Shown here in pieces: positions 1 through 64,000 of a DNA stretch of 64,000 nucleotides (position 1 is its first letter; the number at the start of each line of letters is the position of its first letter). Both the position numbers and the translations under genes were made by a program. The notes under the pieces were generated by a model. The model ran no database searches and had not been told where the DNA came from. It was given only the letters and a program-made list of their open reading frames with translations. The DNA comes from Chloroflexota bacterium (lineage in GTDB: Bacteria > Chloroflexota > Dehalococcoidia > Bin125), in contig VXQZ01000033.1 of the NCBI GenBank assembly GCA_009838735.1, forward strand, positions 50,826-114,825. The letters are read 5' to 3'.

Positions 1-150
1 TTCGCCGCTCTCAACCCAGACGGCGCCATCGCCATCTTCATCTGGGACGGCTCGACCTGGGCTCGGTTCGCGATGGTGGGCGGCCTCCTGGTGCCTGGTT
101 CGCTCGACGTCGATATCGAGCACGGCAACATCCTCCACATCACCAGGTAG
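1..150 (+). CDS. 3' end (49 codons) of a CDS entering from upstream of the window; product unknown
   Basis: Frame 1 open from nt 1 to TAG at 148-150; GC3-rich codons like neighbouring genes; tail too short for family assignment. Confidence 0.4.
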   Translation, partial: FAALNPDGAIAIFIWDGSTWARFAMVGGLLVPGSLDVDIEHGNILHITR

Positions 151-383
151 GTCGTGTTGATGCGACCCTGGGGCCGAACGTTCTCGTCGGTCACGGTATG
201 CAACCTGGGCCTCAGCAGTCCCCGCCCTCTCCTCCTCAAACCAGGCGAAATCGGGCACGATCAGAATTGATGTACGTACGCGACCAGAAGACGACCGCAA
301 TGCCTATTCGGCAACCTGTGCCCGGCCTGAACAGACCCGCATTCGACCGGATTCCGCTGGAGAGAAACTGTCCTGATCGAGCC

Positions 384-423
384 CGATCTGGACGAATCTG
401 GACAGATCTGGACAAATTTGGAC
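384..423. repeat. Four tandem copies of a 10-bp motif (gatctggac/gaatctggac/agatctggac/aaatttggac) in the ~500-nt leader of the molybdoenzyme gene
   Basis: Read directly in sequence at 384-423; region is lower GC than coding flanks. Confidence 0.6.
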
Positions 424-654
424 CGTCGAACGCACGATCCTTCGTCCAGGACTGGAGATCCAGACAACCCACCCGGAAAACTCTCCTCATGGCATCGCAA
501 TCAAGAATTCGCTGGTGTCCTGTTCCCGCGGTCGATCCTTGGCTATGTCGAATCTCTTGCGCCGTGCCGTCATGCCATGCTGAACGGTGCGTCGAGCGAA
601 TATCCTTTGGACGACGACCAATCATGACCCAACCTAGCGATTGAGGAGCGGACG

Positions 655-2943
655 ATGACTACTGAGACCAAACCGGCGTACAACGTGGTGGGCACGCGAC
701 CGATCCGGCCTGACGGAGTTGACAAGGTCACCGGACGGGCCAACTACGGCGCCGACATCTCGCTGCCGGGGATGCTCTACGGTCGCATCCTGCGCTCGCC
801 ACACGCGCACGCGCGGATCCTCAGCATCGACGCCTCGAAGGCGGAAGCGCTGGACGGCGTGCGCTGCGTGATCACGCACGCGGATCTGCCCGGCGCATCG
901 GACACAATCCTCGACTTTGGTGAGAGCGTGTCGCCCTACAAGTGGGTGCTGGAGCAGACGTTTGCCTCGGAGAAAGTGCTGTATCAGGGTCATCCGGTCG
1001 CAGGCTTGTGCGCGACCGATCCGCATATCGCCGAGGACGCGCTGTCGCTGATCGAGGTGGAGTATGAGGTGCTGCCGCCGGTGCTATCGGTTCACGACGC
1101 GATGGCGGACGGCGCGCCAATCTTGCATGACGGCATGAAGACGGTCGAGATGGTCGCGCGATTCGTGCCCGGCGACGGGCGATCGGATCGCGATTCGAAC
1201 ATCGCATCGCAGCTTGAGCTCGAACACGGCGATCCGGCGGCGGGCTTCGAGGAAGCGGACATCATACTCGAAGGCGAGTTTGAGACGGCGGCGGCGCACC
1301 AAGGGTACATCGAACCACAAACCGGCACCGCCCTCTGGAATCCCGACGGCACGCTGACGATCTGGACATCGTCGCAGGGGCCGTTCGCGATCCGCGATAC
1401 GGTCGCGCACATGCTCGGCATTCCGATGGCCGACGTGAAAGTGATCCCGATGGAGATCGGCGGCGGCTTCGGCGGCAAGACCAAACCGTACATGGAGCCG
1501 GCCGCGGCGGTGATGTCGAAGCAGACCGGCCGCCCGGTGAAGATGTATATGAACCGCGAAGAGGTGCTGATCGGCACCGGCCCGACCTCAGCGACCTACG
1601 TTCGCTGCAAGATCGGGGCCAAGAATGACGGCACCCTGGTTGCAGGCGAAGCGACGCTGGCCTACGAGGCCGGCGCGTTCCCGGGCTCGCCCGTGGGAGC
1701 GGGCGCGTCCTGCATGTTCTCTTCCTACGATGTCCCCAACCTCTACGTCAACGCGCTCGACGTGCTCACGAACAAGCCGAAAGCACACGCCTACCGCGCG
1801 CCGGGGTCGCCTCAGGCGACCTACGCCGTCGAGTCGCTGCTCGACCAGCTTGCGGAGCGGCTGGAGCGCGATCCGATGGAATTGCGCGCGCAGAACGCTG
1901 CTCAGGAGGGCACGCGTCGGGCGGACGGCACGCGGATGCCGGCGATCGGGGCTGAGGAGACGATGCAGGCGGCCATGGACTCGCCGCACTACCGCTCGGA
2001 GCTTGGCCTCGATGAGGACGGCCGGCTGCTGGGTCGCGGCGTCGCGATGGGATTCTGGCACAACGCCGGCGGAGAGTCCTCGGCCTACGCCATGACCAAT
2101 TCCGACGGGACCGTCAACCTGTCGCTCGGCTCGGTAGACATCGGCGGACAGCGCGCCGGTCTGGCGATGCAGTTTGCCGAGACGATGGGGATTGGCTACG
2201 AGCAGGTGCGGCCGCAGGTCGTCGACACTGATCAGATCGGCTTCACCAACGTCACCGGCGGCTCGCGCGTTTCCTACGCCAGCGGACTCGCGGTCCATGA
2301 AGCGGCGCTCGAGATGCAGCAACAGCTGGCGGCTCGCGTGGCGCGGATCTGGGACTGCGACGAAGCAGCAGTGTCCTATGCGGACGGTGCCGTGCATGGC
2401 CCTGACGGTCAGTCGATGCCGTTCGCTGAACTCTGTGGACACCTGCAAGGGACGGGCGGTCAGATTCAGGGGGCGGCCGACGTGTCGCCGAATCGCCCTG
2501 GTCCGGCGTTCGGCTGCCACATCGTCGACGTGGCGGTGGATCAGGACACTGGCAAGGTCGACGTGCTGCGCTACTCGGCGGTGCAAGACGTGGGCACGGC
2601 GGTCCACCCGGATTATGCAGAGGGACAGGTGCAGGGCGGCGCGGCGCAGGGCATTGGCATGGCGCTCTCGGAGGAGTATGTCTACTCGCCCGAGGGTCGG
2701 ATGACCAACGCCAGCTTGCTCGATTACCGCATGCCGACCTCGCTCGACCTGCCGGAGATCGAGACGATCCTGGTCGAGGTCCCAAACCCCAGCCACCCAT
2801 ACGGAGTGCGGGGCGTCGGCGAGGTGCCGATCGTGCCGCCGCTGGCCGCGATCGCCAACGCCATCTACGACGCCACAGGAATCCGAATGAACTCACTACC
2901 CGCGAGTCCGACCAAGCTGCTTGATCGTCTGCTGGACGAATAG
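655..2943 (+). CDS. Xanthine dehydrogenase family protein, molybdopterin-binding large subunit (aldehyde oxidase/CoxL-like)
   Basis: 762 aa; N-terminal VGTRPIRPDGVDKVTGRANYGADISLPGMLYGRILRSPHAHARI typical of the a/b-hammerhead plus Mo-binding family; GAGGAG RBS 7 nt upstream of ATG. Confidence 0.9.
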   Translation: MTTETKPAYNVVGTRPIRPDGVDKVTGRANYGADISLPGMLYGRILRSPHAHARILSIDASKAEALDGVRCVITHADLPGASDTILDFGESVSPYKWVLEQTFASEKVLYQGHPVAGLCATDPHIAEDALSLIEVEYEVLPPVLSVHDAMADGAPILHDGMKTVEMVARFVPGDGRSDRDSNIASQLELEHGDPAAGFEEADIILEGEFETAAAHQGYIEPQTGTALWNPDGTLTIWTSSQGPFAIRDTVAHMLGIPMADVKVIPMEIGGGFGGKTKPYMEPAAAVMSKQTGRPVKMYMNREEVLIGTGPTSATYVRCKIGAKNDGTLVAGEATLAYEAGAFPGSPVGAGASCMFSSYDVPNLYVNALDVLTNKPKAHAYRAPGSPQATYAVESLLDQLAERLERDPMELRAQNAAQEGTRRADGTRMPAIGAEETMQAAMDSPHYRSELGLDEDGRLLGRGVAMGFWHNAGGESSAYAMTNSDGTVNLSLGSVDIGGQRAGLAMQFAETMGIGYEQVRPQVVDTDQIGFTNVTGGSRVSYASGLAVHEAALEMQQQLAARVARIWDCDEAAVSYADGAVHGPDGQSMPFAELCGHLQGTGGQIQGAADVSPNRPGPAFGCHIVDVAVDQDTGKVDVLRYSAVQDVGTAVHPDYAEGQVQGGAAQGIGMALSEEYVYSPEGRMTNASLLDYRMPTSLDLPEIETILVEVPNPSHPYGVRGVGEVPIVPPLAAIANAIYDATGIRMNSLPASPTKLLDRLLDE

Positions 2944-3000
2944 CGGTGCTCGGCGGTCATGCAGTCGGTCCCGGGCAACCGGCACCGTTGCCGCCATGTG

Positions 3001-3729
3001 TTAAGCGGCGTATTCGCGAGCCAGGTTGTCCAGCAGCTCGACCACGAGATCGGGTGCCGAGAAGAACGGGGAGTGGTCCGTAGCCCACTCGACCACCCTG
3101 TCGGCTCGCCGGGCCAGGGTTCGCTGGCCCTCCGCGAGGAGCGCCTGATCCTCCGTGCAGACGACATACGTTGTCGTGATCTTGCTCCAGGCGGTATCAC
3201 GCGCAGCATCAAACGGGACCGCGCCCTCATCGCGAACCAGCAGGCCAAGGGCTCGCTCGTAGTCTTCGTCCGAGCACTGGTGGTAGAAGGCGTAACGGAT
3301 CTTGTCTTCCTGAACGGTCGTTGACCCGTCTTCGCCGGGAACCACGGCCGTGATCAATTCGGGATTGACGAAGTTGTCAGGGATCGTGCCTTCGGTATCA
3401 GGCATAATCGCCGTGAGATAGACCAAGTGCTTGACGCTGTCGTTGCCCAGAGGGGCGGTCGTCAGCGAGACGCCGCCAAAGGAGTGGCCCAACGCGACGA
3501 TGGGACCATCAATCTCTTCAAATGCCCGACGCACGATCGCCTCGTTCTCGTCGGAGTCGGTCACGCCCCTCAGTTCACCGCTCGCTTCGTGCATTCGCCG
3601 GCGGTCGACCGTGACGACCGGGACGCCTCGGGACTCAAGGCCCGCGACCACCTTGTCGAAGCACCATGGTCCGTGCCAGGCGCCGTGGATCAGTACGACG
3701 GTTGCCGGGGTTGTCGAGGAAGTGGTCAT
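3001..3729 (-). CDS. Alpha/beta hydrolase
   Basis: VVLIHGAWHGPWCF and GHSFGG nucleophile elbow; start moved to internal ATG (MTTSS) preceded by GGAGCAC RBS. Confidence 0.8.
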   Translation of the reverse strand: MTTSSTTPATVVLIHGAWHGPWCFDKVVAGLESRGVPVVTVDRRRMHEASGELRGVTDSDENEAIVRRAFEEIDGPIVALGHSFGGVSLTTAPLGNDSVKHLVYLTAIMPDTEGTIPDNFVNPELITAVVPGEDGSTTVQEDKIRYAFYHQCSDEDYERALGLLVRDEGAVPFDAARDTAWSKITTTYVVCTEDQALLAEGQRTLARRADRVVEWATDHSPFFSAPDLVVELLDNLAREYAA

Positions 3730-3748
3730 GGTTGTGCTCCAATGCCTG

Positions 3749-4300
3749 TCAGGACGGGAATCGATCCGTCGTTGTGGATTCAAACTGCACGCCGAAGCTG
3801 TTCAGCGCCATTGACACGATGTGATATTGACCAACTGCAAAGACAACGTCCATGAGCTGTTGCGTCGAGTACCGCTCGGCCAGCTTGCTCCAGGTGTCGT
3901 CGGAGATGAACGCGTCGTGGTGCAGTTCATCGGCTGCGCGGAGCAGCGTGGCGTCAAAATCGTCCCAGCCGTCGATGTCGGGACCGAGCGTGATCCGGCG
4001 GATTTCGTCATCGGTCAGACCGATGGACCGACCGAATCGGGAATGCTGGGCAAACTCATACTCCGATTGACAGTTCCAGCCGGTGCGGAGGATCAAGATC
4101 TCCCGCTCGCGAGCAGGCAGTGAGGTCTGGCGCATGACGTGGCTCGTGAACGCCTGACGCGACCTGGCGAGCTCTGGGTACTGCGCGATCGTCCGCTGCA
4201 CGTTGAGCGGCGACCTGCCGGATGCAGCCAGGATTTCTCGCTGCTCGTCGGTCGCGTCTTCGTCGGAGACGGGCTCGATTCGGGGCCGCGAAAGTCGCAT
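3749..4300 (-). CDS. Carboxymuconolactone decarboxylase (AhpD-like) family protein
   Basis: 183 aa with CMD-family helical core (ILILRTGWNCQSEYEFAQH); AGGTGA RBS upstream of ATG. Confidence 0.75.
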   Translation of the reverse strand: MRLSRPRIEPVSDEDATDEQREILAASGRSPLNVQRTIAQYPELARSRQAFTSHVMRQTSLPAREREILILRTGWNCQSEYEFAQHSRFGRSIGLTDDEIRRITLGPDIDGWDDFDATLLRAADELHHDAFISDDTWSKLAERYSTQQLMDVVFAVGQYHIVSMALNSFGVQFESTTTDRFPS

Positions 4301-4329
4301 CGATCACCTGCCGCGGGCAGGGTAATGCA

Positions 4330-4406
4330 TGGTCGGAGCGGCCGGATTTGAACCGGCGACCTCTTGACCCCCAGTCAAGTGCGCTACCAAACTGCGCCAC
4401 GCTCCG
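4330..4406 (-). tRNA. tRNA-Pro (anticodon GGG)
   Basis: Reverse complement folds as a cloverleaf: acceptor CGGAGCG/CGCTCCG, D arm GCGC-AGTTTGGTA-GCGC, anticodon arm CTTGA-CTGGGGG-TCAAG (anticodon GGG), T arm GCCGG-TTCAAAT-CCGGC, discriminator A, encoded CCA. Confidence 0.85.
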
Positions 4407-4524
4407 ACGCGGCCCAGCGTATCACTGCGGCATTGTCCGACACGCTTCCGAATGGCCTCCTAAACGAAATCACCGAGGTTCTCTTTAGAGAACAGAAGTT
4501 CATCATATGCAGTAGGCTAACGAT

Positions 4525-4800
4525 ATGGCGCTCGACAGACTTCGGTTCCACAGCATCCTCGTCCAGGAGATGAGCGCTCCGACGGAAACGGCTGAGCGTC
4601 TGGCTGAAGTCGTTGCCCAAGCCACCGATGAAGCCGTCACAGACGAGCAGTTCCAGACTCGAATGGACCTGACGGAAGCACGCCTGCTGGCGGATCACCG
4701 TGCCGAGATCAATCGCCTCCTCAAGTGGATGGTCGGGCTCGGTGTTGCCGTGGGCGGAGGGCTGATTGCGGTGATGGGAATGCTGGTCGCGAAGCTCTAA
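4525..4800 (+). CDS. DUF1640-like small coiled-coil protein with C-terminal transmembrane helix (paralogue 1 of 4)
   Basis: 91 aa; N-terminal ALDRLRFHSILVQE, central coiled coil, C-terminal LKWMVGLGVAVGGGLIAVMGMLVAKL; resembles DUF1640 architecture from memory. Confidence 0.6.
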   Translation: MALDRLRFHSILVQEMSAPTETAERLAEVVAQATDEAVTDEQFQTRMDLTEARLLADHRAEINRLLKWMVGLGVAVGGGLIAVMGMLVAKL

Positions 4801-4810
4801 CTGCGCAACC

Positions 4811-5266
4811 CTACTCGGTCGGTCGCTTGAGCATCATCCCCGTGCGCCGGCACTTGACCACCAGCTCGCCTCGTTGGTTGGTCCCTCGATGCTCGAAGAC
4901 CACGATCCCCCGATCGGGGCGGCTTCTCGATTCTCGCCGCTCGATCACTTCGGTTTCGCAGGTGATCGTGTCGCCGATAAAGACAGGATTGGGAAAGGTG
5001 GTCTCGTCGAATCCGAGATTGCCCAGCGTCGTACCCAGGGTCGTGTCGGCGACGCTCAGACCCACCGCCAGGCCGAGCGTGAAGATGCTGTTCACAATCC
5101 GCTGGCCGAACTGGGTGCTTCCCGCGAACTCGGCATCGAGGTGCAGTGGCTGACTGTTGTGCGTCAGCGCAGTGAAGAGGAGATTGTCGGCCTCGGTCAC
5201 GGTGCGCGAGGGCTCGTGCCGGATCACCAGACCCGGTTCCAACTCCTCGAACCACTTGCCGGGCAT
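4811..5266 (-). CDS. MaoC-like (R)-hydratase/dehydratase domain protein
   Basis: 151 aa hot-dog fold signature ([15 protein letters not shown]...[10 protein letters not shown]); GAGGA RBS. Confidence 0.8.
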
Positions 5267-5279
5267 GGGAGTCCTCGGC

Positions 5280-5990
5280 CTAGGCGAAGCGGGTCATGTC
5301 GTCGGCGGCGTACTGGGCGACGGCATGGTCGGCCGCGGCGGTGGTCTCCAGGCTCTCCAGCAAATCGGAGAGCTGGCCGGCCGGGATGGCGCAGGTCACT
5401 TCGGCGTTGGGCATCTGGGTGCGCACACGCGAGAGCTGGCAACCGACCGAGGCCGCCATTTCCCCGGCCTTGGCAATCGCGATGATGTGACACTGCGGCT
5501 TGCCCTCGATCCGCAGATCGGGGAACGCGTCGTGCAACACCATGAGCTGTCGCCCGGTGATCCTTAAGAAGACGACATCGGGCTCCGTCGGCGACTCGCC
5601 CAGTGGGCCGTAGACGACCTCTTGCGGCTGCTCTTCGACAACGGGAACGGCCATCGCCGCTTCGGGCGTGACCCAGCCTGATTCGAGCAGCGCGCCGACG
5701 TCGCCATTCTCCATCACATCCATCAAGCCGAGGAATCCGTGAGTGACCGAGCCGACTGAGCAGTTGGCGTGATCCTGGGCAACCGTCGAGAATGTCCGGT
5801 CGGTCGCGTGCATCCAGAACACGCAGCCGGCGGGCACTGCGCCCGTGCGGCCGTCGTCTGCCGGCGATGGCATGTTCGACTGGAAACGGTCGACGCCGCT
5901 GGCCGCATCGTGGAACGTGATCGCGAGCGGCTTGTTGGCCAGTCCGAGCGTGCCTTCGAGCTGATCAGAGAGTTCGGCCCAATTGGTCAT
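5280..5990 (-). CDS. DUF169 domain-containing protein
   Basis: 236 aa with DUF169-like conserved Cys/His pattern (recalled); start overlaps the stop of the upstream membrane-protein gene (ATGA), suggesting an operon. Confidence 0.6.
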
Positions 5991-7315
5991 ACGTGAGTTC
6001 CTTCCTCAGGAGTCGCGCCGGGCCGTTGAAAGGCCTCGCGCAGAGTGGGCGGGAAGAGCCGCCAGTGACTCGGCAACATCGCCGCCGCACAGCCAAGATA
6101 GATGACGCCGAAGATCCAGCGAATCAAGTTGTTTTCCTGAAAGAAGAACTGGCAGATCAACTGCGCCAGGAACACGCTGAGCAGCGCGAAGCCGGCGCGT
6201 GCCGTGAGCTGGCGATCGATGATCAGCATGACGCCGAAGACCGACTGCGCAGCAGTGATGAATATCTCCGCCACTTGTGTGTCGCTCGACGTGATTCCCG
6301 ACAGCGCGCCGCCGCCGGCGATGTAGGCGATCGGCACCGACGCGATCAGCAGCGTCCACTGGTTGACCTTGCTGGAGATGAGCATGTTGACGCCCATCCC
6401 TGCCGAGCCCCGCCAGACCAGATAGAGCGCCGCCAGGAACTCGGGAGACTCCGATGCGAGCGGCGCGATCCACTGGATCACGAAGAACTCGCCGATGCCG
6501 ACGTCACGCCCGACGTACTCGAGTCCGTGCACGAACGGCTCGGCAGCGAGCCCGATCACGATGGCCGAGTAGACGATGAAAAAGAGCACGACGGCGCGCC
6601 GCGGCCAGACCGGCAGCCGTCCGATCGCCTCGGCCGGACCTTCCAGTTCAGGTTCGCGGACCGGCGCGCGCGCGAGGCGAATCACGTACCAGAGAAACAG
6701 CACGCCGAGAATGACCGTGTCCTCGAGCGCGATGCGTCCCTTGGCGACGATGATGAACGAGTACAGCGTGGCGACGATCAAGATGCCAACGTCGAGCGTG
6801 ACGCCGCGCGGAAGGGTCAGTTCCGGCTCCGTGCCATCGTTAGGCCGTCCGCGCAGGTCTCGCCAGGCGTGACGGGCAGTGGAGGTGATCAGCTCGCGCG
6901 GACCCGCCGCCTTCCAGGCGAACAGGAAAATCACGGTCGCCCAGCCCACCCCGAGCAACAGCCGGTTGGCGCCGGTCATGTTTGCCAGGGCCAGGTTGGC
7001 CTTCTCCGAGAAACCCGAGAACGCCACCGGGTCGGACGCGTACTGTCCCGCCTCGTAGGCCAACAGTAGATCGACTGCGTACTCGGGCAGCACAGCGATG
7101 AATGCGACCAGCGCCACCGACAGCGCCGCCGGAATGTCATACTGCGACGCCTCCGCGCCGGAGGAGATCAGGAACGCCGCCGACAGGATCGCCAATCCGG
7201 AGATCGCCACCTCCGGGTACGTGTCCAGCTCAATCCCACCGAGTCGGAAGACCAGCGACGGAATCCCCGCCAGCACAGCCAGGATCAGCAGCGTCCACGG
7301 AGATCGAAGTCGCAT
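5987..7315 (-). CDS. Polytopic membrane protein, Ca2+/cation antiporter (CaCA)-like
   Basis: 442 aa, about 10 predicted TM helices, two internal repeats with alpha-repeat-like LPEYAVD / SESPEF motifs. Confidence 0.55.
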   Translation of the reverse strand: MRLRSPWTLLILAVLAGIPSLVFRLGGIELDTYPEVAISGLAILSAAFLISSGAEASQYDIPAALSVALVAFIAVLPEYAVDLLLAYEAGQYASDPVAFSGFSEKANLALANMTGANRLLLGVGWATVIFLFAWKAAGPRELITSTARHAWRDLRGRPNDGTEPELTLPRGVTLDVGILIVATLYSFIIVAKGRIALEDTVILGVLFLWYVIRLARAPVREPELEGPAEAIGRLPVWPRRAVVLFFIVYSAIVIGLAAEPFVHGLEYVGRDVGIGEFFVIQWIAPLASESPEFLAALYLVWRGSAGMGVNMLISSKVNQWTLLIASVPIAYIAGGGALSGITSSDTQVAEIFITAAQSVFGVMLIIDRQLTARAGFALLSVFLAQLICQFFFQENNLIRWIFGVIYLGCAAAMLPSHWRLFPPTLREAFQRPGATPEEGTHV

Positions 7316-7367
7316 CGAATCAGGACAAACAGGTTTCGACTGTCAGTCTCGGGCGCCGTTGCTCACG

Positions 7368-7784
7368 TTATGCCTCGGAGACATTGTCCAACCGTTCAAT
7401 CTGCTGGCGGAGCCGACTCATCAGGAGTAACCAAAGTGCTGCCTCATCCCGAGGCACGATGGACCGAACGTCATGGGAGTAAATGTTTCGGACTCCAGTC
7501 GTCACGCCCAACATCAGATATCGAAGGGACGCGTGCTCATTTCGCTCCTTTGCGGTCTGACGTTCATTGAAGGCCAATGACGGCTTGTCATCAGCAAGAA
7601 CTGACTGCACCAGGCTCTGTCCGTTCAGATCGTCTCTACCGCTCCGATCCGCGATTTCCGCGAGCAGGTCTTGTGCCTCATGACGGATCGCATCACGGTG
7701 AAACCCGCTGGCAAACAGCGATCTGGCGTGGCTAGTGATGCTCATCTCCGCGAGCGTGAACGCCACATCCGAGTCGTCGGTCAT
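7368..7784 (-). CDS. HEPN-like (Rx4H) protein, TIGR02391/Abi-like; candidate RNase toxin
   Basis: 138 aa; ERNEHASLRYLMLGVTTGVRNIYSHD contains R-x4-H; lower GC than surroundings; start codon overlaps the stop of the upstream gene (TGATG). Confidence 0.6.
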   Translation of the reverse strand: MTDDSDVAFTLAEMSITSHARSLFASGFHRDAIRHEAQDLLAEIADRSGRDDLNGQSLVQSVLADDKPSLAFNERQTAKERNEHASLRYLMLGVTTGVRNIYSHDVRSIVPRDEAALWLLLMSRLRQQIERLDNVSEA

Positions 7785-8428
7785 CAGGCGACCAACCGCT
7801 GCGCAAATTCCCGCGCGGAATGTACTCCTGAGCCCCTCAACCGAACCGTTCTCTGGCTGCTCCGGGGCTTCCCCAATACGACCAGATCAGGACTCGTCTG
7901 TAAGGCCTTCGCGAAGTTCGGCTTGTCGTATTTTCGGTACTGTTCGACGACTTTGCGGATGTGGTCCATCTGGGTGTCAAGGCCTAGAGCGGTTCGCGCG
8001 CTTAGCACTAACAGCGCAATCTCGCGGGTGGCCTTGCCTTTCGCCGGGGACAGAAGATTGGGGCGCACTTGAACCTCGGGTTCAGCGTCTTCCAAGCCGA
8101 ACAGCATCTCTGCCTGTTCACCTTCGATCTCCAGATAGGAGGAAATCGCATCCATTCGCAGCTCAGGTGTCGAGTAAATGTCGTCCGCCTGTGATCCGTG
8201 CGGTTCTGCCGCGAGCGACGACTCACTCTCCTCGGTGCCGTCGGAGCGCACAGCATCTCCATTCCGGAGCATCGCTTCCAGGACAAGTCTGAATGCCGTT
8301 TCGCGCGTTTCCGGCGCGACTTCATCGCCGAGTTGCGATGCCGCTAGCCAAGCTTCCCGAACCAAGCCGGCCATCTTTAGGCCGGCGTTGGTCAGCGGCG
8401 CATCTGCGGTCTGAGCTTCTGAAACCAT
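7784..8428 (-). CDS. Hypothetical protein, partner of the HEPN-like gene (candidate antitoxin/sensor)
   Basis: 214 aa from the internal ATG (MVSEAQ) preceded by a GGGAGGG RBS; the longer ORF-track start lacks an RBS; no recognisable domain; acidic, helical. Confidence 0.55.
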   Translation of the reverse strand: MVSEAQTADAPLTNAGLKMAGLVREAWLAASQLGDEVAPETRETAFRLVLEAMLRNGDAVRSDGTEESESSLAAEPHGSQADDIYSTPELRMDAISSYLEIEGEQAEMLFGLEDAEPEVQVRPNLLSPAKGKATREIALLVLSARTALGLDTQMDHIRKVVEQYRKYDKPNFAKALQTSPDLVVLGKPRSSQRTVRLRGSGVHSAREFAQRLVA

Positions 8429-8454
8429 GGTTCCCTCCCGACTGCACAAGCGTA

Positions 8455-11400
8455 CTAGATAATAGCCAACTTCTCCAACACTGACGTCAGCACCGACTCC
8501 CAATCCGATTCTGCCAGCCGCCGAGCAGGCTGGTATCGCAGTTGCGTGGAGCCGATCTGCACCTGCCGAGGAACGGCGAGCCGTCGTTGCGACGAGCTGA
8601 AGTTCAGACCTGGCGCCAGGCGCAGGACCACGTTCTCTCCCTCGGACTGGATGGACTCGGCCCCGATCCTCGAAGCGAGCACCTTGAGCTTGACCGCGCC
8701 GAGCAGATTCTCGGTCGGCTTCGGCAGAACCCCGAATCGATCGTTCAGCTCGAGCCTGAAGTCTTCAATTTCATTTGGCGATTCGACGGCGGCCAGCCGC
8801 TGGTAGAGGGTCATACGCAGCCCGACATCGTCGACGTAGGACTCCGGAAGATAGCGAGGGATCGCGAGGTCGAGGTTGACCCTGGTTCCCTGACGGCGGC
8901 TGACGGGCCGCTGTCCAGATCGTTTCGCCTTCGATCGCTCGACTGCCTCGCCGAGCAGCTGAGTGAACAACGTGAAGCCGACCGCCCCGATGTGCCCCGA
9001 CTGTTGCGCGCCAAGCAGGTTGCCGGCGCCGCGGATTTCCAGGTCCTTGAGCGCGATCTGGAATCCGGCCCCGAGGTCGTCCGCCTCCATGATTGTGGCC
9101 AGTCGGCGCTGCGCCACTTCGGACAACGAACGGTACGGCTCGGTCATCAAGTAGGCGTACGCGCGCACGCTGGCGCGCCCGACACGCCCGCGGAGTTGGT
9201 ACATCTGCGCCAGTCCGAGCCGTTCGGCGCGGTCGATGATCATCGTGTTGACGCGAGGAATGTCGACGCCTGACTCGATGATCGTGGAGCAGACCAGAAC
9301 GTCCGCTTCGCCGTGGGTGAAGCGTTCCATGTGCTCGCGCAGGACATTGGCCGGCATCTGTCCGTGAGCGACCAGAAAGCTCGCCTCCGGCACCAGGCGG
9401 CTCAGCTCATTGGCCTCCCGGTCGATTGTTCTCACCTCGTTGTGCAGGAAGTAGACCTGACCGCCCCGATCGAGTTCCCGCAGGATCGCCTCGCGGATCA
9501 CGCTGTTGTCGCGTTCCATGACGTAGGTGCTGATCGGCAGTCGCTCTTCGGGCGGTGAAGCGATCGTCGACATGTCGCGGATCCCGGTCACCGCCTGATG
9601 CAGCGAGCGGGGAATCGGCGTCGCCGAGAGCGTGAGCACGTCAACCTCGCGGCGCAGCTTCTTCAGACGTTCCTTGTGTTCGACCCCGAAGCGTTGTTCC
9701 TCGTCGATCACCAGCAAACCAAGGCTCTTGAAGCCGATGTCCTTCTGCAGCAATCGGTGCGTGCCGATCGCGATATCAATCTTGCCGACCTTGAGTGCGT
9801 CCACTGTTTGTTGCTGTTCGGCCGATGTGCGTAGCCGGGACAGCAAGCCAATCTCGACCTGCATCGCAGCCAGGCGTTGGCGAAACGTCTCGTAGTGCTG
9901 TTGCGCCAACACCGTGGTCGGCACCAGCACGGCGACCTGATGACCGGACATGACCGCCTTGAATGCGGCGCGGATGGCGACTTCGGTTTTGCCGTAGCCG
10001 ACATCGCCGACGATCAGCCGATCCATCGGCCTGGACGCTTCCTGGTCTCGGCGGACTTCTTCAATCGCGCGATGCTGGTCGGTGGTCTCCACGTAGGGGA
10101 ACGACGCTTCCAGCTCGATCTGCCAGGGAGTATCCGGCTCGATCGGGATTCCCGGCTCGGTCTCCCGGGCGGCATGGAGCTCGAGCAAATCGTCGGCGAT
10201 CTCGGCGACCGCTCCACGGACCCGAGCCTTGGCCCGCTGCCACTGGCCGCCTCCGAGCCTGGTCAGCGTCGGCGGCGCATCGGAGGGGCCGACGTACGGC
10301 TGGACCCGGTCGAGCTTGTCGGTCGGCACCAGCAGTCGGTCGCCTTTGGCGAAACGCAGGTCTAGGTACTCGCCCTCGCGACCACCGATCCGTTCGCGAA
10401 CCACGCCATGGAAACGTCCAATGCCGCTATCGACGTGGACCACGTAGTCGCCTTGCTTGAGGCTTTCCAGCAGATGAGGATCCGAGGCAGGTACGGCACG
10501 GGTCTTGAGCGGTCGGCGCTGACGCTGACGCTCGAATCCGAATATCTCTGTGTCGCTGATCAACGTGACCAGACGCTCTCCGGTCTGCGGATCGTCAAGC
10601 CGCCAACCCTCCGCGATCGCCGCTCGCCCGATCGAGATCGCCAACCGATCAGGCCTGCTCCCAGGTTCCAGCTTCGACAGTGGCAACCCGAGGTCCGTCA
10701 TCAGTTCGGCCAGCCGCGCCTCTTGCAGGGAGACCACGACGTGGGCGCCGCGCCCTCTGGATTCGCGCAGCGATTCGAATAGCTGCGACAGTTTGCCCGC
10801 CAGTCGCGGAGTCGGTCGGAAGGGCAGACGCTGGTCGCCGCTGGCGAGACGGGACAGCGATCGGACCCGACGCGTCGACCGATACATCTCAGCTTCCAGC
10901 TCATCGCAGGTGAGCCACGGATGAGGGAGCCCGTGAGGGATGCGAGCCTCCCACTCCAGCTCACCGCGAGCGTCCTCGGCACGCTGATCACGCTCCTCGG
11001 CTCGAGCAGATACGTCGTGCGGCTCGTCGACGATGATCAATGCATCGTCGCCCAGATGGGCAAAGACCGTGCCGGATGCGAGAAACTGCGTCCAGAAGTC
11101 CGGCCGTGCCGTGGGACCGCCGTTTCGCAGGTGCTCCAGATCCAGCGTCAACAACGCGGCTTCCGCGGTCGGCTCCGCAGCGTCGTTCTCATCCCTGCGA
11201 TCCTGATCAACTGCCGTCAACAGTGCTTCGACCAGCGGTTCGCTGGCCGGCCCCGGACTCCACTCGCGAGCCGGCCGAACGGCGACCCGTTCGACAGCCT
11301 GCGTCGAGCGCTGGGTGAGCGGATCGAATCGGCGAATCGAGTCGATGTCATCGCCAAACAGCTCGACCCTGACCGGCTCGTCCTCGGCCGGCGGCCAGAA

Positions 11401-11964
11401 ATCGACAATCCCGCCTCGCACGGCAAACGTCGACGGTTCTACCACGAGTCGGCGTCGTTCGTAGCCGTTGGCGTCAAGCGATCGAACCAGGTCGGCCATT
11501 CGGATTGAGGATCCCAGACAGAGTTCGATAGGAGCAGAGACCGCGGCGACGGTGCGTTGCGCAGCGGCGTCAACGTCGGCGACGACGATCGGCGAGCCCT
11601 GGCGCAGCGATTCGATCGCGGAGAGCCGCGCTTCGACAGTGTCCGGCGCGGGCTTCTGCCGTTCATACGGGGCCGTCTCGCGGGCCGGAAACTGGAGCAG
11701 CCGGCTACGGTCGCGCTCCCCGAGCCAGAGCGGCAAGGCGTCGACCAGATCGGCGGCGTTGGTGGGTGTTGGCGTCAGGACGAGCACCGGACCCTGATGC
11801 CGGGCGGCCAGCACGGCGATGACGGCCGGCTTGGCGGCGTCGGGCAGGCCCAGCATCGGCTGGGCATCGAACGGCTCAATCGCCCCAAGCACGACGGGGC
11901 CCAGCCCGTCGAGCAGACCCGGCGGGGTGTCGTGCGGGATGTCGTGCGGGTCGGTGGCGCTCAC
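8455..11964 (-). CDS. mfd: Transcription-repair coupling factor
   Basis: 1169 aa; DEAD/DEAH helicase motifs (GDVGYGKTEVA, VIDEEQRFG), CarD-like and TRG domains; GTG start. Confidence 0.95.
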   Translation of the reverse strand: MSATDPHDIPHDTPPGLLDGLGPVVLGAIEPFDAQPMLGLPDAAKPAVIAVLAARHQGPVLVLTPTPTNAADLVDALPLWLGERDRSRLLQFPARETAPYERQKPAPDTVEARLSAIESLRQGSPIVVADVDAAAQRTVAAVSAPIELCLGSSIRMADLVRSLDANGYERRRLVVEPSTFAVRGGIVDFWPPAEDEPVRVELFGDDIDSIRRFDPLTQRSTQAVERVAVRPAREWSPGPASEPLVEALLTAVDQDRRDENDAAEPTAEAALLTLDLEHLRNGGPTARPDFWTQFLASGTVFAHLGDDALIIVDEPHDVSARAEERDQRAEDARGELEWEARIPHGLPHPWLTCDELEAEMYRSTRRVRSLSRLASGDQRLPFRPTPRLAGKLSQLFESLRESRGRGAHVVVSLQEARLAELMTDLGLPLSKLEPGSRPDRLAISIGRAAIAEGWRLDDPQTGERLVTLISDTEIFGFERQRQRRPLKTRAVPASDPHLLESLKQGDYVVHVDSGIGRFHGVVRERIGGREGEYLDLRFAKGDRLLVPTDKLDRVQPYVGPSDAPPTLTRLGGGQWQRAKARVRGAVAEIADDLLELHAARETEPGIPIEPDTPWQIELEASFPYVETTDQHRAIEEVRRDQEASRPMDRLIVGDVGYGKTEVAIRAAFKAVMSGHQVAVLVPTTVLAQQHYETFRQRLAAMQVEIGLLSRLRTSAEQQQTVDALKVGKIDIAIGTHRLLQKDIGFKSLGLLVIDEEQRFGVEHKERLKKLRREVDVLTLSATPIPRSLHQAVTGIRDMSTIASPPEERLPISTYVMERDNSVIREAILRELDRGGQVYFLHNEVRTIDREANELSRLVPEASFLVAHGQMPANVLREHMERFTHGEADVLVCSTIIESGVDIPRVNTMIIDRAERLGLAQMYQLRGRVGRASVRAYAYLMTEPYRSLSEVAQRRLATIMEADDLGAGFQIALKDLEIRGAGNLLGAQQSGHIGAVGFTLFTQLLGEAVERSKAKRSGQRPVSRRQGTRVNLDLAIPRYLPESYVDDVGLRMTLYQRLAAVESPNEIEDFRLELNDRFGVLPKPTENLLGAVKLKVLASRIGAESIQSEGENVVLRLAPGLNFSSSQRRLAVPRQVQIGSTQLRYQPARRLAESDWESVLTSVLEKLAII

Positions 11965-12036
11965 GCGCGCAGACTCCGTCCGCTGACGTCTGGACTCAGC
12001 TTATGGGAGCCTGATCCAACGAACGTTATGCCAGGT

Positions 12037-12690
12037 TCAACTCTGGCCGTCCGGCGCCGAACGGTTGTACAGGTTCATCGCCGACTCGACGCCATGCTCC
12101 AACAGGTGGACGACCGCCTCGGCAGCGCGCATTTCGGCATCGTGCAACAGCCGACGCTCCGCCGGAGTCGGGTCACTGAGCAACCAGTCCGCGACATCAT
12201 CGGGATGATGCGACGGTTTGCCGTCGACCATCGGACGGCCAACGCCGATCCGAATCCGAGGAAAGTCAAGCTCACCGATCGTGGCGCGAATCGAACGCAT
12301 GCCACGCTGACCGGCGTCGGACCCTGAGGGCCTGATCCGGATCCGTCCGGGTTCCAGATCAAGTTCATCGACGAGCAGGATCAGGTCCGACGGCTCGGCG
12401 CGGTACTTGTCGAGCAGCGATTGCACAGCTTTGCCCGACTCGTTCATGAACGTTCGCGGAACGACGACGGCGACCGGTCCATGAGCCGTCTGAGCCTGAG
12501 CGACGCGGAAGCGTGCCTCACGCTGAAGCTGCGGCAGTCCGAGCCCACGTCGGATGAGCTCAGCCGAGCGTGCGCCTGCGTTATGTCGGTTCTGCGAGTA
12601 GTCCGCTCCAGGATTTCCCAGACCAACGATCAGCCGGGCACCCTGAAGCGGCTTGAGTCCGCGCCTTCGAAGTTTGGGCAGTCTGACCAT
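12037..12690 (-). CDS. pth: Peptidyl-tRNA hydrolase
   Basis: LIVGLGNPGADYSQNRHNAG signature; N-terminal extension of about 18 aa, so the true start may lie downstream. Confidence 0.85.
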   Translation of the reverse strand: MVRLPKLRRRGLKPLQGARLIVGLGNPGADYSQNRHNAGARSAELIRRGLGLPQLQREARFRVAQAQTAHGPVAVVVPRTFMNESGKAVQSLLDKYRAEPSDLILLVDELDLEPGRIRIRPSGSDAGQRGMRSIRATIGELDFPRIRIGVGRPMVDGKPSHHPDDVADWLLSDPTPAERRLLHDAEMRAAEAVVHLLEHGVESAMNLYNRSAPDGQS

Positions 12691-12783
12691 GCGCCTATTC
12701 TTTCATCGGATGCCGACTTGGCGGTTGCGTCAAATCGGGCTAGATCACGCCTAACCGGCAAGTTGGGAGTTTGCGTCGTGCCG

Positions 12784-13068
12784 ATGCCCTCAGAGGCAGA
12801 AGTTAGCCGCGTGCTACTTCTGTTGCTGCACCGGAGCGAATCGGGAATGCGAACTGGAGATGCCATCGTGGCTGTTTCAGTAGCGTTTCCCCAGATCACG
12901 GAGAGCGATCTCAACGAGACTGTCCCATCCGGCGAAAACAGATGGCAGAACCGCGTGCGCTGGGCGCGAAACGATCTTGTGAAGGCCGGCCTCCTTGATC
13001 CATCGCAACACGGATTCTGGCTCTTGACCAAGAAGGGTCACGAGGACGCAAGGCGAATCTTCCCATAG
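12784..13068 (+). CDS. Mrr_N (restriction-system Mrr N-terminal) winged-helix domain protein, standalone
   Basis: 95 aa; SGENRWQNRVRWARNDLVKAGLLDPSQHGFWLLTKKG aligns with the E. coli Mrr N-terminal domain (recalled); GGGAG upstream; a GTG at 12778 is an alternative start. Confidence 0.7.
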   Translation: MPSEAEVSRVLLLLLHRSESGMRTGDAIVAVSVAFPQITESDLNETVPSGENRWQNRVRWARNDLVKAGLLDPSQHGFWLLTKKGHEDARRIFP

Positions 13069-13189
13069 CCCTCTTTGAAGCGTCTACGGATTTCTCAAAG
13101 TAGCTCAGCTCAATGAGCTGTCGTGGGCACCGCCCGGCTGCAGAGCAATGCTCAAAGTGTCCGCGCTCGTAGCACTGAGGGACTTCAGC

Positions 13190-14773
13190 TCACTCTCCGA
13201 CGTACTTCTCGCCCAGGGCGGTTTCCCAGCGCAGGTAGTGCTGCATGTCGGCGTAGCCGCGCTGCGGACCGAAGGTCAGGATGTCGTTGGGCGGCGCGAG
13301 CACTCCCGTCAGGCCGTACTCGATCGGGAGCCCAGCCGCGTGCCAGTTGCCCATGCCGCCTGCGATCGCGGAGACGTTCGGGCGCCCCAATTCGAGCAGC
13401 GTCTGGGCTGCCAACAACGATTGCCGGCCGGACTCGCAGACGATAATCAACGGCGTCGACTCCTCCGGGGCCAACGATTGGATATCCCGCTCCAGCCAGC
13501 CTCTGGGCGCCCATCGAGCTCCCGGCGGATGCGCCCGAGCGAACTCCTCGCTCGTACCGACGTGCAGGATCACCGCGTCGGGCTGATCGAACGTCTCTGA
13601 AGCCTCAATGGTGATCACGGTCTGGCGTGCCTGCGACAACAGACCAGGCTCAGTTGTCCTCATGCCTGATTCCAATCGCCGGCCGGCCGAAGTCCACGCC
13701 TCTATCCCTCCATCGAGCGCATAGATGTGTCGATGGCCCATCTGCCGGTACCACGACGCCGTCAGCGCGGCGCGCGCCACGCCGTCGCAGGCGAACACGA
13801 TCGGCGCATGGTGAACAACCGCAACGTCATCGCTGCGCTGCACTGCCTGTCCACCGGGGAACCAGCGGAAGCCGGGGATGTGTCCGGCCTCGTGCTCGGC
13901 GTCGGTACGGACGTCGATGAGGTACACACTCTCCGACTGGCTCCGCCCGCGAAGCTCGTTCACTTGCTCGACGCCAATGAGTTGAACGCCATCCTCTTCA
14001 GCGCAGCGCCGCGCATACTGTTCGGCCGCAGCCTGACCCTCGGCGGAAACGGCGGGCAGCGCATCGCGGTCGGCGCCAAACTCAAGCTCGTGACCGGCCA
14101 GCATCCAGCCCGCGGTGCCGTTCTTCAGACCAATGACCTCGCGCTTCAAGGACATCCGCTGCAACACCCTGGTGCCAATGATGCTGCGCGTCCGTCCGGC
14201 GCAGTTGACCACCACCGTGGCGTCGTCCGGCGCGTCGGCAAGCACATCGGTGATCCGGAAGGCAAGTTCGCCTCCGGGCATGCTGCGCCCGCCGGGGATG
14301 CAGGAACGCCGGTACTCCTCCGGCGTCCGCGTGTCGAGGATTACCAGCGGGTCGCCGCGTTCTATCCGCGCATGCAGGTCGTCCGCGTCGATCTCCGGAA
14401 CGCGGTGCACGACCTCGACCCGCTCACCAAAGTCCTTGCTGGGCACATTGACGCCCCACTCGGTCGGCAGGTCGAGAAACGCCCAACGGTTGGTCCCGCC
14501 GGAAAGCGTCGAAACATCGGAGTAGCCCATGCGCTCAACCGTCTCGGCGGCAAAATGAACGCGCCGCTCATCCTCGTCGCACAGCACAATCGGCGTATCG
14601 CGATGTGGCACAGCCTCGGGAAGCTCGAACTCAAGCATCCGCCGAGGAATCAGGCTGGCCCCAACGATATGCGACGCGTTGTACTCAGGAGGATCACGAA
14701 CGTCTATCAAAGCAATCGGCGCATCGTCGGAAAGCCGGTCGTGGAGGTCGTCGGGTGTGATTGGTGGTGGCAT
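13190..14773 (-). CDS. Multi-domain rhodanese-like sulfurtransferase (four tandem rhodanese domains)
   Basis: 527 aa; repeated rhodanese modules with active-site Cys loops (CDEDERR, CAGRTRS, CDGVARA, CESGRQS). Confidence 0.85.
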   Translation of the reverse strand: MPPPITPDDLHDRLSDDAPIALIDVRDPPEYNASHIVGASLIPRRMLEFELPEAVPHRDTPIVLCDEDERRVHFAAETVERMGYSDVSTLSGGTNRWAFLDLPTEWGVNVPSKDFGERVEVVHRVPEIDADDLHARIERGDPLVILDTRTPEEYRRSCIPGGRSMPGGELAFRITDVLADAPDDATVVVNCAGRTRSIIGTRVLQRMSLKREVIGLKNGTAGWMLAGHELEFGADRDALPAVSAEGQAAAEQYARRCAEEDGVQLIGVEQVNELRGRSQSESVYLIDVRTDAEHEAGHIPGFRWFPGGQAVQRSDDVAVVHHAPIVFACDGVARAALTASWYRQMGHRHIYALDGGIEAWTSAGRRLESGMRTTEPGLLSQARQTVITIEASETFDQPDAVILHVGTSEEFARAHPPGARWAPRGWLERDIQSLAPEESTPLIIVCESGRQSLLAAQTLLELGRPNVSAIAGGMGNWHAAGLPIEYGLTGVLAPPNDILTFGPQRGYADMQHYLRWETALGEKYVGE

Positions 14774-14877
14774 GGCTGAAGTCTAGGTCCGAACTCATCG
14801 ACTGACTTCAGTTCGTCCCCCTCCGCCAATTCGCCGCGAGGAGACCCGCGCGTCGACCACGGACTTGCAGTTGCCGT

Positions 14878-14910
14878 CAACCCCCTCTCCCTCGGGAAGA
14901 GGGGACCGGA
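14878..14910. repeat. GC-rich palindromic repeat, family B (CCCTCTCCC-N3/4-GGGAGAGGGGACCGGA)
   Basis: ccccctctccctcgggaagaggggaccgga; related copies at 17298-17395 and 44166-44241. Confidence 0.7.
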
Positions 14911-14941
14911 ATGAGGATTGCGGATAGGTCTTGGGACGCCC

Positions 14942-16354
14942 CTATACCGCCGCCAACCGCGACGCCTTCTGCAGCGCATTCGCCGCGCGCTCGAAGCTGG
15001 GGAACGTGGCGATCCCCTCCTCCTGCAGCCTCATCCTCGCAGTCAGCGCGGCCTCCTCAACGTGGCTCGGATGCAGCGCCGCCAGGAACGGTTTGCCCGA
15101 CTCGGCCATGAACTTCTTCAGCGAGCCGATCAGGCGGTCGAACTCCTCCGGCTTGTCCTGCCAACGACGGGCCATGAATGTGGCCGAGAGTTCCATCCCG
15201 ACCGCGTCGATGTTCTCGTCTGCGTTGAGGATGTCGAAGATCGTGTCCAGGTGCTTGGGGTCCTGGCCGATCGTCCCCGCGGCGTCTAGCGGGTTACGGT
15301 AGCTGCCGCCGATGATGTTGAAGAACTCGGAGAGCTGGGCATAGCTCTCGTCTGAGAGCGTCGGCACCTTCCAGCCCGCCTTCTCAAAGGCGTCGGTAAG
15401 CACGACCGACTGTCCCCCGGTCATGGCGATCAGGCCGAGCCGATTGCCCTGGGTGCGCTTGGTCAGCAACGTGGCCTTGACCACATCGATCATCTCGTCG
15501 AGGTTATGCACCGCGACCGCGCCGACCTGCTTAATCATCGCCTCCCAGATCGCCTGGTCGCTGGCCAGCGAGGCCGTGTGCGAGCGAATCGCGCGTCCGC
15601 CGCCCTCGGTCTGGCCGCCCTTCCAGATGATCACCGGCTTCTTCGCGGCGACCTCGCGCAACGTCTTGAACAGGCGCTGCCCATCGCGGGCACCCTCGAT
15701 GTACATGCCGATCACTTCGGTCTGCGGGTCGTCGGCGAGGTACTCGAGGTAGTCGGCGGCCTCGAGAATGATCCCGTTGCCAAAGCTGACCAGGGTCGAG
15801 CAGTACAGGCCGTGCGCGGCGCCGGTCAGGGAGAAGTTCATCCCGTGGGTACCCGATTGCGAGACAAAGCCGATGTTGCCCTGCACGCCGGCCGGTTGGT
15901 CGCGGTTGAAGCGCACGCCGAGACCGGGCACGTGCAGCCCCATGCAGTTGGGTCCGATCAGGGCCAGTCCCGAGGGGTCGGCAATCTCAAAGATCTTGTT
16001 CTGCAGCTCGACGCCGATGTCTTCGCCGGTCTCGGCGAATCCGGAGGTGAACAGCGTGACGCCGCCGACGTTGGCCTCAACACAACCCTGGACGATGAAC
16101 GGCGCGACTTGTCGCGGCACTGCACAGACGGCGAAGTCGACCTGATCCGGAATGTCGGTCAGCGATTTGTAGTTGGGGATGCCCAGCTCTTCGATCCCGG
16201 GAATCTCGTTCTCGTCGACTTGCACGCTGTAAACGGGGCCGTCGAACTCTTTCATTGAGCGCAGCCAGTTGTAGCCACTCGCCTTCTTGTCGCCAATGAC
16301 GGCGACCACCTTGGGCGCAAGTGCACGGGTCAGGCGTTCACGTGTGACGGCCAT
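14942..16354 (-). CDS. Acetyl-CoA synthetase (ADP-forming), alpha subunit (CoA-binding/succinyl-CoA-synthetase-like)
   Basis: 470 aa; N-terminal CoA-binding Rossmann (VVAVIGDKKASG) plus ligase-CoA domains. Confidence 0.85.
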   Translation of the reverse strand: MAVTRERLTRALAPKVVAVIGDKKASGYNWLRSMKEFDGPVYSVQVDENEIPGIEELGIPNYKSLTDIPDQVDFAVCAVPRQVAPFIVQGCVEANVGGVTLFTSGFAETGEDIGVELQNKIFEIADPSGLALIGPNCMGLHVPGLGVRFNRDQPAGVQGNIGFVSQSGTHGMNFSLTGAAHGLYCSTLVSFGNGIILEAADYLEYLADDPQTEVIGMYIEGARDGQRLFKTLREVAAKKPVIIWKGGQTEGGGRAIRSHTASLASDQAIWEAMIKQVGAVAVHNLDEMIDVVKATLLTKRTQGNRLGLIAMTGGQSVVLTDAFEKAGWKVPTLSDESYAQLSEFFNIIGGSYRNPLDAAGTIGQDPKHLDTIFDILNADENIDAVGMELSATFMARRWQDKPEEFDRLIGSLKKFMAESGKPFLAALHPSHVEEAALTARMRLQEEGIATFPSFERAANALQKASRLAAV

Positions 16355-16377
16355 CGGAAGTCTCCTAGCTCAATCAG

Positions 16378-16502
16378 CCTCCCCCTCGCAGGGGGAGGTG
16401 CCGAACGCGGAGGGGGTCCCGCCCGGCATTGGCGAATCTGCTCGTAACACCGCGAAGGACCCCCTCAGTCGCTACGCGACAGCTCCCCCTGCGAGGGGGA
16501 GC
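16378..16502. repeat. Inverted pair of ~43-nt GC-rich repeat units, family A (GCTCCCCCTCGCAGGGGGAGC-TGCCGAA-N-GAGGGGGTCCC), MITE-like
   Basis: Left unit 16378-16420 and right unit 16457-16502 are near reverse complements; each unit contains a 9-bp-stem hairpin; a single copy lies at 22017-22058. Confidence 0.75.
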
Positions 16503-16509
16503 GGGATTT

Positions 16510-17205
16510 CTACGAGTCTGAAGTCAGCAGAATGCGGGCGTCAACGGCGATCGCCCCATCGGGACGCGCGAAGACGGGATTGAGGTCCAGCTCCGCGATT
16601 TCCGGGTTTGCTTCCGCAAACTCCGAGAGCTGCAGCAGCATCGACTCAATTGCCTCGAGGTTGGCCGCCGGCTGACCGCGGAAGCCCTCGAGCAGCGGGA
16701 ATCCCTGGATCTCGCGAACCATCTCGGCAGCGTCACGCGGTTCGAGCGGGACAATACGGAAGGCGACGTCCTTGAGCACCTCGACGAACACGCCGCCGAG
16801 GCCGAACATCAGGACCGGTCCGAACTGCTGATCCTGGGTAATCCCCAGAATCACTTCCGCGCCCGGCTCGGCCATCGGCTGCACCGACACGCCCTGCGCC
16901 TGTGGATCGTCCACAGCGGCGGTCACCCGTTCGTGGATGCGCTCACAGGCGGCGCGCAACGCGTCCTCATCGGCGACGCCCAACTCGACGCCGCCGACAT
17001 CGGTCTTGTGCGTGATCTTGTCCGAGACCACTTTGAGCGCAACCGGATAGCCGAGCTCGGCAGCGTGTGCGGCGGCCTCGTCGATGGACGTGGCTAGCCG
17101 AGTCTCGGTCACATTGATCCCGGCCTCGGCCAGTAACTGCTTGGCCTCCACCTCGGACAGAATGGTGCGGTTCGCGGCGCGCGCGGCGGCAATGACATCG
17201 GTCAT
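16510..17205 (-). CDS. Acetyl-CoA synthetase (ADP-forming), beta subunit (ATP-grasp)
   Basis: 231 aa from the internal ATG (MTDVIAAAR) with GGAG RBS; ATP-grasp motifs (GYPVALKVVSDKITHKTDVGGV). Confidence 0.85.
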   Translation of the reverse strand: MTDVIAAARAANRTILSEVEAKQLLAEAGINVTETRLATSIDEAAAHAAELGYPVALKVVSDKITHKTDVGGVELGVADEDALRAACERIHERVTAAVDDPQAQGVSVQPMAEPGAEVILGITQDQQFGPVLMFGLGGVFVEVLKDVAFRIVPLEPRDAAEMVREIQGFPLLEGFRGQPAANLEAIESMLLQLSEFAEANPEIAELDLNPVFARPDGAIAVDARILLTSDS

Positions 17206-17297
17206 GGGCGTCTCCGGCAGGAATGGGCGTTCAACTGCGCGCAGAATACACGCCGACTTCCGAACCGCGGACGCGGACCTGGTCCGCATGAGGCGAG

Positions 17298-17395
17298 ACT
17301 CCCTCTCCCTCTGGGAGAGGGCTGGGGTGAGGGTCCCTTCTCGCTAACCGGCGGACCCTCACCCTAACCCTCTCCCTCGGGGAGAGGGGACCGGA
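17298..17395. repeat. Inverted pair of family-B palindromic repeat units
   Basis: ctccctctccctctgggagagggctggggtgagggtccc (17298-17337) and ggaccctcaccctaaccctctccctcggggagaggggaccgga (17354-17395) are near reverse complements; located in the divergent promoter region. Confidence 0.7.
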
Positions 17396-17470
17396 GCTAA
17401 CTCTCGGCGTTGGGCGACCGGCTATTCTGTATACTCAGTTTCGCAGTTAAGAATCGCTGAGGAGTTGGCC

Positions 17471-17689
17471 ATGGCCGAGGGTGACCCGTTCGAGGACTGG
17501 CTGGACATCGTCGAGGCGGCGAGGGAGCTGAACATCCATCCGCAATCCATGCGCCGGCTAATCAAGCAGGGCCGGGTCCCCGCCCGCCTCTACGGCGGCA
17601 AGTACCTCATCGAGCGAGACCAACTCCTCATGTTCAAGTCCAACTACGACCCCCGCCCCGGCCGCAAGCGCTCCCCTCGGCTGCTGTAG
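17471..17689 (+). CDS. Helix-turn-helix (excisionase/MerR-like HTH_17) DNA-binding protein
   Basis: 72 aa; ARELNIHPQSMRRLIKQGRVPARLYGGKYLIERDQL is a classic HTH_17 pattern; GAGGAG RBS 6 nt upstream of ATG. Confidence 0.8.
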   Translation: MAEGDPFEDWLDIVEAARELNIHPQSMRRLIKQGRVPARLYGGKYLIERDQLLMFKSNYDPRPGRKRSPRLL

Positions 17690-17701
17690 GGGGCTCCTCA
17701 C

Positions 17702-18109
17702 TTAGCCGAATGCAATGAGCAACCCTGAGACGAGCACCGTGGCGGAGAATCCCAGGCCGACGACTCCGATCACCCAACCGCGCAATTTTGCATCTCGTTC
17801 TTCTTGGTCTCGCGCGCGCTGGCGCTCACGTTCATCCCGTTCCCGCTCCCGCACATTGTTCTCTTCTCGGAAATCACTGATTTCCTTGCGAACATCGGCC
17901 ATGAACTGCGCTTGCTGAGCTGCAATCTCCGCTCGCTCAATCCGCCATTGTTCGATCAGCGCCTCCAGCGTGTCCTTACGCGCCAGCGGCTCCATGGCTT
18001 CATCGAGCAGTTCATCCGCGAAAACTGCGAGAGGCTCGGCCATCGATTCCGGGCAAAGGTGTTGGGTGATCAGCGAGTCACGTGTCTTGAGAACGTCGAT
18101 CGATGCCAT
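17702..18109 (-). CDS. DUF1640-like coiled-coil protein with C-terminal TM helix (paralogue 2, longer)
   Basis: 135 aa from the internal ATG (MASIDV) with GAGG RBS; Glu/Arg-rich coiled coil; C-terminal KLRGWVIGVVGLGFSATVLVSGLLIAFG. Confidence 0.55.
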   Translation of the reverse strand: MASIDVLKTRDSLITQHLCPESMAEPLAVFADELLDEAMEPLARKDTLEALIEQWRIERAEIAAQQAQFMADVRKEISDFREENNVRERERDERERQRARDQEERDAKLRGWVIGVVGLGFSATVLVSGLLIAFG

Positions 18110-18260
18110 AGGTTTCCTCGACCTGCTCACGAACGACTTCAACCACCTGGTCGGCCTTGTCTTCTTGTACCCACCCTCGCGCGATCGCTTCTCGCCTGAA
18201 GCGCGCGAGCGTCTCTTCAACCAGGCGCTCGGGCAGCGGACCGTCCACACGTCGCATCAC
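18078..18260 (-). CDS. Possible small (60 aa) charged helical protein overlapping the start of the previous gene
   Basis: ORF-track entry MMRRVDGPLPERLVEETLARFRREAIARGWVQEDKADQVVEVVREQVEETYGIDRRSQDT; overlaps 17702-18109 by about 30 nt in another frame; coding status unresolved. Confidence 0.3.
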   Translation of the reverse strand: MMRRVDGPLPERLVEETLARFRREAIARGWVQEDKADQVVEVVREQVEETYGIDRRSQDT

Positions 18261-18279
18261 GTGCTCCTACAAACTCATC

Positions 18280-20262
18280 TTAGTGCGCCGACGACGCCCC
18301 CTCGATGATCTCCTCGACCACGTGAGGCTCCGCCAACGTCGTCACATCGCCGACGTTTTCCGGCTCGCCCTCCGCGACCTTGCGCAAAATCCGACGCATG
18401 ATCTTCCCCGACCGCGTCTTCGGCAACCCGCCGACGAACTGGATCCGGTCGGGCGTCGCGATCGGACTGATCTCCGCCCGCACCTGTCGCTTCAGCTCGA
18501 CCGCCAGGTCAGGTCCGGGGTCGAAACCGTCCTTGAGCAGCACGTAGGCGTAGATGCCCTCGCCCTTGATCTCATGCGGATAGCCGACGACCGCCGCCTC
18601 AGCGCAACCGGCATGGCCGACGAGGGCGCCTTCAATCTCCGCCGTGCCCAGCCGGTGGCCCGAGACGTTGAGCACATCGTCCACCCGGCCGGTCAGCCAG
18701 TAGTAGCCGTCGTGGTCGCGGAATGAGCCGTCGCCGGTGAAGTACTTGCCCGGATACTGGACGAAGTACGTGTTGATGAATCGCTCGTGGTCCCCATAGA
18801 CCGTGCGCATCATCCCCGGCCAGCTCCGAGCCATGCAGAGCAGCCCGCTCTGCTGATTCCCCTCAAGCTCGTTGCCGTCCGGATCGACTAGCACCGGCTC
18901 GATGCCGAAGAACGGCAGTGAGGCCGAACCGGGCTTCATGTCGTTGGCGCCGGCCAGACCGGTCAGAATGTGCCCGCCCGTCTCGGTCTGCCAGTAGGTG
19001 TCCACGATCGAGCAGTGCCCGTCCCCGACGATTCCGTGATACCAGCGCCAGGCCTCGGGATTAATCGGCTCGCCGACGGTGCCGAGCACACGCAGGCTGG
19101 TCCGCTCGTGGACCTTGACCCACTCGTCGCCCTCGCGCATCAGGGCGCGGATCGCCGTCGGCGCGGTATAGAGGATGTTGATCCCCAGCCGATCGACCAT
19201 GTCCCAGTAGCGTCCCGCGTCGGGATAGGTCGGAATCGACTCAAACATCACCGAGGTCGCCCCGTTGCCCAGCGGTCCGTAGACGATGTAGCTGTGCCCG
19301 GTGATCCAGCCGACGTCGGCCGCGCAGCAGTAGATGTCGCCCTCGCGGTAATCGAACGTGTAGCGATGGCTCAGCATGGTGAACAGCAGGTACCCGGCCT
19401 GCGTGTGCAGCACGCCCTTGGGTTTCCCCGTCGACCCCGACGTGTACAGGATGAACAGCGGATCCTCGGCGTCGAGAATCTCGGGCTCGCACTCTTCCGA
19501 CTGGTGAGCAACGGTCTCGTGCCACCAGACGTCGCGGCCGTCCGTCATCGTCACGTCGCCGCCGGTGTGCTGATGGCAGATGACGAACTCGACGCAGTCG
19601 ACGCCGGCAGCGTCAAGCTGGTCCATCGCCGCGTCAACGTTGGCCTTGAGTGGCACCGTCCGCCCGCCGCGCTTGCCCTCGTCCTGCGTGATCACGGCCT
19701 TGCAGAGCGAATCCTCGACTCGGTCGGCGATCGCCGTCGCCGAGAATCCACCGAAGATCACCGAGTGAATCGCGCCAATCCGAGCGCAGGCCAGCATCGC
19801 CGCCACGACCTCAGGAGTCATCCCCATGTAGATCGCGACCCGGTCGCCCTTGCCGACGCCGCGGCTACGAAGCTCATTCGCCAGCCGGCAGACCTCGGCG
19901 TGCAGTTCGCGGTACGAAATCGACTCGTTGTCCGCCGGCTCGTCGCCCTCCCACAGGATCGCCGTCTGGTCGCCGCGCTCTGCCAGGTGCCGGTCGAGAC
20001 AGTTGACGGACACATTCAGCTTCGCCCCAAGGAACCAGGCGATCTTGCCCTCAGCCAGGTTCTCCTCGCTCAGCGTGTGCCACGGCTCGACCAGATCGAG
20101 ATGTTCATTCGCCATCTCCGTCCAGAAGGCGTCCGGCTCGTCCAGCGATCGCCGCCACAGCGCTTCATAACCCTCGCGCGACACAACCAGCGCGCCCTCG
20201 CGCACATTGTCAGGCGGCGAGTACGTCTCGTTGACCGGCATGGCAGCGTCTGGGGTAGTCAT
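18280..20262 (-). CDS. acs: Acetyl-CoA synthetase (AMP-forming), acetate--CoA ligase
   Basis: 660 aa with the canonical Acs N-terminus and AMP-binding motifs ([11 protein letters not shown]). Confidence 0.95.
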
Positions 20263-20384
20263 GTCAGCATCCTCGTCTACACAGGCGAAGTCGTCATGCC
20301 AAAAATCCTAACGCGCCCCGACATTCCCCGTCCCCTCCATCGAGCGGGGACCAGCTCCGCGCCGAACGCCTTCCTCACCCGTAA

Positions 20385-20432
20385 CCGTCATTCCCGCGCC
20401 CTCTCCGTCATTCCCGCGCCCGGCGCGGGAAT
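20385..20432. promoter_or_regulatory. Two direct copies of ccgtcattcccgcgccc followed by the inverted copy ggcgcgggaat, forming an ~11-bp-arm palindrome
   Basis: Read in sequence upstream of acs (minus strand) and just downstream of the stop of 20509-20790; could be an operator or a terminator. Confidence 0.5.
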
Positions 20433-20508
20433 CTCGCCCCATTCCGCAGAGACGACAAATCATCCGACTTGGCCACTGACGCAAATCGTGGCCCGACAGC
20501 TTGGACCC

Positions 20509-20790
20509 TTATCCTCCCCGAGCGAGCAGCGCACCCAGGGTCGCCAGCACCGCCGCGAACCCGATCCCGATCCCCCACATCAACAGCTTCAGCTTCGCGT
20601 CCACGTCGGCCCGCAAATCGTCGATCCGGCCATTGACCTCAGAACGCAGATCACCCATTCGTTCGTTGATGTCACCCATTCGTTCGTTGAAGTCGGAACG
20701 CAGATCGTCGATGCGCTGGTCTATTCGCGTGAGCGCATCACTCACACCAACATTCCCATCCACTTCGCCCGAGCGCTCACTCGACACCAT
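20509..20790 (-). CDS. DUF1640-like coiled-coil protein with C-terminal TM helix (paralogue 3)
   Basis: 93 aa; tandem heptad-like NERMGDINERMGD encoded by a 21-nt tandem DNA repeat at 20650-20691; C-terminal KLLMWGIGIGFAAVLATLGALLA. Confidence 0.6.
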   Translation of the reverse strand: MVSSERSGEVDGNVGVSDALTRIDQRIDDLRSDFNERMGDINERMGDLRSEVNGRIDDLRADVDAKLKLLMWGIGIGFAAVLATLGALLARGG

Positions 20791-20862
20791 GCGGACCTCC
20801 CGACATCATTCAACGCTCGCGATGCAACCACAGTGTAGCTTTCCACCGGTCACCATGCACCC

Positions 20863-21117
20863 TCACCGCCCATCACCCGACCCGCCGGGAACCAGCCCGT
20901 CATCCGACAGCGCGTCCGCCGTCATCTCCAACACTCCGAACCAGAACGCCGCCGTCGACCCTGGAAAGTCGTGAATCAACTCCCGGATCAGACTCCGCCC
21001 GTCAGGCATGTCGCCATAGGCCAGCATGATCACGATCAGCGAGTCCACCGCCTCGCGATAAATCTTCTCAACCTCCGCTTGCTCCTGTAGATCCTCCAGG
21101 TTGCGCAGCTCCGACAT
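20863..21117 (-). CDS. Hypothetical small protein (84 aa)
   Basis: Strong GAGAGGAG RBS; co-directional and immediately upstream of the DUF1640-like gene; no domain recognised. Confidence 0.5.
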   Translation of the reverse strand: MSELRNLEDLQEQAEVEKIYREAVDSLIVIMLAYGDMPDGRSLIRELIHDFPGSTAAFWFGVLEMTADALSDDGLVPGGSGDGR

Positions 21118-21248
21118 CCGACGCTCCTCTCTTATGCAGCGTGCCCTCGGCCAACGGACGTTCGCCCCGACACACTTGGCTCTCCATTCAGAACATATTC
21201 ACTATATGGTAAGGCGAACATCTGTGCTCTCCGTGAAAGGAAACAACG

Positions 21249-21965
21249 ATGCAGATCTCACCCCGACGACGACAACGCGCCCTCAGAGTCCACGAGCTGC
21301 GACAGAGAGGACGTTCGCTACGCAACATCGGCAAACAACTCGACATCTCTCACTCCACGGTGCTCGCCGATCTCAAGCTGATCGAAACGCGCTGGAGCGA
21401 GCTCACGCGGCAATCCACCGACGACTTCCAGCTCGAACAACTCGCCCTGATGCAGCGGCGCCTGCGCATGCTCCTCCGGCGCGACCTGCTCAAGGAGTTC
21501 GGGCGGCTCAGTCCCATCGACTTCGTCCGCATCCACGAGGCCCACAACCAGGAGCTCGCCATCCTCCTCCGCGAGACGCGGCGACTCGCCGCTGAGCTCC
21601 GCGAACGAGCCGATCTCCGTGATCTCGATCCCGCCGAGCTCCCTCCGGAACTCGACTTCCCCGAGGAAGAACTGGTCTCGGCTCTCAAATCGACAAGACC
21701 GGCGAAATCGACCGAGTCGGCCAGAGCCGCAAGGGCAGGAGAGCCGACCACCACTCACCACGGCCTGCCAAAATCTTCCAAACCCAACCACTTCAACCAC
21801 CCAATTCCCCGCAAAACACTGGAAATCGCGTCATCGACCGCGCCAGAAAAAATCTCCAACCAACCGCCCGCGGACCTCACCCCCGAACAGCTCAACCAAC
21901 AAGCCGAGACCTTCCTCCGCAACTACAACAGACAGGAGCTCCAACCCACCGCCGCCGGCGGCTAG
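21249..21965 (+). CDS. HTH DNA-binding protein with long Pro/Ser/Thr-rich disordered C-terminal tail
   Basis: N-terminal LRVHELRQRGRSLRNIGKQLDISHSTVLADLKLI (sigma-70 region-4 or IS-type HTH-like); AGGAAA RBS; AT-rich promoter-like region at 21118-21248. Confidence 0.6.
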   Translation: MQISPRRRQRALRVHELRQRGRSLRNIGKQLDISHSTVLADLKLIETRWSELTRQSTDDFQLEQLALMQRRLRMLLRRDLLKEFGRLSPIDFVRIHEAHNQELAILLRETRRLAAELRERADLRDLDPAELPPELDFPEEELVSALKSTRPAKSTESARAARAGEPTTTHHGLPKSSKPNHFNHPIPRKTLEIASSTAPEKISNQPPADLTPEQLNQQAETFLRNYNRQELQPTAAGG

Positions 21966-22016
21966 GTGCGGGACCTACCGGCCGCGCAACATGCGCTAAC
22001 CCTCTCTATCTTCTTC

Positions 22017-22058
22017 GCTCCCCCTCGCAGGGGGAGCTGCCGAAGGCTGAGGGGTCCC
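22017..22058. repeat. Single copy of the family-A GC-rich palindromic repeat unit
   Basis: gctccccctcgcagggggagctgccgaaggctgaggggtccc, near-identical to the units at 16378-16502. Confidence 0.75.
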
Positions 22059-22212
22059 GTTCCCGCCGAACGAACGCGTCGTTGTACCCGCCTTCCCTCT
22101 CCCGTCCACTCTTGTTCCGAGAGCGTGTTTGCTCCCTCGTAGCCTGCCCCCCACCCGACGCGGTGATACGATGCGCAACAGGGCACACAGAGCCGAGTCG
22201 AGAGGTCCCACG

Positions 22213-22557
22213 ATGGCGCAGCAGGAACCGTTTCAGCGAATCTCCGTGGAGCAAGCGGAAGAGAAGCGACAGGCCGGCGTAACCCTGGTCGACACCCGCG
22301 AACTGGACGAGTACCAGGATGGCCACGCCGCCGGCGCCCCACTGATGCCGCACATGTCCGTCATGACCCGCGCCGACGAACTCGAGCAGATCGCCGGCGG
22401 CAAGGACGAACCGATCATGTTCATCTGCGCCAAGGGCCAGCGCTCCGCCGTCGCCTGCGAGTTCGCCGCCGCGCTCGGCTTCACCGACCTCTACAACGTC
22501 GAGGGCGGCACCGACGCCTGGATCGCCGCCGGCTTGCCGATCGAGCATCCCGCCTGA
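22213..22557 (+). CDS. Single-domain rhodanese-like protein
   Basis: 114 aa from the ATG preceded by GAGAGG; active-site loop FICAKGQRS. Confidence 0.8.
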   Translation: MAQQEPFQRISVEQAEEKRQAGVTLVDTRELDEYQDGHAAGAPLMPHMSVMTRADELEQIAGGKDEPIMFICAKGQRSAVACEFAAALGFTDLYNVEGGTDAWIAAGLPIEHPA

Positions 22558-22596
22558 CGTGCGCCCGACGAGCCGCGCCGCGAGCGGTCCACACCA

Positions 22597-23175
22597 ATGC
22601 TGAGCGGATTAAGCGGCACCCAGCGCTACGCGCTGTTCGTCCTCCTGGTCGTGATCGTGGTCGTCATCTACCTCTTCGTCTCCGGCGGACTTGGCGATCT
22701 GATCGGCGGCGATGACGAGGACCAACAGGTCACCGAAGAGCCGACCAGCGCCCCGGAGGCCCTGAGAACCGTCGCCGTCGAGTTCGGCGAGTCCCAACAG
22801 GTCGGCCCGGTCGAGGTCTCCATCATCGGCCTCACCTTCCCCGACCAGATCCGCGCCGAGGGCCTCTGGCGAACGCCGGCCCAGCGCTTTGCCGCCGTCC
22901 ATCTGACCATGACCAACCGCTCCAAGCAGGCCGTCGAACTGCCCCTCGATGGACTCCAACTCGTCACCGTTGACGGACGCGCCTACCTCGCCGATGCCGC
23001 CCTCTCCCTCGGCCACGCCCGAGCCGCCGAGTCGGTCGCATACTCACCGCCGTTAATCCTTCAGCCCCAGCTCACGATCACCGTCGTCGCCGTCTATGAC
23101 ATCCCCCTCGACGCCTCCGGCCTCCAACTCCGCGTCCGCGGCGGCTGGACCGACTTCGCCCTGTTCGAAGAATGA
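22597..23175 (+). CDS. DUF4352 domain-containing membrane-anchored protein
   Basis: N-terminal TM helix, acidic linker, then a beta-rich domain matching the DUF4352 pattern (recalled). Confidence 0.6.
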   Translation: MLSGLSGTQRYALFVLLVVIVVVIYLFVSGGLGDLIGGDDEDQQVTEEPTSAPEALRTVAVEFGESQQVGPVEVSIIGLTFPDQIRAEGLWRTPAQRFAAVHLTMTNRSKQAVELPLDGLQLVTVDGRAYLADAALSLGHARAAESVAYSPPLILQPQLTITVVAVYDIPLDASGLQLRVRGGWTDFALFEE

Positions 23176-23182
23176 ACCAGCG

Positions 23183-23848
23183 ATGACCATCCTCATGTTC
23201 GACATCGACGGCACCCTCTCCCTCTCGCAGGGCGCCGGCACCCTGGCGATGACCCGGACCTTCAAGGAACTCTGGGGCATCAGCAACGCCCTGGAAGGGA
23301 TGAACTTCGCCGGCCGATCCGATAGCTGGATCGTTCCCACCGCGCTCGCCAACCAGGGCCGCGAGTGCTCCCCCGAGGACCTCGCCCGCTTCATCGACCA
23401 TTACGTGCCGCAACTGGACCGGGCGCTGCCGCGACGTCGGTCGCGGCTCTGCCCGGGAGTGTCGGAGCTGTTGGACGTCCTCAGCCGCCTGACCGTCACG
23501 GTCGGCCTCGGGACCGGCAACTTCCGCCGCGCCGCCGAGGCCAAGCTCGCCCCACTCGGCGTCTGGGACTACTTCATCGACGGCGGATTCGGCGACGACC
23601 ATCCCGACCGTACCGAACTGCTCGCCGCCGGCCTCGAACGCCTCAGGCAACACGCCGACGACGGCTCCGACGTCGTCGTGATCGGAGACACCGCTCACGA
23701 CATAGAGGCCGGCCACGCGATCGGCGCGCGAGTCGTCGCCGTCAGAACCGGCTACTCGGAACCGGGCGACCTCGATGAGGCCGACGTCACACTCGACGAC
23801 CTGTCCGACCTGCAGGAGTCCCTGGCCGCGTTGCTGGGAGTAGCCTGA
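23183..23848 (+). CDS. HAD-superfamily hydrolase (phosphoglycolate-phosphatase-like)
   Basis: Begins MTILMFDIDGTL (HAD motif I); later GDTAHDIEAG (motif III). Confidence 0.85.
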   Translation: MTILMFDIDGTLSLSQGAGTLAMTRTFKELWGISNALEGMNFAGRSDSWIVPTALANQGRECSPEDLARFIDHYVPQLDRALPRRRSRLCPGVSELLDVLSRLTVTVGLGTGNFRRAAEAKLAPLGVWDYFIDGGFGDDHPDRTELLAAGLERLRQHADDGSDVVVIGDTAHDIEAGHAIGARVVAVRTGYSEPGDLDEADVTLDDLSDLQESLAALLGVA

Positions 23849-23852
23849 GCTC

Positions 23853-24521
23853 ATGTCAACCGGGCTGATCGTCGGCATCATCATCATCCTGCTCGTGGTC
23901 GGCGTGCCAATCTTGCAGGCGCTCATCCGCGGCGCTCAGCGCCGCCGATCGCTGGCCGCCGAAGGCGTCCCCGCCTTGCGCGACGCCGGACTGCGACCCG
24001 AAGAACTGCCCTCTGGCCTGTCCCGTCAGACCGCCGAGGCCGTCACCTCCGAGGACATCGCGCTGGCCGACGACAACCCGGAAGCCACGATCACCCAGCT
24101 CGACGACGCAGGCCGGATCATCGGCTATCGCGAGAGTTTCCGCGAGCCGCGATCCTGGGGCGAATTCATGGACTGGGTCCTGGCCCAGTCAATCTTCCGC
24201 AACCGGCAACATCGCCGGGTCGAAGTCGAACTGACCAGATACGACTCGTCTGAGCACGCCAATGAGGCGCTGCAGGCCGATCCACCCTCAGACCTCGGCG
24301 ATGCAGGCGTCAGCGTCGAAGACGCTGGTGAGCGTGGCGGACTCATGGCGCGCGAATGGATCCGCACAGAGCACGGCGACACGGTGCAGCGCATGCTGGA
24401 GTTGCGCTGGGCCTCCGGCGATGTGCTCGGCGTCGTCCGTGGCGACTCTGAGCCCTCCGGAGCGCTCGACGATGAGGAAGTGCGTCGCCTCGCCGGGTTG
24501 GTCAAGGCCCGCCTCGGATGA
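23853..24521 (+). CDS. Hypothetical membrane-anchored protein
   Basis: 222 aa; N-terminal TM (GLIVGIIIILLVVGVPIL); no domain recognised. Confidence 0.5.
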   Translation: MSTGLIVGIIIILLVVGVPILQALIRGAQRRRSLAAEGVPALRDAGLRPEELPSGLSRQTAEAVTSEDIALADDNPEATITQLDDAGRIIGYRESFREPRSWGEFMDWVLAQSIFRNRQHRRVEVELTRYDSSEHANEALQADPPSDLGDAGVSVEDAGERGGLMAREWIRTEHGDTVQRMLELRWASGDVLGVVRGDSEPSGALDDEEVRRLAGLVKARLG

Positions 24522-24991
24522 ACGCTGAGCAACGCGATGAACTCCTTGCCCGCTACCGTGCGGCGCCGAAGCTGTTGGCCGACTCGGTCGCCGGATCATC
24601 AATCGCCCAGCTCGACGGCGCGCCGCCCGAGCCAGGCTGGACCGCGCGCGAGAACGTGCATCACGTGTCCGACATCGCAATCATGGCCGGTCTGCGCCTC
24701 CGCCTAATGCTGCTCGACATCGAGGTCGAAATGTGGCCGATCGACGGCGACACCATGCAGAAGCGGCTACGCAACGACCAGCGGCCGATCGGTCCGGCGC
24801 TGAGGACGGTGGACGGGTTGGTCGAGTCGGCCTGCTCGATCCTCGGCTCTCTAAGCGAAGAAGAGTGGACCCAGCCGCGTCCCATGCCGGTGGCCCGATC
24901 CCGTAGCGTCGAGGAATGGCTTGAAGCCAGCGTGCGGCACATCGAACAACACGTCGATCAGATCCGCTACGCCCTCACCGGCACCTGCTAG
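24518..24991 (+). CDS. DinB_2 (DinB/YfiT-like four-helix-bundle metal-dependent) family protein, copy 1
   Basis: 157 aa; conserved His positions (HHVSD ... HIEQH) typical of DinB_2. Confidence 0.65.
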   Translation: MNAEQRDELLARYRAAPKLLADSVAGSSIAQLDGAPPEPGWTARENVHHVSDIAIMAGLRLRLMLLDIEVEMWPIDGDTMQKRLRNDQRPIGPALRTVDGLVESACSILGSLSEEEWTQPRPMPVARSRSVEEWLEASVRHIEQHVDQIRYALTGTC

Positions 24992-25001
24992 GACGTGCCA
25001 G

Positions 25002-25478
25002 ATGAGCCAACATCCCGCCGAACGTCCAGAACTGTTGGTTGCGTACCTCGAGTCGACCTCCGACATCGAACTCGTGCTCGGGGAACTGTCCGAGGATCAG
25101 TTGGAGTCGCGCGAACGCCCGGGTGAGTGGTCGGTCCGCCAGATCGTCCATCACCTCGCCGACAGCGAAGTCGCCGACGCCATGCGCCTGCGCCAGATGC
25201 TCGCCCATGACTCGCCCCTCATCGTCCCCTTCGACGAACTGCTCTTCACCGAGCGGTTGCACTATGACCGCGAGATCGAATCCTCGGTAGCGACCTTCTT
25301 CGCGCTGCGCGCCTCCAGCGGCGCGATCCTCGAACAGATCTCGGACAACGACTGGTCGCGCTCCGGCCGCCACGAGGAGCACGATCGCTACACGGTTGAG
25401 ATCCTGGTCCAGAAGAACATCGAGCACGACCACGCCCATCTGGAGCAAATCCGGCGGGCGCTGGCGTCAGCGGATTGA
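25002..25478 (+). CDS. DinB_2 family protein, copy 2
   Basis: 158 aa from the internal ATG; VRQIVHHLADSE ... EHDHAHLEQI. Confidence 0.65.
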   Translation: MSQHPAERPELLVAYLESTSDIELVLGELSEDQLESRERPGEWSVRQIVHHLADSEVADAMRLRQMLAHDSPLIVPFDELLFTERLHYDREIESSVATFFALRASSGAILEQISDNDWSRSGRHEEHDRYTVEILVQKNIEHDHAHLEQIRRALASAD

Positions 25479-25504
25479 CAACGACGGAGAATCGGAGACC
25501 GATC

Positions 25505-26083
25505 ATGGCCACGCCGCCGACCTACACGCCGGACGATGTCGAGGCGCTGCTTGCGAAGATGGCCCTGGAGCGCGGCAAGCTAATCACCGCCGCCGAGGGG
25601 CTGCGCGGCGATGACGCCGACCGCGTGCCCGTCGACGCCGTCGGCGAGGAACAGTGGACGGCCAAGGAGCAGCTCGCCCATCTGATGGAAATGGAGCGCG
25701 GCTACATCTCCTGGTGCCGAGCCGCGCTGGTCGAGAGCGGCGCCGACGTCAGCGCCGTCCGCGGCATTCCCGTCGACGTTCCGATTGAGCATGCGCCTGA
25801 CCACACTGTCCGCGAGCTGTTGGACACGTTGATCGAGGAACGCGAGCGGACCAACCACTTCATCCGCTCACTCCTGCTGCAACAGTTCTCTCACACTGCT
25901 GTCACGCCCGGCTTCGGCGAGCTGACAGTAATGCAGTATCTGCGCTCCTTCTACCGCCACGACCGGCAGCACACGGCCCAGATCGAGGGTCGGCAGTCGG
26001 ACTACCAGCCGAACTTCGCCTCGGGCGTTGAGCCAAATCAGCGGCAGATGCGCATTGACCAGGTGGCTCAGCGGGCTGAGTGA
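25505..26083 (+). CDS. DinB_2 family protein, copy 3
   Basis: 192 aa from the ATG preceded by GGAGA; EQLAHLMEME ... DRQHTAQI. Confidence 0.6.
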   Translation: MATPPTYTPDDVEALLAKMALERGKLITAAEGLRGDDADRVPVDAVGEEQWTAKEQLAHLMEMERGYISWCRAALVESGADVSAVRGIPVDVPIEHAPDHTVRELLDTLIEERERTNHFIRSLLLQQFSHTAVTPGFGELTVMQYLRSFYRHDRQHTAQIEGRQSDYQPNFASGVEPNQRQMRIDQVAQRAE

Positions 26084-26101
26084 TCGGAGTAGCATCGGCC
26101 C

Positions 26102-26527
26102 ATGACAGAACCAGAAGAGGAAGTCGTGCAACCGGACTCGGTGACCGACTGGGCCGAGTGGGGTCGCCAGCGTGGAGGTCGCTGGGGCAAGGAGTTCAGC
26201 GGCAAGGCTCAGAACTGGCGCAGCGAGGCCTGGTCCTGGAGCCATCCGCAGGACCGGCCCACAGGGCCCTGGTGGAGCCGCCTGATCTGGGGCATCGTCG
26301 GGTTTCCGGTCTACCTGCTTGGCAGCGTCGTCTTCCTCGGACTGGTCATCGTCGGCGCTGCCGCCGCCCTGTTGGGCGGAGCAATGCTGGTCTGGTTCGC
26401 CTGTGGAGCCGGTGGCGCCGCCTTCGCATCGCGTAGAGGCTGGCCCGGACAACTGGGCGGACTCCTGGGCTTCGCGCTCGGACCGATCGGCCTGCTGATC
26501 ATCCGCCGACTGCCGGAGCGGGCATGA
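26102..26527 (+). CDS. Hypothetical membrane protein (Trp-rich N-terminus, two TM helices)
   Basis: 141 aa; hydrophobic segments VGFPVYLLGSVVFLGLVIVGAAAALLGGAMLVWFA and LGGLLGFALGPIGLLII. Confidence 0.5.
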   Translation: MTEPEEEVVQPDSVTDWAEWGRQRGGRWGKEFSGKAQNWRSEAWSWSHPQDRPTGPWWSRLIWGIVGFPVYLLGSVVFLGLVIVGAAAALLGGAMLVWFACGAGGAAFASRRGWPGQLGGLLGFALGPIGLLIIRRLPERA

Positions 26528-26533
26528 TGACCG

Positions 26534-26965
26534 CTACAGGCAGTCGGCCCGCCGCAACGTCGCCCGAATCGACGGGTCCAGCGCATCGATCGCGCGCGAC
26601 AGTTGAGTCGCAATGCGAACCGCGTTGAGGCCGAAGGCAAGCGGGTTGGCAGGCTCCTCAGCAGGCTGTTCCTCAGCCACACCGACGACGAAGTCCAGCG
26701 TCTTGATTGAAGACCGGTGGAACTCCGCCAGCTCGTCCGGCGGCTCCACAGCTCTCAAGCGCTGCAACGAAGGCTCTCCGAGGCGGACGAGGTCGCCCCA
26801 GGTAACGGACTCCGGCTCAATCAGTGTCCGGGCGCTGGCGATGCCATCAGCGCAGAACTCGGCGTACTCCGAGACACTCAACCGCTCACTCGAAGCGCAC
26901 GCCGCGACCAGGATGCCAACGCCCATCGATGGCACAATGAACACGATGAACAGTGAGCGAGTCAT
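26534..26965 (-). CDS. Putative lipoprotein, unknown function
   Basis: Signal peptide with lipobox (ILVAAC) when started at the internal ATG. Confidence 0.5.
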   Translation of the reverse strand: MTRSLFIVFIVPSMGVGILVAACASSERLSVSEYAEFCADGIASARTLIEPESVTWGDLVRLGEPSLQRLRAVEPPDELAEFHRSSIKTLDFVVGVAEEQPAEEPANPLAFGLNAVRIATQLSRAIDALDPSIRATLRRADCL

Positions 26966-27049
26966 CCGTCGACCTGATACGCCTTGACAGACCCGGTTCG
27001 TCATCCAGCCCCGTCCCCACTATCTTGACCGTGAAGCGGGAGGCTGTGT

Positions 27050-28027
27050 ATGACGGCGCCGTATCGGGTGTTCATAACTCGTGAACTCCCCGGCCGGGAA
27101 TTTGCCAAACTGCGCGACGATCCGGCATTCGAGCTCGACGTGTGGCCGGGAGATTTCCCGCCATCGCGGAGCGATTTGCTCCAGCACGTAGCCGGCGTCG
27201 ACGGACTGGTCTGCCTGATCACCGACAGCATCGACTCCCCGGTGTTGGACGCGGCGGGCGCACGGCTCAAGGTGGTCTCGCAGATGGCGGTCGGAGTGGA
27301 CAATGTCGATGTCGCCGCCTGCGCAGCACGGGGGATTCCCGTGGGGAACACGCCCGGCGTCTTGACCGAGACCACAGCCGACATGGCCTGGGCGCTAATT
27401 CTCGCCTCCGCCCGGCGCGTGGTCGAGGCAGCGGAGTACGTCAAAGACGGACAATGGCAGACCTGGACGCCGACCCAGATGGCCGGAATCGACGTGTATG
27501 GATCGACCCTGGGCATCATCGGCTTTGGCGCAATCGGTCAGGCAATCGCGCGGCGAGCCCAGGGATTCGGCATGCGGGTGCTGTGCTGGAACCGATCCCC
27601 CCGGCCAACTGAGTCCGCAGCGGTTGGCGCCCAGCAGTGCGAGTTTGACCACGTGTTGTCGCAGGCGGACTTCGTCTGCGTCAGCATCGCCCTGACCGAC
27701 GACACCCGCGATCTGATCGACGCGAGAGCGTTTGAACTGATGAAACCGGGCGCCATCCTGGTCAACACCGCTCGCGGTCCAATCGTGGACGAAGACGCGC
27801 TGGTCGAGGCATTGCAGGGCGGCCAGATCGGCGGCGCCGGCCTGGATGTCACCGCAGTGGAACCCCTGTCGATGGAATCGCCGTTGTTGAGCATGGACAA
27901 CGTCGTTGTGTTGCCGCACATCGGCTCGGCATCGATGGCAACGCGAGGCAAGATGGCCGATATGGCGGTCGCCAATCTGCGCGCCGGACTCGCCGGCGAG
28001 TCGCTGCCCAACTCGGTGGGCGGCTGA
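27050..28027 (+). CDS. D-isomer-specific 2-hydroxyacid dehydrogenase (glyoxylate/hydroxypyruvate reductase-like)
   Basis: 325 aa; NAD-binding GxGxxG (GIIGFGAIG) and catalytic His region (HIGSAS). Confidence 0.9.
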   Translation: MTAPYRVFITRELPGREFAKLRDDPAFELDVWPGDFPPSRSDLLQHVAGVDGLVCLITDSIDSPVLDAAGARLKVVSQMAVGVDNVDVAACAARGIPVGNTPGVLTETTADMAWALILASARRVVEAAEYVKDGQWQTWTPTQMAGIDVYGSTLGIIGFGAIGQAIARRAQGFGMRVLCWNRSPRPTESAAVGAQQCEFDHVLSQADFVCVSIALTDDTRDLIDARAFELMKPGAILVNTARGPIVDEDALVEALQGGQIGGAGLDVTAVEPLSMESPLLSMDNVVVLPHIGSASMATRGKMADMAVANLRAGLAGESLPNSVGG

Positions 28028-28707
28028 TGTCGGAATCCGGTCGGGCCGCCTGGACGCCGCAAGGCGATGAACCCGGCAACCTCTGGTTGGCGCGGGCCCT
28101 GTGGGACTCGGGCGGAATCATGTTCGGCGATTTCGACCTCGGCGCCACGCTCGGTTCACCGGTCTACCTCAACGTCCGCCGGCTGATCGCCCATCCCTGG
28201 GCGCTGCGCCGGATTGGCGAATTGCTCAACGATGAAACACGCATGTTGGGCGGCATGTTGCGTCCGACAATCGCGCCGTTCGAGCTGATCGCTGGCGTGC
28301 CGATGGGCGGTCTGCACGCGGCTACCGCCTTCTCACTCTCCAGCAACGTGCCGATGATCTACGTGCATCCATCGAGCCAGATCAGGCACGTCGCCGAGGA
28401 GATCGAAGGCGCCTACTACCCCGGTCAAACCGTGATCCTCGTCGACGACCTGATGACTCGCGGCGGCTCGTTATCGGAAACCGCCGATCTGTTGCGCTCG
28501 GCCGGCCTCATGGTCCACGACGCCTTCGTCCTCATCGATCGCGGAGCTGGCGGCGGCGAACGTCTGCGCCGGGAAGGCATCACGGTGCACTCGCTGCTCA
28601 CGCTGGAGGGACTACTCAACTTCTTGCTGACGCGAGAACTCATCACCGAAGCGATCTACGCCAAATGCCTGACCTGGCTCGAAGGCGTCCGGGATAGCAA
28701 CCGATGA
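28027..28707 (+). CDS. Orotate phosphoribosyltransferase-like (type I PRTase) protein
   Basis: PRPP-binding motif VILVDDLMTRGGSL; start overlaps the upstream stop (TGATG). Confidence 0.75.
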   Translation: MSESGRAAWTPQGDEPGNLWLARALWDSGGIMFGDFDLGATLGSPVYLNVRRLIAHPWALRRIGELLNDETRMLGGMLRPTIAPFELIAGVPMGGLHAATAFSLSSNVPMIYVHPSSQIRHVAEEIEGAYYPGQTVILVDDLMTRGGSLSETADLLRSAGLMVHDAFVLIDRGAGGGERLRREGITVHSLLTLEGLLNFLLTRELITEAIYAKCLTWLEGVRDSNR

Positions 28708-28714
28708 GGCTGTT

Positions 28715-29464
28715 GTGAGGCTCTTGCAAACGCTGTTGGCCTTCGTCACGGGCGCCATCGCCGCGATCATGTGGCTGGAGCGTCAGGCAGCGGGCGATCG
28801 GTCGCGGCCTGCCTCGCCGGCGCAGCCCGAACCCGCATCGCCTCCACCCGCCCCGGAACCTGTGGTGGAGCAGGTCGAAGTCCCCGACCCCGAGCAGGAA
28901 TCGAGGATCGCTGAGCTCGAGGCCGAGCTGGCCGAGCAACGCTCGCTGCGCACGCCGGAACCGGGCGAGGCCCATCCCGGCGTCGATGCGATCCGCGCCG
29001 CGCGGACACGGGCGCTAGAACTGGAGCGACAGCTCCTTCAGCAGTCGGATGACGGTGCAACACGATGGTTCGACGTCTCGCCGTCCGCAGATGACCTGAT
29101 CGAGGCGGCAATCGAGTATCTGCCGCAGGTCGCAGTGAGGGTTCAGCCTGACTCGATCGATCCGAGCGATCTGTGGGGAGTGCTCGGTGCGATGCAGGAG
29201 TTCGCCGCGGCCTCCGGTGGCGCCTGGTTCGAGTTCGATGGAGACTTCGCCCGCTGGTGCGCGGAAAGCGGGCACCCCCACGCCCTCGATCCGGACGTAC
29301 CGGGCACGGACGAGGAGCGCCCGACCTTCGCGGTCGAGGCGAAGGTCAATCGTTCCGGCCAGATGATCGTGCCGACCTTCGTCGCGATCGGCGAACACCG
29401 CTGCTACTACGTCGACGATGTCGCCGGCGAGACGGGCCGGATGCACATCGTCGGACTCGTCTAG
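28715..29464 (+). CDS. Hypothetical protein with N-terminal TM helix, Pro-rich linker and coiled coil
   Basis: 249 aa; no recognisable domain. Confidence 0.5.
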   Translation: MRLLQTLLAFVTGAIAAIMWLERQAAGDRSRPASPAQPEPASPPPAPEPVVEQVEVPDPEQESRIAELEAELAEQRSLRTPEPGEAHPGVDAIRAARTRALELERQLLQQSDDGATRWFDVSPSADDLIEAAIEYLPQVAVRVQPDSIDPSDLWGVLGAMQEFAAASGGAWFEFDGDFARWCAESGHPHALDPDVPGTDEERPTFAVEAKVNRSGQMIVPTFVAIGEHRCYYVDDVAGETGRMHIVGLV

Positions 29465-29746
29465 CGGCGACTGTGGAAGAAGCCGCAACCTGGCGTGTCG
29501 GCCTCCGGCGCCAGGATTCCACTGGCAGGGTGGTCGCAGGTTCCCTTGCCGCCCATCGCGTCGGCCCGAGGCGGAAGCCATTCCAGGCAGTTGCCGCAGA
29601 GGCTGGGCAGCGATCGCGCGGGCTGATCGTCGAGGACCATCAGTTCCCGGCGCTCCCGTCGAGCTTCGCGTGAGCTGTGATATCGGGCGGCCTGCTTTCG
29701 CGGCCGCTGACTCGGTCGGCGTCCCTTGCGGTTGCGGCGGGGCACG

Positions 29747-30274
29747 TCAGCGCCGCTCCAACGCGTAGCGGTCGGCGCTGAGCAGCATCGAAAGCGCGGA
29801 CAACCAGCGGTCGCGGACCACGGTGTAGTCGCGGCCGGTGCGCCGATTCGGATTGCGTGGTACCCGATGCCCATAGGGACGGCGCAAGGCGTAATGGGAG
29901 CCAATCCACTCGGTGCGCAGCGTGCGATCGGCCTGCGGCGCCCAACGAACACGCAACCGCGTCCGGCGAGCGCGCCTGCGATCGGGTGGTCGCCACTTGA
30001 TGACCAGGTCGCGACCGCGGGAGGGTCTGACATCCTCGACCAGCGACGCCGGAATGTGCAGCAGGGGCCGGCCATCTTCTCGCAGGAACGTCGCCCCGTC
30101 GACATCAAGAATGAGGTCACCCTGGTGATCGCTGAATGGAACCGGACCGACCAGCGTCGCGGCGTCGCGGCTGGGAAGCGCAATTGGACGCTGCAAGGCG
30201 ACATCAGCGCCGCAGCGATGACAGGCGGCGCGTCCGTCAAAGGTCTCTCGGTGGCACGCGGGGCAGATCTTCAT
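29747..30274 (-). CDS. Hypothetical protein with N-terminal CxxC-x10-CxxC zinc ribbon
   Basis: MKICPACHRETFDGRAACHRCG; Arg-rich C-terminal half; ATG with GGGAAG upstream. Confidence 0.5.
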   Translation of the reverse strand: MKICPACHRETFDGRAACHRCGADVALQRPIALPSRDAATLVGPVPFSDHQGDLILDVDGATFLREDGRPLLHIPASLVEDVRPSRGRDLVIKWRPPDRRRARRTRLRVRWAPQADRTLRTEWIGSHYALRRPYGHRVPRNPNRRTGRDYTVVRDRWLSALSMLLSADRYALERR

Positions 30275-30361
30275 TCCGCTTCCCGTCCACGCGAACGGTA
30301 CCAACAGTGCTCCCTCACCGGGAGAATGAGGGATTGGAGGAAGGCGGCAACCGTTGGCGCG

Positions 30362-31498
30362 TTAGACCGCGACGGGCGAGCCGAACTTCTCGATCAGCTC
30401 TTCGGCCTGGCTGACCATGGTCTCGACAACCTCGGTTGCGGGGCGGATGGCCTTGATCAGACCAGCGCCGTTGCCAGCGGGGCCGCCGATCAGTTCCTCG
30501 ATGTGCGCTTCGCGGGCGCCGCGCAGCGCTTCACCGACGAGCAGTCCCTGAAGCGGCATGGGGAGTGTGGGCGGAGCTTCGGGTCGTTCCCAGGCCTCGG
30601 TCCAGGCGTTGTACATGTGGCGCATGGTCTTGCCCGAGTACATCCGGCCGATGCGGGTGTCCTCGTCAACCGCGGCCACGAGCTTGTCCCATTGGACCTT
30701 GCGGGTCCATTCGTCGGTCTCGCCGCGTTCTTCGGAGTCCTGGTAGGCCTCCCAGGTGCCGAGGAAGGCGGTGCCGCACCAGATCGCCTCGGCGCCCAGC
30801 GCGAGCGCGGCCAGCAGGCCGCGACCGTCCATGATTCCGCCGGCGGCAATGGTCTTGGTCGGAGCGATTGCATCGGCCACCTGGGGCACGAGCGCAAGGG
30901 TGCCGATCCGGCCGGTGTGGCCTCCGGCCTCGGTGCCCTGGGCAACGACGGCGTCGACCTTGGCGGCCGCCACACGGCGTGCATTGCGGGTGTTGCCGAC
31001 CAGACCGATGACTTTCATGCCCTGCGCGTGGGCGTCGTCAACCATCCAGCCGGGGCTGCCCAGGCCGGAGGCGAAGACGGGTACGTTCTCGTCGAGGATC
31101 ACCTCGACCTGCTTGCGGAAGTAATCCTGCGTCAACGGCGGCCGATCGAGCTGTTGGGACGGCTCGGGGATCTCGAACTCCTGCTTAAGCTGATCGACGA
31201 AGTGGTGATGCTCGGCCGAGATCTCGAGCTCCAGATCCTCGCGGTTGCCGGAGTCGGCGATCGAAGAGGGCAGGAGCAGATCAACGCCGAATGGCTTGTC
31301 GGTCAGCGAGCGGACCTTGGCGATCATGCCGTGCAGCTCATCCGGCGTGTAACCGGTGGCGCCGACCACGCCGAGCCCACCGGCCTCGGATACGGCAGCG
31401 GCCAGCGTCGGCCCGGCGGCGCCACCCATCCCGGCGAGCATCACCGGATACTCGATGCCCAGCATGTCGCAGAGTTCAGTTTTCAGAGGGGAAGCCAT
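30362..31498 (-). CDS. Nitronate monooxygenase (2-nitropropane dioxygenase, NMO family, FMN-dependent)
   Basis: 378 aa from the internal ATG (MASPLKTELCDMLGIEYPVMLAGMGG); characteristic NMO glycine-rich FMN-binding stretches. Confidence 0.85.
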   Translation of the reverse strand: MASPLKTELCDMLGIEYPVMLAGMGGAAGPTLAAAVSEAGGLGVVGATGYTPDELHGMIAKVRSLTDKPFGVDLLLPSSIADSGNREDLELEISAEHHHFVDQLKQEFEIPEPSQQLDRPPLTQDYFRKQVEVILDENVPVFASGLGSPGWMVDDAHAQGMKVIGLVGNTRNARRVAAAKVDAVVAQGTEAGGHTGRIGTLALVPQVADAIAPTKTIAAGGIMDGRGLLAALALGAEAIWCGTAFLGTWEAYQDSEERGETDEWTRKVQWDKLVAAVDEDTRIGRMYSGKTMRHMYNAWTEAWERPEAPPTLPMPLQGLLVGEALRGAREAHIEELIGGPAGNGAGLIKAIRPATEVVETMVSQAEELIEKFGSPVAV

Positions 31499-31769
31499 AC
31501 GTGGCCTTTCAGTGAGTCTCAGATGTGTTGGAGGGTTCGCGGGTATGGTATCAGCGCCTCGGCCTGCGCTGGCCGGGGTCAAGAGAGCGACGCCATGAGG
31601 GTCACCGCAGTATCCAAGGATTGGTTCAGGATCGAGCGCGACACAGCGGGTGCGCTCGCTTCGATCGATGTGGGTCCGCCTGGCGTGGCGCGAACGACAG
31701 ACTGCGCGACCACTCTGTTCTTTGGGTATCAAGAGAACACAACAGCGATACTTGAAGAAGCGACTCGCC

Positions 31770-32117
31770 ATGTCTAGTCTGGTGACTAGTCACGTACAGT
31801 CGTCGCAGGGTTGGGGGTGCGATTTGGCGAACAGCTATGAAGGCCGCGAGCAGGAATCGACTGGTACCTGGCAGGTGCAGGAGGCGAAGGCTCGCTTTAG
31901 TGAGTTGCTGGAAACCAGCTTGCGGGATGGACCGCAGGTGGTGACTCGGCGCGGGGTGGAAACTGCGGTGATCGTGCCGTACGCGGAGTGGCAGCGGATC
32001 AAGAAACCCAGGTACCGCAACGTCAAAGAGTGGCTGCTGGCGCCCGAAGCCCGCACCGACGATCTTGTTCCAGAGCGACTCGACTGGGAACTCGGGTCGC
32101 CGCCCAGATTCGACTAA
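31770..32117 (+). CDS. Type II antitoxin, Phd/YefM family
   Basis: TWQVQEAKARFSELLE ... VIVPYAEWQRI; start uncertain (ATG 31770 or TTG 31824 with GGGGG upstream). Confidence 0.7.
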   Translation: MSSLVTSHVQSSQGWGCDLANSYEGREQESTGTWQVQEAKARFSELLETSLRDGPQVVTRRGVETAVIVPYAEWQRIKKPRYRNVKEWLLAPEARTDDLVPERLDWELGSPPRFD

Positions 32118-32123
32118 CGCTCC

Positions 32124-32537
32124 GTGTATCTGCTCGACACCAACGTCGTCTCCGAGCTGAGGCGCCCACGACCGAATCGGTCGTTGCTCGCCTGGTTTGA
32201 GGGCGTCCACTCGGAGGATCTGCACTTCAGCGCGATGACGATTGCAGAGATTCAACGCGGCATTGAACAATGTCGGATCAAGGATTCTGAACAGGCTCAG
32301 GAGTTGACGGAGTGGTTGGAGAGCCGGTTGCTTACTGGCTTCGAGGTATTGGCCTTCGACACTCGCGCGGCGCGTGAGTGGGGGCGAATGATGCACAACC
32401 AGTCGGCCAAGTTGGCCCAAGACGCGGTCATTGCAGCCACAGCGAGAACGAACTCTTTGACAGTGGTTACGCGCAACGTCAAAGACTTCAGGCGCCTGGG
32501 CGTCGCCTATCTCAATCCGTTCGAGTTCGGCCGCTGA
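32124..32537 (+). CDS. vapC: PIN-domain ribonuclease toxin VapC
   Basis: Begins (GTG) YLLDTNVVSEL with the conserved acidic PIN residues; 6 nt downstream of the antitoxin stop. Confidence 0.85.
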   Translation: MYLLDTNVVSELRRPRPNRSLLAWFEGVHSEDLHFSAMTIAEIQRGIEQCRIKDSEQAQELTEWLESRLLTGFEVLAFDTRAAREWGRMMHNQSAKLAQDAVIAATARTNSLTVVTRNVKDFRRLGVAYLNPFEFGR

Positions 32538-32550
32538 GGGGATCGTCCCA

Positions 32551-33774
32551 TCAGGTCCCAGCCGGTCCGACGATGGTGATCTCTTCACCCAGCGCGGCCA
32601 GCCCCAGCGAGTGCTGGAGTTCGTCAGTTTTCCAGGCCATGACGATGCCGCCGGTAAGGTCGCGGTACAGGCGCTCGAGCGGCTGGCCCTTGACATAGGC
32701 GTGGGCGCCGGTGGTCTTGATGCTGATCTGGGCGACTTCCTCGGCCATGCGGCGCAAGTGGTGTGTGGTTCGAACTTGCATGCGGACGAACGACTGGCGA
32801 TCGTTGTAGGCCCGGTCCACTTCCTTGACGGCGTGGTACAGCATCGTTCGTCCGGAGGCGAGCCAGCTGTCCATTTCGCCCAGCGCCATCTGGGCCCATG
32901 CCTGTTGCGAGCGGAGCTCGTTGGATCCGCCGAGCGGGCTGTTGGCCGAAGCGAGATAGCCGCGTCGCTGCTGAAGGTATTCAACGGTCTCGTCGAACAT
33001 GGCCTGGGCGTTGCCCAGCCAAATCGCGCAGATCCCCAATCCTGGTAGCGCTCTGCGTTGCCACTGGCGCTGGGGGATCATCTGTTCGCCCATGCGCAGC
33101 AGAGAGAGCGGTACCACGAAGCAATCGGCCCGCGGGAGCCTGAGTTCCTCGATCACTACGTCGTGCGAGGCGGTCGAGCGCAGACCCATGCCGTCCCAGT
33201 TGTTGCGATTCGTGATCGCTTCGTCCGTGAAGGCAGGCAGGGCGATGACCAGGTCCGGTTCTGTTGGCCTGTCGATCAGGGCGCCGACCATGGCGAACCG
33301 GGCGGCATCGGCACCTGAAGCAAAGCCTGCTCGCCCGCTGATGACCAGATCCGTGCCGTCCTCGGTTGCCGAGAAGCCGGTTGAGGTGTTGTCGAGCTCT
33401 CGTGATGGAATGCTGCCGGGTGCGCAACACCAGGCGCCCTCGGCGCAGGCCTTGAGCACATTGTCGCGGTGCGGATAGGGAGGCAGGGCTCCGGCGATCG
33501 CGGTGACGAGCACGTGCATGTTTAGCGCGACCGCCGTCGAGGCGTCGCCGTAGGCGATCTCTTCGATCAGGCGGACGAAGGTCTCGCCGTCGGCCTCAAG
33601 CCCGCCGAGCGCCTCCGAGATCAACAGACCGGAAATGCCCAACTCGGCGAGTTCGTTGAAGTTGTCGATCGGTAGCTGGCCGTCACGATCGGCGTCGGCG
33701 GCTCGGTCGCGGATCGATCCTCGAGCGAGTTCGCGGACCTGTTTAGTCAACTGTTGTGATGCATCGGCGTCCAT
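32551..33774 (-). CDS. Acyl-CoA dehydrogenase family protein
   Basis: 407 aa with the ACAD N/M/C-domain pattern. Confidence 0.75.
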   Translation of the reverse strand: MDADASQQLTKQVRELARGSIRDRAADADRDGQLPIDNFNELAELGISGLLISEALGGLEADGETFVRLIEEIAYGDASTAVALNMHVLVTAIAGALPPYPHRDNVLKACAEGAWCCAPGSIPSRELDNTSTGFSATEDGTDLVISGRAGFASGADAARFAMVGALIDRPTEPDLVIALPAFTDEAITNRNNWDGMGLRSTASHDVVIEELRLPRADCFVVPLSLLRMGEQMIPQRQWQRRALPGLGICAIWLGNAQAMFDETVEYLQQRRGYLASANSPLGGSNELRSQQAWAQMALGEMDSWLASGRTMLYHAVKEVDRAYNDRQSFVRMQVRTTHHLRRMAEEVAQISIKTTGAHAYVKGQPLERLYRDLTGGIVMAWKTDELQHSLGLAALGEEITIVGPAGT

Positions 33775-33884
33775 GGGAACTCCCGTTGTCGATACGAGTC
33801 AGAACGAAATCAGCGTATCGGCCAACTGTGCCCGAGCGTTAGCATTTCGGCAGGAATGGCAAGCCTCTGGGAAGGACGCTGCTG

Positions 33885-34838
33885 ATGCCCTCAATCAACA
33901 CATTGCACGGAGAAGTAGATACATCCGAGCTGGGTCGGACGCTGATCCACGAGCACATCGGGATCCGATCTCCCGGGATCTCCGAGAACTGGCCGGAGTT
34001 GTGGGACGAGGCGGGCTGCGTGGCTTCGGCGGACGAGAAGCTCAACGCGCTCCAGCAGCGCGGCGTCAGCACGGTGGTTGACCTCTCGACGGCGGATCTG
34101 GGCCGTGATATGGGCTTCCTTCAGAAAGTGTCGGAGGTGACGTCGATCAACGTCGTGCTCTGCACCGGGATCTACTGGTTGCGCTCGATGTATTGGCGCG
34201 GACGGCCGGCCGAGATGATGACGGAGGTGTTTGTCAGGGACATCACTGAGGGAATCGCCGGCACGGGCGTCAAAGCCAACATCATCAAGCTGGCTTCGGA
34301 CGAGCAGGGCGGCGGGGTTGACCGCTACAACGAGAAGTGCTTGCGTGCCGGGGCGCGTGCGCATCGCGCAACCGGCGTGCCGATTGCGACGCACAACGGT
34401 CCGCCTGAACTGGGTGCGAAACAGCAGGATGTCTTCGAGGACGAGGGCTGCGACCTGTCGCGGATCGTGATCGGCCACGTCGGCGATACGGCGGACACGG
34501 ACTATCTCAAGTCGCTGATGGACCGGGGCTCGTACGTCGGGCTCGATCGCTTCGGACTGGACCAGATCCTGCCCTTCGACGACCGAGTGAATACGGTCGT
34601 CAAGCTCGCGGCCGACGGCTACACCGAGCGCATGTTGCTGGCCCACGACGCCTCTTGCTGTCTGGACTGGATTCCCGACATCGATGCAATGCGGCAGGCG
34701 CAGCCGAACTGGCACTTCAATCACATCTCCGACGACGTCGTTCCGGCTCTGTTGGAACGCGGCGTGACGCAGGCTCAGGTTGATCAGATGCTGATTGGCA
34801 ATCCGCGAACCCTGTTCGAGAATCAAGGCGCGTACTAG
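33885..34838 (+). CDS. Phosphotriesterase-related (PTE/aryldialkylphosphatase family, TIM-barrel amidohydrolase) protein
   Basis: LIHEHI metal-binding start and a later conserved His/Asp pattern. Confidence 0.85.
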   Translation: MPSINTLHGEVDTSELGRTLIHEHIGIRSPGISENWPELWDEAGCVASADEKLNALQQRGVSTVVDLSTADLGRDMGFLQKVSEVTSINVVLCTGIYWLRSMYWRGRPAEMMTEVFVRDITEGIAGTGVKANIIKLASDEQGGGVDRYNEKCLRAGARAHRATGVPIATHNGPPELGAKQQDVFEDEGCDLSRIVIGHVGDTADTDYLKSLMDRGSYVGLDRFGLDQILPFDDRVNTVVKLAADGYTERMLLAHDASCCLDWIPDIDAMRQAQPNWHFNHISDDVVPALLERGVTQAQVDQMLIGNPRTLFENQGAY

Positions 34839-36482
34839 ATGGGCGCAACGGCGCTGGAACCTGCCGACCTCCTGTCGGCGGCACGCGCTGGATTTGCCGG
34901 TGCGCCGCTTCAGGACTCTCCGGGTGAGGTGGCCGCGCGGGCACGACTGTGGCGCAACGGCCACCTTGTCGCAGAGGCGGAAGTGTCGGCCTTCGATGGC
35001 CTATCTGCCGCTCAGGCAGCCGGAACAGCGCTGCAGGCGGCCTTGGTCGACGAAAGCGATCAGCCCGGCGATGCACTGAGCATCGAAGTGGAAGCCGAAC
35101 GCGTTTCGCGAAACCCCGAGGGGCTGATCGGGCTGATCCAGACGCCGCTTGCGGGCCGGCATGGGCTCATTCTTCGAGACGGCGACCAGGTCGCCCGGGG
35201 ATGGCCGTTTGAAGCCTTGCGCACCGACGGACGCACGGCGGCCTGGGTGAAGCAACTGAATCGCAGCGTTCGGCGTCCTGGCGCGAGGCTGGCGGCGAGC
35301 ACCTCTGTGGAAGTCTTCACGACGGTCGAAGCGATCGGCAGCGTTGCGCCGGCGGACGGAGAACGGATCTCTGCCCGTGCCGGCGGCTTCCGGCTGGTCG
35401 AGATGGCGGAGGTGCTGCCCGACCGGCTGACCGGCTCGGCTCTGCAGGCGGCGGCCTGGCTGCTGCGGCATCAGCGGCCCGACGGTTCGTTCGCGTATGA
35501 GTACGCGCAGTCGGCCGCCGGCGAGCAGGGCGACTGGACGCCGTACGACCAGCTCGTTCGGCAATGCGGTTGCGCCTGGGCGATTGCGATGGTCGCGCGA
35601 TTGTCGCGAGATCGGAAGATCGGCGAAGCGGCCGCGACCGCAATCAGCGGCATCCTCGAGCGTCACCTCAGACGGGATGGACCGGGTCGGCTGTTCTACC
35701 TGCGAGACATGTACGGCGAGGCCAAGCTGGGCGCTCCGCCGCTGCTGTTGCTCGCGATCACGGAGATGGGTTCGTCGCTGCGGCTGCCTCGGGAGACCGT
35801 CGACCAACTGACGGCATCGCTGTTAGCGGTGCAGGCGGCCGACGGCCACTTCGGCACCAGGGCCCGGGGGATGGAACTGGAGGGCTCCGAGACCTACTAC
35901 GCCGGGCAGATCGTCCTGGCCCTGGCCAGGCTGTTCGGCGTCCGCAAGCGGCCGCGACTCCGCTCAGCCGTGGAACGAGCCTTGAAGCACTACCAGGCGC
36001 GCTGGCAGGACGAGGATGAACGCGATCTGTCCTTCACGACCTGGATGATCCAGGCCTGCGATCAGTGGCACGCCCTGGCGGACGACGAACTGTCCCGGGA
36101 CTACGCCTACGAGATGGCCGACTGGGCGCTGGAGGAGCAACACGGCGAGGACTGTGAGAACCCGCTCTGGGTGGGCGCGTTCCAGAACACGCCGGGGATT
36201 GGGACAGCGGCGTACAGCGAGGGGATCGCGAGCGCGCTCTCAATTGCCCAGCGGGCGGGTAATGAAGAACGGATCGAACGGTATCGGACGGCGCTGTTGC
36301 TCAGCATGCGATTCCTGCTGTCGCTCTCGGTGGACGGTCCCGAGCATGCGCTGGTCGGCGGCAGTGAACACGTCGGCGCGGTTCGGTCGGCGCTGCATCG
36401 CTCGGGGCTGCGCTGCGACAACGCGCAGCACTACCTGATGTCGATGCTGCGCGCTCGGGCATTGTGCTGGGAGAGCGAATAG
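34839..36482 (+). CDS. Hypothetical two-domain protein; C-terminal alpha/alpha-toroid (prenyltransferase/terpene-cyclase-like) repeats
   Basis: 547 aa; repeated Q-x-x-DGSF/HF-like motifs (QRPDGSFAYEY, QAADGHFGTR); start codon abuts the PTE stop (TAGATG). Confidence 0.5.
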   Translation: MGATALEPADLLSAARAGFAGAPLQDSPGEVAARARLWRNGHLVAEAEVSAFDGLSAAQAAGTALQAALVDESDQPGDALSIEVEAERVSRNPEGLIGLIQTPLAGRHGLILRDGDQVARGWPFEALRTDGRTAAWVKQLNRSVRRPGARLAASTSVEVFTTVEAIGSVAPADGERISARAGGFRLVEMAEVLPDRLTGSALQAAAWLLRHQRPDGSFAYEYAQSAAGEQGDWTPYDQLVRQCGCAWAIAMVARLSRDRKIGEAAATAISGILERHLRRDGPGRLFYLRDMYGEAKLGAPPLLLLAITEMGSSLRLPRETVDQLTASLLAVQAADGHFGTRARGMELEGSETYYAGQIVLALARLFGVRKRPRLRSAVERALKHYQARWQDEDERDLSFTTWMIQACDQWHALADDELSRDYAYEMADWALEEQHGEDCENPLWVGAFQNTPGIGTAAYSEGIASALSIAQRAGNEERIERYRTALLLSMRFLLSLSVDGPEHALVGGSEHVGAVRSALHRSGLRCDNAQHYLMSMLRARALCWESE

Positions 36483-36524
36483 CCACGGTTTTCCAAAGAG
36501 AACAGTTGTACCGGTATCATATGG

Positions 36525-36836
36525 GTGCAGTTGAGAGAGTCTGCGTTGGCGATTCGCATCGACCGTCCGAGATTTCGAGACATCTTTGCTCGTATGGAGA
36601 TCCCGCAGGCTCCGGCGGACGACTTCGTTGACGCCGTTGAGGACACGGTCAACGAGGGACGTGACGAACTTGCGACGAAAGATGATCTACGTGCTCTTGC
36701 AGCCGAACTCATGCAGGACGCTGCCGAGCGAGAGGCTCGGATTCTGCAGAATCAGCTCGTCATGGTCGGCGTGATCCTTGGAGCCATGGCAATCGCAACA
36801 GGCGTCATCATCGCGGTTGTCACGCTCTCTGCTTAG
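36525..36836 (+). CDS. DUF1640-like coiled-coil protein with C-terminal TM helix (paralogue 4)
   Basis: 103 aa from GTG; N-terminal ALAIRIDRPRFRDIFARM parallels paralogue 1; C-terminal LVMVGVILGAMAIATGVIIAVVTL. Confidence 0.55.
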   Translation: MQLRESALAIRIDRPRFRDIFARMEIPQAPADDFVDAVEDTVNEGRDELATKDDLRALAAELMQDAAEREARILQNQLVMVGVILGAMAIATGVIIAVVTLSA

Positions 36837-37735
36837 CCGCCCTTGACCTCGGGCCAGACTTCTCGCCAGGCGGTTTCGATGGTCTGCAGGTATTGGTCAA
36901 CTGGGATTGACAGCTCCCGGTCGTAGTTGGGCATGCCAATGCCGAGTCGGGTGATGCCCATGTCGCGCGCGGCGCTCAGCATCCTCAACGTGTTCGACAT
37001 GTCGCCGTCCAGAGGCGGCAGCCACTGGATCGGAAAGTCGTCAGGCTCTCTCTCATTGGCCTCGAGCTGCGCGCGCAGGCGTCCGATCAGCTCGGCCAGT
37101 TGTTCCACGGTGGACTGGACGGGTGCGATCCAGCCGTCGCCGAGGCGGGCTGTCCTTTCAATCGCAGCTTGAGCAAAGCCGCCAAAGAGGATCGGTGGAC
37201 CGCCCGGCGTGACCGGCTTGGGCATCACCGACATCTGGTCGATGTTGACGTAGCGGCCGTTGAAGGTGATCGGTTCCTCGGTCCAACAGGCGCGGAGCAC
37301 TCGGATGTACTCCTCCATCCGGCTCGGGCGCTGGCGGAAGTTGGCGGTCAGTGCGTCGAACTCCTGCCATTGCCAGCCGATCCCGATCCCGAGGCGCATC
37401 CGTCCGCCGGACAGGATGTCGACCTCGGCGGCCTGCTTGGCCACGAGTACGGGTTCGCGTTGGGGCAGGACGAGCACGTTGGTTTGCAGCGCCACTCGGC
37501 TGGTGATGGCGGCGAGCCAGGCAAGCGTCGTCATCACCTCATGCTGGTGTACATCGTCGGTGTAGGGACCGGTCTGCGGCCGGTCGTCGCGCGCGTAGGC
37601 GTAGACGATGTGGTCGGCCATCGAAATGAAGTCACAGCCGATCGCCTCGACACCCTGGGCCCAGTCGCGCAGCTCCGAGACATCCCAGTGCCAGTGCCAG
37701 GCGGGGATCTGACAGCCGAATTCAAACTGTGCCAT
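36833..37735 (-). CDS. LLM-class flavin/F420-dependent oxidoreductase (luciferase-like monooxygenase)
   Basis: 300 aa from the internal ATG (MAQFEFG) with GAGGAG RBS; LLM TIM-barrel signature. Confidence 0.8.
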   Translation of the reverse strand: MAQFEFGCQIPAWHWHWDVSELRDWAQGVEAIGCDFISMADHIVYAYARDDRPQTGPYTDDVHQHEVMTTLAWLAAITSRVALQTNVLVLPQREPVLVAKQAAEVDILSGGRMRLGIGIGWQWQEFDALTANFRQRPSRMEEYIRVLRACWTEEPITFNGRYVNIDQMSVMPKPVTPGGPPILFGGFAQAAIERTARLGDGWIAPVQSTVEQLAELIGRLRAQLEANEREPDDFPIQWLPPLDGDMSNTLRMLSAARDMGITRLGIGMPNYDRELSIPVDQYLQTIETAWREVWPEVKGG

Positions 37736-37825
37736 TTGGGTACTCCTCGTGACTGGTGAGATTGAAGCGCGGTCGGTCAGGTGTATCCTAAGCGCATCCC
37801 GACGGCTGCTGGAGACTGGTGAGGT

Positions 37826-38065
37826 ATGGCGCTGGATGAACGGCATGCTGGCGAAGAGGGCGTCCTACGGAGCGACATCGCGGATGTGATCGACCGCGCG
37901 GCGGCAATGGCGGTCTATGCATTCGCCTCAGTCAATCAGGCCGGTGCGACCGAGGGCCTGCGCTTGCCGCCGCAGTTGGCGGAGCATCTGGCAGAAGCAA
38001 CGTACGTCGACGTCCTGCGCTATTCGCTGGACGAGTGCACCTGTCCCTGCCATCAGGAGCATTAG
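37826..38065 (+). CDS. Hypothetical small protein (79 aa, Cys-rich C-terminus CTCPCH)
   Basis: GGTGAGG upstream of ATG; divergent from the LLM gene; no homology recognised. Confidence 0.3.
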   Translation: MALDERHAGEEGVLRSDIADVIDRAAAMAVYAFASVNQAGATEGLRLPPQLAEHLAEATYVDVLRYSLDECTCPCHQEH

Positions 38066-38220
38066 GCCTCCGAGAACTCCCTCCGCCTCGCCCCTTCGGC
38101 CAAGGCCTGGCCCTGGCATCTTCCCTCCGTGCGCGAGGGGAGAGCGGATTCCGGCTACACTGCGGTTGACTGCGCTTGCGCAGATGAGATTTCACGCGAC
38201 GACATGAAGGAGCATGCGCG

Positions 38221-38856
38221 ATGACCACGGCAACCAAGGATTCGGTGGTAACCCCGGAGCGGTTCAAGTCGGGGATGACCTGGAACCAGTACCTGGCCTT
38301 CATCAACTCGGAAGAGAACTTTCAGCGCCTGACTCCGGGTGGCCAACCGCGCGGCGACGCGAACGTCGAGCGGTTTGTCCGCAACATGAGCGCCTGGCAA
38401 ATCTCGGAAGATGGCCGCGAGGCGCTGCAGTCGCTGCCTCGGCTGAAGATGCTGGTCCTGGGTGAGGACTGGTGCCCGGATGTCTACCGCGGACTGCCGG
38501 TACTCGCCGAGATCGCCGCGACGGCAGGGTGGGAGATTCGAATTTTCGCCCGCGACGAGAATAACGACATCATGTCCGAGTTCCTCAAGGACGGCCTGCA
38601 CGAGTCGATCCCCACGGCAGTGATCTACACGATGGACCACGAGTACATCGGTCACTGGATCGAGCGTCCGGCAGTGGCGAACGAGCACATGGCCAACATG
38701 CAGAAGCTGTTCAGCCGCAAAGAGGGTGAATCCGAGGACGACATGCGGGCGCGCATCCGGCAGGGCTACCGAGACCTGCAGTCGTCGGACGAGTGGGCCT
38801 CGTGGCGCGACGAGACGGTCAACGAGATCGTCACTCTGGTGCGGGCGAACACCTAG
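38221..38856 (+). CDS. Thioredoxin-fold family protein
   Basis: 211 aa; LVLGEDWCPDVYRGLP (single-Cys thioredoxin-like site); AAGGAG RBS. Confidence 0.65.
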   Translation: MTTATKDSVVTPERFKSGMTWNQYLAFINSEENFQRLTPGGQPRGDANVERFVRNMSAWQISEDGREALQSLPRLKMLVLGEDWCPDVYRGLPVLAEIAATAGWEIRIFARDENNDIMSEFLKDGLHESIPTAVIYTMDHEYIGHWIERPAVANEHMANMQKLFSRKEGESEDDMRARIRQGYRDLQSSDEWASWRDETVNEIVTLVRANT

Positions 38857-38884
38857 CGGTTGCATTCTGGCTCGACCAGAGACC

Positions 38885-38915
38885 TCACCTAGCCCCCTCA
38901 CGGAGGGGGCTAGGT
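38885..38915. terminator. Perfect 14-bp-stem hairpin between convergent genes (candidate bidirectional terminator)
   Basis: cacctagccccctc-acg-gagggggctaggtg. Confidence 0.55.
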
Positions 38916-38924
38916 GATGGTTCG

Positions 38925-39626
38925 TCAGTCGGCCACTGTTCCACCGAATGGGCTATCGGGCGGCTCTTCCGGTTCGTCTTCCTTCTCGGCGATCGGTGCA
39001 CGCTGCTCGATCGCGCGCATCGCTCGCCAGGTGATGAACCAGCGCTGCAGTGCCGTGAGGTTGGTGAGCACGGCGAGCAGCCAGAGCATCGGCACGATCT
39101 GCGATGAGAGCAACCCAATCGCCACGATCAGGACGCGCTCGAGTCGGGTTCCCAGCCCGGTGCGGATGCTGACGCCGAACTCGCCCGCCTTGGAGCGGGT
39201 GTAACTGACCATCATGCTGCCGAACAGAGAAACGGCAATCAGGACGATTGCCGTGCGATCGAAGCGCTCGGCGGCGCTGTACCAGATCAGCAGTCCGAAG
39301 AGGATTGCGAAGTCGGCGAAGCGGTCGGAGACGGCATCGAAGACGGCGCCCCAGTCGGAAGCTCGACCGGTGGCGCGGGCGACGGCGCCGTCGAGCAGAT
39401 CGAACAGCGCGGCGGCGAGCATGACGATCCCCGCCTGCCAGAACTTGCCATAGGCCACCAGCGTGGCCGCGCCGGCCATGCCGAGCAGGCCAATCAGGGT
39501 GAGCGCGTTTGGTGTGAGACCGGTGCGAGCAACGGCCCGTCCGAGCCGCTCCGAAACCTCAGTTGATATCGAGTGGGGAAGGAGAGACACGCAGTTTCCG
39601 AGTGAACTCGCCCGCAGTGGATTCAC
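38925..39626 (-). CDS. CDP-alcohol phosphatidyltransferase family protein (PI/PGP-synthase-like)
   Basis: D-x2-DG-x2-AR ... G ... D-x3-D motif (FDLLDGAVARATG...DAVSDRFAD); multiple TM helices. Confidence 0.85.
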   Translation of the reverse strand: MNPLRASSLGNCVSLLPHSISTEVSERLGRAVARTGLTPNALTLIGLLGMAGAATLVAYGKFWQAGIVMLAAALFDLLDGAVARATGRASDWGAVFDAVSDRFADFAILFGLLIWYSAAERFDRTAIVLIAVSLFGSMMVSYTRSKAGEFGVSIRTGLGTRLERVLIVAIGLLSSQIVPMLWLLAVLTNLTALQRWFITWRAMRAIEQRAPIAEKEDEPEEPPDSPFGGTVAD

Positions 39627-39655
39627 TCTACACAGCGAGCAGAGCTTGACCGGAG

Positions 39656-40564
39656 TTAGTCGTAAAACATTCGCTTGCCGACAAAGAAGAGAAGGAATGC
39701 GACGGGGATCGCCGCGGCGATCATGATGACGTGATTGAGGTTGAGCTGATCATAGAAGGGCTTGTCCTGGGATTCGATGTACGGCCAGTTGAGGAGCAGT
39801 GCGCGCTCGGCGTTGTCGGTGAATTTGGAAATGAGCTCGTCTTCGGGAATGCCGCAGATCTCCTCGACAGCGTCATAGAAGGGCACGCCTTCGCCCACGG
39901 CTCGAAAGAGATCGGCAAGCGCATCAGGGCCCCAGTCCTGAAGGAGCCAGGCGAGCATGCCGCCGGCCTGTCCGAAGTACTTGGCCTGGAATTGCCCGGT
40001 GGTAGGGACGACCTCGAGTTGCTCTGTTGTGTAGAACTCCTCGTAGTCGAGATAGAGGACGGAACCGGCGCGTCGGAGGAAGAAGCCGGGCAGCGGTCCC
40101 TGGGACCACAAGCCGAGCGCGGCGCGCATCCAGACGGGGACCTCAGTGGCATATTGCCTGGTGGCGGCGTTGATCAGCGCGTTGGTGACGGCATTGCGGA
40201 CGTCGCCGGATGTGCTGCGCAGCACGTTCACGGGAGGGATCTCGGCTGTGACTCCGTCTGGAAGCTGTTCGGGGTCTGACGGGTCGGCGCCCGGCGGCCA
40301 GACGACGATGGTCAGGGAAGCGGATATCTCGGTGTCGATGAGTTCGCTGACCAGGTCGTAGGCTCCCTGGGCATGGTCGGCCAGGTCGTCGGCGCGTTCT
40401 TGGCCCTGTGAATGCCAGAGCGTCAGGTCGCCTCGTTTGGCCGATGACCATTGGCGCTCCTCGTCCTGGGCGCCGATCGAGGTGAACGAACAGGCCAACC
40501 AACCGGCACAGAAGGCTACCAAGAGGAGCACGTGAGACCGTCGGGGTACGCGAGACCGGGTCAC
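39656..40564 (-). CDS. Secreted/membrane-anchored peptidase_MA-like protein lacking HExxH (paralogue of 49982-51502)
   Basis: Signal peptide, C-terminal TM; central region aligns by eye with the HExxH peptidase downstream (WLLQDWGPDALADLFRAV vs VLYLLGEYGNEKMNELFATF). Confidence 0.5.
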   Translation of the reverse strand: MTRSRVPRRSHVLLLVAFCAGWLACSFTSIGAQDEERQWSSAKRGDLTLWHSQGQERADDLADHAQGAYDLVSELIDTEISASLTIVVWPPGADPSDPEQLPDGVTAEIPPVNVLRSTSGDVRNAVTNALINAATRQYATEVPVWMRAALGLWSQGPLPGFFLRRAGSVLYLDYEEFYTTEQLEVVPTTGQFQAKYFGQAGGMLAWLLQDWGPDALADLFRAVGEGVPFYDAVEEICGIPEDELISKFTDNAERALLLNWPYIESQDKPFYDQLNLNHVIMIAAAIPVAFLLFFVGKRMFYD

Positions 40565-40573
40565 GGGGCCAGA

Positions 40574-41623
40574 CTACGCGGGCACGAGGGACTGATACAG
40601 GTCCAGGTGCTGTCGAGCGATCACATGCGAGTCGAAGCGGTTTGCGGCCTCCCGTCCGCGATTGGCCAGGCGTTCTCGCAACTGGGCGTCGTCGAGGAGT
40701 CGCAACAGGTTCTGGGCGAGCGCATCCGGATCGTTGGGAGGAGAGAGCAAGGCGGCGTCGCCGTTGTTTGTGGCGATCCGGTAACCGGGAATGTCGGAGG
40801 CAACCAGCGGGACGCCTGCTGCCATCGACTCGATGAGCACGAGCCCCAAGGCTTCGCCGCCCGAGGCGGGAAACGCGGCGCAGGTCGCCGACTTCATGAG
40901 CAACGGGATTTCCTCGTGTGGGATCGGTCCGAGGAATGTCGTTCGGCCGTCGGCCAGCTGGCGAGTCGAGTGGCGGACAGGTCCTGCAATCACCAGTTTC
41001 GCCTGAGGTAGCTGCCGGATGGCACGCAGGAGGAGCGTGAGCCCTTTTCGCGGCTCGTCTCGTCCGACAAAGAGGATTGTGTTGGGTTCGGGATTGCGCG
41101 TAACGGCGCTAAAGGCGGCCAGATCCAGACAGGGGTAGATGATCCGGGGCTCGTAGCTGATGGCAGGGACGGCAGTCTGGTGTGAGATTGGGCTGGCGCA
41201 GATCAGGGCGTCGGCGCGGCGCATCAGTCTTCGGGTTAGTGGCGCCGTCCAGCGGTAGAAGCGATGCGCGACGACTTCGGCCGAGTGCAACGTGACGACG
41301 GTCGGGACCGGAGACGGATGGAGCAAGGCGAGGGGTCCGACCGCCGGCAGGAGCGGTTCCTGGATGTGAAGGAGGTCGTGCGGCAGGCGGAGGAAGCGCC
41401 GTAGGGCGAGCGCGTCGAGTGGATGGAGGGCGAGGTCGGCTCGTGTGCCTCCCAGCGAGACTCGGAGCGGCCGTGAAGGCGCGAAGATGGTCGAATCGTG
41501 GCCGACATCGCTGAGCGCTCGTGAGAGCGCGTATGTGTGGGTCTGGACGCCGCCGGGTTGCCTGGGATCATAGGGGAGGACATGTTGGATTCTCACGGCT
41601 TCGAGTCCGGTTCGCCCTGTCAA
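40574..41623 (-). CDS. Glycosyltransferase family 4 (PimA-like)
   Basis: 349 aa; GT-B fold with the E-x7-E C-terminal region. Confidence 0.8.
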   Translation of the reverse strand: MTGRTGLEAVRIQHVLPYDPRQPGGVQTHTYALSRALSDVGHDSTIFAPSRPLRVSLGGTRADLALHPLDALALRRFLRLPHDLLHIQEPLLPAVGPLALLHPSPVPTVVTLHSAEVVAHRFYRWTAPLTRRLMRRADALICASPISHQTAVPAISYEPRIIYPCLDLAAFSAVTRNPEPNTILFVGRDEPRKGLTLLLRAIRQLPQAKLVIAGPVRHSTRQLADGRTTFLGPIPHEEIPLLMKSATCAAFPASGGEALGLVLIESMAAGVPLVASDIPGYRIATNNGDAALLSPPNDPDALAQNLLRLLDDAQLRERLANRGREAANRFDSHVIARQHLDLYQSLVPA

Positions 41624-42381
41624 GCGCCGGTGCGTCGTCGCCGGAGTATCGCGCGAGGAGTGGCGCTAATCCCTCTCCATTGCTGATGAAGGAGGCGTCC
41701 GGCGCCGATGTTGCGCAGCCGCGGATACTCTCCGAGCTCACCGACCGTGGTTCCAGCATCGAGCGCCGCGCGCAGCGCGTCCTGTCCGTTTCCCTCAAAG
41801 ATGGTCACGGAAGAGCCGACCTGTTCGTGAAAGTGTGCGTCTGATCCACCGGTTGTCACCAGGCCCCACGCCTGGTTGGCCTCGATCACCCGGTTGCGGC
41901 GCCAGCGGGCGGAGGGGATGGGATTGGCGGTCTCGATCCCGAGAATCGGCGGTTCATTGCCGCCGCGTTCGGGGGCGAGATCTCGCACCAGACGGTCAAT
42001 GTCGCCGATGTTGAGCGCGATTGGCATGACGGCGCACGGGTGGGCGATGATCGCCACGCCGCCCTGCTTCCAGATCGCCTCGACGGTTGCGGCGGCGCTG
42101 CGGAAGAACGGGATCGGTTCCTCAATCCAGAGCGCGAGGATGTGTCCCTGTCGACTGGTGACCTCACTACCGATGATCACCTCGACGGGATGGTTGTTGC
42201 GCGCGGATATCTCACGCGCGATCTGGGCGCCGCGGGTGTGGTCGTGGTCGGTCACGGCGATGATGTCTACGCCGCGTCGGTGAGCGGCGTCAAGGATTGT
42301 CAGCGCATCGTCCATTCCATCCGATTCCTCGGTGTGGATCTGCAAATCGGCGCGGCCGATGTTCCGCTCTGGATCGCTCAT
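41620..42381 (-). CDS. PHP (polymerase/histidinol-phosphatase) domain phosphoesterase
   Basis: ADLQIHTEESDG ... VTDHDH metal-binding motifs; start overlaps the GT4 gene (ATGA). Confidence 0.8.
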   Translation of the reverse strand: MSDPERNIGRADLQIHTEESDGMDDALTILDAAHRRGVDIIAVTDHDHTRGAQIAREISARNNHPVEVIIGSEVTSRQGHILALWIEEPIPFFRSAAATVEAIWKQGGVAIIAHPCAVMPIALNIGDIDRLVRDLAPERGGNEPPILGIETANPIPSARWRRNRVIEANQAWGLVTTGGSDAHFHEQVGSSVTIFEGNGQDALRAALDAGTTVGELGEYPRLRNIGAGRLLHQQWRGISATPRAILRRRRTGA

Positions 42382-43310
42382 GTCCGGACCTCGGCTGGTT
42401 GATCGCGGGGATGGAGATCGTCCCAGGGGGTATCTCGACAGGGCGCCCAGGGCGACTCCGGAACGCGCCAAAAATGGGCGTGTTCTTCGATGATCGGCTC
42501 GAAGAGCCGGGCCAGATTGGCCGTGTTCGTGCGGGTGTCCAGGGCTCGGTTGCCCTTGAGCAACAGATCCAGTGGCGGCAGAAACGTGACATTGAACTGC
42601 AACCGATCCGGGCCGGGTCGGCGGACGGCGTACAGGGGGAGCACTTCGGCCTTGGCGCGAATCGCCAGATCGATGGCGCCAACCGGGAATCGCGCCTGGC
42701 GTCCGAAGAAGGGCACACAGGCTCCGCCGCCCTGGCGATCACGGTCCCAGAGGATGCAAACCACACCGCCAGCTCGCAGCGTGCGTAGCGCCGAGGCGAT
42801 TCCGGTTTGTGAGGCAGTCAGGAACTCAATGCCCACCGCTGCGCGAGCGGCGTTGACGGCGTCGAGATGATCCTGGTCGTCCAGGCGCTCGACGAGGGCC
42901 ACGGCAGATATGTCAAGCGCGGCCAAGGCCTTGACCGCAACCTCGGGATTGGAGATGTGGGCTGTGGTCAATACGACGCCGCGGCCGGACCGGTGGGCGT
43001 CGAGCAGATGGTCGAGTCCGGCGACGTGCAGGTGGCGGTCGAGGACTACCCGGGGCGAGATGGATGGCAGCAACGCGAGGTCGACGTAGTAGCGAGCGGT
43101 CTCGGCGATGACCTCAGCAGTGTCGCGGTTGAGCTGGGCCGGAGTGTGTTCCGGATGGATGCGCTGGAGGTTGTTGCGAATGCGGATGCGTCGCCGTTCG
43201 AGCAGGGGCAGCGCCAGAGAGGCGGCGGTCTCGGCGATGGCGTAGAGCCACTGTCGGGGTAGGAATCGGGAAAGCCAGGCCAGAACGGCCAGGGCGTAAG
43301 CGGTCGTCAT
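42378..43310 (-). CDS. Lysophospholipid acyltransferase (LPLAT/HtrB-PatA-like)
   Basis: 310 aa; N-terminal TM; LABLAT-type fold (recalled). Confidence 0.75.
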   Translation of the reverse strand: MTTAYALAVLAWLSRFLPRQWLYAIAETAASLALPLLERRRIRIRNNLQRIHPEHTPAQLNRDTAEVIAETARYYVDLALLPSISPRVVLDRHLHVAGLDHLLDAHRSGRGVVLTTAHISNPEVAVKALAALDISAVALVERLDDQDHLDAVNAARAAVGIEFLTASQTGIASALRTLRAGGVVCILWDRDRQGGGACVPFFGRQARFPVGAIDLAIRAKAEVLPLYAVRRPGPDRLQFNVTFLPPLDLLLKGNRALDTRTNTANLARLFEPIIEEHAHFWRVPESPWAPCRDTPWDDLHPRDQPAEVRT

Positions 43311-43322
43311 AGAGACATCTTC

Positions 43323-44183
43323 TCACGTCTTGAAGAAGTCCCTGAACTGGTACCACTGGTCCGGCGCCGCGTCGACTGCACGCTGGAAGGCTGGCAGCAG
43401 CGGAACGCCTGCGCGGTGGTCCAGGTCGATGTGGGGTACGAAGCGAAGGTCGTGACCCTGGCGGGTCGCGGCGAGGGGGACGAGCTTGGCGCCGGTTGAC
43501 TCGGCGATCCGGTGGATTTCGTTGGGAAGGACAACTCTGTGGCCGAACAGGGTTTCGGTGGTGGTCCGTTCGTTCGGGCGGGGCGGGCGGTCGAAGAGGA
43601 TGGCGGCGGTTCCGTTGTCGTTGAGATGGGAAACGATTTGACGCAGGCCTCGGCGACCGCTGGCCGGGGCCATGCCGAGGCGGGATCGCTGATCCTGGAT
43701 GGCTCGATTGAGGGCCGGGTGGCCGAGGTCTTCCACGAGGACCATTGAGGGACCGATCCGGTGGGTGTAGGCGCCGCCGAGGATGTCCCAGTTGCCGAAG
43801 TGGATGACGGCGAACAGGATTGGGCGGCGTTGGTACAACTCTTCAAGTTGCTTCCACTGGTCGACCCAAACCGGATCGTCGCCTCCGACTGCCGCGTAAC
43901 AGTCGGCCGAACTGAGTTCGTCGAGGCGGACGGCGTCAACCAGGTACTCGCCGTACCGTTGAAACTGGGCGCGGGCCAGGGATGAGGCAGAGCCGATCCA
44001 ATCAACGTGCGGTAGGAGCAACTCGGCGTTGCGCCGGGCGGCGTTGCCGCCTCTGGGCCAGCCGAGGTAGACGGCGTCCATGAGGCGTCGGGCGGTGGCG
44101 TAGGCGAGGGGCCGTGGGAGGGCTCGGGCTGCGCGACCCAGTGTCTGATAGCCGAGGGCGAGCGGATTCATCGGAGCCCTCAC
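43323..44183 (-). CDS. Second LPLAT-family lipid acyltransferase
   Basis: 286 aa; HFGNWD acyltransferase H-x4-D motif. Confidence 0.75.
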   Translation of the reverse strand: MRAPMNPLALGYQTLGRAARALPRPLAYATARRLMDAVYLGWPRGGNAARRNAELLLPHVDWIGSASSLARAQFQRYGEYLVDAVRLDELSSADCYAAVGGDDPVWVDQWKQLEELYQRRPILFAVIHFGNWDILGGAYTHRIGPSMVLVEDLGHPALNRAIQDQRSRLGMAPASGRRGLRQIVSHLNDNGTAAILFDRPPRPNERTTTETLFGHRVVLPNEIHRIAESTGAKLVPLAATRQGHDLRFVPHIDLDHRAGVPLLPAFQRAVDAAPDQWYQFRDFFKT

Positions 44184-44241
44184 CCTAACCCTCTCCCAGA
44201 GGGAGAGGGGACGAGAGATCTTCAGCCAGAGGGGGAGGGAA
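44166..44241. repeat. Family-B palindromic repeat unit plus a partial copy
   Basis: gagccctcaccctaaccctctcccagagggagaggggac followed by agccagagggggagggaaccgga; overlaps the first 18 nt of the LPLAT gene (43323-44183) and continues into the gap before the ino1 stop (44250). Confidence 0.65.
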
Positions 44242-44249
44242 CCGGAAGG

Positions 44250-45353
<1,104 letters not shown>

Positions 45354-45595
45354 GGAGAGTTCCTTCCGCGGATGGTGCGGTCGATGAGGATTGCCGAGCA
45401 AATTCGGAATCTCGCCGTGAGACGACCGCCCCGGATCACTCAGATGTCACCTGCGAGTACTTCAATCTACCAGCCGCATTTGTGATCCGCAGTCATTGAA
45501 GACATAGATGGAACGGCCGAATCGGTCGAAGATTGGGCGGTCTGGGCGGATCAGCCGCGGGCTCAGGGCATGGCGGCACGCGGTAGGCTGAGGCA

Positions 45596-46405
45596 ATGCC
45601 CGACCCTCGCGAGATGATGGCGGAGATGTATCTGCAGTTTGCAGGGGAGTTGGCGGATGCCGCGGGCGAAGCGATTCGGCCGTGGTTTCGGGCCGAGATG
45701 CAGGTTGACCGCAAGAGCGACGGCTCACCGGTTACTCAGGCCGACCGAGCCGCCGAAACCGCGATCCGAGAACGGATCGCCGACCAGTTTCCACTGCACG
45801 GCGTGATTGGCGAAGAGTACGGGAGCGAGGGCTCGGATTCCGAGTGGGTCTGGGTCGTTGATCCGATTGACGGCACCGGTGCGTTTGTGTCGGGATTGCC
45901 GACATTCGGCACGCTCATCGCCCTGGTTCACGATGGCAAACCCCTGCTGGGCGTACTTGACCAACCGATATTGAACGAGCGCTGGTCGGGAGTGCACTAC
46001 CCGGGAGTGACACGACGAACTACACACAATTCACACCTTGTCCACACGTCCTCCACGATCGAACTGGAAGCCTCGATCGGCTTCGCCACGACGCCGGAGA
46101 TGTTCACGGGCGCCGACCACACGGCGTGGCAAGCGTTGTCGTCCTCGTTCGAGCGAATTCGCTATGGGGCTGACTGCTATGCGTACGGCCTGCTGGCCTC
46201 CGGGTTTGTGGACATTGTGTGCGAAGCCTCGTTGAAGTCGTGGGACTACCTGGCGCTGGCCCCGATTGTGGAAGGGGCAGGTGGTCGGATGACGGACTGG
46301 GAGGGTGCGGAGCTGACCACCGGGTCAGGTGACAGAGTCGTGGCTGCGGCGAGTGCGCGTCTGCATCAGGCTGCTGTGGAACGACTGATGTGTGCGGATC
46401 GTTAA
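45596..46405 (+). CDS. Inositol monophosphatase family protein
   Basis: WVVDPIDGT metal-binding motif; 269 aa. Confidence 0.85.
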   Translation: MPDPREMMAEMYLQFAGELADAAGEAIRPWFRAEMQVDRKSDGSPVTQADRAAETAIRERIADQFPLHGVIGEEYGSEGSDSEWVWVVDPIDGTGAFVSGLPTFGTLIALVHDGKPLLGVLDQPILNERWSGVHYPGVTRRTTHNSHLVHTSSTIELEASIGFATTPEMFTGADHTAWQALSSSFERIRYGADCYAYGLLASGFVDIVCEASLKSWDYLALAPIVEGAGGRMTDWEGAELTTGSGDRVVAAASARLHQAAVERLMCADR

Positions 46406-46511
46406 CCCGGCTGTGGACAGCTCGTGGAATTGGGACAGAAATGTGGACAGAGAGACAGCAACACTCGAAGACAATCGAGAAGTGTTATCAGCCAGAACCA
46501 GTTGGAATCGA

Positions 46512-46733
46512 TCAGCCGGCAGCGTCGGCGTGAGCCTTGACCTTGCGCAAGACAGGCAATCCGGTGCGCGGATTTTCGACGATTTCATAGCCGTCGGGGA
46601 CCGCGTCGATAGCTCCAGGCTTCTCCGACTTGGCGAAGAAGTAGATGCGTTGCGAGTGGTGGTTTCTCAGCTCGATGTCTCGAGCGTGGAGAAAGTAGGT
46701 CTCGTGGCGGCGGTTCGTGGTGGAATAGGCCAT
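46512..46733 (-). CDS. Conserved small protein of unknown function (73 aa)
   Basis: ETYFLHARD ... IYFFAKS ... GYEIVENPRTGLPVLRK resembles a widespread hypothetical family (recalled, unnamed). Confidence 0.5.
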   Translation of the reverse strand: MAYSTTNRRHETYFLHARDIELRNHHSQRIYFFAKSEKPGAIDAVPDGYEIVENPRTGLPVLRKVKAHADAAG

Positions 46734-46806
46734 GGCTGCCAGCCTCCGTCTAAATGATCAGGCGCCTATGCGGTTGCATCATATATTCAAGCGACTTTCG
46801 CGCCAG

Positions 46807-47835
46807 ATGTCAAACCCACGCCGTTTCCTCGTTACGTCGAGTGTGCACAAGTCGTTGACGAATCGGCGATTGCTGGTTGTCGCTGCAGCGACCGCTTTGC
46901 TCTTGAGCGGATCGGCGTGCGGCAACGGTTCGGATGAGCTGCAACAATCGTCGCAACGCGAGACTGACGCCTGGGCGGTTGCCCAGCCTGATCCGGCGGC
47001 CCGGTGGTTACCGATTCTGGCGACGCAGGATCTTGCCGTCGGGGTGAAACGGATTGCGTTCAGCCTGGATGGACTGGGGCCCGACGACACACCACCCACG
47101 GTTCGGGTGTCGCTGTTCGCGCTCGACGCCGACCGCCAATCGCCGCGAACGGTCCAGTACGCCAGGTTCATCGCCTATGACCCGAAGATCGGTATTGCGC
47201 CGCACGGGCACGCCAATGCGACGGTTTCCGATCGCTCGTTGCCGATCGGCCGCGGGGTCTATGTCGTGCCGGTCCGATTCACATCGGCCGGGCTCTGGGG
47301 CGTGCTGCTTGAGATGGCTGTGGATGATGTCCAGGAGTCGGTGCGACTGCGATTCTCTGTTCGCGATCGGCAGGCTGCTCCGTCGGTGGGTGACCGCGCT
47401 CCATCCGTCGATTCTCGCACTCGAGATGACGTGGCGGCGCTGTCGGAATTGACATCTGATCCGGATCCTGAGCCTGGGTTGTATGCGTCGTCAATCTCCG
47501 AAGCGTTAACTGACGGCCAACCGCTGGTCGTTGCCTTTGCGACGCCTGCCTTCTGCCATTCGCGGACGTGCGCTCCGGTCCTGGAGGCGGTCAAGGTGGT
47601 CTGGCGCGAGTTGTCCTCCGAGGTGACGGGGATTCACATTGAAGTGTTTGAGAATCCGGGCGAGCCGGAACGGCTGGTTGAGGCAGAGGCGTTTGTCGCC
47701 TGGCGCCTGCCCTCCGAGCCGTGGGTCTTTGTCATCGATCGAGATGGCGTGATTCGATACGCCTTCGAGGGGGCGGTGACCGAGGAGGAGTTGCGTTCCG
47801 CGGTCGAGTGGGTTGTGCAGGACGGGTCGGACTGA
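46807..47835 (+). CDS. Lipoprotein with C-terminal thioredoxin-fold (TlpA/redoxin-like) domain
   Basis: Signal peptide with lipobox LLSGSAC; VVAFATPAFCHSRTCAP Cys pair. Confidence 0.6.
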   Translation: MSNPRRFLVTSSVHKSLTNRRLLVVAAATALLLSGSACGNGSDELQQSSQRETDAWAVAQPDPAARWLPILATQDLAVGVKRIAFSLDGLGPDDTPPTVRVSLFALDADRQSPRTVQYARFIAYDPKIGIAPHGHANATVSDRSLPIGRGVYVVPVRFTSAGLWGVLLEMAVDDVQESVRLRFSVRDRQAAPSVGDRAPSVDSRTRDDVAALSELTSDPDPEPGLYASSISEALTDGQPLVVAFATPAFCHSRTCAPVLEAVKVVWRELSSEVTGIHIEVFENPGEPERLVEAEAFVAWRLPSEPWVFVIDRDGVIRYAFEGAVTEEELRSAVEWVVQDGSD

Positions 47836-47888
47836 ACGTTAGGCTGGTAGCAAGGCGAGAGCGAGGATGGGCGAGAGCGAGGATCGGC

Positions 47889-48755
47889 ATGGCGCTGGCG
47901 AGTTCGGAGCGAGCTCAGATTCGGCAGCAATTTGCGGCCATTGAGGGTCCGCTGAAGCTCGAGTACTACCACCAGAGCCCTCGCCGCGTGATGGTTCCCG
48001 GTCGGCCTGACAAGCCAAGTTGCGTGCTGGCCAAAGAGCTGTACGAGGAGATAGCCGACCTGTCCGATCAGATCTCGTTGACGGTCTTCGAGCACGAGGA
48101 ATCCGAGGAGCAGGTTTCGCGGCGCGACATCGTTGACGTGCCATGCGTCCTGATTCGCGGTGAATTGAATCGCCCGCTGCGCTTCTATGGCGCTCCGAAC
48201 GGACACCTGCTGGTCGCGATGATCCGGGCCATGGTGCTGGCCGCCACGCGTCAATCGAAACCGTCGGTCAAGATGAAGCGGATCCTGGGCAAGTTGCGTC
48301 GTCCGACGCGGCTGCGGTTACTCGGCTCGGCAGATGATCCGATGGCCGGTCAGGCGGCGTTGGCTGCCTGCGCCGCAACCTTGCTGTCGCCCAAGCTGCA
48401 AGCCGATGTGTTCGCAATTGAGGAGTTTGCGGAGATTGGCGCACGCTCAGGCGTGACGGCGCTGCCGGCGTTGTTCATTGACGATCAGCTGTTCGCGGAG
48501 GGACTGGTGGAGCCGTTCGAGCTGGTCGAGTTCATCGGTGTGTGGCAGTCCAATCCTGAGAAAGCGCAGCTGAATCCTCCGCCAACTCAACCAGGCTCTG
48601 CGACTCCCTGGCGCCCGCCCCAACCCCCTCCCCAGCGGCGAGAACCGGCGGCGATCGATCCGATCGCAGCGGCGGCCGGCCGAGCGCGTGAGGCGGCGGT
48701 CACGCCCGAGGGCATGCGGCGCACATCGGGCGGCCTGATCGTCCCGAATCGGTAG
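47889..48755 (+). CDS. Two-domain thioredoxin-fold protein (protein-disulfide-oxidoreductase-like) with Pro-rich C-terminus
   Basis: 289 aa; VDVPCVLIRGE and thioredoxin-like repeats; a 17-nt tandem duplication (47854-47887) abuts the RBS. Confidence 0.55.
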   Translation: MALASSERAQIRQQFAAIEGPLKLEYYHQSPRRVMVPGRPDKPSCVLAKELYEEIADLSDQISLTVFEHEESEEQVSRRDIVDVPCVLIRGELNRPLRFYGAPNGHLLVAMIRAMVLAATRQSKPSVKMKRILGKLRRPTRLRLLGSADDPMAGQAALAACAATLLSPKLQADVFAIEEFAEIGARSGVTALPALFIDDQLFAEGLVEPFELVEFIGVWQSNPEKAQLNPPPTQPGSATPWRPPQPPPQRREPAAIDPIAAAAGRAREAAVTPEGMRRTSGGLIVPNR

Positions 48756-48847
48756 TACGCTGAGCGCATCCGAGGCATCGGTGCTGCAAGCGACGAGTTG
48801 CCCGCAGCCAGTGCGGGTCTGACGACGATTTGGTACGGAGATGCGTT

Positions 48848-49985
48848 GTGGCTGATGTTGACGAATTGCGCGGCTCGCTTGAAGAGATGTCGGAGCAGCT
48901 AAGCGACGTCCTGGAGCGTCTTTGACCTGCCAGCGATCGAGGCCGAAGCAGCGCGGTTGGAGTCGGACTCAACGGCGCCGAGTTTCTGGGACGACTCCGA
49001 GCGCGCGCGCGCCGTGATGAAGCGTCTGGCTACGCGTCAGCGCACGATCGAGGTCTGGCGCGGCCTGGAAGCGCGCGTCGACGAGTCCGTTGAACTGCTC
49101 GAATTGGCGGATGACGATGAGCTTGCGGCCGACCTGGCTCAAGAGGCGCTGTCGATCGGCGAGGAGATCGAGCGGCGGTCGTTCGAGTTGGCCTTCTCCG
49201 GACCATATGACGATCGGTCTGCCGTGATCTCGATCTATGCAGGCTCGGGCGGGATCGACTCACAGGACTGGACCGAAATGCTGCTGCGCATGTATCAGCG
49301 CTGGGCGGAGCGGGCCGGCTTTGACGTCGACCTCGTCGACCTGGTCGAGGGTGAAGAGGCCGGTTTGAAATCGGCGATGCTCGAAGTACGCGGCGATGCA
49401 GAAGGCGGCGGAGCCTATGGCTGGCTGCGGGCGGAGCACGGCGTCCATCGGCTGGTGCGGATTTCGCCGTTCGACCAGAACCACGCTCGGCACACCTCGT
49501 TCGCGCGAGTCGAGATCATGCCGGAAACCGAGGGCGCGGCCGAAGTCGAGATCGATGACGACGACATCAAGATCGACGTATACCGCGCCTCGGGCAACGG
49601 CGGCCAGAATGTGCAGAAGAACTCGACGGCGGTACGCATCACGCACCTGCCTACCGGATTCGTGGTGAGCTGCCAGAACGAACGATCGCTGCGGCGCAAC
49701 CGTGAATCGGCGATGCGCGTGTTGGAAGCGCGGCTGCTGATGCTGGAGGAACAGAAGCGCGAGGAAGAGCGCCTGGCGATTCGCGGCGAGCATATCGAGG
49801 CGGGCTGGGGCAATCAGATCCGCTCCTACGTGCTGCAACCCTATCGAATGGTGAAGGACCTGCGCACGCTGCACGAGACATCGGACGCCGACCGGGTGCT
49901 TGACGGTGAGATTGACGAGTTCCTGCGCGCGTCGCTGCAGCATCAAATCGGCCAGCAGTCTCAACCAGAAGAGGCGCTGGCATGA
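48848..49985 (+). CDS. prfB: Peptide chain release factor 2, requiring a programmed +1 ribosomal frameshift (join 48848..48922, 48924..49985)
   Basis: Frame 0: GTG then 25 codons ending L E R L then TGA (CTT TGA C at 48920-48926); the +1 frame continues DLPAIEAEAARLESDSTAPSFWDD...; SPF tripeptide and GGQ motif present; GGAG 3 nt upstream of CTT. Confidence 0.9.
48913..48925 (+). promoter_or_regulatory. prfB autoregulatory frameshift cassette: internal SD-like GGAG, 3-nt spacer, CTT TGA
   Basis: ggagcgtctttga read in sequence; matches the canonical RF2 recoding site architecture. Confidence 0.85.
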
Positions 49986-51502
49986 GGCGAGGCGTCCTGC
50001 CGTCGGTCTTCGCCGTGCTGGTCGCAGGGATCGCGTTGCTGTCTGGCAGTCTGGGAGCGTCCGCACCGGCCGGCGCGCAGTCGGTCGAGGAGGGCCCGGT
50101 CGTCCAGGGCACTCGATTCGAGAATTCGTGGCCCGACTCCGTGGTTGTGACGGCTCTGGTCGACGACGCGGCGGAGGTTGAGTCCGTCACCTTCCTGTAC
50201 ACGATTCTGCCGGAGGGCGCTTTGACTCGTGAGGCGGCCGAGATCAACCAGGGCGACGTGACCCGCATTCGCGCGGAGTTTCCGACGCGCAATCCCCAGT
50301 TGTGGATTCCCGCCGGGGCCGACTTTGAATGGCGCTGGGAGTTCGTCTTTGAGTCGGGTGAGAAGTTTGAAACCGAGCCGGAGATCTGGCGGTATGAGGA
50401 TCCCCGATTCGAGTGGCAATCACTGAAGGAGGGCGATCTGGAGGTCGTCTGGTACGACGACCGAGGTGTCGCCGAAACGATGTTGCGGGAAGGGCTGTCG
50501 GCGCTGGAAGAGATCTCGCCGTTCCTGGGTCTGCAAGAACTGATTCCGATCAAGATCTATGTCTGGGCCAACACGGGAGACGCCCGCGAGGTCGAGCGGA
50601 TTGAATCGGAGCGGTTTGAGGAATCGGTGATCACGGGGGGCACTCGCGTGCTGGCCGATCTGGTGCACATCTATCAGCCTTCGCGATGGGTCGTCCGACA
50701 CGAGCTGACCCACGTGCTGACGAAGCTGGCCGGCGAGGGTCCCTACGGAGACCTTCCGGCCTGGCTCGACGAAGGCATGGCGACCCTGGCTGAGGGAGAC
50801 TGGCTCGAGCGGCGGGGCGGCGCCCTGCAGTTCGCGATCAACAACGACCAGGTGCTGTCCCTGCGGAGCATGGAATCGCCGTCCAATCTGCCCGGATTCG
50901 TCGACATTTTCTATGGCCAATCAGCGGCGATCGTGCTGTATCTGTTGGGCGAATACGGCAACGAGAAGATGAACGAGCTGTTCGCCACGTTCAAAGAGGG
51001 GTCGTCGGTCGAAGACGCGCTGAACAAGGTCTACGGACTGAGTCGCGACGAACTGGATAACGACTGGCGCGAATCTGTCGGGCTGGGGCCACGGGAAGTT
51101 GGGGAGGACCGCTCGACGGAGATCGAGGATGAGGTAATCGCCGGTCCGGAGGTGGCGGAAGACGAACAGTCGGAGATGGACAGTGCCGACGGCCGGACCG
51201 ACCGGACTGACCGAGAGGCGCCTGCCGACAGCGACGACGATCGAGACGCCGCAGAGCAGGCGGCGCAATCATCGCAGCAAGACGAATCCGAGTCGGAGCA
51301 GGCATCCGACAGCCGGAGCGAGGCAGAGGTTGCGGAACGCACCGATGAGATTCAGCGCCGCCAGGATCAGCGTCGATCGGGTCCGGTCTTTGAGGCTCCG
51401 GCGCCATTCCCGTGGGAGTATCCACTGATCGGCGTGGCGGGCGCGCTCGTGCTGCTCAGCGGTCTGTTGCTGGTCCGAGTGTTGACGCCGCGTCGGGACT
51501 GA
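49982..51502 (+). CDS. Membrane-anchored peptidase_MA-like zinc metalloprotease (HExxH) with acidic low-complexity linker
   Basis: Signal peptide; VRHELTHVL zinc motif; D/E/S-rich stretch; C-terminal TM helix. Confidence 0.7.
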   Translation: MRRGVLPSVFAVLVAGIALLSGSLGASAPAGAQSVEEGPVVQGTRFENSWPDSVVVTALVDDAAEVESVTFLYTILPEGALTREAAEINQGDVTRIRAEFPTRNPQLWIPAGADFEWRWEFVFESGEKFETEPEIWRYEDPRFEWQSLKEGDLEVVWYDDRGVAETMLREGLSALEEISPFLGLQELIPIKIYVWANTGDAREVERIESERFEESVITGGTRVLADLVHIYQPSRWVVRHELTHVLTKLAGEGPYGDLPAWLDEGMATLAEGDWLERRGGALQFAINNDQVLSLRSMESPSNLPGFVDIFYGQSAAIVLYLLGEYGNEKMNELFATFKEGSSVEDALNKVYGLSRDELDNDWRESVGLGPREVGEDRSTEIEDEVIAGPEVAEDEQSEMDSADGRTDRTDREAPADSDDDRDAAEQAAQSSQQDESESEQASDSRSEAEVAERTDEIQRRQDQRRSGPVFEAPAPFPWEYPLIGVAGALVLLSGLLLVRVLTPRRD

Positions 51503-51629
51503 GTCGACTCTCGGTGCGACCAACGGCGCCGGCTGCGATGATCGCGCAGCACTCCACCCAATTCTCCGGGCGTCGGTGGTGGTTCGGCGCTACGCCTGCA
51601 ATGTCGGTGTGGGAGGCGACCGGTGTTCG

Positions 51630-52526
51630 CTAACGCTGCTGCGATATGCGGGCGGCTCGCGTGACGTTGTTGAGCAGCATCGCCACTGTCATTGGACCAA
51701 CACCTCCAGGCACAGGTGTGATTGCCGATGCGACAGTTGAGACCGACTCGAAATCAACGTCACCAACCAGCCGATAGCCGCGTTTGCGGGTCGCGTCTTC
51801 GACGCGGTTGACGCCAACGTCGATGACGGTCGCGCCGGGGCGGACCATTTCCGAAGTGATGGTGTGCGGCCGGCCCGTCGCGGCGACGAGGATGTCAGCT
51901 TCTCTGGTGATCGCAGGCAGATCGGTGGTGTTGGTGTGACAAAGGGTCACCGTCGCGTTGGCGCCCTGACGTTTCTGTGAGAGCATCGCAGCCAGCGGCA
52001 TGCCGACCAGCCGGCTGCGTCCCACAATCGCCACGCGCTTGCCGCCCGGATCGGCGCCACTGCGGACCAAGAGTTGCTGCACGCCGTGCGGCGTTGCCGG
52101 CAAATATCGCTCGCGGCCCTGGAGGATGCGTCCCTGATTGATTGGGTGCAGACCATCGACATCCTTGAGCGGATCGATCCGATCAAGAAGAGCATCAGGG
52201 TCGACCCCATCAGGCAGCGGCAGCTGCACGATGACGCCGTGTACATCCGGATCGGCGTTGAGCAGGTCAATGCGGTCACGGACTCGGCGCTCGGTCTGCT
52301 GCGGATCGGCGTCGGCTTCGATCTTATGGATGACGACCTTGATCCCGGTCTCCTGACCGGCGCGCTGTTTGCCTGTGACATAGGAGGCGGAAGCGGGATT
52401 CTGACCGACCAGGATGACAGCGAGGTGAGGCAGCAATCCTCGAGCGATCATGTCCTCCACCTGCCGCGTCAGCGCCTCGCGAATGCCGGCGGCTATGGCA
52501 GCGCCATCAATGATCGTGGCCGTCAT
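51630..52526 (-). CDS. folD: Bifunctional methylenetetrahydrofolate dehydrogenase/methenyltetrahydrofolate cyclohydrolase
   Basis: 298 aa; conserved YVTGKQRA and NAD(P) GRS motifs. Confidence 0.95.
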   Translation of the reverse strand: MTATIIDGAAIAAGIREALTRQVEDMIARGLLPHLAVILVGQNPASASYVTGKQRAGQETGIKVVIHKIEADADPQQTERRVRDRIDLLNADPDVHGVIVQLPLPDGVDPDALLDRIDPLKDVDGLHPINQGRILQGRERYLPATPHGVQQLLVRSGADPGGKRVAIVGRSRLVGMPLAAMLSQKRQGANATVTLCHTNTTDLPAITREADILVAATGRPHTITSEMVRPGATVIDVGVNRVEDATRKRGYRLVGDVDFESVSTVASAITPVPGGVGPMTVAMLLNNVTRAARISQQR

Positions 52527-52600
52527 GCGCTCAGGGTAAGTCAGAGGCGGGGGCCGAAATGTCGCCTGGTTGCTCGAGCGCGTTGATAGGCTGCGAATCG

Positions 52601-52987
52601 ATGTTCGGCGACCTGACCTGCGGCGTAGACCTGCTGCTGATAGAGCGGTTTGAGAGCGTGCTCAATCGGCACCCCGAGCGTTTTCCTCAACGCATCCTGA
52701 CCGACCGGGAGCGCGAATATTGCGGCGACCGAATCGCCGAAATGGCGGTCCGCTTTGCCGGCAAGGAAGCCGTGATGAAGTGCCTGGGGACCGGGGTTCG
52801 CGGCGTCAAGTGGAAGGAAATCGAGATCCTGGCCAATGCTCGGGGCAAGCCGGTCGTGATACTGCACGGCGGCGCGAGGGAACGAGCCCATGAGATCGGT
52901 CTGGAGCGGATCGAGATTAGCCTGACCCACGAAACACATATGGTCTGCGCGTTCGCCGTAGGACAACCGAAGTTGGGCACCCGATAG
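52601..52987 (+). CDS. acpS: Holo-[acyl-carrier-protein] synthase
   Basis: GVDLLLIERFE ... GKEAVMKCLGTG; start placed at the ATG giving a canonical N-terminus (the ORF-track start is 14 aa longer). Confidence 0.85.
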   Translation: MFGDLTCGVDLLLIERFESVLNRHPERFPQRILTDREREYCGDRIAEMAVRFAGKEAVMKCLGTGVRGVKWKEIEILANARGKPVVILHGGARERAHEIGLERIEISLTHETHMVCAFAVGQPKLGTR

Positions 52988-52998
52988 GGAGAGGGACG

Positions 52999-54684
52999 AT
53001 GAAACTGTTGACGTCGGCGGAGATGCGAGAGCTGGAATCGCGAGCGGAGGCGGCCGGCGTCTCGACCGACACCCTGATGGAGAACGCCGGTCTCGCGGTC
53101 GCGCAAGAGATCTGGATGCAACTCGGCTCGCTTGAGGACCGGCGCATCGCCGTGCTGGTCGGGCCGGGCAACAACGGCGGCGACGGCCTGGTCGCGGCGC
53201 GTCACCTGTTCGAGTGGGGGGCGCAGGTCCGCGTCTACGCACTTCGGGAGCGCAGTGACAGCCAGTGGACTCAAACCGTCGAGCTGGGCGTGCCCTGCGG
53301 CACGGTCGCCGAAGACGAGAACTTCGAAGCGCTCGAGGGGCTGCTGACCGGCGCGGAAGCGATCGTCGATGCGTTGCTGGGGATCGGTTCGTCGCGGCCG
53401 ATCGAGGGCGATCTGGCCGGGATCATGCAGCGACTCGCCGCAATTCGAACACGCACGGTCAAACCCAAGCTGGTTGCTGTTGACCTCCCGAGCGGTCTCG
53501 ACGCCGATAGCGGACGTCTCGATCCGTTGTCCGTCGCTGCCGACGAGACTGTCACCTTCCACGCACCGAAGGTGGGGTTGTACATGCAGCCCGGGGCGTC
53601 GGCGGCGGGATCGGTACAGCAGGTCGAGATCGGGATACCCGCCGGTTTGGACGACGATCTGCAGACCGAGGTGCTCGAGCGCCGCGCGGCCAAGTCATTG
53701 TTGCCGGATCGGCCGGCCGACGGGCACAAGGGAACATTCGGACGCGTGCTGGTGATTGCGGGGTCGGCGCGGTATCCGGGCGCGGCGGTCCTCTCCGCTC
53801 GTGGCGCTTATCGGGCGGGGGCCGGATTGGTTACGATTGCCACCCCCCAATCGATCGCTGCACACCTGGTTGCGGCCATACCGGAGGCGACCCTGCTGCC
53901 GCTGCCCGAGTACGACGACGGCGTGATTTCCGGGTTCGCCGCCTGGGAAGTCGTCCGAGACGAGTTGCCCGGTGTCGACTCCGTCGTGATCGGTTGCGGA
54001 TTCGGACGGCATGACCATAGCGGGAAGTTTGTACGAGAGTTCCTCGTTTCTCCCGAGGTCGGCTCGGTCAATGGCGTGGTGGTCGACGCAGATGGATTGA
54101 ATTTGCTCTCAACGGACATGTCGGGGCTGGCGAACGCGGTGGCGCCCATTGTGCTGACACCGCACCCCGGCGAAATGGGCACGCTGACTGGAATGGCGAC
54201 GGATGAAGTCCAAGGTCAGCGCCTGACGCTCACGCGCGATTGTGCGGCAGAGTGGAATTGCCACGTGGTGCTCAAAGGTGCGAACACCGTTGTGGCCACA
54301 CCGGACAATCGAGCACGGGTCTCGGAAGTCGCGCAGCCGGCCCTGGCCACCGCCGGTACCGGAGACGTACTGAGTGGAGCGATTGGCGCGCTGATTGCGC
54401 AGGGGCTGGATCCGTTCGATGCCGCCACACTGGGTGTCTATCTGCACGGCGATGCTGGAAACCGGGCAGCGCGGGCGCGAGGGACGATTGGAGTGACAGC
54501 GGGCGATGTCGCCGATCAGCTCGCGATGGCTGCACGATCGCTCGCCGGGGAAGAGCCGGTGGAGGCGCCGTCGTTCGGTGGTGGACTCGGGTTGGGCGGT
54601 GGAGACATGGGCGGCCTGGGTCAACCGGGCGGCGCCGGTGGACTGGGCGGCGGTCTTGAAGGATTGCTCGGCGGGCAGCAATGA
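52999..54684 (+). CDS. nnr: Bifunctional NAD(P)H-hydrate repair enzyme (epimerase plus ADP-dependent dehydratase) with Gly-rich C-terminal tail
   Basis: VLVGPGNNGGDGLVAARHL (YjeF-N) and a carbohydrate-kinase-like YjeF-C domain; last ~45 aa are GGLGLGGG low complexity. Confidence 0.9.
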   Translation: MKLLTSAEMRELESRAEAAGVSTDTLMENAGLAVAQEIWMQLGSLEDRRIAVLVGPGNNGGDGLVAARHLFEWGAQVRVYALRERSDSQWTQTVELGVPCGTVAEDENFEALEGLLTGAEAIVDALLGIGSSRPIEGDLAGIMQRLAAIRTRTVKPKLVAVDLPSGLDADSGRLDPLSVAADETVTFHAPKVGLYMQPGASAAGSVQQVEIGIPAGLDDDLQTEVLERRAAKSLLPDRPADGHKGTFGRVLVIAGSARYPGAAVLSARGAYRAGAGLVTIATPQSIAAHLVAAIPEATLLPLPEYDDGVISGFAAWEVVRDELPGVDSVVIGCGFGRHDHSGKFVREFLVSPEVGSVNGVVVDADGLNLLSTDMSGLANAVAPIVLTPHPGEMGTLTGMATDEVQGQRLTLTRDCAAEWNCHVVLKGANTVVATPDNRARVSEVAQPALATAGTGDVLSGAIGALIAQGLDPFDAATLGVYLHGDAGNRAARARGTIGVTAGDVADQLAMAARSLAGEEPVEAPSFGGGLGLGGGDMGGLGQPGGAGGLGGGLEGLLGGQQ

Positions 54685-54729
54685 CACTGAGTTGGACTGA
54701 TCTGTAGCCTTGATTGAGGAGGCCGCGAG

Positions 54730-55368
54730 ATGGTCACGACGGAGGCTCAGACGCCTACGGTCCAGGAGACGGAGATCGATCCGGACGGATTGCCCGCACC
54801 ATTCAGGCTGAAGTTGCCGACAGATTGGGCTCTGTCGGACGAGGCGCTGATCGCCCTGTCCGACCTCAATGAACCCTGGCAGTTGGAACTGACCGCCAAC
54901 GGAGAGCTGGTGATCATGGCGCCGGAGGGTCCGGAAAGCAGCGAGCGGGCCAGCGAGATTGGCGCGGACGTAGCGATTTGGAACCGGCTGGCCCGTGGAG
55001 GGCACGTCTTCGGTGCGCAGCTGGGAGTGCGCAACTACGATGACGGTTCACTGCGCGCGCCCGATGTCGCCTGGATGAGCAACGAAGGCTGGGATCAACG
55101 CGATCCCGAGCGAGGATTCCTCAGCAACTGCCCGGAATTCATTGTCGAGGTCGTGTCGCCGTCCAGTTCCTTCCGCCAGCAGCGGGAGAAGATGCTGGAA
55201 TGGATGAGCAAGGGCGCGCTCCTTGGCTGGCTCGTAGATCCGTTTAGAGAGATCGTCGTGATCTTTCGGCCTGACACCGAGCCCGAACAGCTTGACAGGC
55301 CGGACACCCTCAGCGGCGAGGATGTGTGCGAGGGGCTCGAAGTGAACCTTGAGCGCATTTGGAAGTAG
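54730..55368 (+). CDS. Uma2-family (DUF820) restriction-endonuclease-fold protein
   Basis: 212 aa with the conserved D ... E-x-K-like core (PDVAWM ... EFIVEVVSPSS). Confidence 0.75.
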   Translation: MVTTEAQTPTVQETEIDPDGLPAPFRLKLPTDWALSDEALIALSDLNEPWQLELTANGELVIMAPEGPESSERASEIGADVAIWNRLARGGHVFGAQLGVRNYDDGSLRAPDVAWMSNEGWDQRDPERGFLSNCPEFIVEVVSPSSSFRQQREKMLEWMSKGALLGWLVDPFREIVVIFRPDTEPEQLDRPDTLSGEDVCEGLEVNLERIWK

Positions 55369-55389
55369 CGAGAGCAGAGGAGCCTTGAC

Positions 55390-55716
55390 ATGTCGCGAGT
55401 GAGTTTCAACTGCACCATGCAGGAAGGCCAGGTCGGCGAGGAGATGCGTGCCAGGCTGGCCGTTGCTCTCCAGCAGATCACACAGGATGTACTCGGCGAG
55501 TCACCCGATGATGTCCCGGTCACCTTCAGCGACATCCCAAGAGGCTTCGGATTCCGCGGCGGCGAGCCGTCCACCACGTCACTGGTTCGCGGCAGCATCG
55601 TCGGCGGCATAACGCAGGACGTTCGCGAGGATTTCATGCGCCGAATCTGTGACAGGTGGATGGAAATCAGCGGCTGCACCGTCGACGAACTGGTGGTATC
55701 GGCTCGCGACGCATAA
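55390..55716 (+). CDS. Putative tautomerase-superfamily-like protein (no Pro1)
   Basis: 108 aa; two beta-alpha-beta units resembling the tautomerase fold; weak assignment. Confidence 0.4.
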   Translation: MSRVSFNCTMQEGQVGEEMRARLAVALQQITQDVLGESPDDVPVTFSDIPRGFGFRGGEPSTTSLVRGSIVGGITQDVREDFMRRICDRWMEISGCTVDELVVSARDA

Positions 55717-55767
55717 CGCTGTGGGCTAGCATGAGTTCGTACTCCGAGACGAGAGAGGAAGTCTGAG

Positions 55768-56163
55768 ATGCCGTATTACCGTTGCGTGGTCCCCAAGGAC
55801 TCGGTTCCCTACGAGCAACGAGCGGCGGTGGCCAAGGCGTTCACCGACATCCATTGCGGCAACACCGGCGCGCCGCGCAGCTTTGTCCACGTCGTGTTCG
55901 ACGAGGTCGACGACAGCTGGGACACGGCGTACTTCCTCGACGGCGGCAACCGCGCCGGACGCTCGGAAGAGGTCAAGGCGGAATTGCTGAGCGACCTGAT
56001 GGGCGCCTTCCGCGAGATCACCGGCGTGTCCTCGGAGGAATTCAGCGGACGGATCACCGAGGGTCCGGCGAAGTGGACGATGGAGGGTGGGATGGTCCTA
56101 CCCGAGCCGGGCGAAGAGACCGAGGAGTGGTACTCCCACGGTCAGGCCGCCGCCGGCGGATAA
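55768..56163 (+). CDS. Tautomerase family protein (Pro1, tandem beta-alpha-beta)
   Basis: Begins MPYYRC...; AAVAKAFTDIHCGNTGAPRSFVHVVFDEV resembles the 4-OT pattern. Confidence 0.55.
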   Translation: MPYYRCVVPKDSVPYEQRAAVAKAFTDIHCGNTGAPRSFVHVVFDEVDDSWDTAYFLDGGNRAGRSEEVKAELLSDLMGAFREITGVSSEEFSGRITEGPAKWTMEGGMVLPEPGEETEEWYSHGQAAAGG

Positions 56164-56316
56164 CGCCAACGACCGCGCGTCTCTCTGTTTTGAGCCGGAC
56201 CAACCGGCGGCGCTAGCCGTCCGTGCGGATCCGGCTCGCGCCGTGTCTTCACTCATTCGGGGACCCCAGGCCCAGTGACGGGGTAGGCTGAGAGCGCACT
56301 GAGCTTGGGGGACCAT

Positions 56317-57558
56317 ATGGACGAGCGCATTGTCGTGACGGGGATGGGTGCGGTAACGGCGGTTGGCGGCACGGCTGAAGAGACGTGGGACTCGCTGGTC
56401 TCAGGACGCTCAGGCGTGAAAGGGATTTCGATCTTCGACCCGTCTCGACTATCGGTGCGCTTTGCGGCGGAGGTCAGCGACTGGAAGCCGGACGAGTACA
56501 TGCCGCGCAAGGATGCGCGACGAATGGATCGCTACTCGCAGTTTGCCATCGTCGCTTCGCGCGAAGCGGCGGCCAACGCCGGGTTTGACGGCGGATTCGA
56601 CGGTTCCGATCGCGTCGGTGTGATGATTGGCACGGGAATTGGCGGTATCGCCACGACCCAGGAGCAGTTCCGGATTCTGGACTCGCGCGGGCCCGATCGC
56701 GTCTCACCGTTCGCCGTGCCGATGATGCTGCCCAATATGGCTTCCGGACAGGTGTCGATCGCCCTACAGGCGCGCGGACCAAACTTCGCTCCGATGTCGG
56801 CGTGCTCTTCCGCCGCCGACGCCCTCGGACTTGCGGCTCAGACAATTGAACGCCGCGAGGCAGATGTCGTCGTCGTCGGAGGCGCAGAGGCGCCGCTTTG
56901 TGAGATGGCCGTGGCCGGGTTCGCATCCGCTCGCGCTCTGTCCTCGCGCAACGAAGATCCTGAGGGCGCGTCGCGTCCCTTCGATGCCGAGCGGGACGGT
57001 TTTGTGATGGGAGAGGGCGCAGCGGTCATGGTGCTCGAACGAGCCGAGCACGCCACCGCGCGCGGCGCGGAGATTCTGGCCGAGGTTTGCGGCTACGGCT
57101 CGGTCGGCGACGCGTATCACATCACGCAACCGGCCGAGGGCGGCGACGGCGGCGCTCGGGCGATGTCTCTGGCGCTGGAACGTTCAGGTATCGCTCCGTC
57201 GGACGTCGACTACGTCAACGCGCATGGCACTTCGACGCCGCTCAACGACAAGTTTGAGACGATGGCGATCAAGAGTGTCTTTGGAGAAGCCGCATACGGG
57301 CTGTCGGTCTCCTCGACCAAGTCCATGACCGGCCACCTGTTAGGAGCGGCCGGAGCGGTCGAAGCGCTGGCCACGGTCGAGGCGATTCGTCGCGGCGTCA
57401 TTCCGCCGACGATCAATCTGCAGAACCCTGACCCGGACTGCGACCTCGACTACACGGCCAACGTCTGCCGCGAACGCGATGTGCGCGTGGCGATTTCGAA
57501 TTCGATGGGTTTTGGCGGGCACAATGCCTGTCTGGTCTTCCGTCGTTGGGAGGCCTGA
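56317..57558 (+). CDS. fabF: Beta-ketoacyl-[ACP] synthase II
   Basis: RIVVTGMGAVTAVG start; Cys-His-His active-site arrangement (ACSSAA ... HGTST ... GHLLGAAG). Confidence 0.95.
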   Translation: MDERIVVTGMGAVTAVGGTAEETWDSLVSGRSGVKGISIFDPSRLSVRFAAEVSDWKPDEYMPRKDARRMDRYSQFAIVASREAAANAGFDGGFDGSDRVGVMIGTGIGGIATTQEQFRILDSRGPDRVSPFAVPMMLPNMASGQVSIALQARGPNFAPMSACSSAADALGLAAQTIERREADVVVVGGAEAPLCEMAVAGFASARALSSRNEDPEGASRPFDAERDGFVMGEGAAVMVLERAEHATARGAEILAEVCGYGSVGDAYHITQPAEGGDGGARAMSLALERSGIAPSDVDYVNAHGTSTPLNDKFETMAIKSVFGEAAYGLSVSSTKSMTGHLLGAAGAVEALATVEAIRRGVIPPTINLQNPDPDCDLDYTANVCRERDVRVAISNSMGFGGHNACLVFRRWEA

Positions 57559-57576
57559 TTCGGCAGGCAGTGCATC

Positions 57577-59286
57577 GTGGTGCGGGAGCGCTCGGACGGT
57601 TGGCTCGGCCGCACGTGGCGGATCGCCGAGCCTCACGACTCGCCGCCGATTGAAGGACTGGATGCGCCCTCGTTTGTGGGCCGACTGCTTCGTCAGCGCG
57701 GCGTCGACACGGTGCCGGCGGCCCAGGAATTCCTCAATCCTGAGTGGTATCAACCGGCCGACCCGACCGTCCTGGGCGATTGGACGGCCGCGATCGACCG
57801 AGTCGAAGTCGCCGCCCAGCGCAGCGAGCCGGTCGCCATCTACGGCGACTATGACGTGGACGGAATCACCGGCACGGCGATCCTGACGGAAGCGCTGCGC
57901 ATTGCGGGAATCGACGCCAGGCCGTTTATTCCTCACCGCGAACGGGAGGGCTACGGTCTGCAAGACGAGGCGGTCGGTCGGCTTGCTGCAGACGGCGCCC
58001 GCGTCCTGATCACGGCCGACTGTGGAATCACAGCGCTCACGGAAATCGCGGCGGCGCGTGAAGAACACGGGCTCGACGTCATCGTCCTTGATCATCACGA
58101 ACCGGCCGATTCGTTGCCCGAGGCGATGGCGATTGTCACGCCGAAACGCGCTCCCAGCGGACATCCGTTGTCGGAACTCTCGACCGGGGGCCTGGCCTAC
58201 CGGTTCGCCCAGGCGTTGGCCCAGCGTGTGGCGTCCGAGGACGATCGGGCACGATGGCTGGACCTGGCGGCCATGTCGACCGTCGCCGATGTCGTCCCGC
58301 TACGGGGTGAGAACCGCTGGATCGTCCACCAGGGGTTGCGAGCGCTGGAGTCGACGGAACGTCCCGGTCTGCGAGCGCTGCTCAAGGGCCGACGGGGCAA
58401 CGGGCCGATCGACACCGAGACCATTGGTTTCCAGTTGGCCCCGAAGATCAACGCCGCCGGACGGCTGGACGACGCGTCGCTCGCGCTGGAGATGCTGATG
58501 GAACGCCAGCCGGAGACGGCACGAGAGCTGGCCGGCCGACTGGAACAACTCAACGATCAGCGCCGACGATTGACTGACGAAGCCATGCTCTCCGCCGAGC
58601 GGCAGATACGGCAGCAGCTCGACGCGTCCGGCCAAGCGCCGCTGGTGCTGTTCGCCGGGGGCGAAGAGATCCACCACGGCATCGTTGGAATCGTTGCCGG
58701 ACGGCTGGCAGATCAATGGTCGCGTCCTGCGTTTGTCTGGTCGCTGGTAGATGGCGAGGCGCGGAGCTCGGGGAGAAGCGCGGCCGGATTCGACCTGGTG
58801 AGGATGCTGGATGCCTCGCGCGATCTGCTGATCCGCGGCGGCGGACATGCAATGGCAGCCGGCTTCTCGGCCGAGCCATCGCACCTGGGAGCTTTGATGT
58901 CCCGATTCAACGAGGTCGCGCAGTCGCAGCTGGATGCCGGCGAAGCCGGCGCCTGGGCCGCGCTCGAGGGTCGGATGGAGATTGACGCCCAGGTCCCGCT
59001 ATCGGCGCTGACCCGGCAGACCGTGGGTTGGATTGAGCGGCTGGCGCCTTTTGGCGAGGGCAATCCAGCGCCGACCTTTGTCAGCAATGGCGTAGGGGTA
59101 CGGCAGGCGAAGACGGTAGGAGCGGACGGCGCTCATCTTCGACTGGATCTCGACGGTTGGTCTGCAATCGGCTGGCGTCTCGGCGGCGCGGCGGCGGCGG
59201 TCGGGTCTCAAGTTGACATCGTCTGGCGACTCAGGCGCGGGCTACAGGGTCGGCCAGAGCTGGAAATCGTCGATCTGGCGGTGTAG
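57577..59286 (+). CDS. recJ: Single-stranded-DNA-specific exonuclease RecJ
   Basis: DHH motifs (YGDYDVDGITG, ITADCGI) and DHHA1; GTG start. Confidence 0.9.
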   Translation: MVRERSDGWLGRTWRIAEPHDSPPIEGLDAPSFVGRLLRQRGVDTVPAAQEFLNPEWYQPADPTVLGDWTAAIDRVEVAAQRSEPVAIYGDYDVDGITGTAILTEALRIAGIDARPFIPHREREGYGLQDEAVGRLAADGARVLITADCGITALTEIAAAREEHGLDVIVLDHHEPADSLPEAMAIVTPKRAPSGHPLSELSTGGLAYRFAQALAQRVASEDDRARWLDLAAMSTVADVVPLRGENRWIVHQGLRALESTERPGLRALLKGRRGNGPIDTETIGFQLAPKINAAGRLDDASLALEMLMERQPETARELAGRLEQLNDQRRRLTDEAMLSAERQIRQQLDASGQAPLVLFAGGEEIHHGIVGIVAGRLADQWSRPAFVWSLVDGEARSSGRSAAGFDLVRMLDASRDLLIRGGGHAMAAGFSAEPSHLGALMSRFNEVAQSQLDAGEAGAWAALEGRMEIDAQVPLSALTRQTVGWIERLAPFGEGNPAPTFVSNGVGVRQAKTVGADGAHLRLDLDGWSAIGWRLGGAAAAVGSQVDIVWRLRRGLQGRPELEIVDLAV

Positions 59287-59392
59287 ACGCCATTCGTCTC
59301 CACGGCATACGTTCCGATGCCCGTCGTTCGTCAGCAGCCTTCCATCCGTTAACCTGTGGCCAATCTGGCGGTCAGGTTCGGAGGGTTTCGCG

Positions 59393-61354
<1,962 letters not shown>

Positions 61355-61361
61355 AGCAACA

Positions 61362-61420
61362 AGCTCCCCCTGTTGGGGGAGCTGTCACAAGGTGACCGAG
61401 GGCGCTCCCCAATTGGGGAG
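61362..61420. terminator. Three consecutive GC-rich hairpins between convergent genes (family-A-like)
   Basis: agctccccctgttgggggagct, gtcacaaggtgac, gctccccaattggggag. Confidence 0.55.
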
Positions 61421-61437
61421 GTCTCAGTGCCGCTACC

Positions 61438-62322
61438 TCAGTTTCCGTTCGACTCGTCAGTAGCTCGTTCTTCGACCTCAGCCAGCGGACGTAGTTCGAA
61501 GACTATTCGCACGCGCGACGTCACGGACTCGCTGCCGCCGAAGACCGGCGTTGGCTCGAACGAATCGTCGGCCATGGCCGACTCGGCGGATTCCAGAACT
61601 GTTCGGGACGCGGTCAGACTGCCGACCGGACTCAACTCCACCACCCGCACAATCTCGTATCCCATGTGATCGGCGATGGAATCTGCCGTGGCCTGGGCGT
61701 CGTCAATGGCGTCCAGCAATGCCAGCCGCTCAGCTTCGGCGCGGCCGGAGGCCGTGAAGTCGAGCCCGTCGAAGCGGACGTGGTCGCCGCCGGCGATCAG
61801 GATCGTATCGATCAGCACGCCCGCTTGATCGACGCCGTCGAGCCGGGCGAGCAGTGAGTTGCGGTACTCGAAGCCAAGCGAGACGCGACCCTGCTCGGTC
61901 CAGTCAAACTGCTCGCTGATCCGGATCGACGTAGTCTGCAGCTGGTCGTTCGGCACGCAGAGCTGCTCCGAGTCGTCGTCGTTGCAGCCCATCTGCAGCG
62001 CGGTGCGCACGTCAGCGAGCGCGCTATTGCCCGTTGAGACGGCATCCCGCACGGATGTATCCAAAACCGTGATGCTGAAACGGGCGACCGTGCCGTCGCG
62101 TTCGATGCTGCGAGTGGCCGCGCCTTCGATCGTCAGTGTGGTGGCCGATGACTTCTCCGGCCACGTGGTGACCGTTTCCGTGACCTGCTTCTCGATGTAC
62201 TCTTCCGCGCCGACTGAACTCGAGCCGGTCAGGGTCAACAGTGCCCCAACCGCGATCAGCGCGGCGGCCAGCCCGACCGCGATGAGTTTGCGCCCATTCC
62301 GGATCAAAAACGAATCGCTCAT
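61438..62322 (-). CDS. SIMPL (DUF541) domain-containing secreted protein
   Basis: 295 aa from the internal ATG; signal/TM anchor then SIMPL-like beta-rich repeats. Confidence 0.65.
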   Translation of the reverse strand: MSDSFLIRNGRKLIAVGLAAALIAVGALLTLTGSSSVGAEEYIEKQVTETVTTWPEKSSATTLTIEGAATRSIERDGTVARFSITVLDTSVRDAVSTGNSALADVRTALQMGCNDDDSEQLCVPNDQLQTTSIRISEQFDWTEQGRVSLGFEYRNSLLARLDGVDQAGVLIDTILIAGGDHVRFDGLDFTASGRAEAERLALLDAIDDAQATADSIADHMGYEIVRVVELSPVGSLTASRTVLESAESAMADDSFEPTPVFGGSESVTSRVRIVFELRPLAEVEERATDESNGN

Positions 62323-62381
62323 TGTCGTCACTCCAAGTCTTTGCGAAACGGCATGCACGTTCTTCAGTGACCACCGTATGA

Positions 62382-63119
62382 CTAAGAAACGTCCGGCGGT
62401 GCGCCGAGGTTGCGTTGGAAGAACGCCAGCATTGTTGCCCAGGCTGCTTCCGCGGACGCTTCGTGGTAACCGACCGCCATGGGCGAGAGGCGGACCAGCA
62501 GCGAGCGAACCGGTCCGTGCCGGTTCATGAATGAGTGTCCGGCACCGGGATACACGGTCACCTCATGTTCAACCCCGAGCTGTTCCAGATGTCCGCGCAA
62601 CCTGTCGGCCTGTCCGACGAAGACGCGATCCCGCTCGCCGTACCCGGCGAACACCGGACAGATGCCTTGGAGCGCTTCCTGTTCCCGAGGAACCGCACCG
62701 TAGAAGTCCGCGGCGGCGCCGATCGGCGCCCGCGCGGCATAGAGGATGGCAAACCCGCCGCCCATGCAAAATCCGGCAATCGCAATCTGCGAGTCTTCGA
62801 CGTCGTCACGCGCGGCAAGCCAGGAGCGGGCCGCCTCGATATCGTCGAAGGCCCGCCCTTCACCGCTGCGCAGGGCCTGCATGGTTCGGCGAATACAGAT
62901 CGGCTTGGCTCTCGGTCCGACCGAGTACAGATCGGGGGCCACTGCCACGTATCCGTTGTCGGCAAAGCGACGCGCAATCCGCCGGATGTCGTCGTTAAGC
63001 CCGAACAGCTCATGCAACACCAGCACTCCGGGTCTGGGCGCTGCTGCTGGGTCCGGCGCTGCCACGAAGGCGGTCAGGTCGCCGTTACCGGTCGGTATGG
63101 AAACGGTCTGCTCAGACAT
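62382..63119 (-). CDS. Dienelactone hydrolase family protein
   Basis: 245 aa from the internal ATG (MSEQTV); GFCMGG nucleophile motif and HSF histidine. Confidence 0.8.
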   Translation of the reverse strand: MSEQTVSIPTGNGDLTAFVAAPDPAAAPRPGVLVLHELFGLNDDIRRIARRFADNGYVAVAPDLYSVGPRAKPICIRRTMQALRSGEGRAFDDIEAARSWLAARDDVEDSQIAIAGFCMGGGFAILYAARAPIGAAADFYGAVPREQEALQGICPVFAGYGERDRVFVGQADRLRGHLEQLGVEHEVTVYPGAGHSFMNRHGPVRSLLVRLSPMAVGYHEASAEAAWATMLAFFQRNLGAPPDVS

Positions 63120-63204
63120 GGGAATCTTCCGTTCTCGCGATAGCCTGCTGTTGAAACGGCTCGCGTGAGCCAACAGTAACGAAGAACCGGCTAGGAGTTG
63201 GGCA

Positions 63205-63990
63205 ATGGCTGAATACAACACGCTGGGATACGACGTGGCCGACAGCGTCGCAACGATCACGATCAACCGGCCCGAGGCGGCGAACTCGCTGTCGCTGGAA
63301 ATGTGCAAGGAGCTGATGGATGCATCAATCCTCGTGGACGACGATCCGGATGTGCGCGCGGTCGTGTTCCGAGGATCCGGGCGATTCTTCTGCACGGGCG
63401 CCGATTTGCGCGGCTTCCCGCCGGCCGGTCCGGAGATGGCGACCTATGTCAAAGAGATGACGACCTACCTGCACGCCGCCGCCTCGCGTTTCACCCGTAT
63501 GGATCCCCCGTTGATCACCGCGATCAATGGCACCTGCGCGGGAGCCGGCATGAGCCTCGCCCTGATCGGCGATCTCGCGTTGGCCGGTGAGTCGTCGCGC
63601 TTCACGATGGCCTACTCGCGCATCGGCCTCACCCCCGACGGTTCCTCGACCTACTTCCTCCCACGTCTCGTCGGTCTTCGCCGTTCGCTCGAGCTCTGTC
63701 TGACCAACCGAATGCTCTCGTCCCAGGAAGCGCTGGACTGGGGCATGATCAATCGCGTCGTGCCCGATGAGGATTTGCAGACCGAAGCGCACGCGCTGGC
63801 CGCGCAGTTGGCGGCCGGTCCGACCGAGTCGATCGGCGCGGCCAAGCGCCTCTACCACAAGTCGTGGAATGAGGGTCTGGAGACGCAGATGGAGTGGGAG
63901 ACCCGCGAGATCTGCGACGCCGCCCGCCGCCCCGAGGCGAAAGAAGGCATGACCGCATTCTTCGAGAAGCGCGATCCGGTGTTCCGCTAG
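63205..63990 (+). CDS. Enoyl-CoA hydratase/isomerase (crotonase) family protein
   Basis: FCTGADL and ING-x-C-x-GAG oxyanion-hole motifs. Confidence 0.9.
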   Translation: MAEYNTLGYDVADSVATITINRPEAANSLSLEMCKELMDASILVDDDPDVRAVVFRGSGRFFCTGADLRGFPPAGPEMATYVKEMTTYLHAAASRFTRMDPPLITAINGTCAGAGMSLALIGDLALAGESSRFTMAYSRIGLTPDGSSTYFLPRLVGLRRSLELCLTNRMLSSQEALDWGMINRVVPDEDLQTEAHALAAQLAAGPTESIGAAKRLYHKSWNEGLETQMEWETREICDAARRPEAKEGMTAFFEKRDPVFR

Positions 63991-64000
63991 CAAGGCGCAC

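Follow-up and report, generated by a model that had tools for sequence, protein, structure and literature searches.

Intrastrand triplex motifs of the BoxC/PIT/TM type are among the most conserved non-coding repeats of bacteria, and after 30 years we know of no function, mode of spread, or in vivo evidence of triplex formation for them. The E. coli representative, TM_ECO, forms a triplex in vitro, but the structure was undetected by DMS footprinting in vivo, and the duplex wins when the complementary strand is present (PMC4666352). E. coli doublets always combine a type A and a type B unit, and the repeats show no linkage to a transposase (PMC4666352). In the account of Hoyne & Maher (2002) given by Holder et al. 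(2015; PMC4666352), PIT elements of E. coli had neither promoter nor terminator activity. For repeats of the Methanomicrobiaceae, CD and S1 probing have likewise demonstrated a triplex in vitro (PMC8044849). The mini-hairpins CCGAAGG, GCGAAGC, and GCGGAGC are far less stable in RNA than in DNA, and SSB binds them poorly (PMC13037366; PMC3201870). Here, we describe two repeat families, A and B, in a 64,000-nt stretch of a Dehalococcoidia genome (the whole stretch analyzed, referred to as the window). Judged by its sequence, family A is probably a Chloroflexota (Dehalococcoidia-type) variant of the class II purine-motif intrastrand triplex motif of the BoxC/PIT/TM_ECO kind.

The initial annotation had described a unit of about 43 nt at 16378–16420 with an inverted partner at 16457–16502, each containing a 9-bp G/C stem, and the sequence is as described: perfect 9-bp G/C hairpins are present at 16378–16398, 16482–16502, 22017–22037, and 61362–61383 (Table 1). 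The doublet occupies the 155-nt gap separating two minus-strand genes (16510–17289 and 14942–16354), flanked by the upstream gene's stop codon and the downstream gene's ribosome-binding site. As a whole, the 125-nt element gives a single long hairpin (−101.8 kcal/mol, z = −7.9; 0/200 shuffles were as good), and the sequence of its spacer is weakly conserved between genomes. The unit at 22017–22058, flanked by plus-strand genes at 21249–21965 and 22129–22557, had been called a near-identical copy; 22018–22054 and 16379–16415 are 92% identical, and its tail (TGAGGGG-TCC) is one G short and gives 7/9 triplets with a 1-nt deletion. What had been noted as a variant hairpin cluster at 61362–61420 proved to be a family A unit with a decayed tail (6/9 triplets in the copy at 61363–61407), followed by an extra small hairpin, CTCCCC AATT GGGGAG, at 61405–61420; it sits between convergent genes whose stops are at 61354 and 61438. 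All family A copies in the window are intergenic. The 19-mer hairpin pattern has three exact matches in the window, where 0.46 would be expected even with three mismatches allowed, and a covariance model (CM) derived from the family detected the four window copies with E = 6e-15, 5e-12, 4e-11, and 3e-7 (filters off).

Table 1. Repeat units of families A and B in the window, with the genes flanking the family A doublet
Feature	Position	Strand	Description
Family A doublet	16378–16502	.	Heterotypic tail-to-tail inverted pair: short-loop unit + long-loop unit
Family A unit 1	16378–16420	+	C-type, short loop 2; CM 58.1 bits, E = 3.6e-11
Unit 1, Y-arm	16378–16386		CCTCCCCCT
Unit 1, loop 1	16387–16389		CGC
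Unit 1, R-arm	16390–16398		AGGGGGAGG
Unit 1, loop 2	16399–16408		TGCCGAACGC
Unit 1, mirror tail (RH)	16409–16417		GGAGGGGGT; followed by CCC
Doublet spacer	16421–16456	.	36 nt, separates the tails of the two units
Family A unit 2	16457–16502	-	G-type, long loop 2; CM 75.3 bits, E = 5.8e-15; minus-strand reading GCTCCCCCT CGC AGGGGGAGC TGTCGCGTAGCGAC TGAGGGGGT CC
Unit 2, tail (plus coordinates)	16459–16467
Unit 2, loop 2 (plus coordinates)	16468–16481		Contains mini-hairpin GTCGC-GTA-GCGAC
Unit 2, hairpin (plus coordinates)	16482–16502
Family A single unit	22017–22058	+	G-type, short loop 2 TGCCGAAGGC; CM 62.2 bits, E = 4.5e-12
Decayed family A unit	61363–61420	+	CM 40.2 bits, E = 3.2e-7; hairpin GCTCCCCC TGTT GGGGGAGC; loop-2 hairpin TGTCAC AAG GTGAC; degenerate tail CGAGGGCGC
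Family B unit	17301–17336	+	CCCTCTCCC TCT GGGAGAGGG CTG GGGTGAGGG TCC; exact TM_ECO/BoxC pattern match
Family B unit	17353–17388	-	Loop 2 = TTA (E. coli "type A"); TM_ECO pattern match
Family B single unit	44177–44209	-	Loop 2 TTA; fits the TM_ECO pattern; minus-strand genes on both sides
Degenerate B-like hairpin	14871–14911	.	CCCCTCTCCC TCG GGAAGAGGGG; 71% identity match; between two minus-strand genes
Upstream flanking gene	16510–17289	-	ATP-grasp_5 (Pfam E = 6e-85); beta-like part of ADP-forming acyl-CoA synthetase
Downstream flanking gene	14942–16354	-	CoA_binding + Succ_CoA_lig (Pfam); alpha-like part

Read along one strand, family A has the order pyrimidine arm, purine arm, and reverse-Hoogsteen arm, and the four window units as well as 165/177 CM hits could be parsed in this way. 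Rather than being an independent motif of its own, the GAGGGGGTCC tail mirrors the hairpin's purine arm, and this assigns the family to the class of BoxC/PIT/intrastrand triplex motifs. Both units of the doublet have 9/9 allowed triplets, and the 9-bp hairpin of the first is perfect; in the DNA fold of the second, computed with ViennaRNA (Watson–Crick pairs only), hairpin 1 and the mini-hairpin are formed and the tail is unpaired. Because sites were gathered by the hairpin alone, in an exact 19-mer scan of genome contigs, and their flanks were looked at afterwards, the ascertainment is not circular. At 124 sites, the downstream sequence gave 9/9 allowed triplets in 70 cases and at least 8/9 in 103, compared with 0 and 6 for shuffled flanks. 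The mirror reading scored a mean of 8.29 and the direct-repeat reading of the tail, which we rejected, 7.12.

When the register was fixed on seven internal positions, the closing position of the tail followed that of the purine arm, from G to G in 46/46 units, from C to T in 41/41, and from A to A or T in 21/21; this count of 108/108 overstates the independence of the observations, since only a few separate events may underlie the G-, C-, and T-type subfamilies. That reservation is mitigated by an independent scan that took in every hairpin whose homopyrimidine arm reached 8 bp or more: 36/41 distinct purine-arm sequences had a matching tail (at most one mismatch). Perfect tails in that scan numbered 142, against 2 in shuffles. 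At the apex, A corresponded to T in 88/101 units and G to G in 6/7, and in stems longer than 9 bp the mirror rule was kept at 60/64 extra positions. The eight core positions of the purine arm are purines, and G-type units have C at the ninth (closing) position, with T in the tail in 41/41. Beal & Dervan reportedly described T facing a C:G pair within the purine motif. A review of triplexes gives T.CG for the pyrimidine motif only. Watson–Crick pairing of the tail with the pyrimidine arm is possible, by hand, with CCCCCTC shifted by 2 nt, but was rejected as the main constraint because the covarying closing position is not involved. A pyrimidine-motif triplex on the complementary strand fits only 7/9 positions, since the tail has T opposite A:T at the apex.

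Loop 1 is 3–4 nt long, and loop 2 is structured, with a length of 10, 14, or up to 34 nt. In the loop 2 alignment, 99.6% of cells are paired and four pairs are changed on both sides, with the compensatory series GTCGC/GCGAC, GTCAC/GTGAC, GGCGC/GCGCC, and CCCGC/GCGGG. The parsed loops are mostly GAA, GGA, GCA, or GTA closed by C:G, with three exceptions (AGA, AAA, and AAG).

The 19-mer scan and the CM census confirmed the earlier description of a dispersed, multi-copy intergenic repeat present as single units and inverted doublets; rather than being restricted to the window loci, the family is found genome-wide in many genomes. Matches to the 19-nt hairpin occurred in more than 120 genome chunks, mainly from Dehalococcoidia/Chloroflexota MAGs and with several copies per genome, and CM matches numbered 177 in 0.92 Mb. 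Several of the repeat-bearing MAGs (bin125, SB0664, RHO1, and the ENGE20 sample) are presumably derived from sponges. The units are enriched between genes, with 87% lying outside predicted ORFs (82/94, against about 25% non-coding sequence; p = 1.5e-37). The 125-nt doublet arrangement recurred with 77–84% identity at 11 places in other Dehalococcoidia/Chloroflexi MAGs, and in some MAGs the doublet of about 125 nt is nested in a larger inverted repeat of about 220 nt. Spacers ranged from 18 to 40 nt in the 21 tail-to-tail doublets, at least 17 of which paired a short-loop with a long-loop unit, and none of which joined two short-loop units. The 19-mer was matched once in 2.9 million viral contigs, giving no indication of a phage association, and 5426 E. 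coli genomes contained no homologue of family A; likewise, the exact repeat sequences were not found in the published literature. At the Rfam gathering threshold, the whole window yielded a tRNA only; at E ≤ 10, the locus drew microRNA precursor models and others, all far below gathering scores, and we attribute the strongest of them, the microRNA precursor matches, to the long-hairpin shape.

The spacer between acdB and acdA, the two genes beside the family A doublet, illustrates the turnover of these repeats. Genomes whose flanking protein is 94–100% identical carry three different repeat architectures there, and in homologues with 46–59% identity the spacer is 15–25 nt long and free of repeats; the repeats at this orthologous site have been gained and rapidly rearranged. 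Furthermore, single units are oriented: the triplex-capable strand lies on the locally C-skewed strand in a ratio of 36:6 (p = 3e-6). The skew was taken over 8-kb chunks and serves merely as a proxy for the direction of replication. Predicted genes showed no coding-strand skew (mean 0.001), and the orientation bias was still 16:4 outside tandem-gene contexts, with 8:1 at convergent sites.

Family B provides a connection to E. coli. The published TM_ECO pattern (CCCTCNCCC N3-6 GGGNGAGGG N3 GGGNGAGGG) is matched in the window at 17301–17333, 17356–17388, and 44177–44209, with 0 matches expected by chance, and is not matched by family A. The units at 17301–17336 and 17353–17388 form a tail-to-tail doublet upstream of the ATP-grasp gene (fold −74.3 kcal/mol, z = −5.8). 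In a comparison with E. coli BoxC doublets, the region 17301–17396 showed 83% identity over 90% of the query, and 5409/5426 E. coli genomes were matched. On this sequence evidence, family B of the window is assigned to the BoxC/PIT/TM_ECO family. The hairpin at 14871–14911 has, by eye, no valid mirror tail.

The initial annotation had called the repeat REP/MITE-like and suggested a search for a cognate REP-associated tyrosine transposase (RAYT). On such a reading, family A would be a REP/REPIN-type palindromic repeat whose inverted doublets are mobilized in trans by a single-copy RAYT. Family A resembles such repeats in being intergenic and multi-copy, in having both single units and inverted pairs whose fold is a long hairpin, and in its BIME-like mosaic arrangements; nevertheless, we consider this origin quite improbable. 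The GTAG/CGTC tag is absent from both unit ends, the sole GTAG lying in the variable loop of one copy. A phmmer search with E. coli RayT gave no match at E ≤ 10 among 6704 ORFs in about 0.94 Mb of repeat-bearing loci plus the window; being a single divergent query run against these loci rather than whole genomes, this search is insensitive, and with its limited sensitivity and coverage it only weakens the REP/RAYT reading. Transposase domains were absent near the window copies, and a Pfam scan of the small ORFs beside them yielded no mobility genes. A RAYT-based origin would also leave the mirror-image tail and its covariation unexplained, and E. coli BoxC/TM_ECO itself has no transposase link (PMC4666352).

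An action at the RNA level, in which the hairpins (especially the −100 kcal/mol doublet) would terminate transcription, mark processing sites, or block 3' exonucleases and thereby determine relative mRNA levels, is also unlikely. There is a precedent in the REP/BIME elements, which set relative mRNA levels in some E. coli operons, and the doublet lies within an apparent two-gene operon and has a very stable RNA fold; in addition, 27 units lie between convergent genes versus 9 between divergent ones, and units are in sense orientation 31:15 in tandem-gene contexts (p = 0.026). However, this preference for the sense orientation cannot be separated from the bias relative to GC skew, and the latter is still seen at convergent sites (8:1), where transcription is symmetric. 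The terminator function suggested earlier found no support: no T-tract (U-tract in RNA) follows any of the units, the tails are G-rich, a terminator/promoter scan returned nothing at the units and thus no terminator-like site, and, according to the summary of the PIT work in PMC4666352, the relatives in E. coli act neither as terminators nor as promoters. RNA reportedly does not form purine-motif triplexes (PMC4666352), so that an RNA role leaves the conserved mirror tail unexplained, and C:G-closed GNA triloops confer stability specifically in DNA (PMC13037366). A further alternative is a DNA site for binding or initiation (a primase/ssi signal or the target of a nucleoid protein or recombinase), at which a protein would read the conserved G-rich mirror and the mini-hairpin, or a hairpin/G-quadruplex switch that works without a triplex; the orientation bias relative to GC skew would be compatible with a replication-linked signal. 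The CCGAAGG and GCGGAGC mini-hairpins serve for recognition in the ssiA priming signal of plasmids and in the single-stranded promoters of phage N4 (PMC13037366), and work cited in PMC8044849 has put forward a G4–hairpin switch for the relatives in E. coli. We nevertheless give such explanations little credence: there are only two G-runs per unit, which makes an intramolecular G4 unlikely for family A, no candidate protein emerged, and the retention of the mirror in 36/41 stem sequences fits self-structure better than a sequence-specific protein site. As for a compositional artefact, the genome has 62–68% G+C and short G/C palindromes are frequent in it, but the CM E-values reach 6e-15, only 0 to 0.46 pattern matches are expected by chance, full-length 125-nt matches occur in other genomes, and the copies are all intergenic, leaving chance a practically negligible probability.

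Under the intrastrand triplex reading that we prefer, triplex formation by family A is inferred from sequence rules. CTCCCCCT and AGGGGGAG would pair into a hairpin in single-stranded DNA, the strand would turn back via the second loop, itself a putative hyperstable d(C-GNA-G) DNA mini-hairpin, and the tail GAGGGGGT would occupy the major groove, where it would run antiparallel to the purine arm and build G.G:C, A.A:T, and T.A:T triplets. The covariation and the strand-orientation bias argue for a constraint on single-stranded DNA rather than on RNA or duplex. Such a structure may arise transiently on single-stranded DNA during replication or repair, where it could impede polymerases and exclude SSB, resulting in unstable loci and in selection against one orientation; it may also permit copying to new intergenic sites via template switching or a structure-specific enzyme. 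We probably do best to regard the units not as signals in gene regulation but as selfish or neutral repeats that persist under a structural constraint.

A more far-reaching joint reading is possible, although we find it doubtful. The mirror-tail covariation (three-way, with a matching third arm for 36/41 different stems, and gathered by searches that did not use triplex rules) might be the first comparative evidence of an intramolecular DNA triplex kept by selection across bacterial phyla, and the SSB-resistant turn and the 6:1 bias might reflect a replication-coupled life cycle on single-stranded DNA, in which case family A could be a new transposase-free, structure-defined mobile/self-propagating element, or a replication/priming signal.

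The class of intrastrand triplex motifs appears to extend to Chloroflexota, where its classical BoxC form is near-identical to that of E. coli and is accompanied by a lineage-specific variant whose predicted turn is a DNA-specific hyperstable mini-hairpin, and family A bears on the question of whether DNA triplexes matter in cells. In practical terms, such repeats break short-read assemblies of these MAGs, as in the source organism, whose assemblies break inside a family A repeat, and they can seed spurious ORFs.

Family A can be compared with several known systems. Like REP/BIME/REPIN elements, it consists of short intergenic palindromes arranged as singlets, inverted doublets, and mosaic clusters, with heterotypic pairing comparable to that of Y and Z REPs in BIMEs; in contrast, it has no GTAG/CGTC tag, no RAYT turned up in the repeat-bearing loci searched, and it possesses a third, mirror-symmetric arm that REPs are missing. 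The doublet of about 125 nt with terminal inverted repeats and many copies recalls MITEs (e.g., Correia/NEMIS, RUP, and Nezha), whereas the units of family A also occur singly; no target-site duplication was recognized by eye in the aligned flanks, which included no exact filled/empty pair, and no parent IS was seen. The G-rich/C-rich repeats of the Methanomicrobiaceae (PMC8044849) are likewise intergenic, with a GC hairpin, a G-rich strand, and a possible antiparallel intramolecular triplex, but the order of their arms is reversed, with the C-rich tract on the 3' side of the G-runs; these runs number four and can also make a G-quadruplex, and a loop mini-hairpin is not described for the archaeal repeats. 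Loop 2 of family A contains exact CCGAAGG, GCGAAGC, GCGGAGC, and GCGTAGC with the C:G closing pair, as in the known DNA mini-hairpins (PMC13037366); those belong to unique origin or promoter signals read by primase or RNA polymerase, whereas in family A they form the turn of a dispersed repeat.

The closest likeness in anatomy is with BoxC/PIT/TM_ECO, which is known from E. coli and other Proteobacteria (Hoyne et al. 2000; Holder et al. 2015, PMC4666352) and with which family A shares the arm order (pyrimidine, purine, mirror G-rich) and the class II purine motif, stems of 8–12 nt, a strictly intergenic location, a copy number in the tens or higher in each genome, the joining of two loop 2 types in inverted doublets, no linked transposase, and loci that are hypervariable between close relatives. 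The stem of family A is CTCCCCCT and that of E. coli CCCTCNCCC, and the G-type units have one non-purine position at the stem base. Loop 2 is 10–34 nt with a d(C-GNA-G) mini-hairpin in family A and 3 nt in E. coli; loop 1 is within, and loop 2 beyond, the loop limits of published searches (1–6 nt in ITxF and 0–10 nt in Hoyne et al.), which are operational rather than physical limits. Finally, the orientation of family A is strongly biased relative to GC skew, whereas the E. coli repeats have no strand bias.

Alignment of the family A copies showed that the repeat unit has three parts: (i) a hairpin, X-CTCCCCCT / 3–4-nt loop / AGGGGGAG-X'; (ii) a linker, termed loop 2; and (iii) a tail, GAGGGGGT-CC, which is complementary to nothing within the unit and is single-stranded in the DNA fold. 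The tail mirrors the purine arm and changes accordingly in the three subtypes distinguished by their closing pair (GCTCCCCCT...AGGGGGAGC...TGAGGGGGT; CCTCCCCCT...AGGGGGAGG...GGAGGGGGT; and TCTCCCCCC...GGGGGGAGA...AGAGGGGGG). Antiparallel purine-motif triple helices follow the rules G.G:C, A.A:T, and T.A:T (PMC2532714, PMC4666352), and the correspondence between tail and purine arm in the subtypes is that predicted by these pairing rules. Judged by its sequence, family A is a member of the predicted intrastrand-triplex-motif class.

Because the sites were gathered by their hairpin alone, the test of the mirror rule was not circular. Among the 3' flanks of 124 sites, 70 had allowed triplets at 9/9 positions and 103 at ≥8/9, compared with 0 and 6 for shuffled flanks, and the triplet score on the other side of the palindrome was near background. 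When the register was set by seven internal positions, the closing position covaried from purine arm to tail as G to G (46/46), C to T (41/41), and A to A or T (21/21), and the apex position as A to T (88/101) and G to G (6/7). We assumed the closing position of G-type units to be a T.C:G triplet. In stems longer than 9 bp, the rule was obeyed at 60 of 64 extra positions, including 12-triplet Planctomycetota copies. A general scan for hairpins with homopyrimidine arms of ≥8 bp yielded 41 distinct purine arms, 36 of which had a tail with ≤1 mismatch, and A positions of the purine arm corresponded to A or T in the mirrored tail. A direct-repeat reading of the tail fitted more poorly than the mirror reading.

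Loop 2 of the Dehalococcoidia-type copies consists of TG, a stem, a triloop, the returning stem, and C (for example, GCC-GAA-GGC, GTCGC-GGA-GCGAC, GTCAC-GGA-GTGAC, GGCGC-GAA-GCGCC, and CCCGC-GAA-GCGGG). Compensatory changes were present: four pairs were altered on both sides, and 99.6% of cells were paired, versus 48–62% in slid controls. The triloops are mostly GNA (GAA, GGA, GCA, and GTA) closed by C:G, with three exceptions (AGA, AAA, and AAG). The C:G-closed GNA triloop is the d(GCGNAGC)/CCGAAGG mini-hairpin motif, which is extraordinarily stable as DNA, far less so as RNA, and a poor SSB substrate, and which is found both in single-strand initiation signals and in the single-stranded promoters of phage N4 (PMC13037366, PMC3201870). 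Loop 1 or loop 2 of some copies contains an additional hairpin. Copies in other phyla have a 3-nt loop 2 (TTA, CCG, CTG, or TTG), as is typical of E. coli. Copies in Planctomycetota MAGs (stretches L023, L034, L042, and L110) have a 12-triplet stem, AGGGGGAGAAGG, with the mirror GGATGAGGGGGT and loop 2 TGGCCGAAGGCC, indicating that the mini-hairpin-in-loop design is not restricted to Chloroflexota.

In the window, direct reading of the sequence confirmed the ~43-nt unit and its inverted copy proposed in the initial annotation (16378–16420 and 16457–16502), and the single unit described there as near-identical (22017–22058) shared 92% identity with the former. The unit covariance model recovered all four window copies (E = 6e−15 to 3e−7), and the hairpin 19-mer had 3 exact matches, versus 0.46 expected even at three mismatches. 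The 125-nt pair folds as a single hairpin (−101.8 kcal/mol, z = −7.9) and fills the 155-nt gap separating two minus-strand genes, which encode the ATP-grasp and CoA-binding/ligase parts of an ADP-forming acyl-CoA synthetase. The two public short-read contigs of the organism each stop within this doublet, indicating that the repeat fragments the assemblies of these MAGs. By protein match, the window belongs to MAG GCA_009842865.1 (ENA sample ENGE20-1, presumably a sponge metagenome).

Repeat-associated and neighboring features of the window
Feature	Position	Strand	Remark
Family A hairpin	16378-16398		perfect, 9-bp G/C
Family A hairpin	16482-16502		perfect, 9-bp G/C
Family A hairpin	22017-22037		perfect, 9-bp G/C
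Family A hairpin	61362-61383		perfect, 9-bp G/C
Family B, TM_ECO pattern match	17301-17333	+	0 expected by chance
Family B, TM_ECO pattern match	17356-17388	-	0 expected by chance
Family B, TM_ECO pattern match	44177-44209	-	0 expected by chance
Public short-read contig L001 (equivalent region)	4942-16477		ends at 16477
Public short-read contig L002 (equivalent region)	12724-16417		ends at 16417
Mechanical ORF crossing repeats	17231-17362	-	
Mechanical ORF crossing repeats	17084-17347	+	
Small ORF, HTH_17 (excisionase/MerR-like)	17465-17689	+	directly adjoins family B doublet; followed by unannotated 182-aa coiled-coil-like ORF
Odd composition	20200-22050		GC skew -0.2 to -0.38, AT skew up to +0.4; small ORFs without Pfam matches, 238-aa ORF with weak HTH_38 match
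Hairpin ATTCCCGCGC-CCG-GCGCGGGAAT	20410-20432		perfect, 10 bp
Hairpin CACCTAGCCCCC TCACGGA GGGGGCTAGGTG	38886-38916		perfect, 12 bp; convergent genes either side; neither family A nor B

An exact scan with the 19-mer over one genome per species gave at least 120 stretches; about half of those listed were from Dehalococcoidia/Chloroflexota MAGs, a single chromosome contributing as many as ten, and other carriers among them included Planctomycetota, Methylococcaceae, Gallionellaceae, Prevotella, and Nitrospira. The covariance model found 177 units in 0.92 Mb of the listed stretches, and 82 of 94 units lay outside ORFs called by a crude GC3-based gene prediction (25% expected, p = 1.5e−37), in tandem (46), convergent (27), or divergent (9) gene contexts; the dispersed intergenic repeat family suggested earlier was thus borne out. 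Besides the ascertained unit, there was approximately one extra unit per 9 kb, which by extrapolation would give a few hundred copies per 3.5-Mb genome. The 19-mer occurred in only 1 of 2.9 million viral contigs. The same annotation had also considered REP elements mobilized by a RAYT, or terminators, neither of which was supported: a phmmer query with E. coli RayT had no match in 0.94 Mb of repeat-bearing DNA, and no terminator-like site was found at any unit.

The full 125-nt doublet was found again in other MAGs at 77–84% identity. At the acdB–acdA spacer, which holds the doublet in the window, a contig at 97% protein identity has one inverted full unit and two hairpins, and one at 94% has two tail-less hairpins with AAAGAAGTTGATTGGC between them; homologues at 46–59% identity that retain the adjacent upstream gene have a repeat-free spacer of 15–25 nt. 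These differences indicate that the repeats were gained in the lineage of the window and are still being reshuffled, in agreement with the instability reported for E. coli loci. In the orthologous spacer of close relatives (L124, 2300–2500; L125, 1100–1300), tail-less CTCCCCC hairpins alternate with AAAGAAGTTGATTGGC-like spacers, a mosaic module that recalls BIME linker motifs.

Roughly one in two units at Dehalococcoidia-type loci belongs to a pair, and the pairs are tail-to-tail (21, with spacers of 18–40 nt), head-to-head (2), or direct (4). Of the tail-to-tail pairs, at least 17 combine a short-loop-2 with a long-loop-2 unit, as does the window doublet, and none joins two short ones. In seven stretches from Dehalococcoidia MAGs (OZ219805.1, CBDCDO01; L009, L017, L067, L081, L093, L107, and L117), a nested larger inverted repeat (GGAGACCTTTGCATAATCCCTTT ... 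AAATTAATCAAAGGCCTCC, with further outer arms) encloses the doublet, forming a composite element of ~220 nt present in many copies.

The triplex-capable strand of single units at these Dehalococcoidia-type loci, few of which are homologous to one another, lay on the locally C-skewed strand at 36:6 (|skew| ≥ 0.02) or 28:3 (|skew| ≥ 0.05), and the two informative window singlets (22017 and 44177) follow this bias. Predicted genes had no coding-strand skew (mean 0.001), and the bias was kept (16:4) where transcription cannot account for it. Short-loop relatives in other phyla had no skew bias (20:14). Should G-skew, as is usual, denote the leading strand, the triplex-capable strand would be depleted from the lagging-strand template, a pattern compatible with counter-selection of a fold that blocks polymerases or with insertion by a step specific to one strand. 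The window itself has negative GC skew at ~6–26 kb and positive skew at 26–60 kb, with a cumulative minimum near 25 kb. This switch (~24000–28000) is independent of gene direction, as minus-strand genes at 36.8–45.4 kb lie in positive skew, and may mark where replication starts or ends, or the edge of an inversion. The scanned neighbours included no dnaA-like gene.

The three-part architecture of family A was named BoxC in the 1990s, and Hoyne et al. in 2000 reportedly described the same architecture as 'potential intrastrand triplex' (PIT) elements. Family A had no match in 5426 complete E. coli genomes. Family B, represented in the window at 17301–17396 and 44177–44209, is an exact match to the published TM_ECO/BoxC pattern; it occurs together with family A in Chloroflexota loci, and its nearest repeat relatives are in Chloroflexota MAGs. 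The family B doublet (17296–17400) shares 83% identity, across 90% of its length, with BoxC doublets present in 5409 of the 5426 genomes (median 18 places per genome), and, aligned with the hrpB–mrcB spacer, both pair a CTG/CCG-loop unit with a TTA-loop unit. This striking similarity across phyla may reflect horizontal transfer or convergence. No integrase was seen near the HTH_17 ORF beside this doublet. ORFs running through such repeats (for example, with the peptide ...PHPSPLPEGEGV...) probably give rise to spurious 'hypothetical proteins' when MAGs are annotated.

The E. coli elements, TM_ECO, have the pattern CCCTCNCCC N3-6 GGGNGAGGG N3 GGGNGAGGG (Holder et al. 2015, PMC4666352), and the published search limited the loops to 1–6 nt. 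Their triplex is stable in vitro (CD, NMR, Tm 70–82 °C), with no protection in vivo; they are strictly intergenic and without strand bias, promoter or terminator activity, or a transposase link, and their loci are rearranged among strains above background (PMC4666352). K-12 has five inverted doublets, each a TTA-loop unit with a CCG-loop unit (PMC4666352). Within this class, family A is, on its predicted fold, a new structural variant, distinguished by its stem sequence, by the mini-hairpin in its second loop, and by its strand bias.

Follow-up and report, generated by a model that had tools for sequence, protein, structure and literature searches.

An inverted pair of intergenic repeats assignable to the BoxC family in a sponge-associated member of the Chloroflexota

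The inverted repeat at positions 17298-17395 of the analyzed window, a 64,000-nucleotide stretch of a Chloroflexota genome, is, judged by its sequence, an inverted pair of BoxC elements made up of one type B and one type A unit. The repeat is the one already described under the names BoxC, PIT, TM_ECO and HPG1-HPG2 and does not represent a new family; the host phylum is new. The pair is quite probably a REP-like, selfish and non-autonomous repeat rather than a regulator of the neighboring genes. The original prediction had recognized a second, distinct repeat family at this place, which is real, and had missed its identity with the published BoxC.

The two facing units that had been predicted for this region were confirmed by reading the sequence. 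The left one, a type B-like BoxC unit on the minus strand (17298..17336), reads CCCTCACCC-CAG-CCCTCTCCC-AGA-GGGAGAGGG-AGT and was assigned by pattern match and by alignment with the type B unit between hrpB and mrcB of E. coli. On the plus strand it appears as the reverse complement of a full unit, CCCTCTCCC-TCT-GGGAGAGGG-CTG-GGGTGAGGG from the hairpin to the third arm (17301-17333), with the hairpin at 17301-17321, the second loop CTG at 17322-17324 and the third arm GGGTGAGGG at 17325-17333, and this strand carries the G-quadruplex-capable run GGGAGAGGGCTGGGGTGAGGG. The right unit is of type A, lies on the plus strand (17356..17395) and consists of CCCTCACCC-TAA-CCCTCTCCC-TCG-GGGAGAGGG followed by the tail GACCGGA. 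Its minus strand contains GGGAGAGGGTTAGGGTGAGGG, which is identical to the HPG1 sequence of E. coli, and the reverse-strand arrangement GGGAGAGGG-TTA-GGGTGAGGG is a textbook G-quadruplex run. Between the units lies a non-conserved spacer of 16 nt (17337..17352), flanked by TCC (17334-17336) and GGA (17353-17355), which lengthen the central stem. The spacer length of 16 nt given by the original prediction holds if these complementary triplets are counted in the arms, and 22 nt separate the 9-mer arms. Both sequence and length of the spacer vary, with 18 nt in E. coli and about 49-50 nt in the related locus L141.

A full unit follows the plan CCCTCACCC-N3-CCCTCTCCC-N3-GGGAGAGGG, in which a mirror-symmetric 9-mer is present three times; two of the copies form a 9-bp GC-rich hairpin, and the third (CCCTCACCC / GGGTGAGGG) is placed 3 nt off. 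Read on its G-rich strand, each unit gives a canonical G3N3G3N3G3N3G3 run, and the mirror-repeat rule is obeyed as well. The combination CCCTCTCCC-N2-8-GGGAGAGGG was counted three times in the window and not once in 100 dinucleotide-preserving shuffles. The bare 9-mer, with one mismatch allowed, is not enriched in the window (30 vs 25.9), so that the signal is the composite unit. Chance and low complexity were excluded by the shuffles and by the size of the pattern (27 specified bases) relative to the collection. The region 17285-17405 (121 nt) folds into one long imperfect hairpin with -79.7 kcal/mol as RNA (z = -6.2 versus shuffles) and -39.4 kcal/mol as DNA (z = -5.5 versus shuffles), whereby these energies describe Watson-Crick folding.

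The assignment to BoxC is based on several lines of evidence. The TM_ECO pattern CCCTCNCCC-N3-6-GGGNGAGGG-N3-GGGNGAGGG is matched exactly at 17301-17333 on the plus strand and at 17356-17388 and 44177-44209 on the minus strand, and 14883-14903 fits the hairpin part only. A blastn search with 17290-17400 against complete E. coli genomes gave matches in 5409 of the 5426 genomes, at a median of 18 places per genome, the best one with 83% identity over 95 nt (E = 2e-16). In the alignment with the hrpB-mrcB spacer of strain K-12, the same order of type B unit, spacer, type A unit and GACCG tail was found. On the basis of these matches and of the hrpB-mrcB layout, the feature is assigned to the already described family, for which the host phylum is new. 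A literature search with the bare 9-mers yielded mostly irrelevant primer matches.

The family has been described under different names. TM_ECO corresponds to the BoxC of the 1990s and to the PIT element of 2000 (Holder et al., 2015, PMC4666352), where PIT stands for potential intrastrand triplex and is attributed in that paper to Hoyne et al. / Maher et al. (2000). BoxC is always located between genes, occurs as type A (TTA) and type B (CCG), and forms five inverted pairs in K-12, all of them A+B (PMC4666352). The 21-mer GGGAGAGGGTTAGGGTGAGGG, present 13 times in E. coli K-12, has been termed HPG1, and its variant with a CCG loop HPG2 (Kaplan et al., 2016, PMC5100583). The window element shares with BoxC of E. 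coli the 9-mers and their order, the loop lengths, the 21-mer GGGAGAGGGTTAGGGTGAGGG, the two sub-types and their A+B inverted pairing, the strictly intergenic location and the decay products, namely solo hairpins and slip deletions. It differs in its host, a sponge-associated member of the Chloroflexota, in the second loop of type B, which is CTG in the window and CCG in most E. coli copies, and in the stem of type A, which is perfect here and has one mismatch in most type A copies of K-12. The loops of the window pair are CTG (B-like) and TTA (A), and those of the L141 pair are CCG and TTA.

Unlike BoxC of E. coli, the window copies carry the lineage-specific tail GACCGGA. It was found at three independent loci of this genome, and a GACCG tail is also present in copies from E. 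coli, Planctomycetota and Cyanobacteria. That the 3′ GAC is part of the target DNA was rejected, since the longer tail GACCGGA recurs at the three loci and GACYG is found again in E. coli and Pseudomonas.

The original prediction had placed the pair between divergent genes for an ACS-beta subunit and an HTH protein; this was confirmed, and gene identities and starts were refined. The left gene, on the minus strand, encodes the beta (ATP-grasp_5) subunit of an ADP-forming acyl-CoA synthetase and likely starts with the ATG at 17205. The right gene encodes an HTH_17 protein of 72 residues with its ATG at 17471, so that the intergenic region comprises 17206-17470. The pair is located 11-25 nt upstream of both presumptive core promoters. 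Its variable spacer part is bounded by the conserved sequences AACTGCG...TATACAGAATA and GTGTATTCTGCGCGCAGTT (window 17233-17251), which are probably operators or core promoters. Inverted motifs of the form TATTCTG...CGCAGTT at 17233-17251 and 17423-17448, one beside each divergent gene, are kept in most relatives and are probably HTH_17 operators overlapping the -10 regions. Additionally, a perfect small palindrome, GCGGACC-T-GGTCCGC (17273-17287), separates the BoxC pair from the ATP-grasp promoter region; none of the compared relatives has it.

All four sites originally predicted in the 64 kb exist and lie between called genes, and two of them differ in their unit content from what had been assumed. 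The site at 14878-14910 has hairpin and tail, lacks the CCCTCACCC arm and has one stem base changed (GGAAGAGGG). It is a solo hairpin on the plus strand, CCCTCTCCC-TCG-GGAAGAGGG with the tail GACCGGA (14883..14910), between the genes for the alpha subunit of the synthetase and a rhodanese. The site at 44166-44241 resolves into one full unit and a remainder. The full unit is a single type A unit on the plus strand (44177..44212), CCCTCACCC-TAA-CCCTCTCCC-AGA-GGGAGAGGG-GAC, between two co-directional minus-strand genes coding for a myo-inositol-1-phosphate synthase and a lipid A-type acyltransferase. The remainder is a partial second 3′ half (44231..44246, plus strand), reading GGGGGAGGG-AACCGGA.

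Orthologous loci were collected via the ATP-grasp protein, and the spacers to the HTH gene were compared together with the protein identity to the window's protein. The closest loci (L139-L141, 98-99.6%) have a rearranged BoxC pair with a degenerate left unit and a spacer of about 49-50 nt, and their type A unit contains an extra small hairpin, CCCGCCTACGCGGGGG, between the CCCTCACCC arm and the TAA-hairpin (about 2880-2960 in L139). The spacer is empty in L142 and L143 (96.5%, 135 nt) and in L124 (89%, 143 nt). One or two copies of another repeat, here called family C (CACCCCCTCTGTCCCTTTGGGACATCTCCCCCTCGAGGGGGAGATCGGG), occupy it in L123 and L129-L137 (92-93%), and a variant of family C does so in L144 (95.7%). 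Relatives could have carried the same sequence as ordinary conserved promoter DNA, which had been named as an argument against the original prediction; instead, their spacers are empty, rearranged or filled with another repeat. The pair is therefore regarded as a dispensable passenger in a permissive spacer and not as conserved promoter DNA.

The loss of copies can be followed in the spacer between the alpha subunit and rhodanese genes. L141 has a complete A+B pair there, both flanks of which match those of the solo hairpin in the window, and the window is 94 nt shorter, with the junction inside the repeated 9-mer GGGAGAGGG. By this comparison the hairpin at 14883-14910 is an A+B pair collapsed by a 94-nt deletion. 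BoxC pairs decay by deletion between the repeated 9-mers, which leaves a solo hairpin. In E. coli, the hrpB-mrcB spacer exists as a full pair in K-12, as a solo hairpin in an O111 strain and as an empty site in Nissle, and an O145 strain has a 12-nt slip between the two C-rich arms. Between adk and hemH (L270 / L273 / L274), about half of the E. coli genomes have a 157-nt segment with BoxC and a terminator-like hairpin, and the remaining ones have an unrelated 53-nt segment with a different hairpin; the whole spacer has been replaced rather than interrupted by a simple insertion. The zntA-tusA spacer of E. coli shows little length variation.

This gain and loss among relatives supports the earlier suggestion of a mobile or structural element, and the features of a classical transposition event were not recovered with it: no transposase was found, and neither a target-site duplication nor a clean insertion footprint was detected at the Chloroflexota spacers or at hrpB-mrcB and adk-hemH of E. 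coli. Direct repeats flanking the BoxC pairs were not found either. As filled and empty spacers are largely non-homologous, gain possibly occurs by recombination of whole spacers and not by transposition.

Three other explanations were considered, all of which are weakened because the orthologous spacers are empty and the published functional assays in E. coli were negative. The best of them, a regulatory switch of non-B DNA, is improbable. A cruciform, an intrastrand triplex or a G-quadruplex / i-motif, formed under negative supercoiling or transcription, would tune the promoters of the HTH_17 gene and the synthetase operon, which fits the position of the pair close to both presumptive core promoters; however, the same divergent genes do without any element in the strains with 96.5% and 89% ATP-grasp identity, and other strains have an unrelated repeat at the same site. 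The G3N3G3N3G3N3G3 runs and a fold far better than that of shuffles point to structures which were indeed obtained with oligonucleotides of the E. coli element: the isolated strand forms a triplex (PMC4666352), and quadruplex and hairpin are interconverted with K+ or Mg2+ (PMC5100583). In contrast, a triplex was detected neither by in vivo DMS footprinting in E. coli nor with duplex DNA in vitro (PMC4666352). In E. coli, PIT elements had no promoter or terminator activity according to Hoyne and Maher (2002), as cited in PMC4666352 and PMC8044849, and the copies have no link to gene class or ORF distance (PMC4666352).

An element acting at the RNA level, i.e., a transcribed hairpin which shields the 3′ ends of mRNAs, sets segments of an operon apart or blocks a ribosome-binding site, is very improbable. 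Two of the four sites are located between co-directional genes, while the studied pair lies upstream of both divergent genes and need not be transcribed. REP elements are known to stabilize mRNA. At the acyltransferase gene, the GGGTGAGGG arm (44177-44185), downstream of the myo-inositol-1-phosphate synthase gene, ends 5 nt before the ATG (44171, minus strand); BoxC therefore likely supplies the GAGG Shine-Dalgarno-like sequence of this gene. The partial copy upstream of it (CCCTCCCCC on the minus strand), the complement of 44231-44246 on the mRNA strand, is C-rich and able to pair with this arm, but the RNA fold of 44160-44255 is no better than that of shuffles (z = -1.2). That the repeat is not a simple terminator, as originally proposed, agrees with a terminator scan of 14700-17800, in which no terminator was found at the copies at 14883 and 17298-17395; the sole site (17409-17422) is outside the element, and no promoter site coincides with the units. 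By reading the sequence, no T-run, and hence no U-tract in a transcript, was found after the hairpin of any unit, 44177-44212 included. Searching the window against Rfam at the gathering score gave no family for the repeat, as only a tRNA at 4333-4406 passed, and a permissive search gave sub-threshold microRNA-precursor matches typical of any long hairpin. In addition, the orientation of the E. coli copies to the genes is unbiased (PMC4666352).

Least probable of all is a recombination or instability hotspot retained for useful variation, as proposed by Holder et al. (2015): in Chloroflexota and E. coli, it is the spacers with BoxC that vary while the rest of the locus is conserved, deletions end inside the repeated 9-mers and TM_ECO loci have a raised local sequence variability (PMC4666352), but any selfish repeat that forms structures should be just as unstable, the changes hit the element itself and not the neighboring genes, the variation is not known to bring a benefit, and the near-identity across phyla and the covarying base pair described below are left unexplained.

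The preferred reading, a selfish and non-autonomous repeat, draws on the likeness of BoxC to REP sequences. REP/PU sequences and their BIME clusters are mobilized by RAYT, a REP-associated tyrosine transposase (Y1 HUH), and also occur as REPIN doublets. The RAYT gene is usually flanked by its own REPs, and a tetranucleotide, GTAG or CGTC, directly precedes the REP palindrome on the 5′ side. Like these, BoxC units are short, GC-rich, imperfect palindromes restricted to intergenic regions, with two sub-types alternating in type and orientation, doublets which form long hairpins, lineage-specific flanks and presence/absence polymorphism. Among the matches listed, 44 inverted neighbor pairs were found across phyla, of which 29 are heterotypic (C+T), 12 are C+C and 3 are T+T. 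Head-to-head and tail-to-tail pairs both occur, as do alternating clusters (B-A-B and similar in L014 and L034). Unlike REPs, BoxC has no GTAG/CGTC tag on the 5′ side, the 5′ flank of its G-rich strand being GGTC (type A) or NCY (type B), and it has an extra third arm. Moreover, REP sequences vary from genus to genus, whereas the core of BoxC stays almost the same even across phyla. An associated RAYT gene was not found: a tblastn search with a single query, E. coli RayT, against the window and 2.18 Mb around about 240 copies gave nothing below E = 2. To our knowledge, no transposase is known for BoxC. Holder et al. found no mobility genes near TM_ECO (PMC4666352).

Two further kinds of repeats resemble BoxC in part. 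MITEs such as ERIC / IRU, Correia (NEMIS) and RUP share with the BoxC pair (about 95-130 bp) the inverted ends, the long hairpin and the scattered intergenic location, whereas BoxC has neither a target-site duplication nor a parent insertion sequence. Since single units and both pair arrangements occur, the BoxC pair does not constitute a single element of fixed extent with defined ends. The quadruplex-plus-C-tract repeats of Methanomicrobiaceae (Chashchina et al., 2021, PMC8044849) are also intergenic, combine a G4-capable run with a partly complementary C-rich tract, and have hairpin, triplex and quadruplex in equilibrium in vitro; in contrast to BoxC, their C-tract is located 3′ and not 5′ of the G-run, their sequence is another one and their hosts are archaea.

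The proposal that this genome is rich in such elements was borne out, as another repeat in the window, family A, and family C in the relatives behave alike. Family A (CCCCTCAG..GC(A/T)GCTCCCCC-loop-GGGGGAGC) was observed at 16372-16415, 16462-16508, 22016-22054 and 61366-61402; it forms an inverted pair in the spacer that separates the beta and alpha genes of the synthetase, and the other sites hold one copy each. The 155-nt spacer holding its pair corresponds to an empty spacer of 33 nt in L141-L143. Its design is BoxC-like, with a C-rich arm, a small hairpin and a main hairpin built on the mirror-symmetric 9-mer CTCCCCCTC, and the type A unit of L139-L141, through its extra small hairpin, has the same layout of arm, small hairpin and main hairpin as families A and C. 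Upstream of the ATP-grasp gene, at the position taken by the BoxC pair in the window, family C occurs once or as two direct copies (L123 200-380, L129-L137, L144), and the HTH/ATP-grasp spacer is a hotspot for several repeat families. Families A and C were rejected as independent proof of a mirror-repeat (triplex) rule: because their 9-mers (CTCCCCCTC) are also mirror-symmetric, direct and mirror repeats are indistinguishable in them. In L142 (5153-6426), a gene with a GmrSD_N domain and a DDE transposase gene take the place of the rhodanese gene that follows the synthetase, so that the neighborhood is variable in its genes as well. The related contig L134 is interrupted by a run of N (about 1250-1350) located exactly in the spacer with repeats that separates the two synthetase genes, which suggests that the repeats break short-read assemblies.

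The distribution of BoxC was analyzed in one genome per species with the pattern CCCTCACCC-NNN-CCCTCTCCC-N2-6-GGGAGAGGG. Among the matches listed, exact BoxC matches come from at least about 16 phyla, with the phylum taken from the record titles. These matches include isolates (Pseudomonas, Acinetobacter, Leptolyngbya) as well as complete MAG chromosomes (Dehalococcoidia, Rubrivirga, Thermodesulfobacteriota), and among those listed for IMG/VR contigs exact matches were found as well. For comparison, Holder et al. count TM_ECO in 262 proteobacterial genomes and cite Hoyne et al. for Synechocystis (PMC4666352). The core is surrounded by lineage-specific flanks, e.g., GACCGAGGTGT in Pseudomonas and GCCTGATG in enterobacteria. 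One IMG/VR contig (L179) has three BoxC-like units (1360-1391, 8017-8048 and 9320-9351), which are an all-T variant with the CCCTCTCCC arm and are located in the intergenic gaps of a cluster encoding terminase, portal, capsid, tape measure and a 1240-aa tail protein. This cluster is possibly an alphaproteobacterial gene transfer agent.

A further regularity was found at the foot of the hairpin, where the first mid-loop base (Y) covaries with the second base 3′ of the hairpin, being C-G or T-A in 89% of the copies, a value that shared ancestry may inflate and of which it could give much, as the two common states coincide with the sub-types A and B. Among the matches listed, the two positions are Watson-Crick in 133 of 150 genome copies and in 120 of 135 IMG/VR copies (0.89 each), the latter forming a set that is independent of the genome scan and was retrieved with a looser pattern. 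The listed genome copies comprise 75 C-G, 52 T-A and 17 others, with a mutual information of 0.72 bit, and the listed IMG/VR copies 79 C-G and 39 T-A (n=134). Slid positions used as controls gave 0.10-0.50, none of 20000 permutations reached the observed value, and the intervening bases are purines with pairing of at most 0.09. All three full units of the window obey this Y:R rule, and one enterobacterial sub-family with shared flanks contains C-G, T.G and T-A forms, the usual path of compensatory change. An explanation of the covarying pair as a continuation of the triplex (Hoogsteen) or as a coaxial extension of the stem was rejected, since the register is off by one in each case. We infer that, at the foot of the hairpin, the pair would shut off an internal loop of 2x1 purines, a detail of the kind read by proteins; in naked nucleic acid, an isolated pair across such a loop would be unstable. 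This covariation, the BIME-like alternation of sub-types, the lineage-specific flanks and the phage-type setting of the L179 units are not noted in the accounts of Holder et al. and Kaplan et al. (PMC4666352, PMC5100583).

For a selfish BoxC, the following mechanism can be proposed. The element would act while the DNA or its transcript is single-stranded, as a hairpin closed at its foot by the covarying Y:R pair across a small purine-rich internal loop, and a trans-acting protein would recognize this shape and copy or maintain the element. Such recognition is proposed because the fold is precise and the sequence is near-identical across phyla. A host function for BoxC is possible. The most far-reaching version, a pan-bacterial REP/BIME-like single-strand element whose foot and third arm are read by one conserved candidate protein that copies or maintains it, is unlikely as it stands, but if true, such a protein would explain how the same sequence of about 35 nt occurs from E. 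coli to Chloroflexota, Planctomycetota and Cyanobacteria as well as in the phage- or GTA-type cluster of L179.

For the annotation of this genome, the inverted repeat at 17298-17395 belongs to a known class of intergenic repeats and is to be treated as a dispensable passenger, not as an operator, a terminator or a small RNA. The repeats can be used as markers of strain-level variation and are a likely cause of assembly breaks in these MAGs. Full, solo-hairpin and empty alleles are common to E. coli and Chloroflexota. Three decades after the discovery of BoxC, the identity of its core across phyla, the replicated Y:R covariation and the BIME-like alternation of its sub-types provide handles for finding its putative recognizer. 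Finding such a protein would settle the case of an orphan repeat first described in the 1990s.
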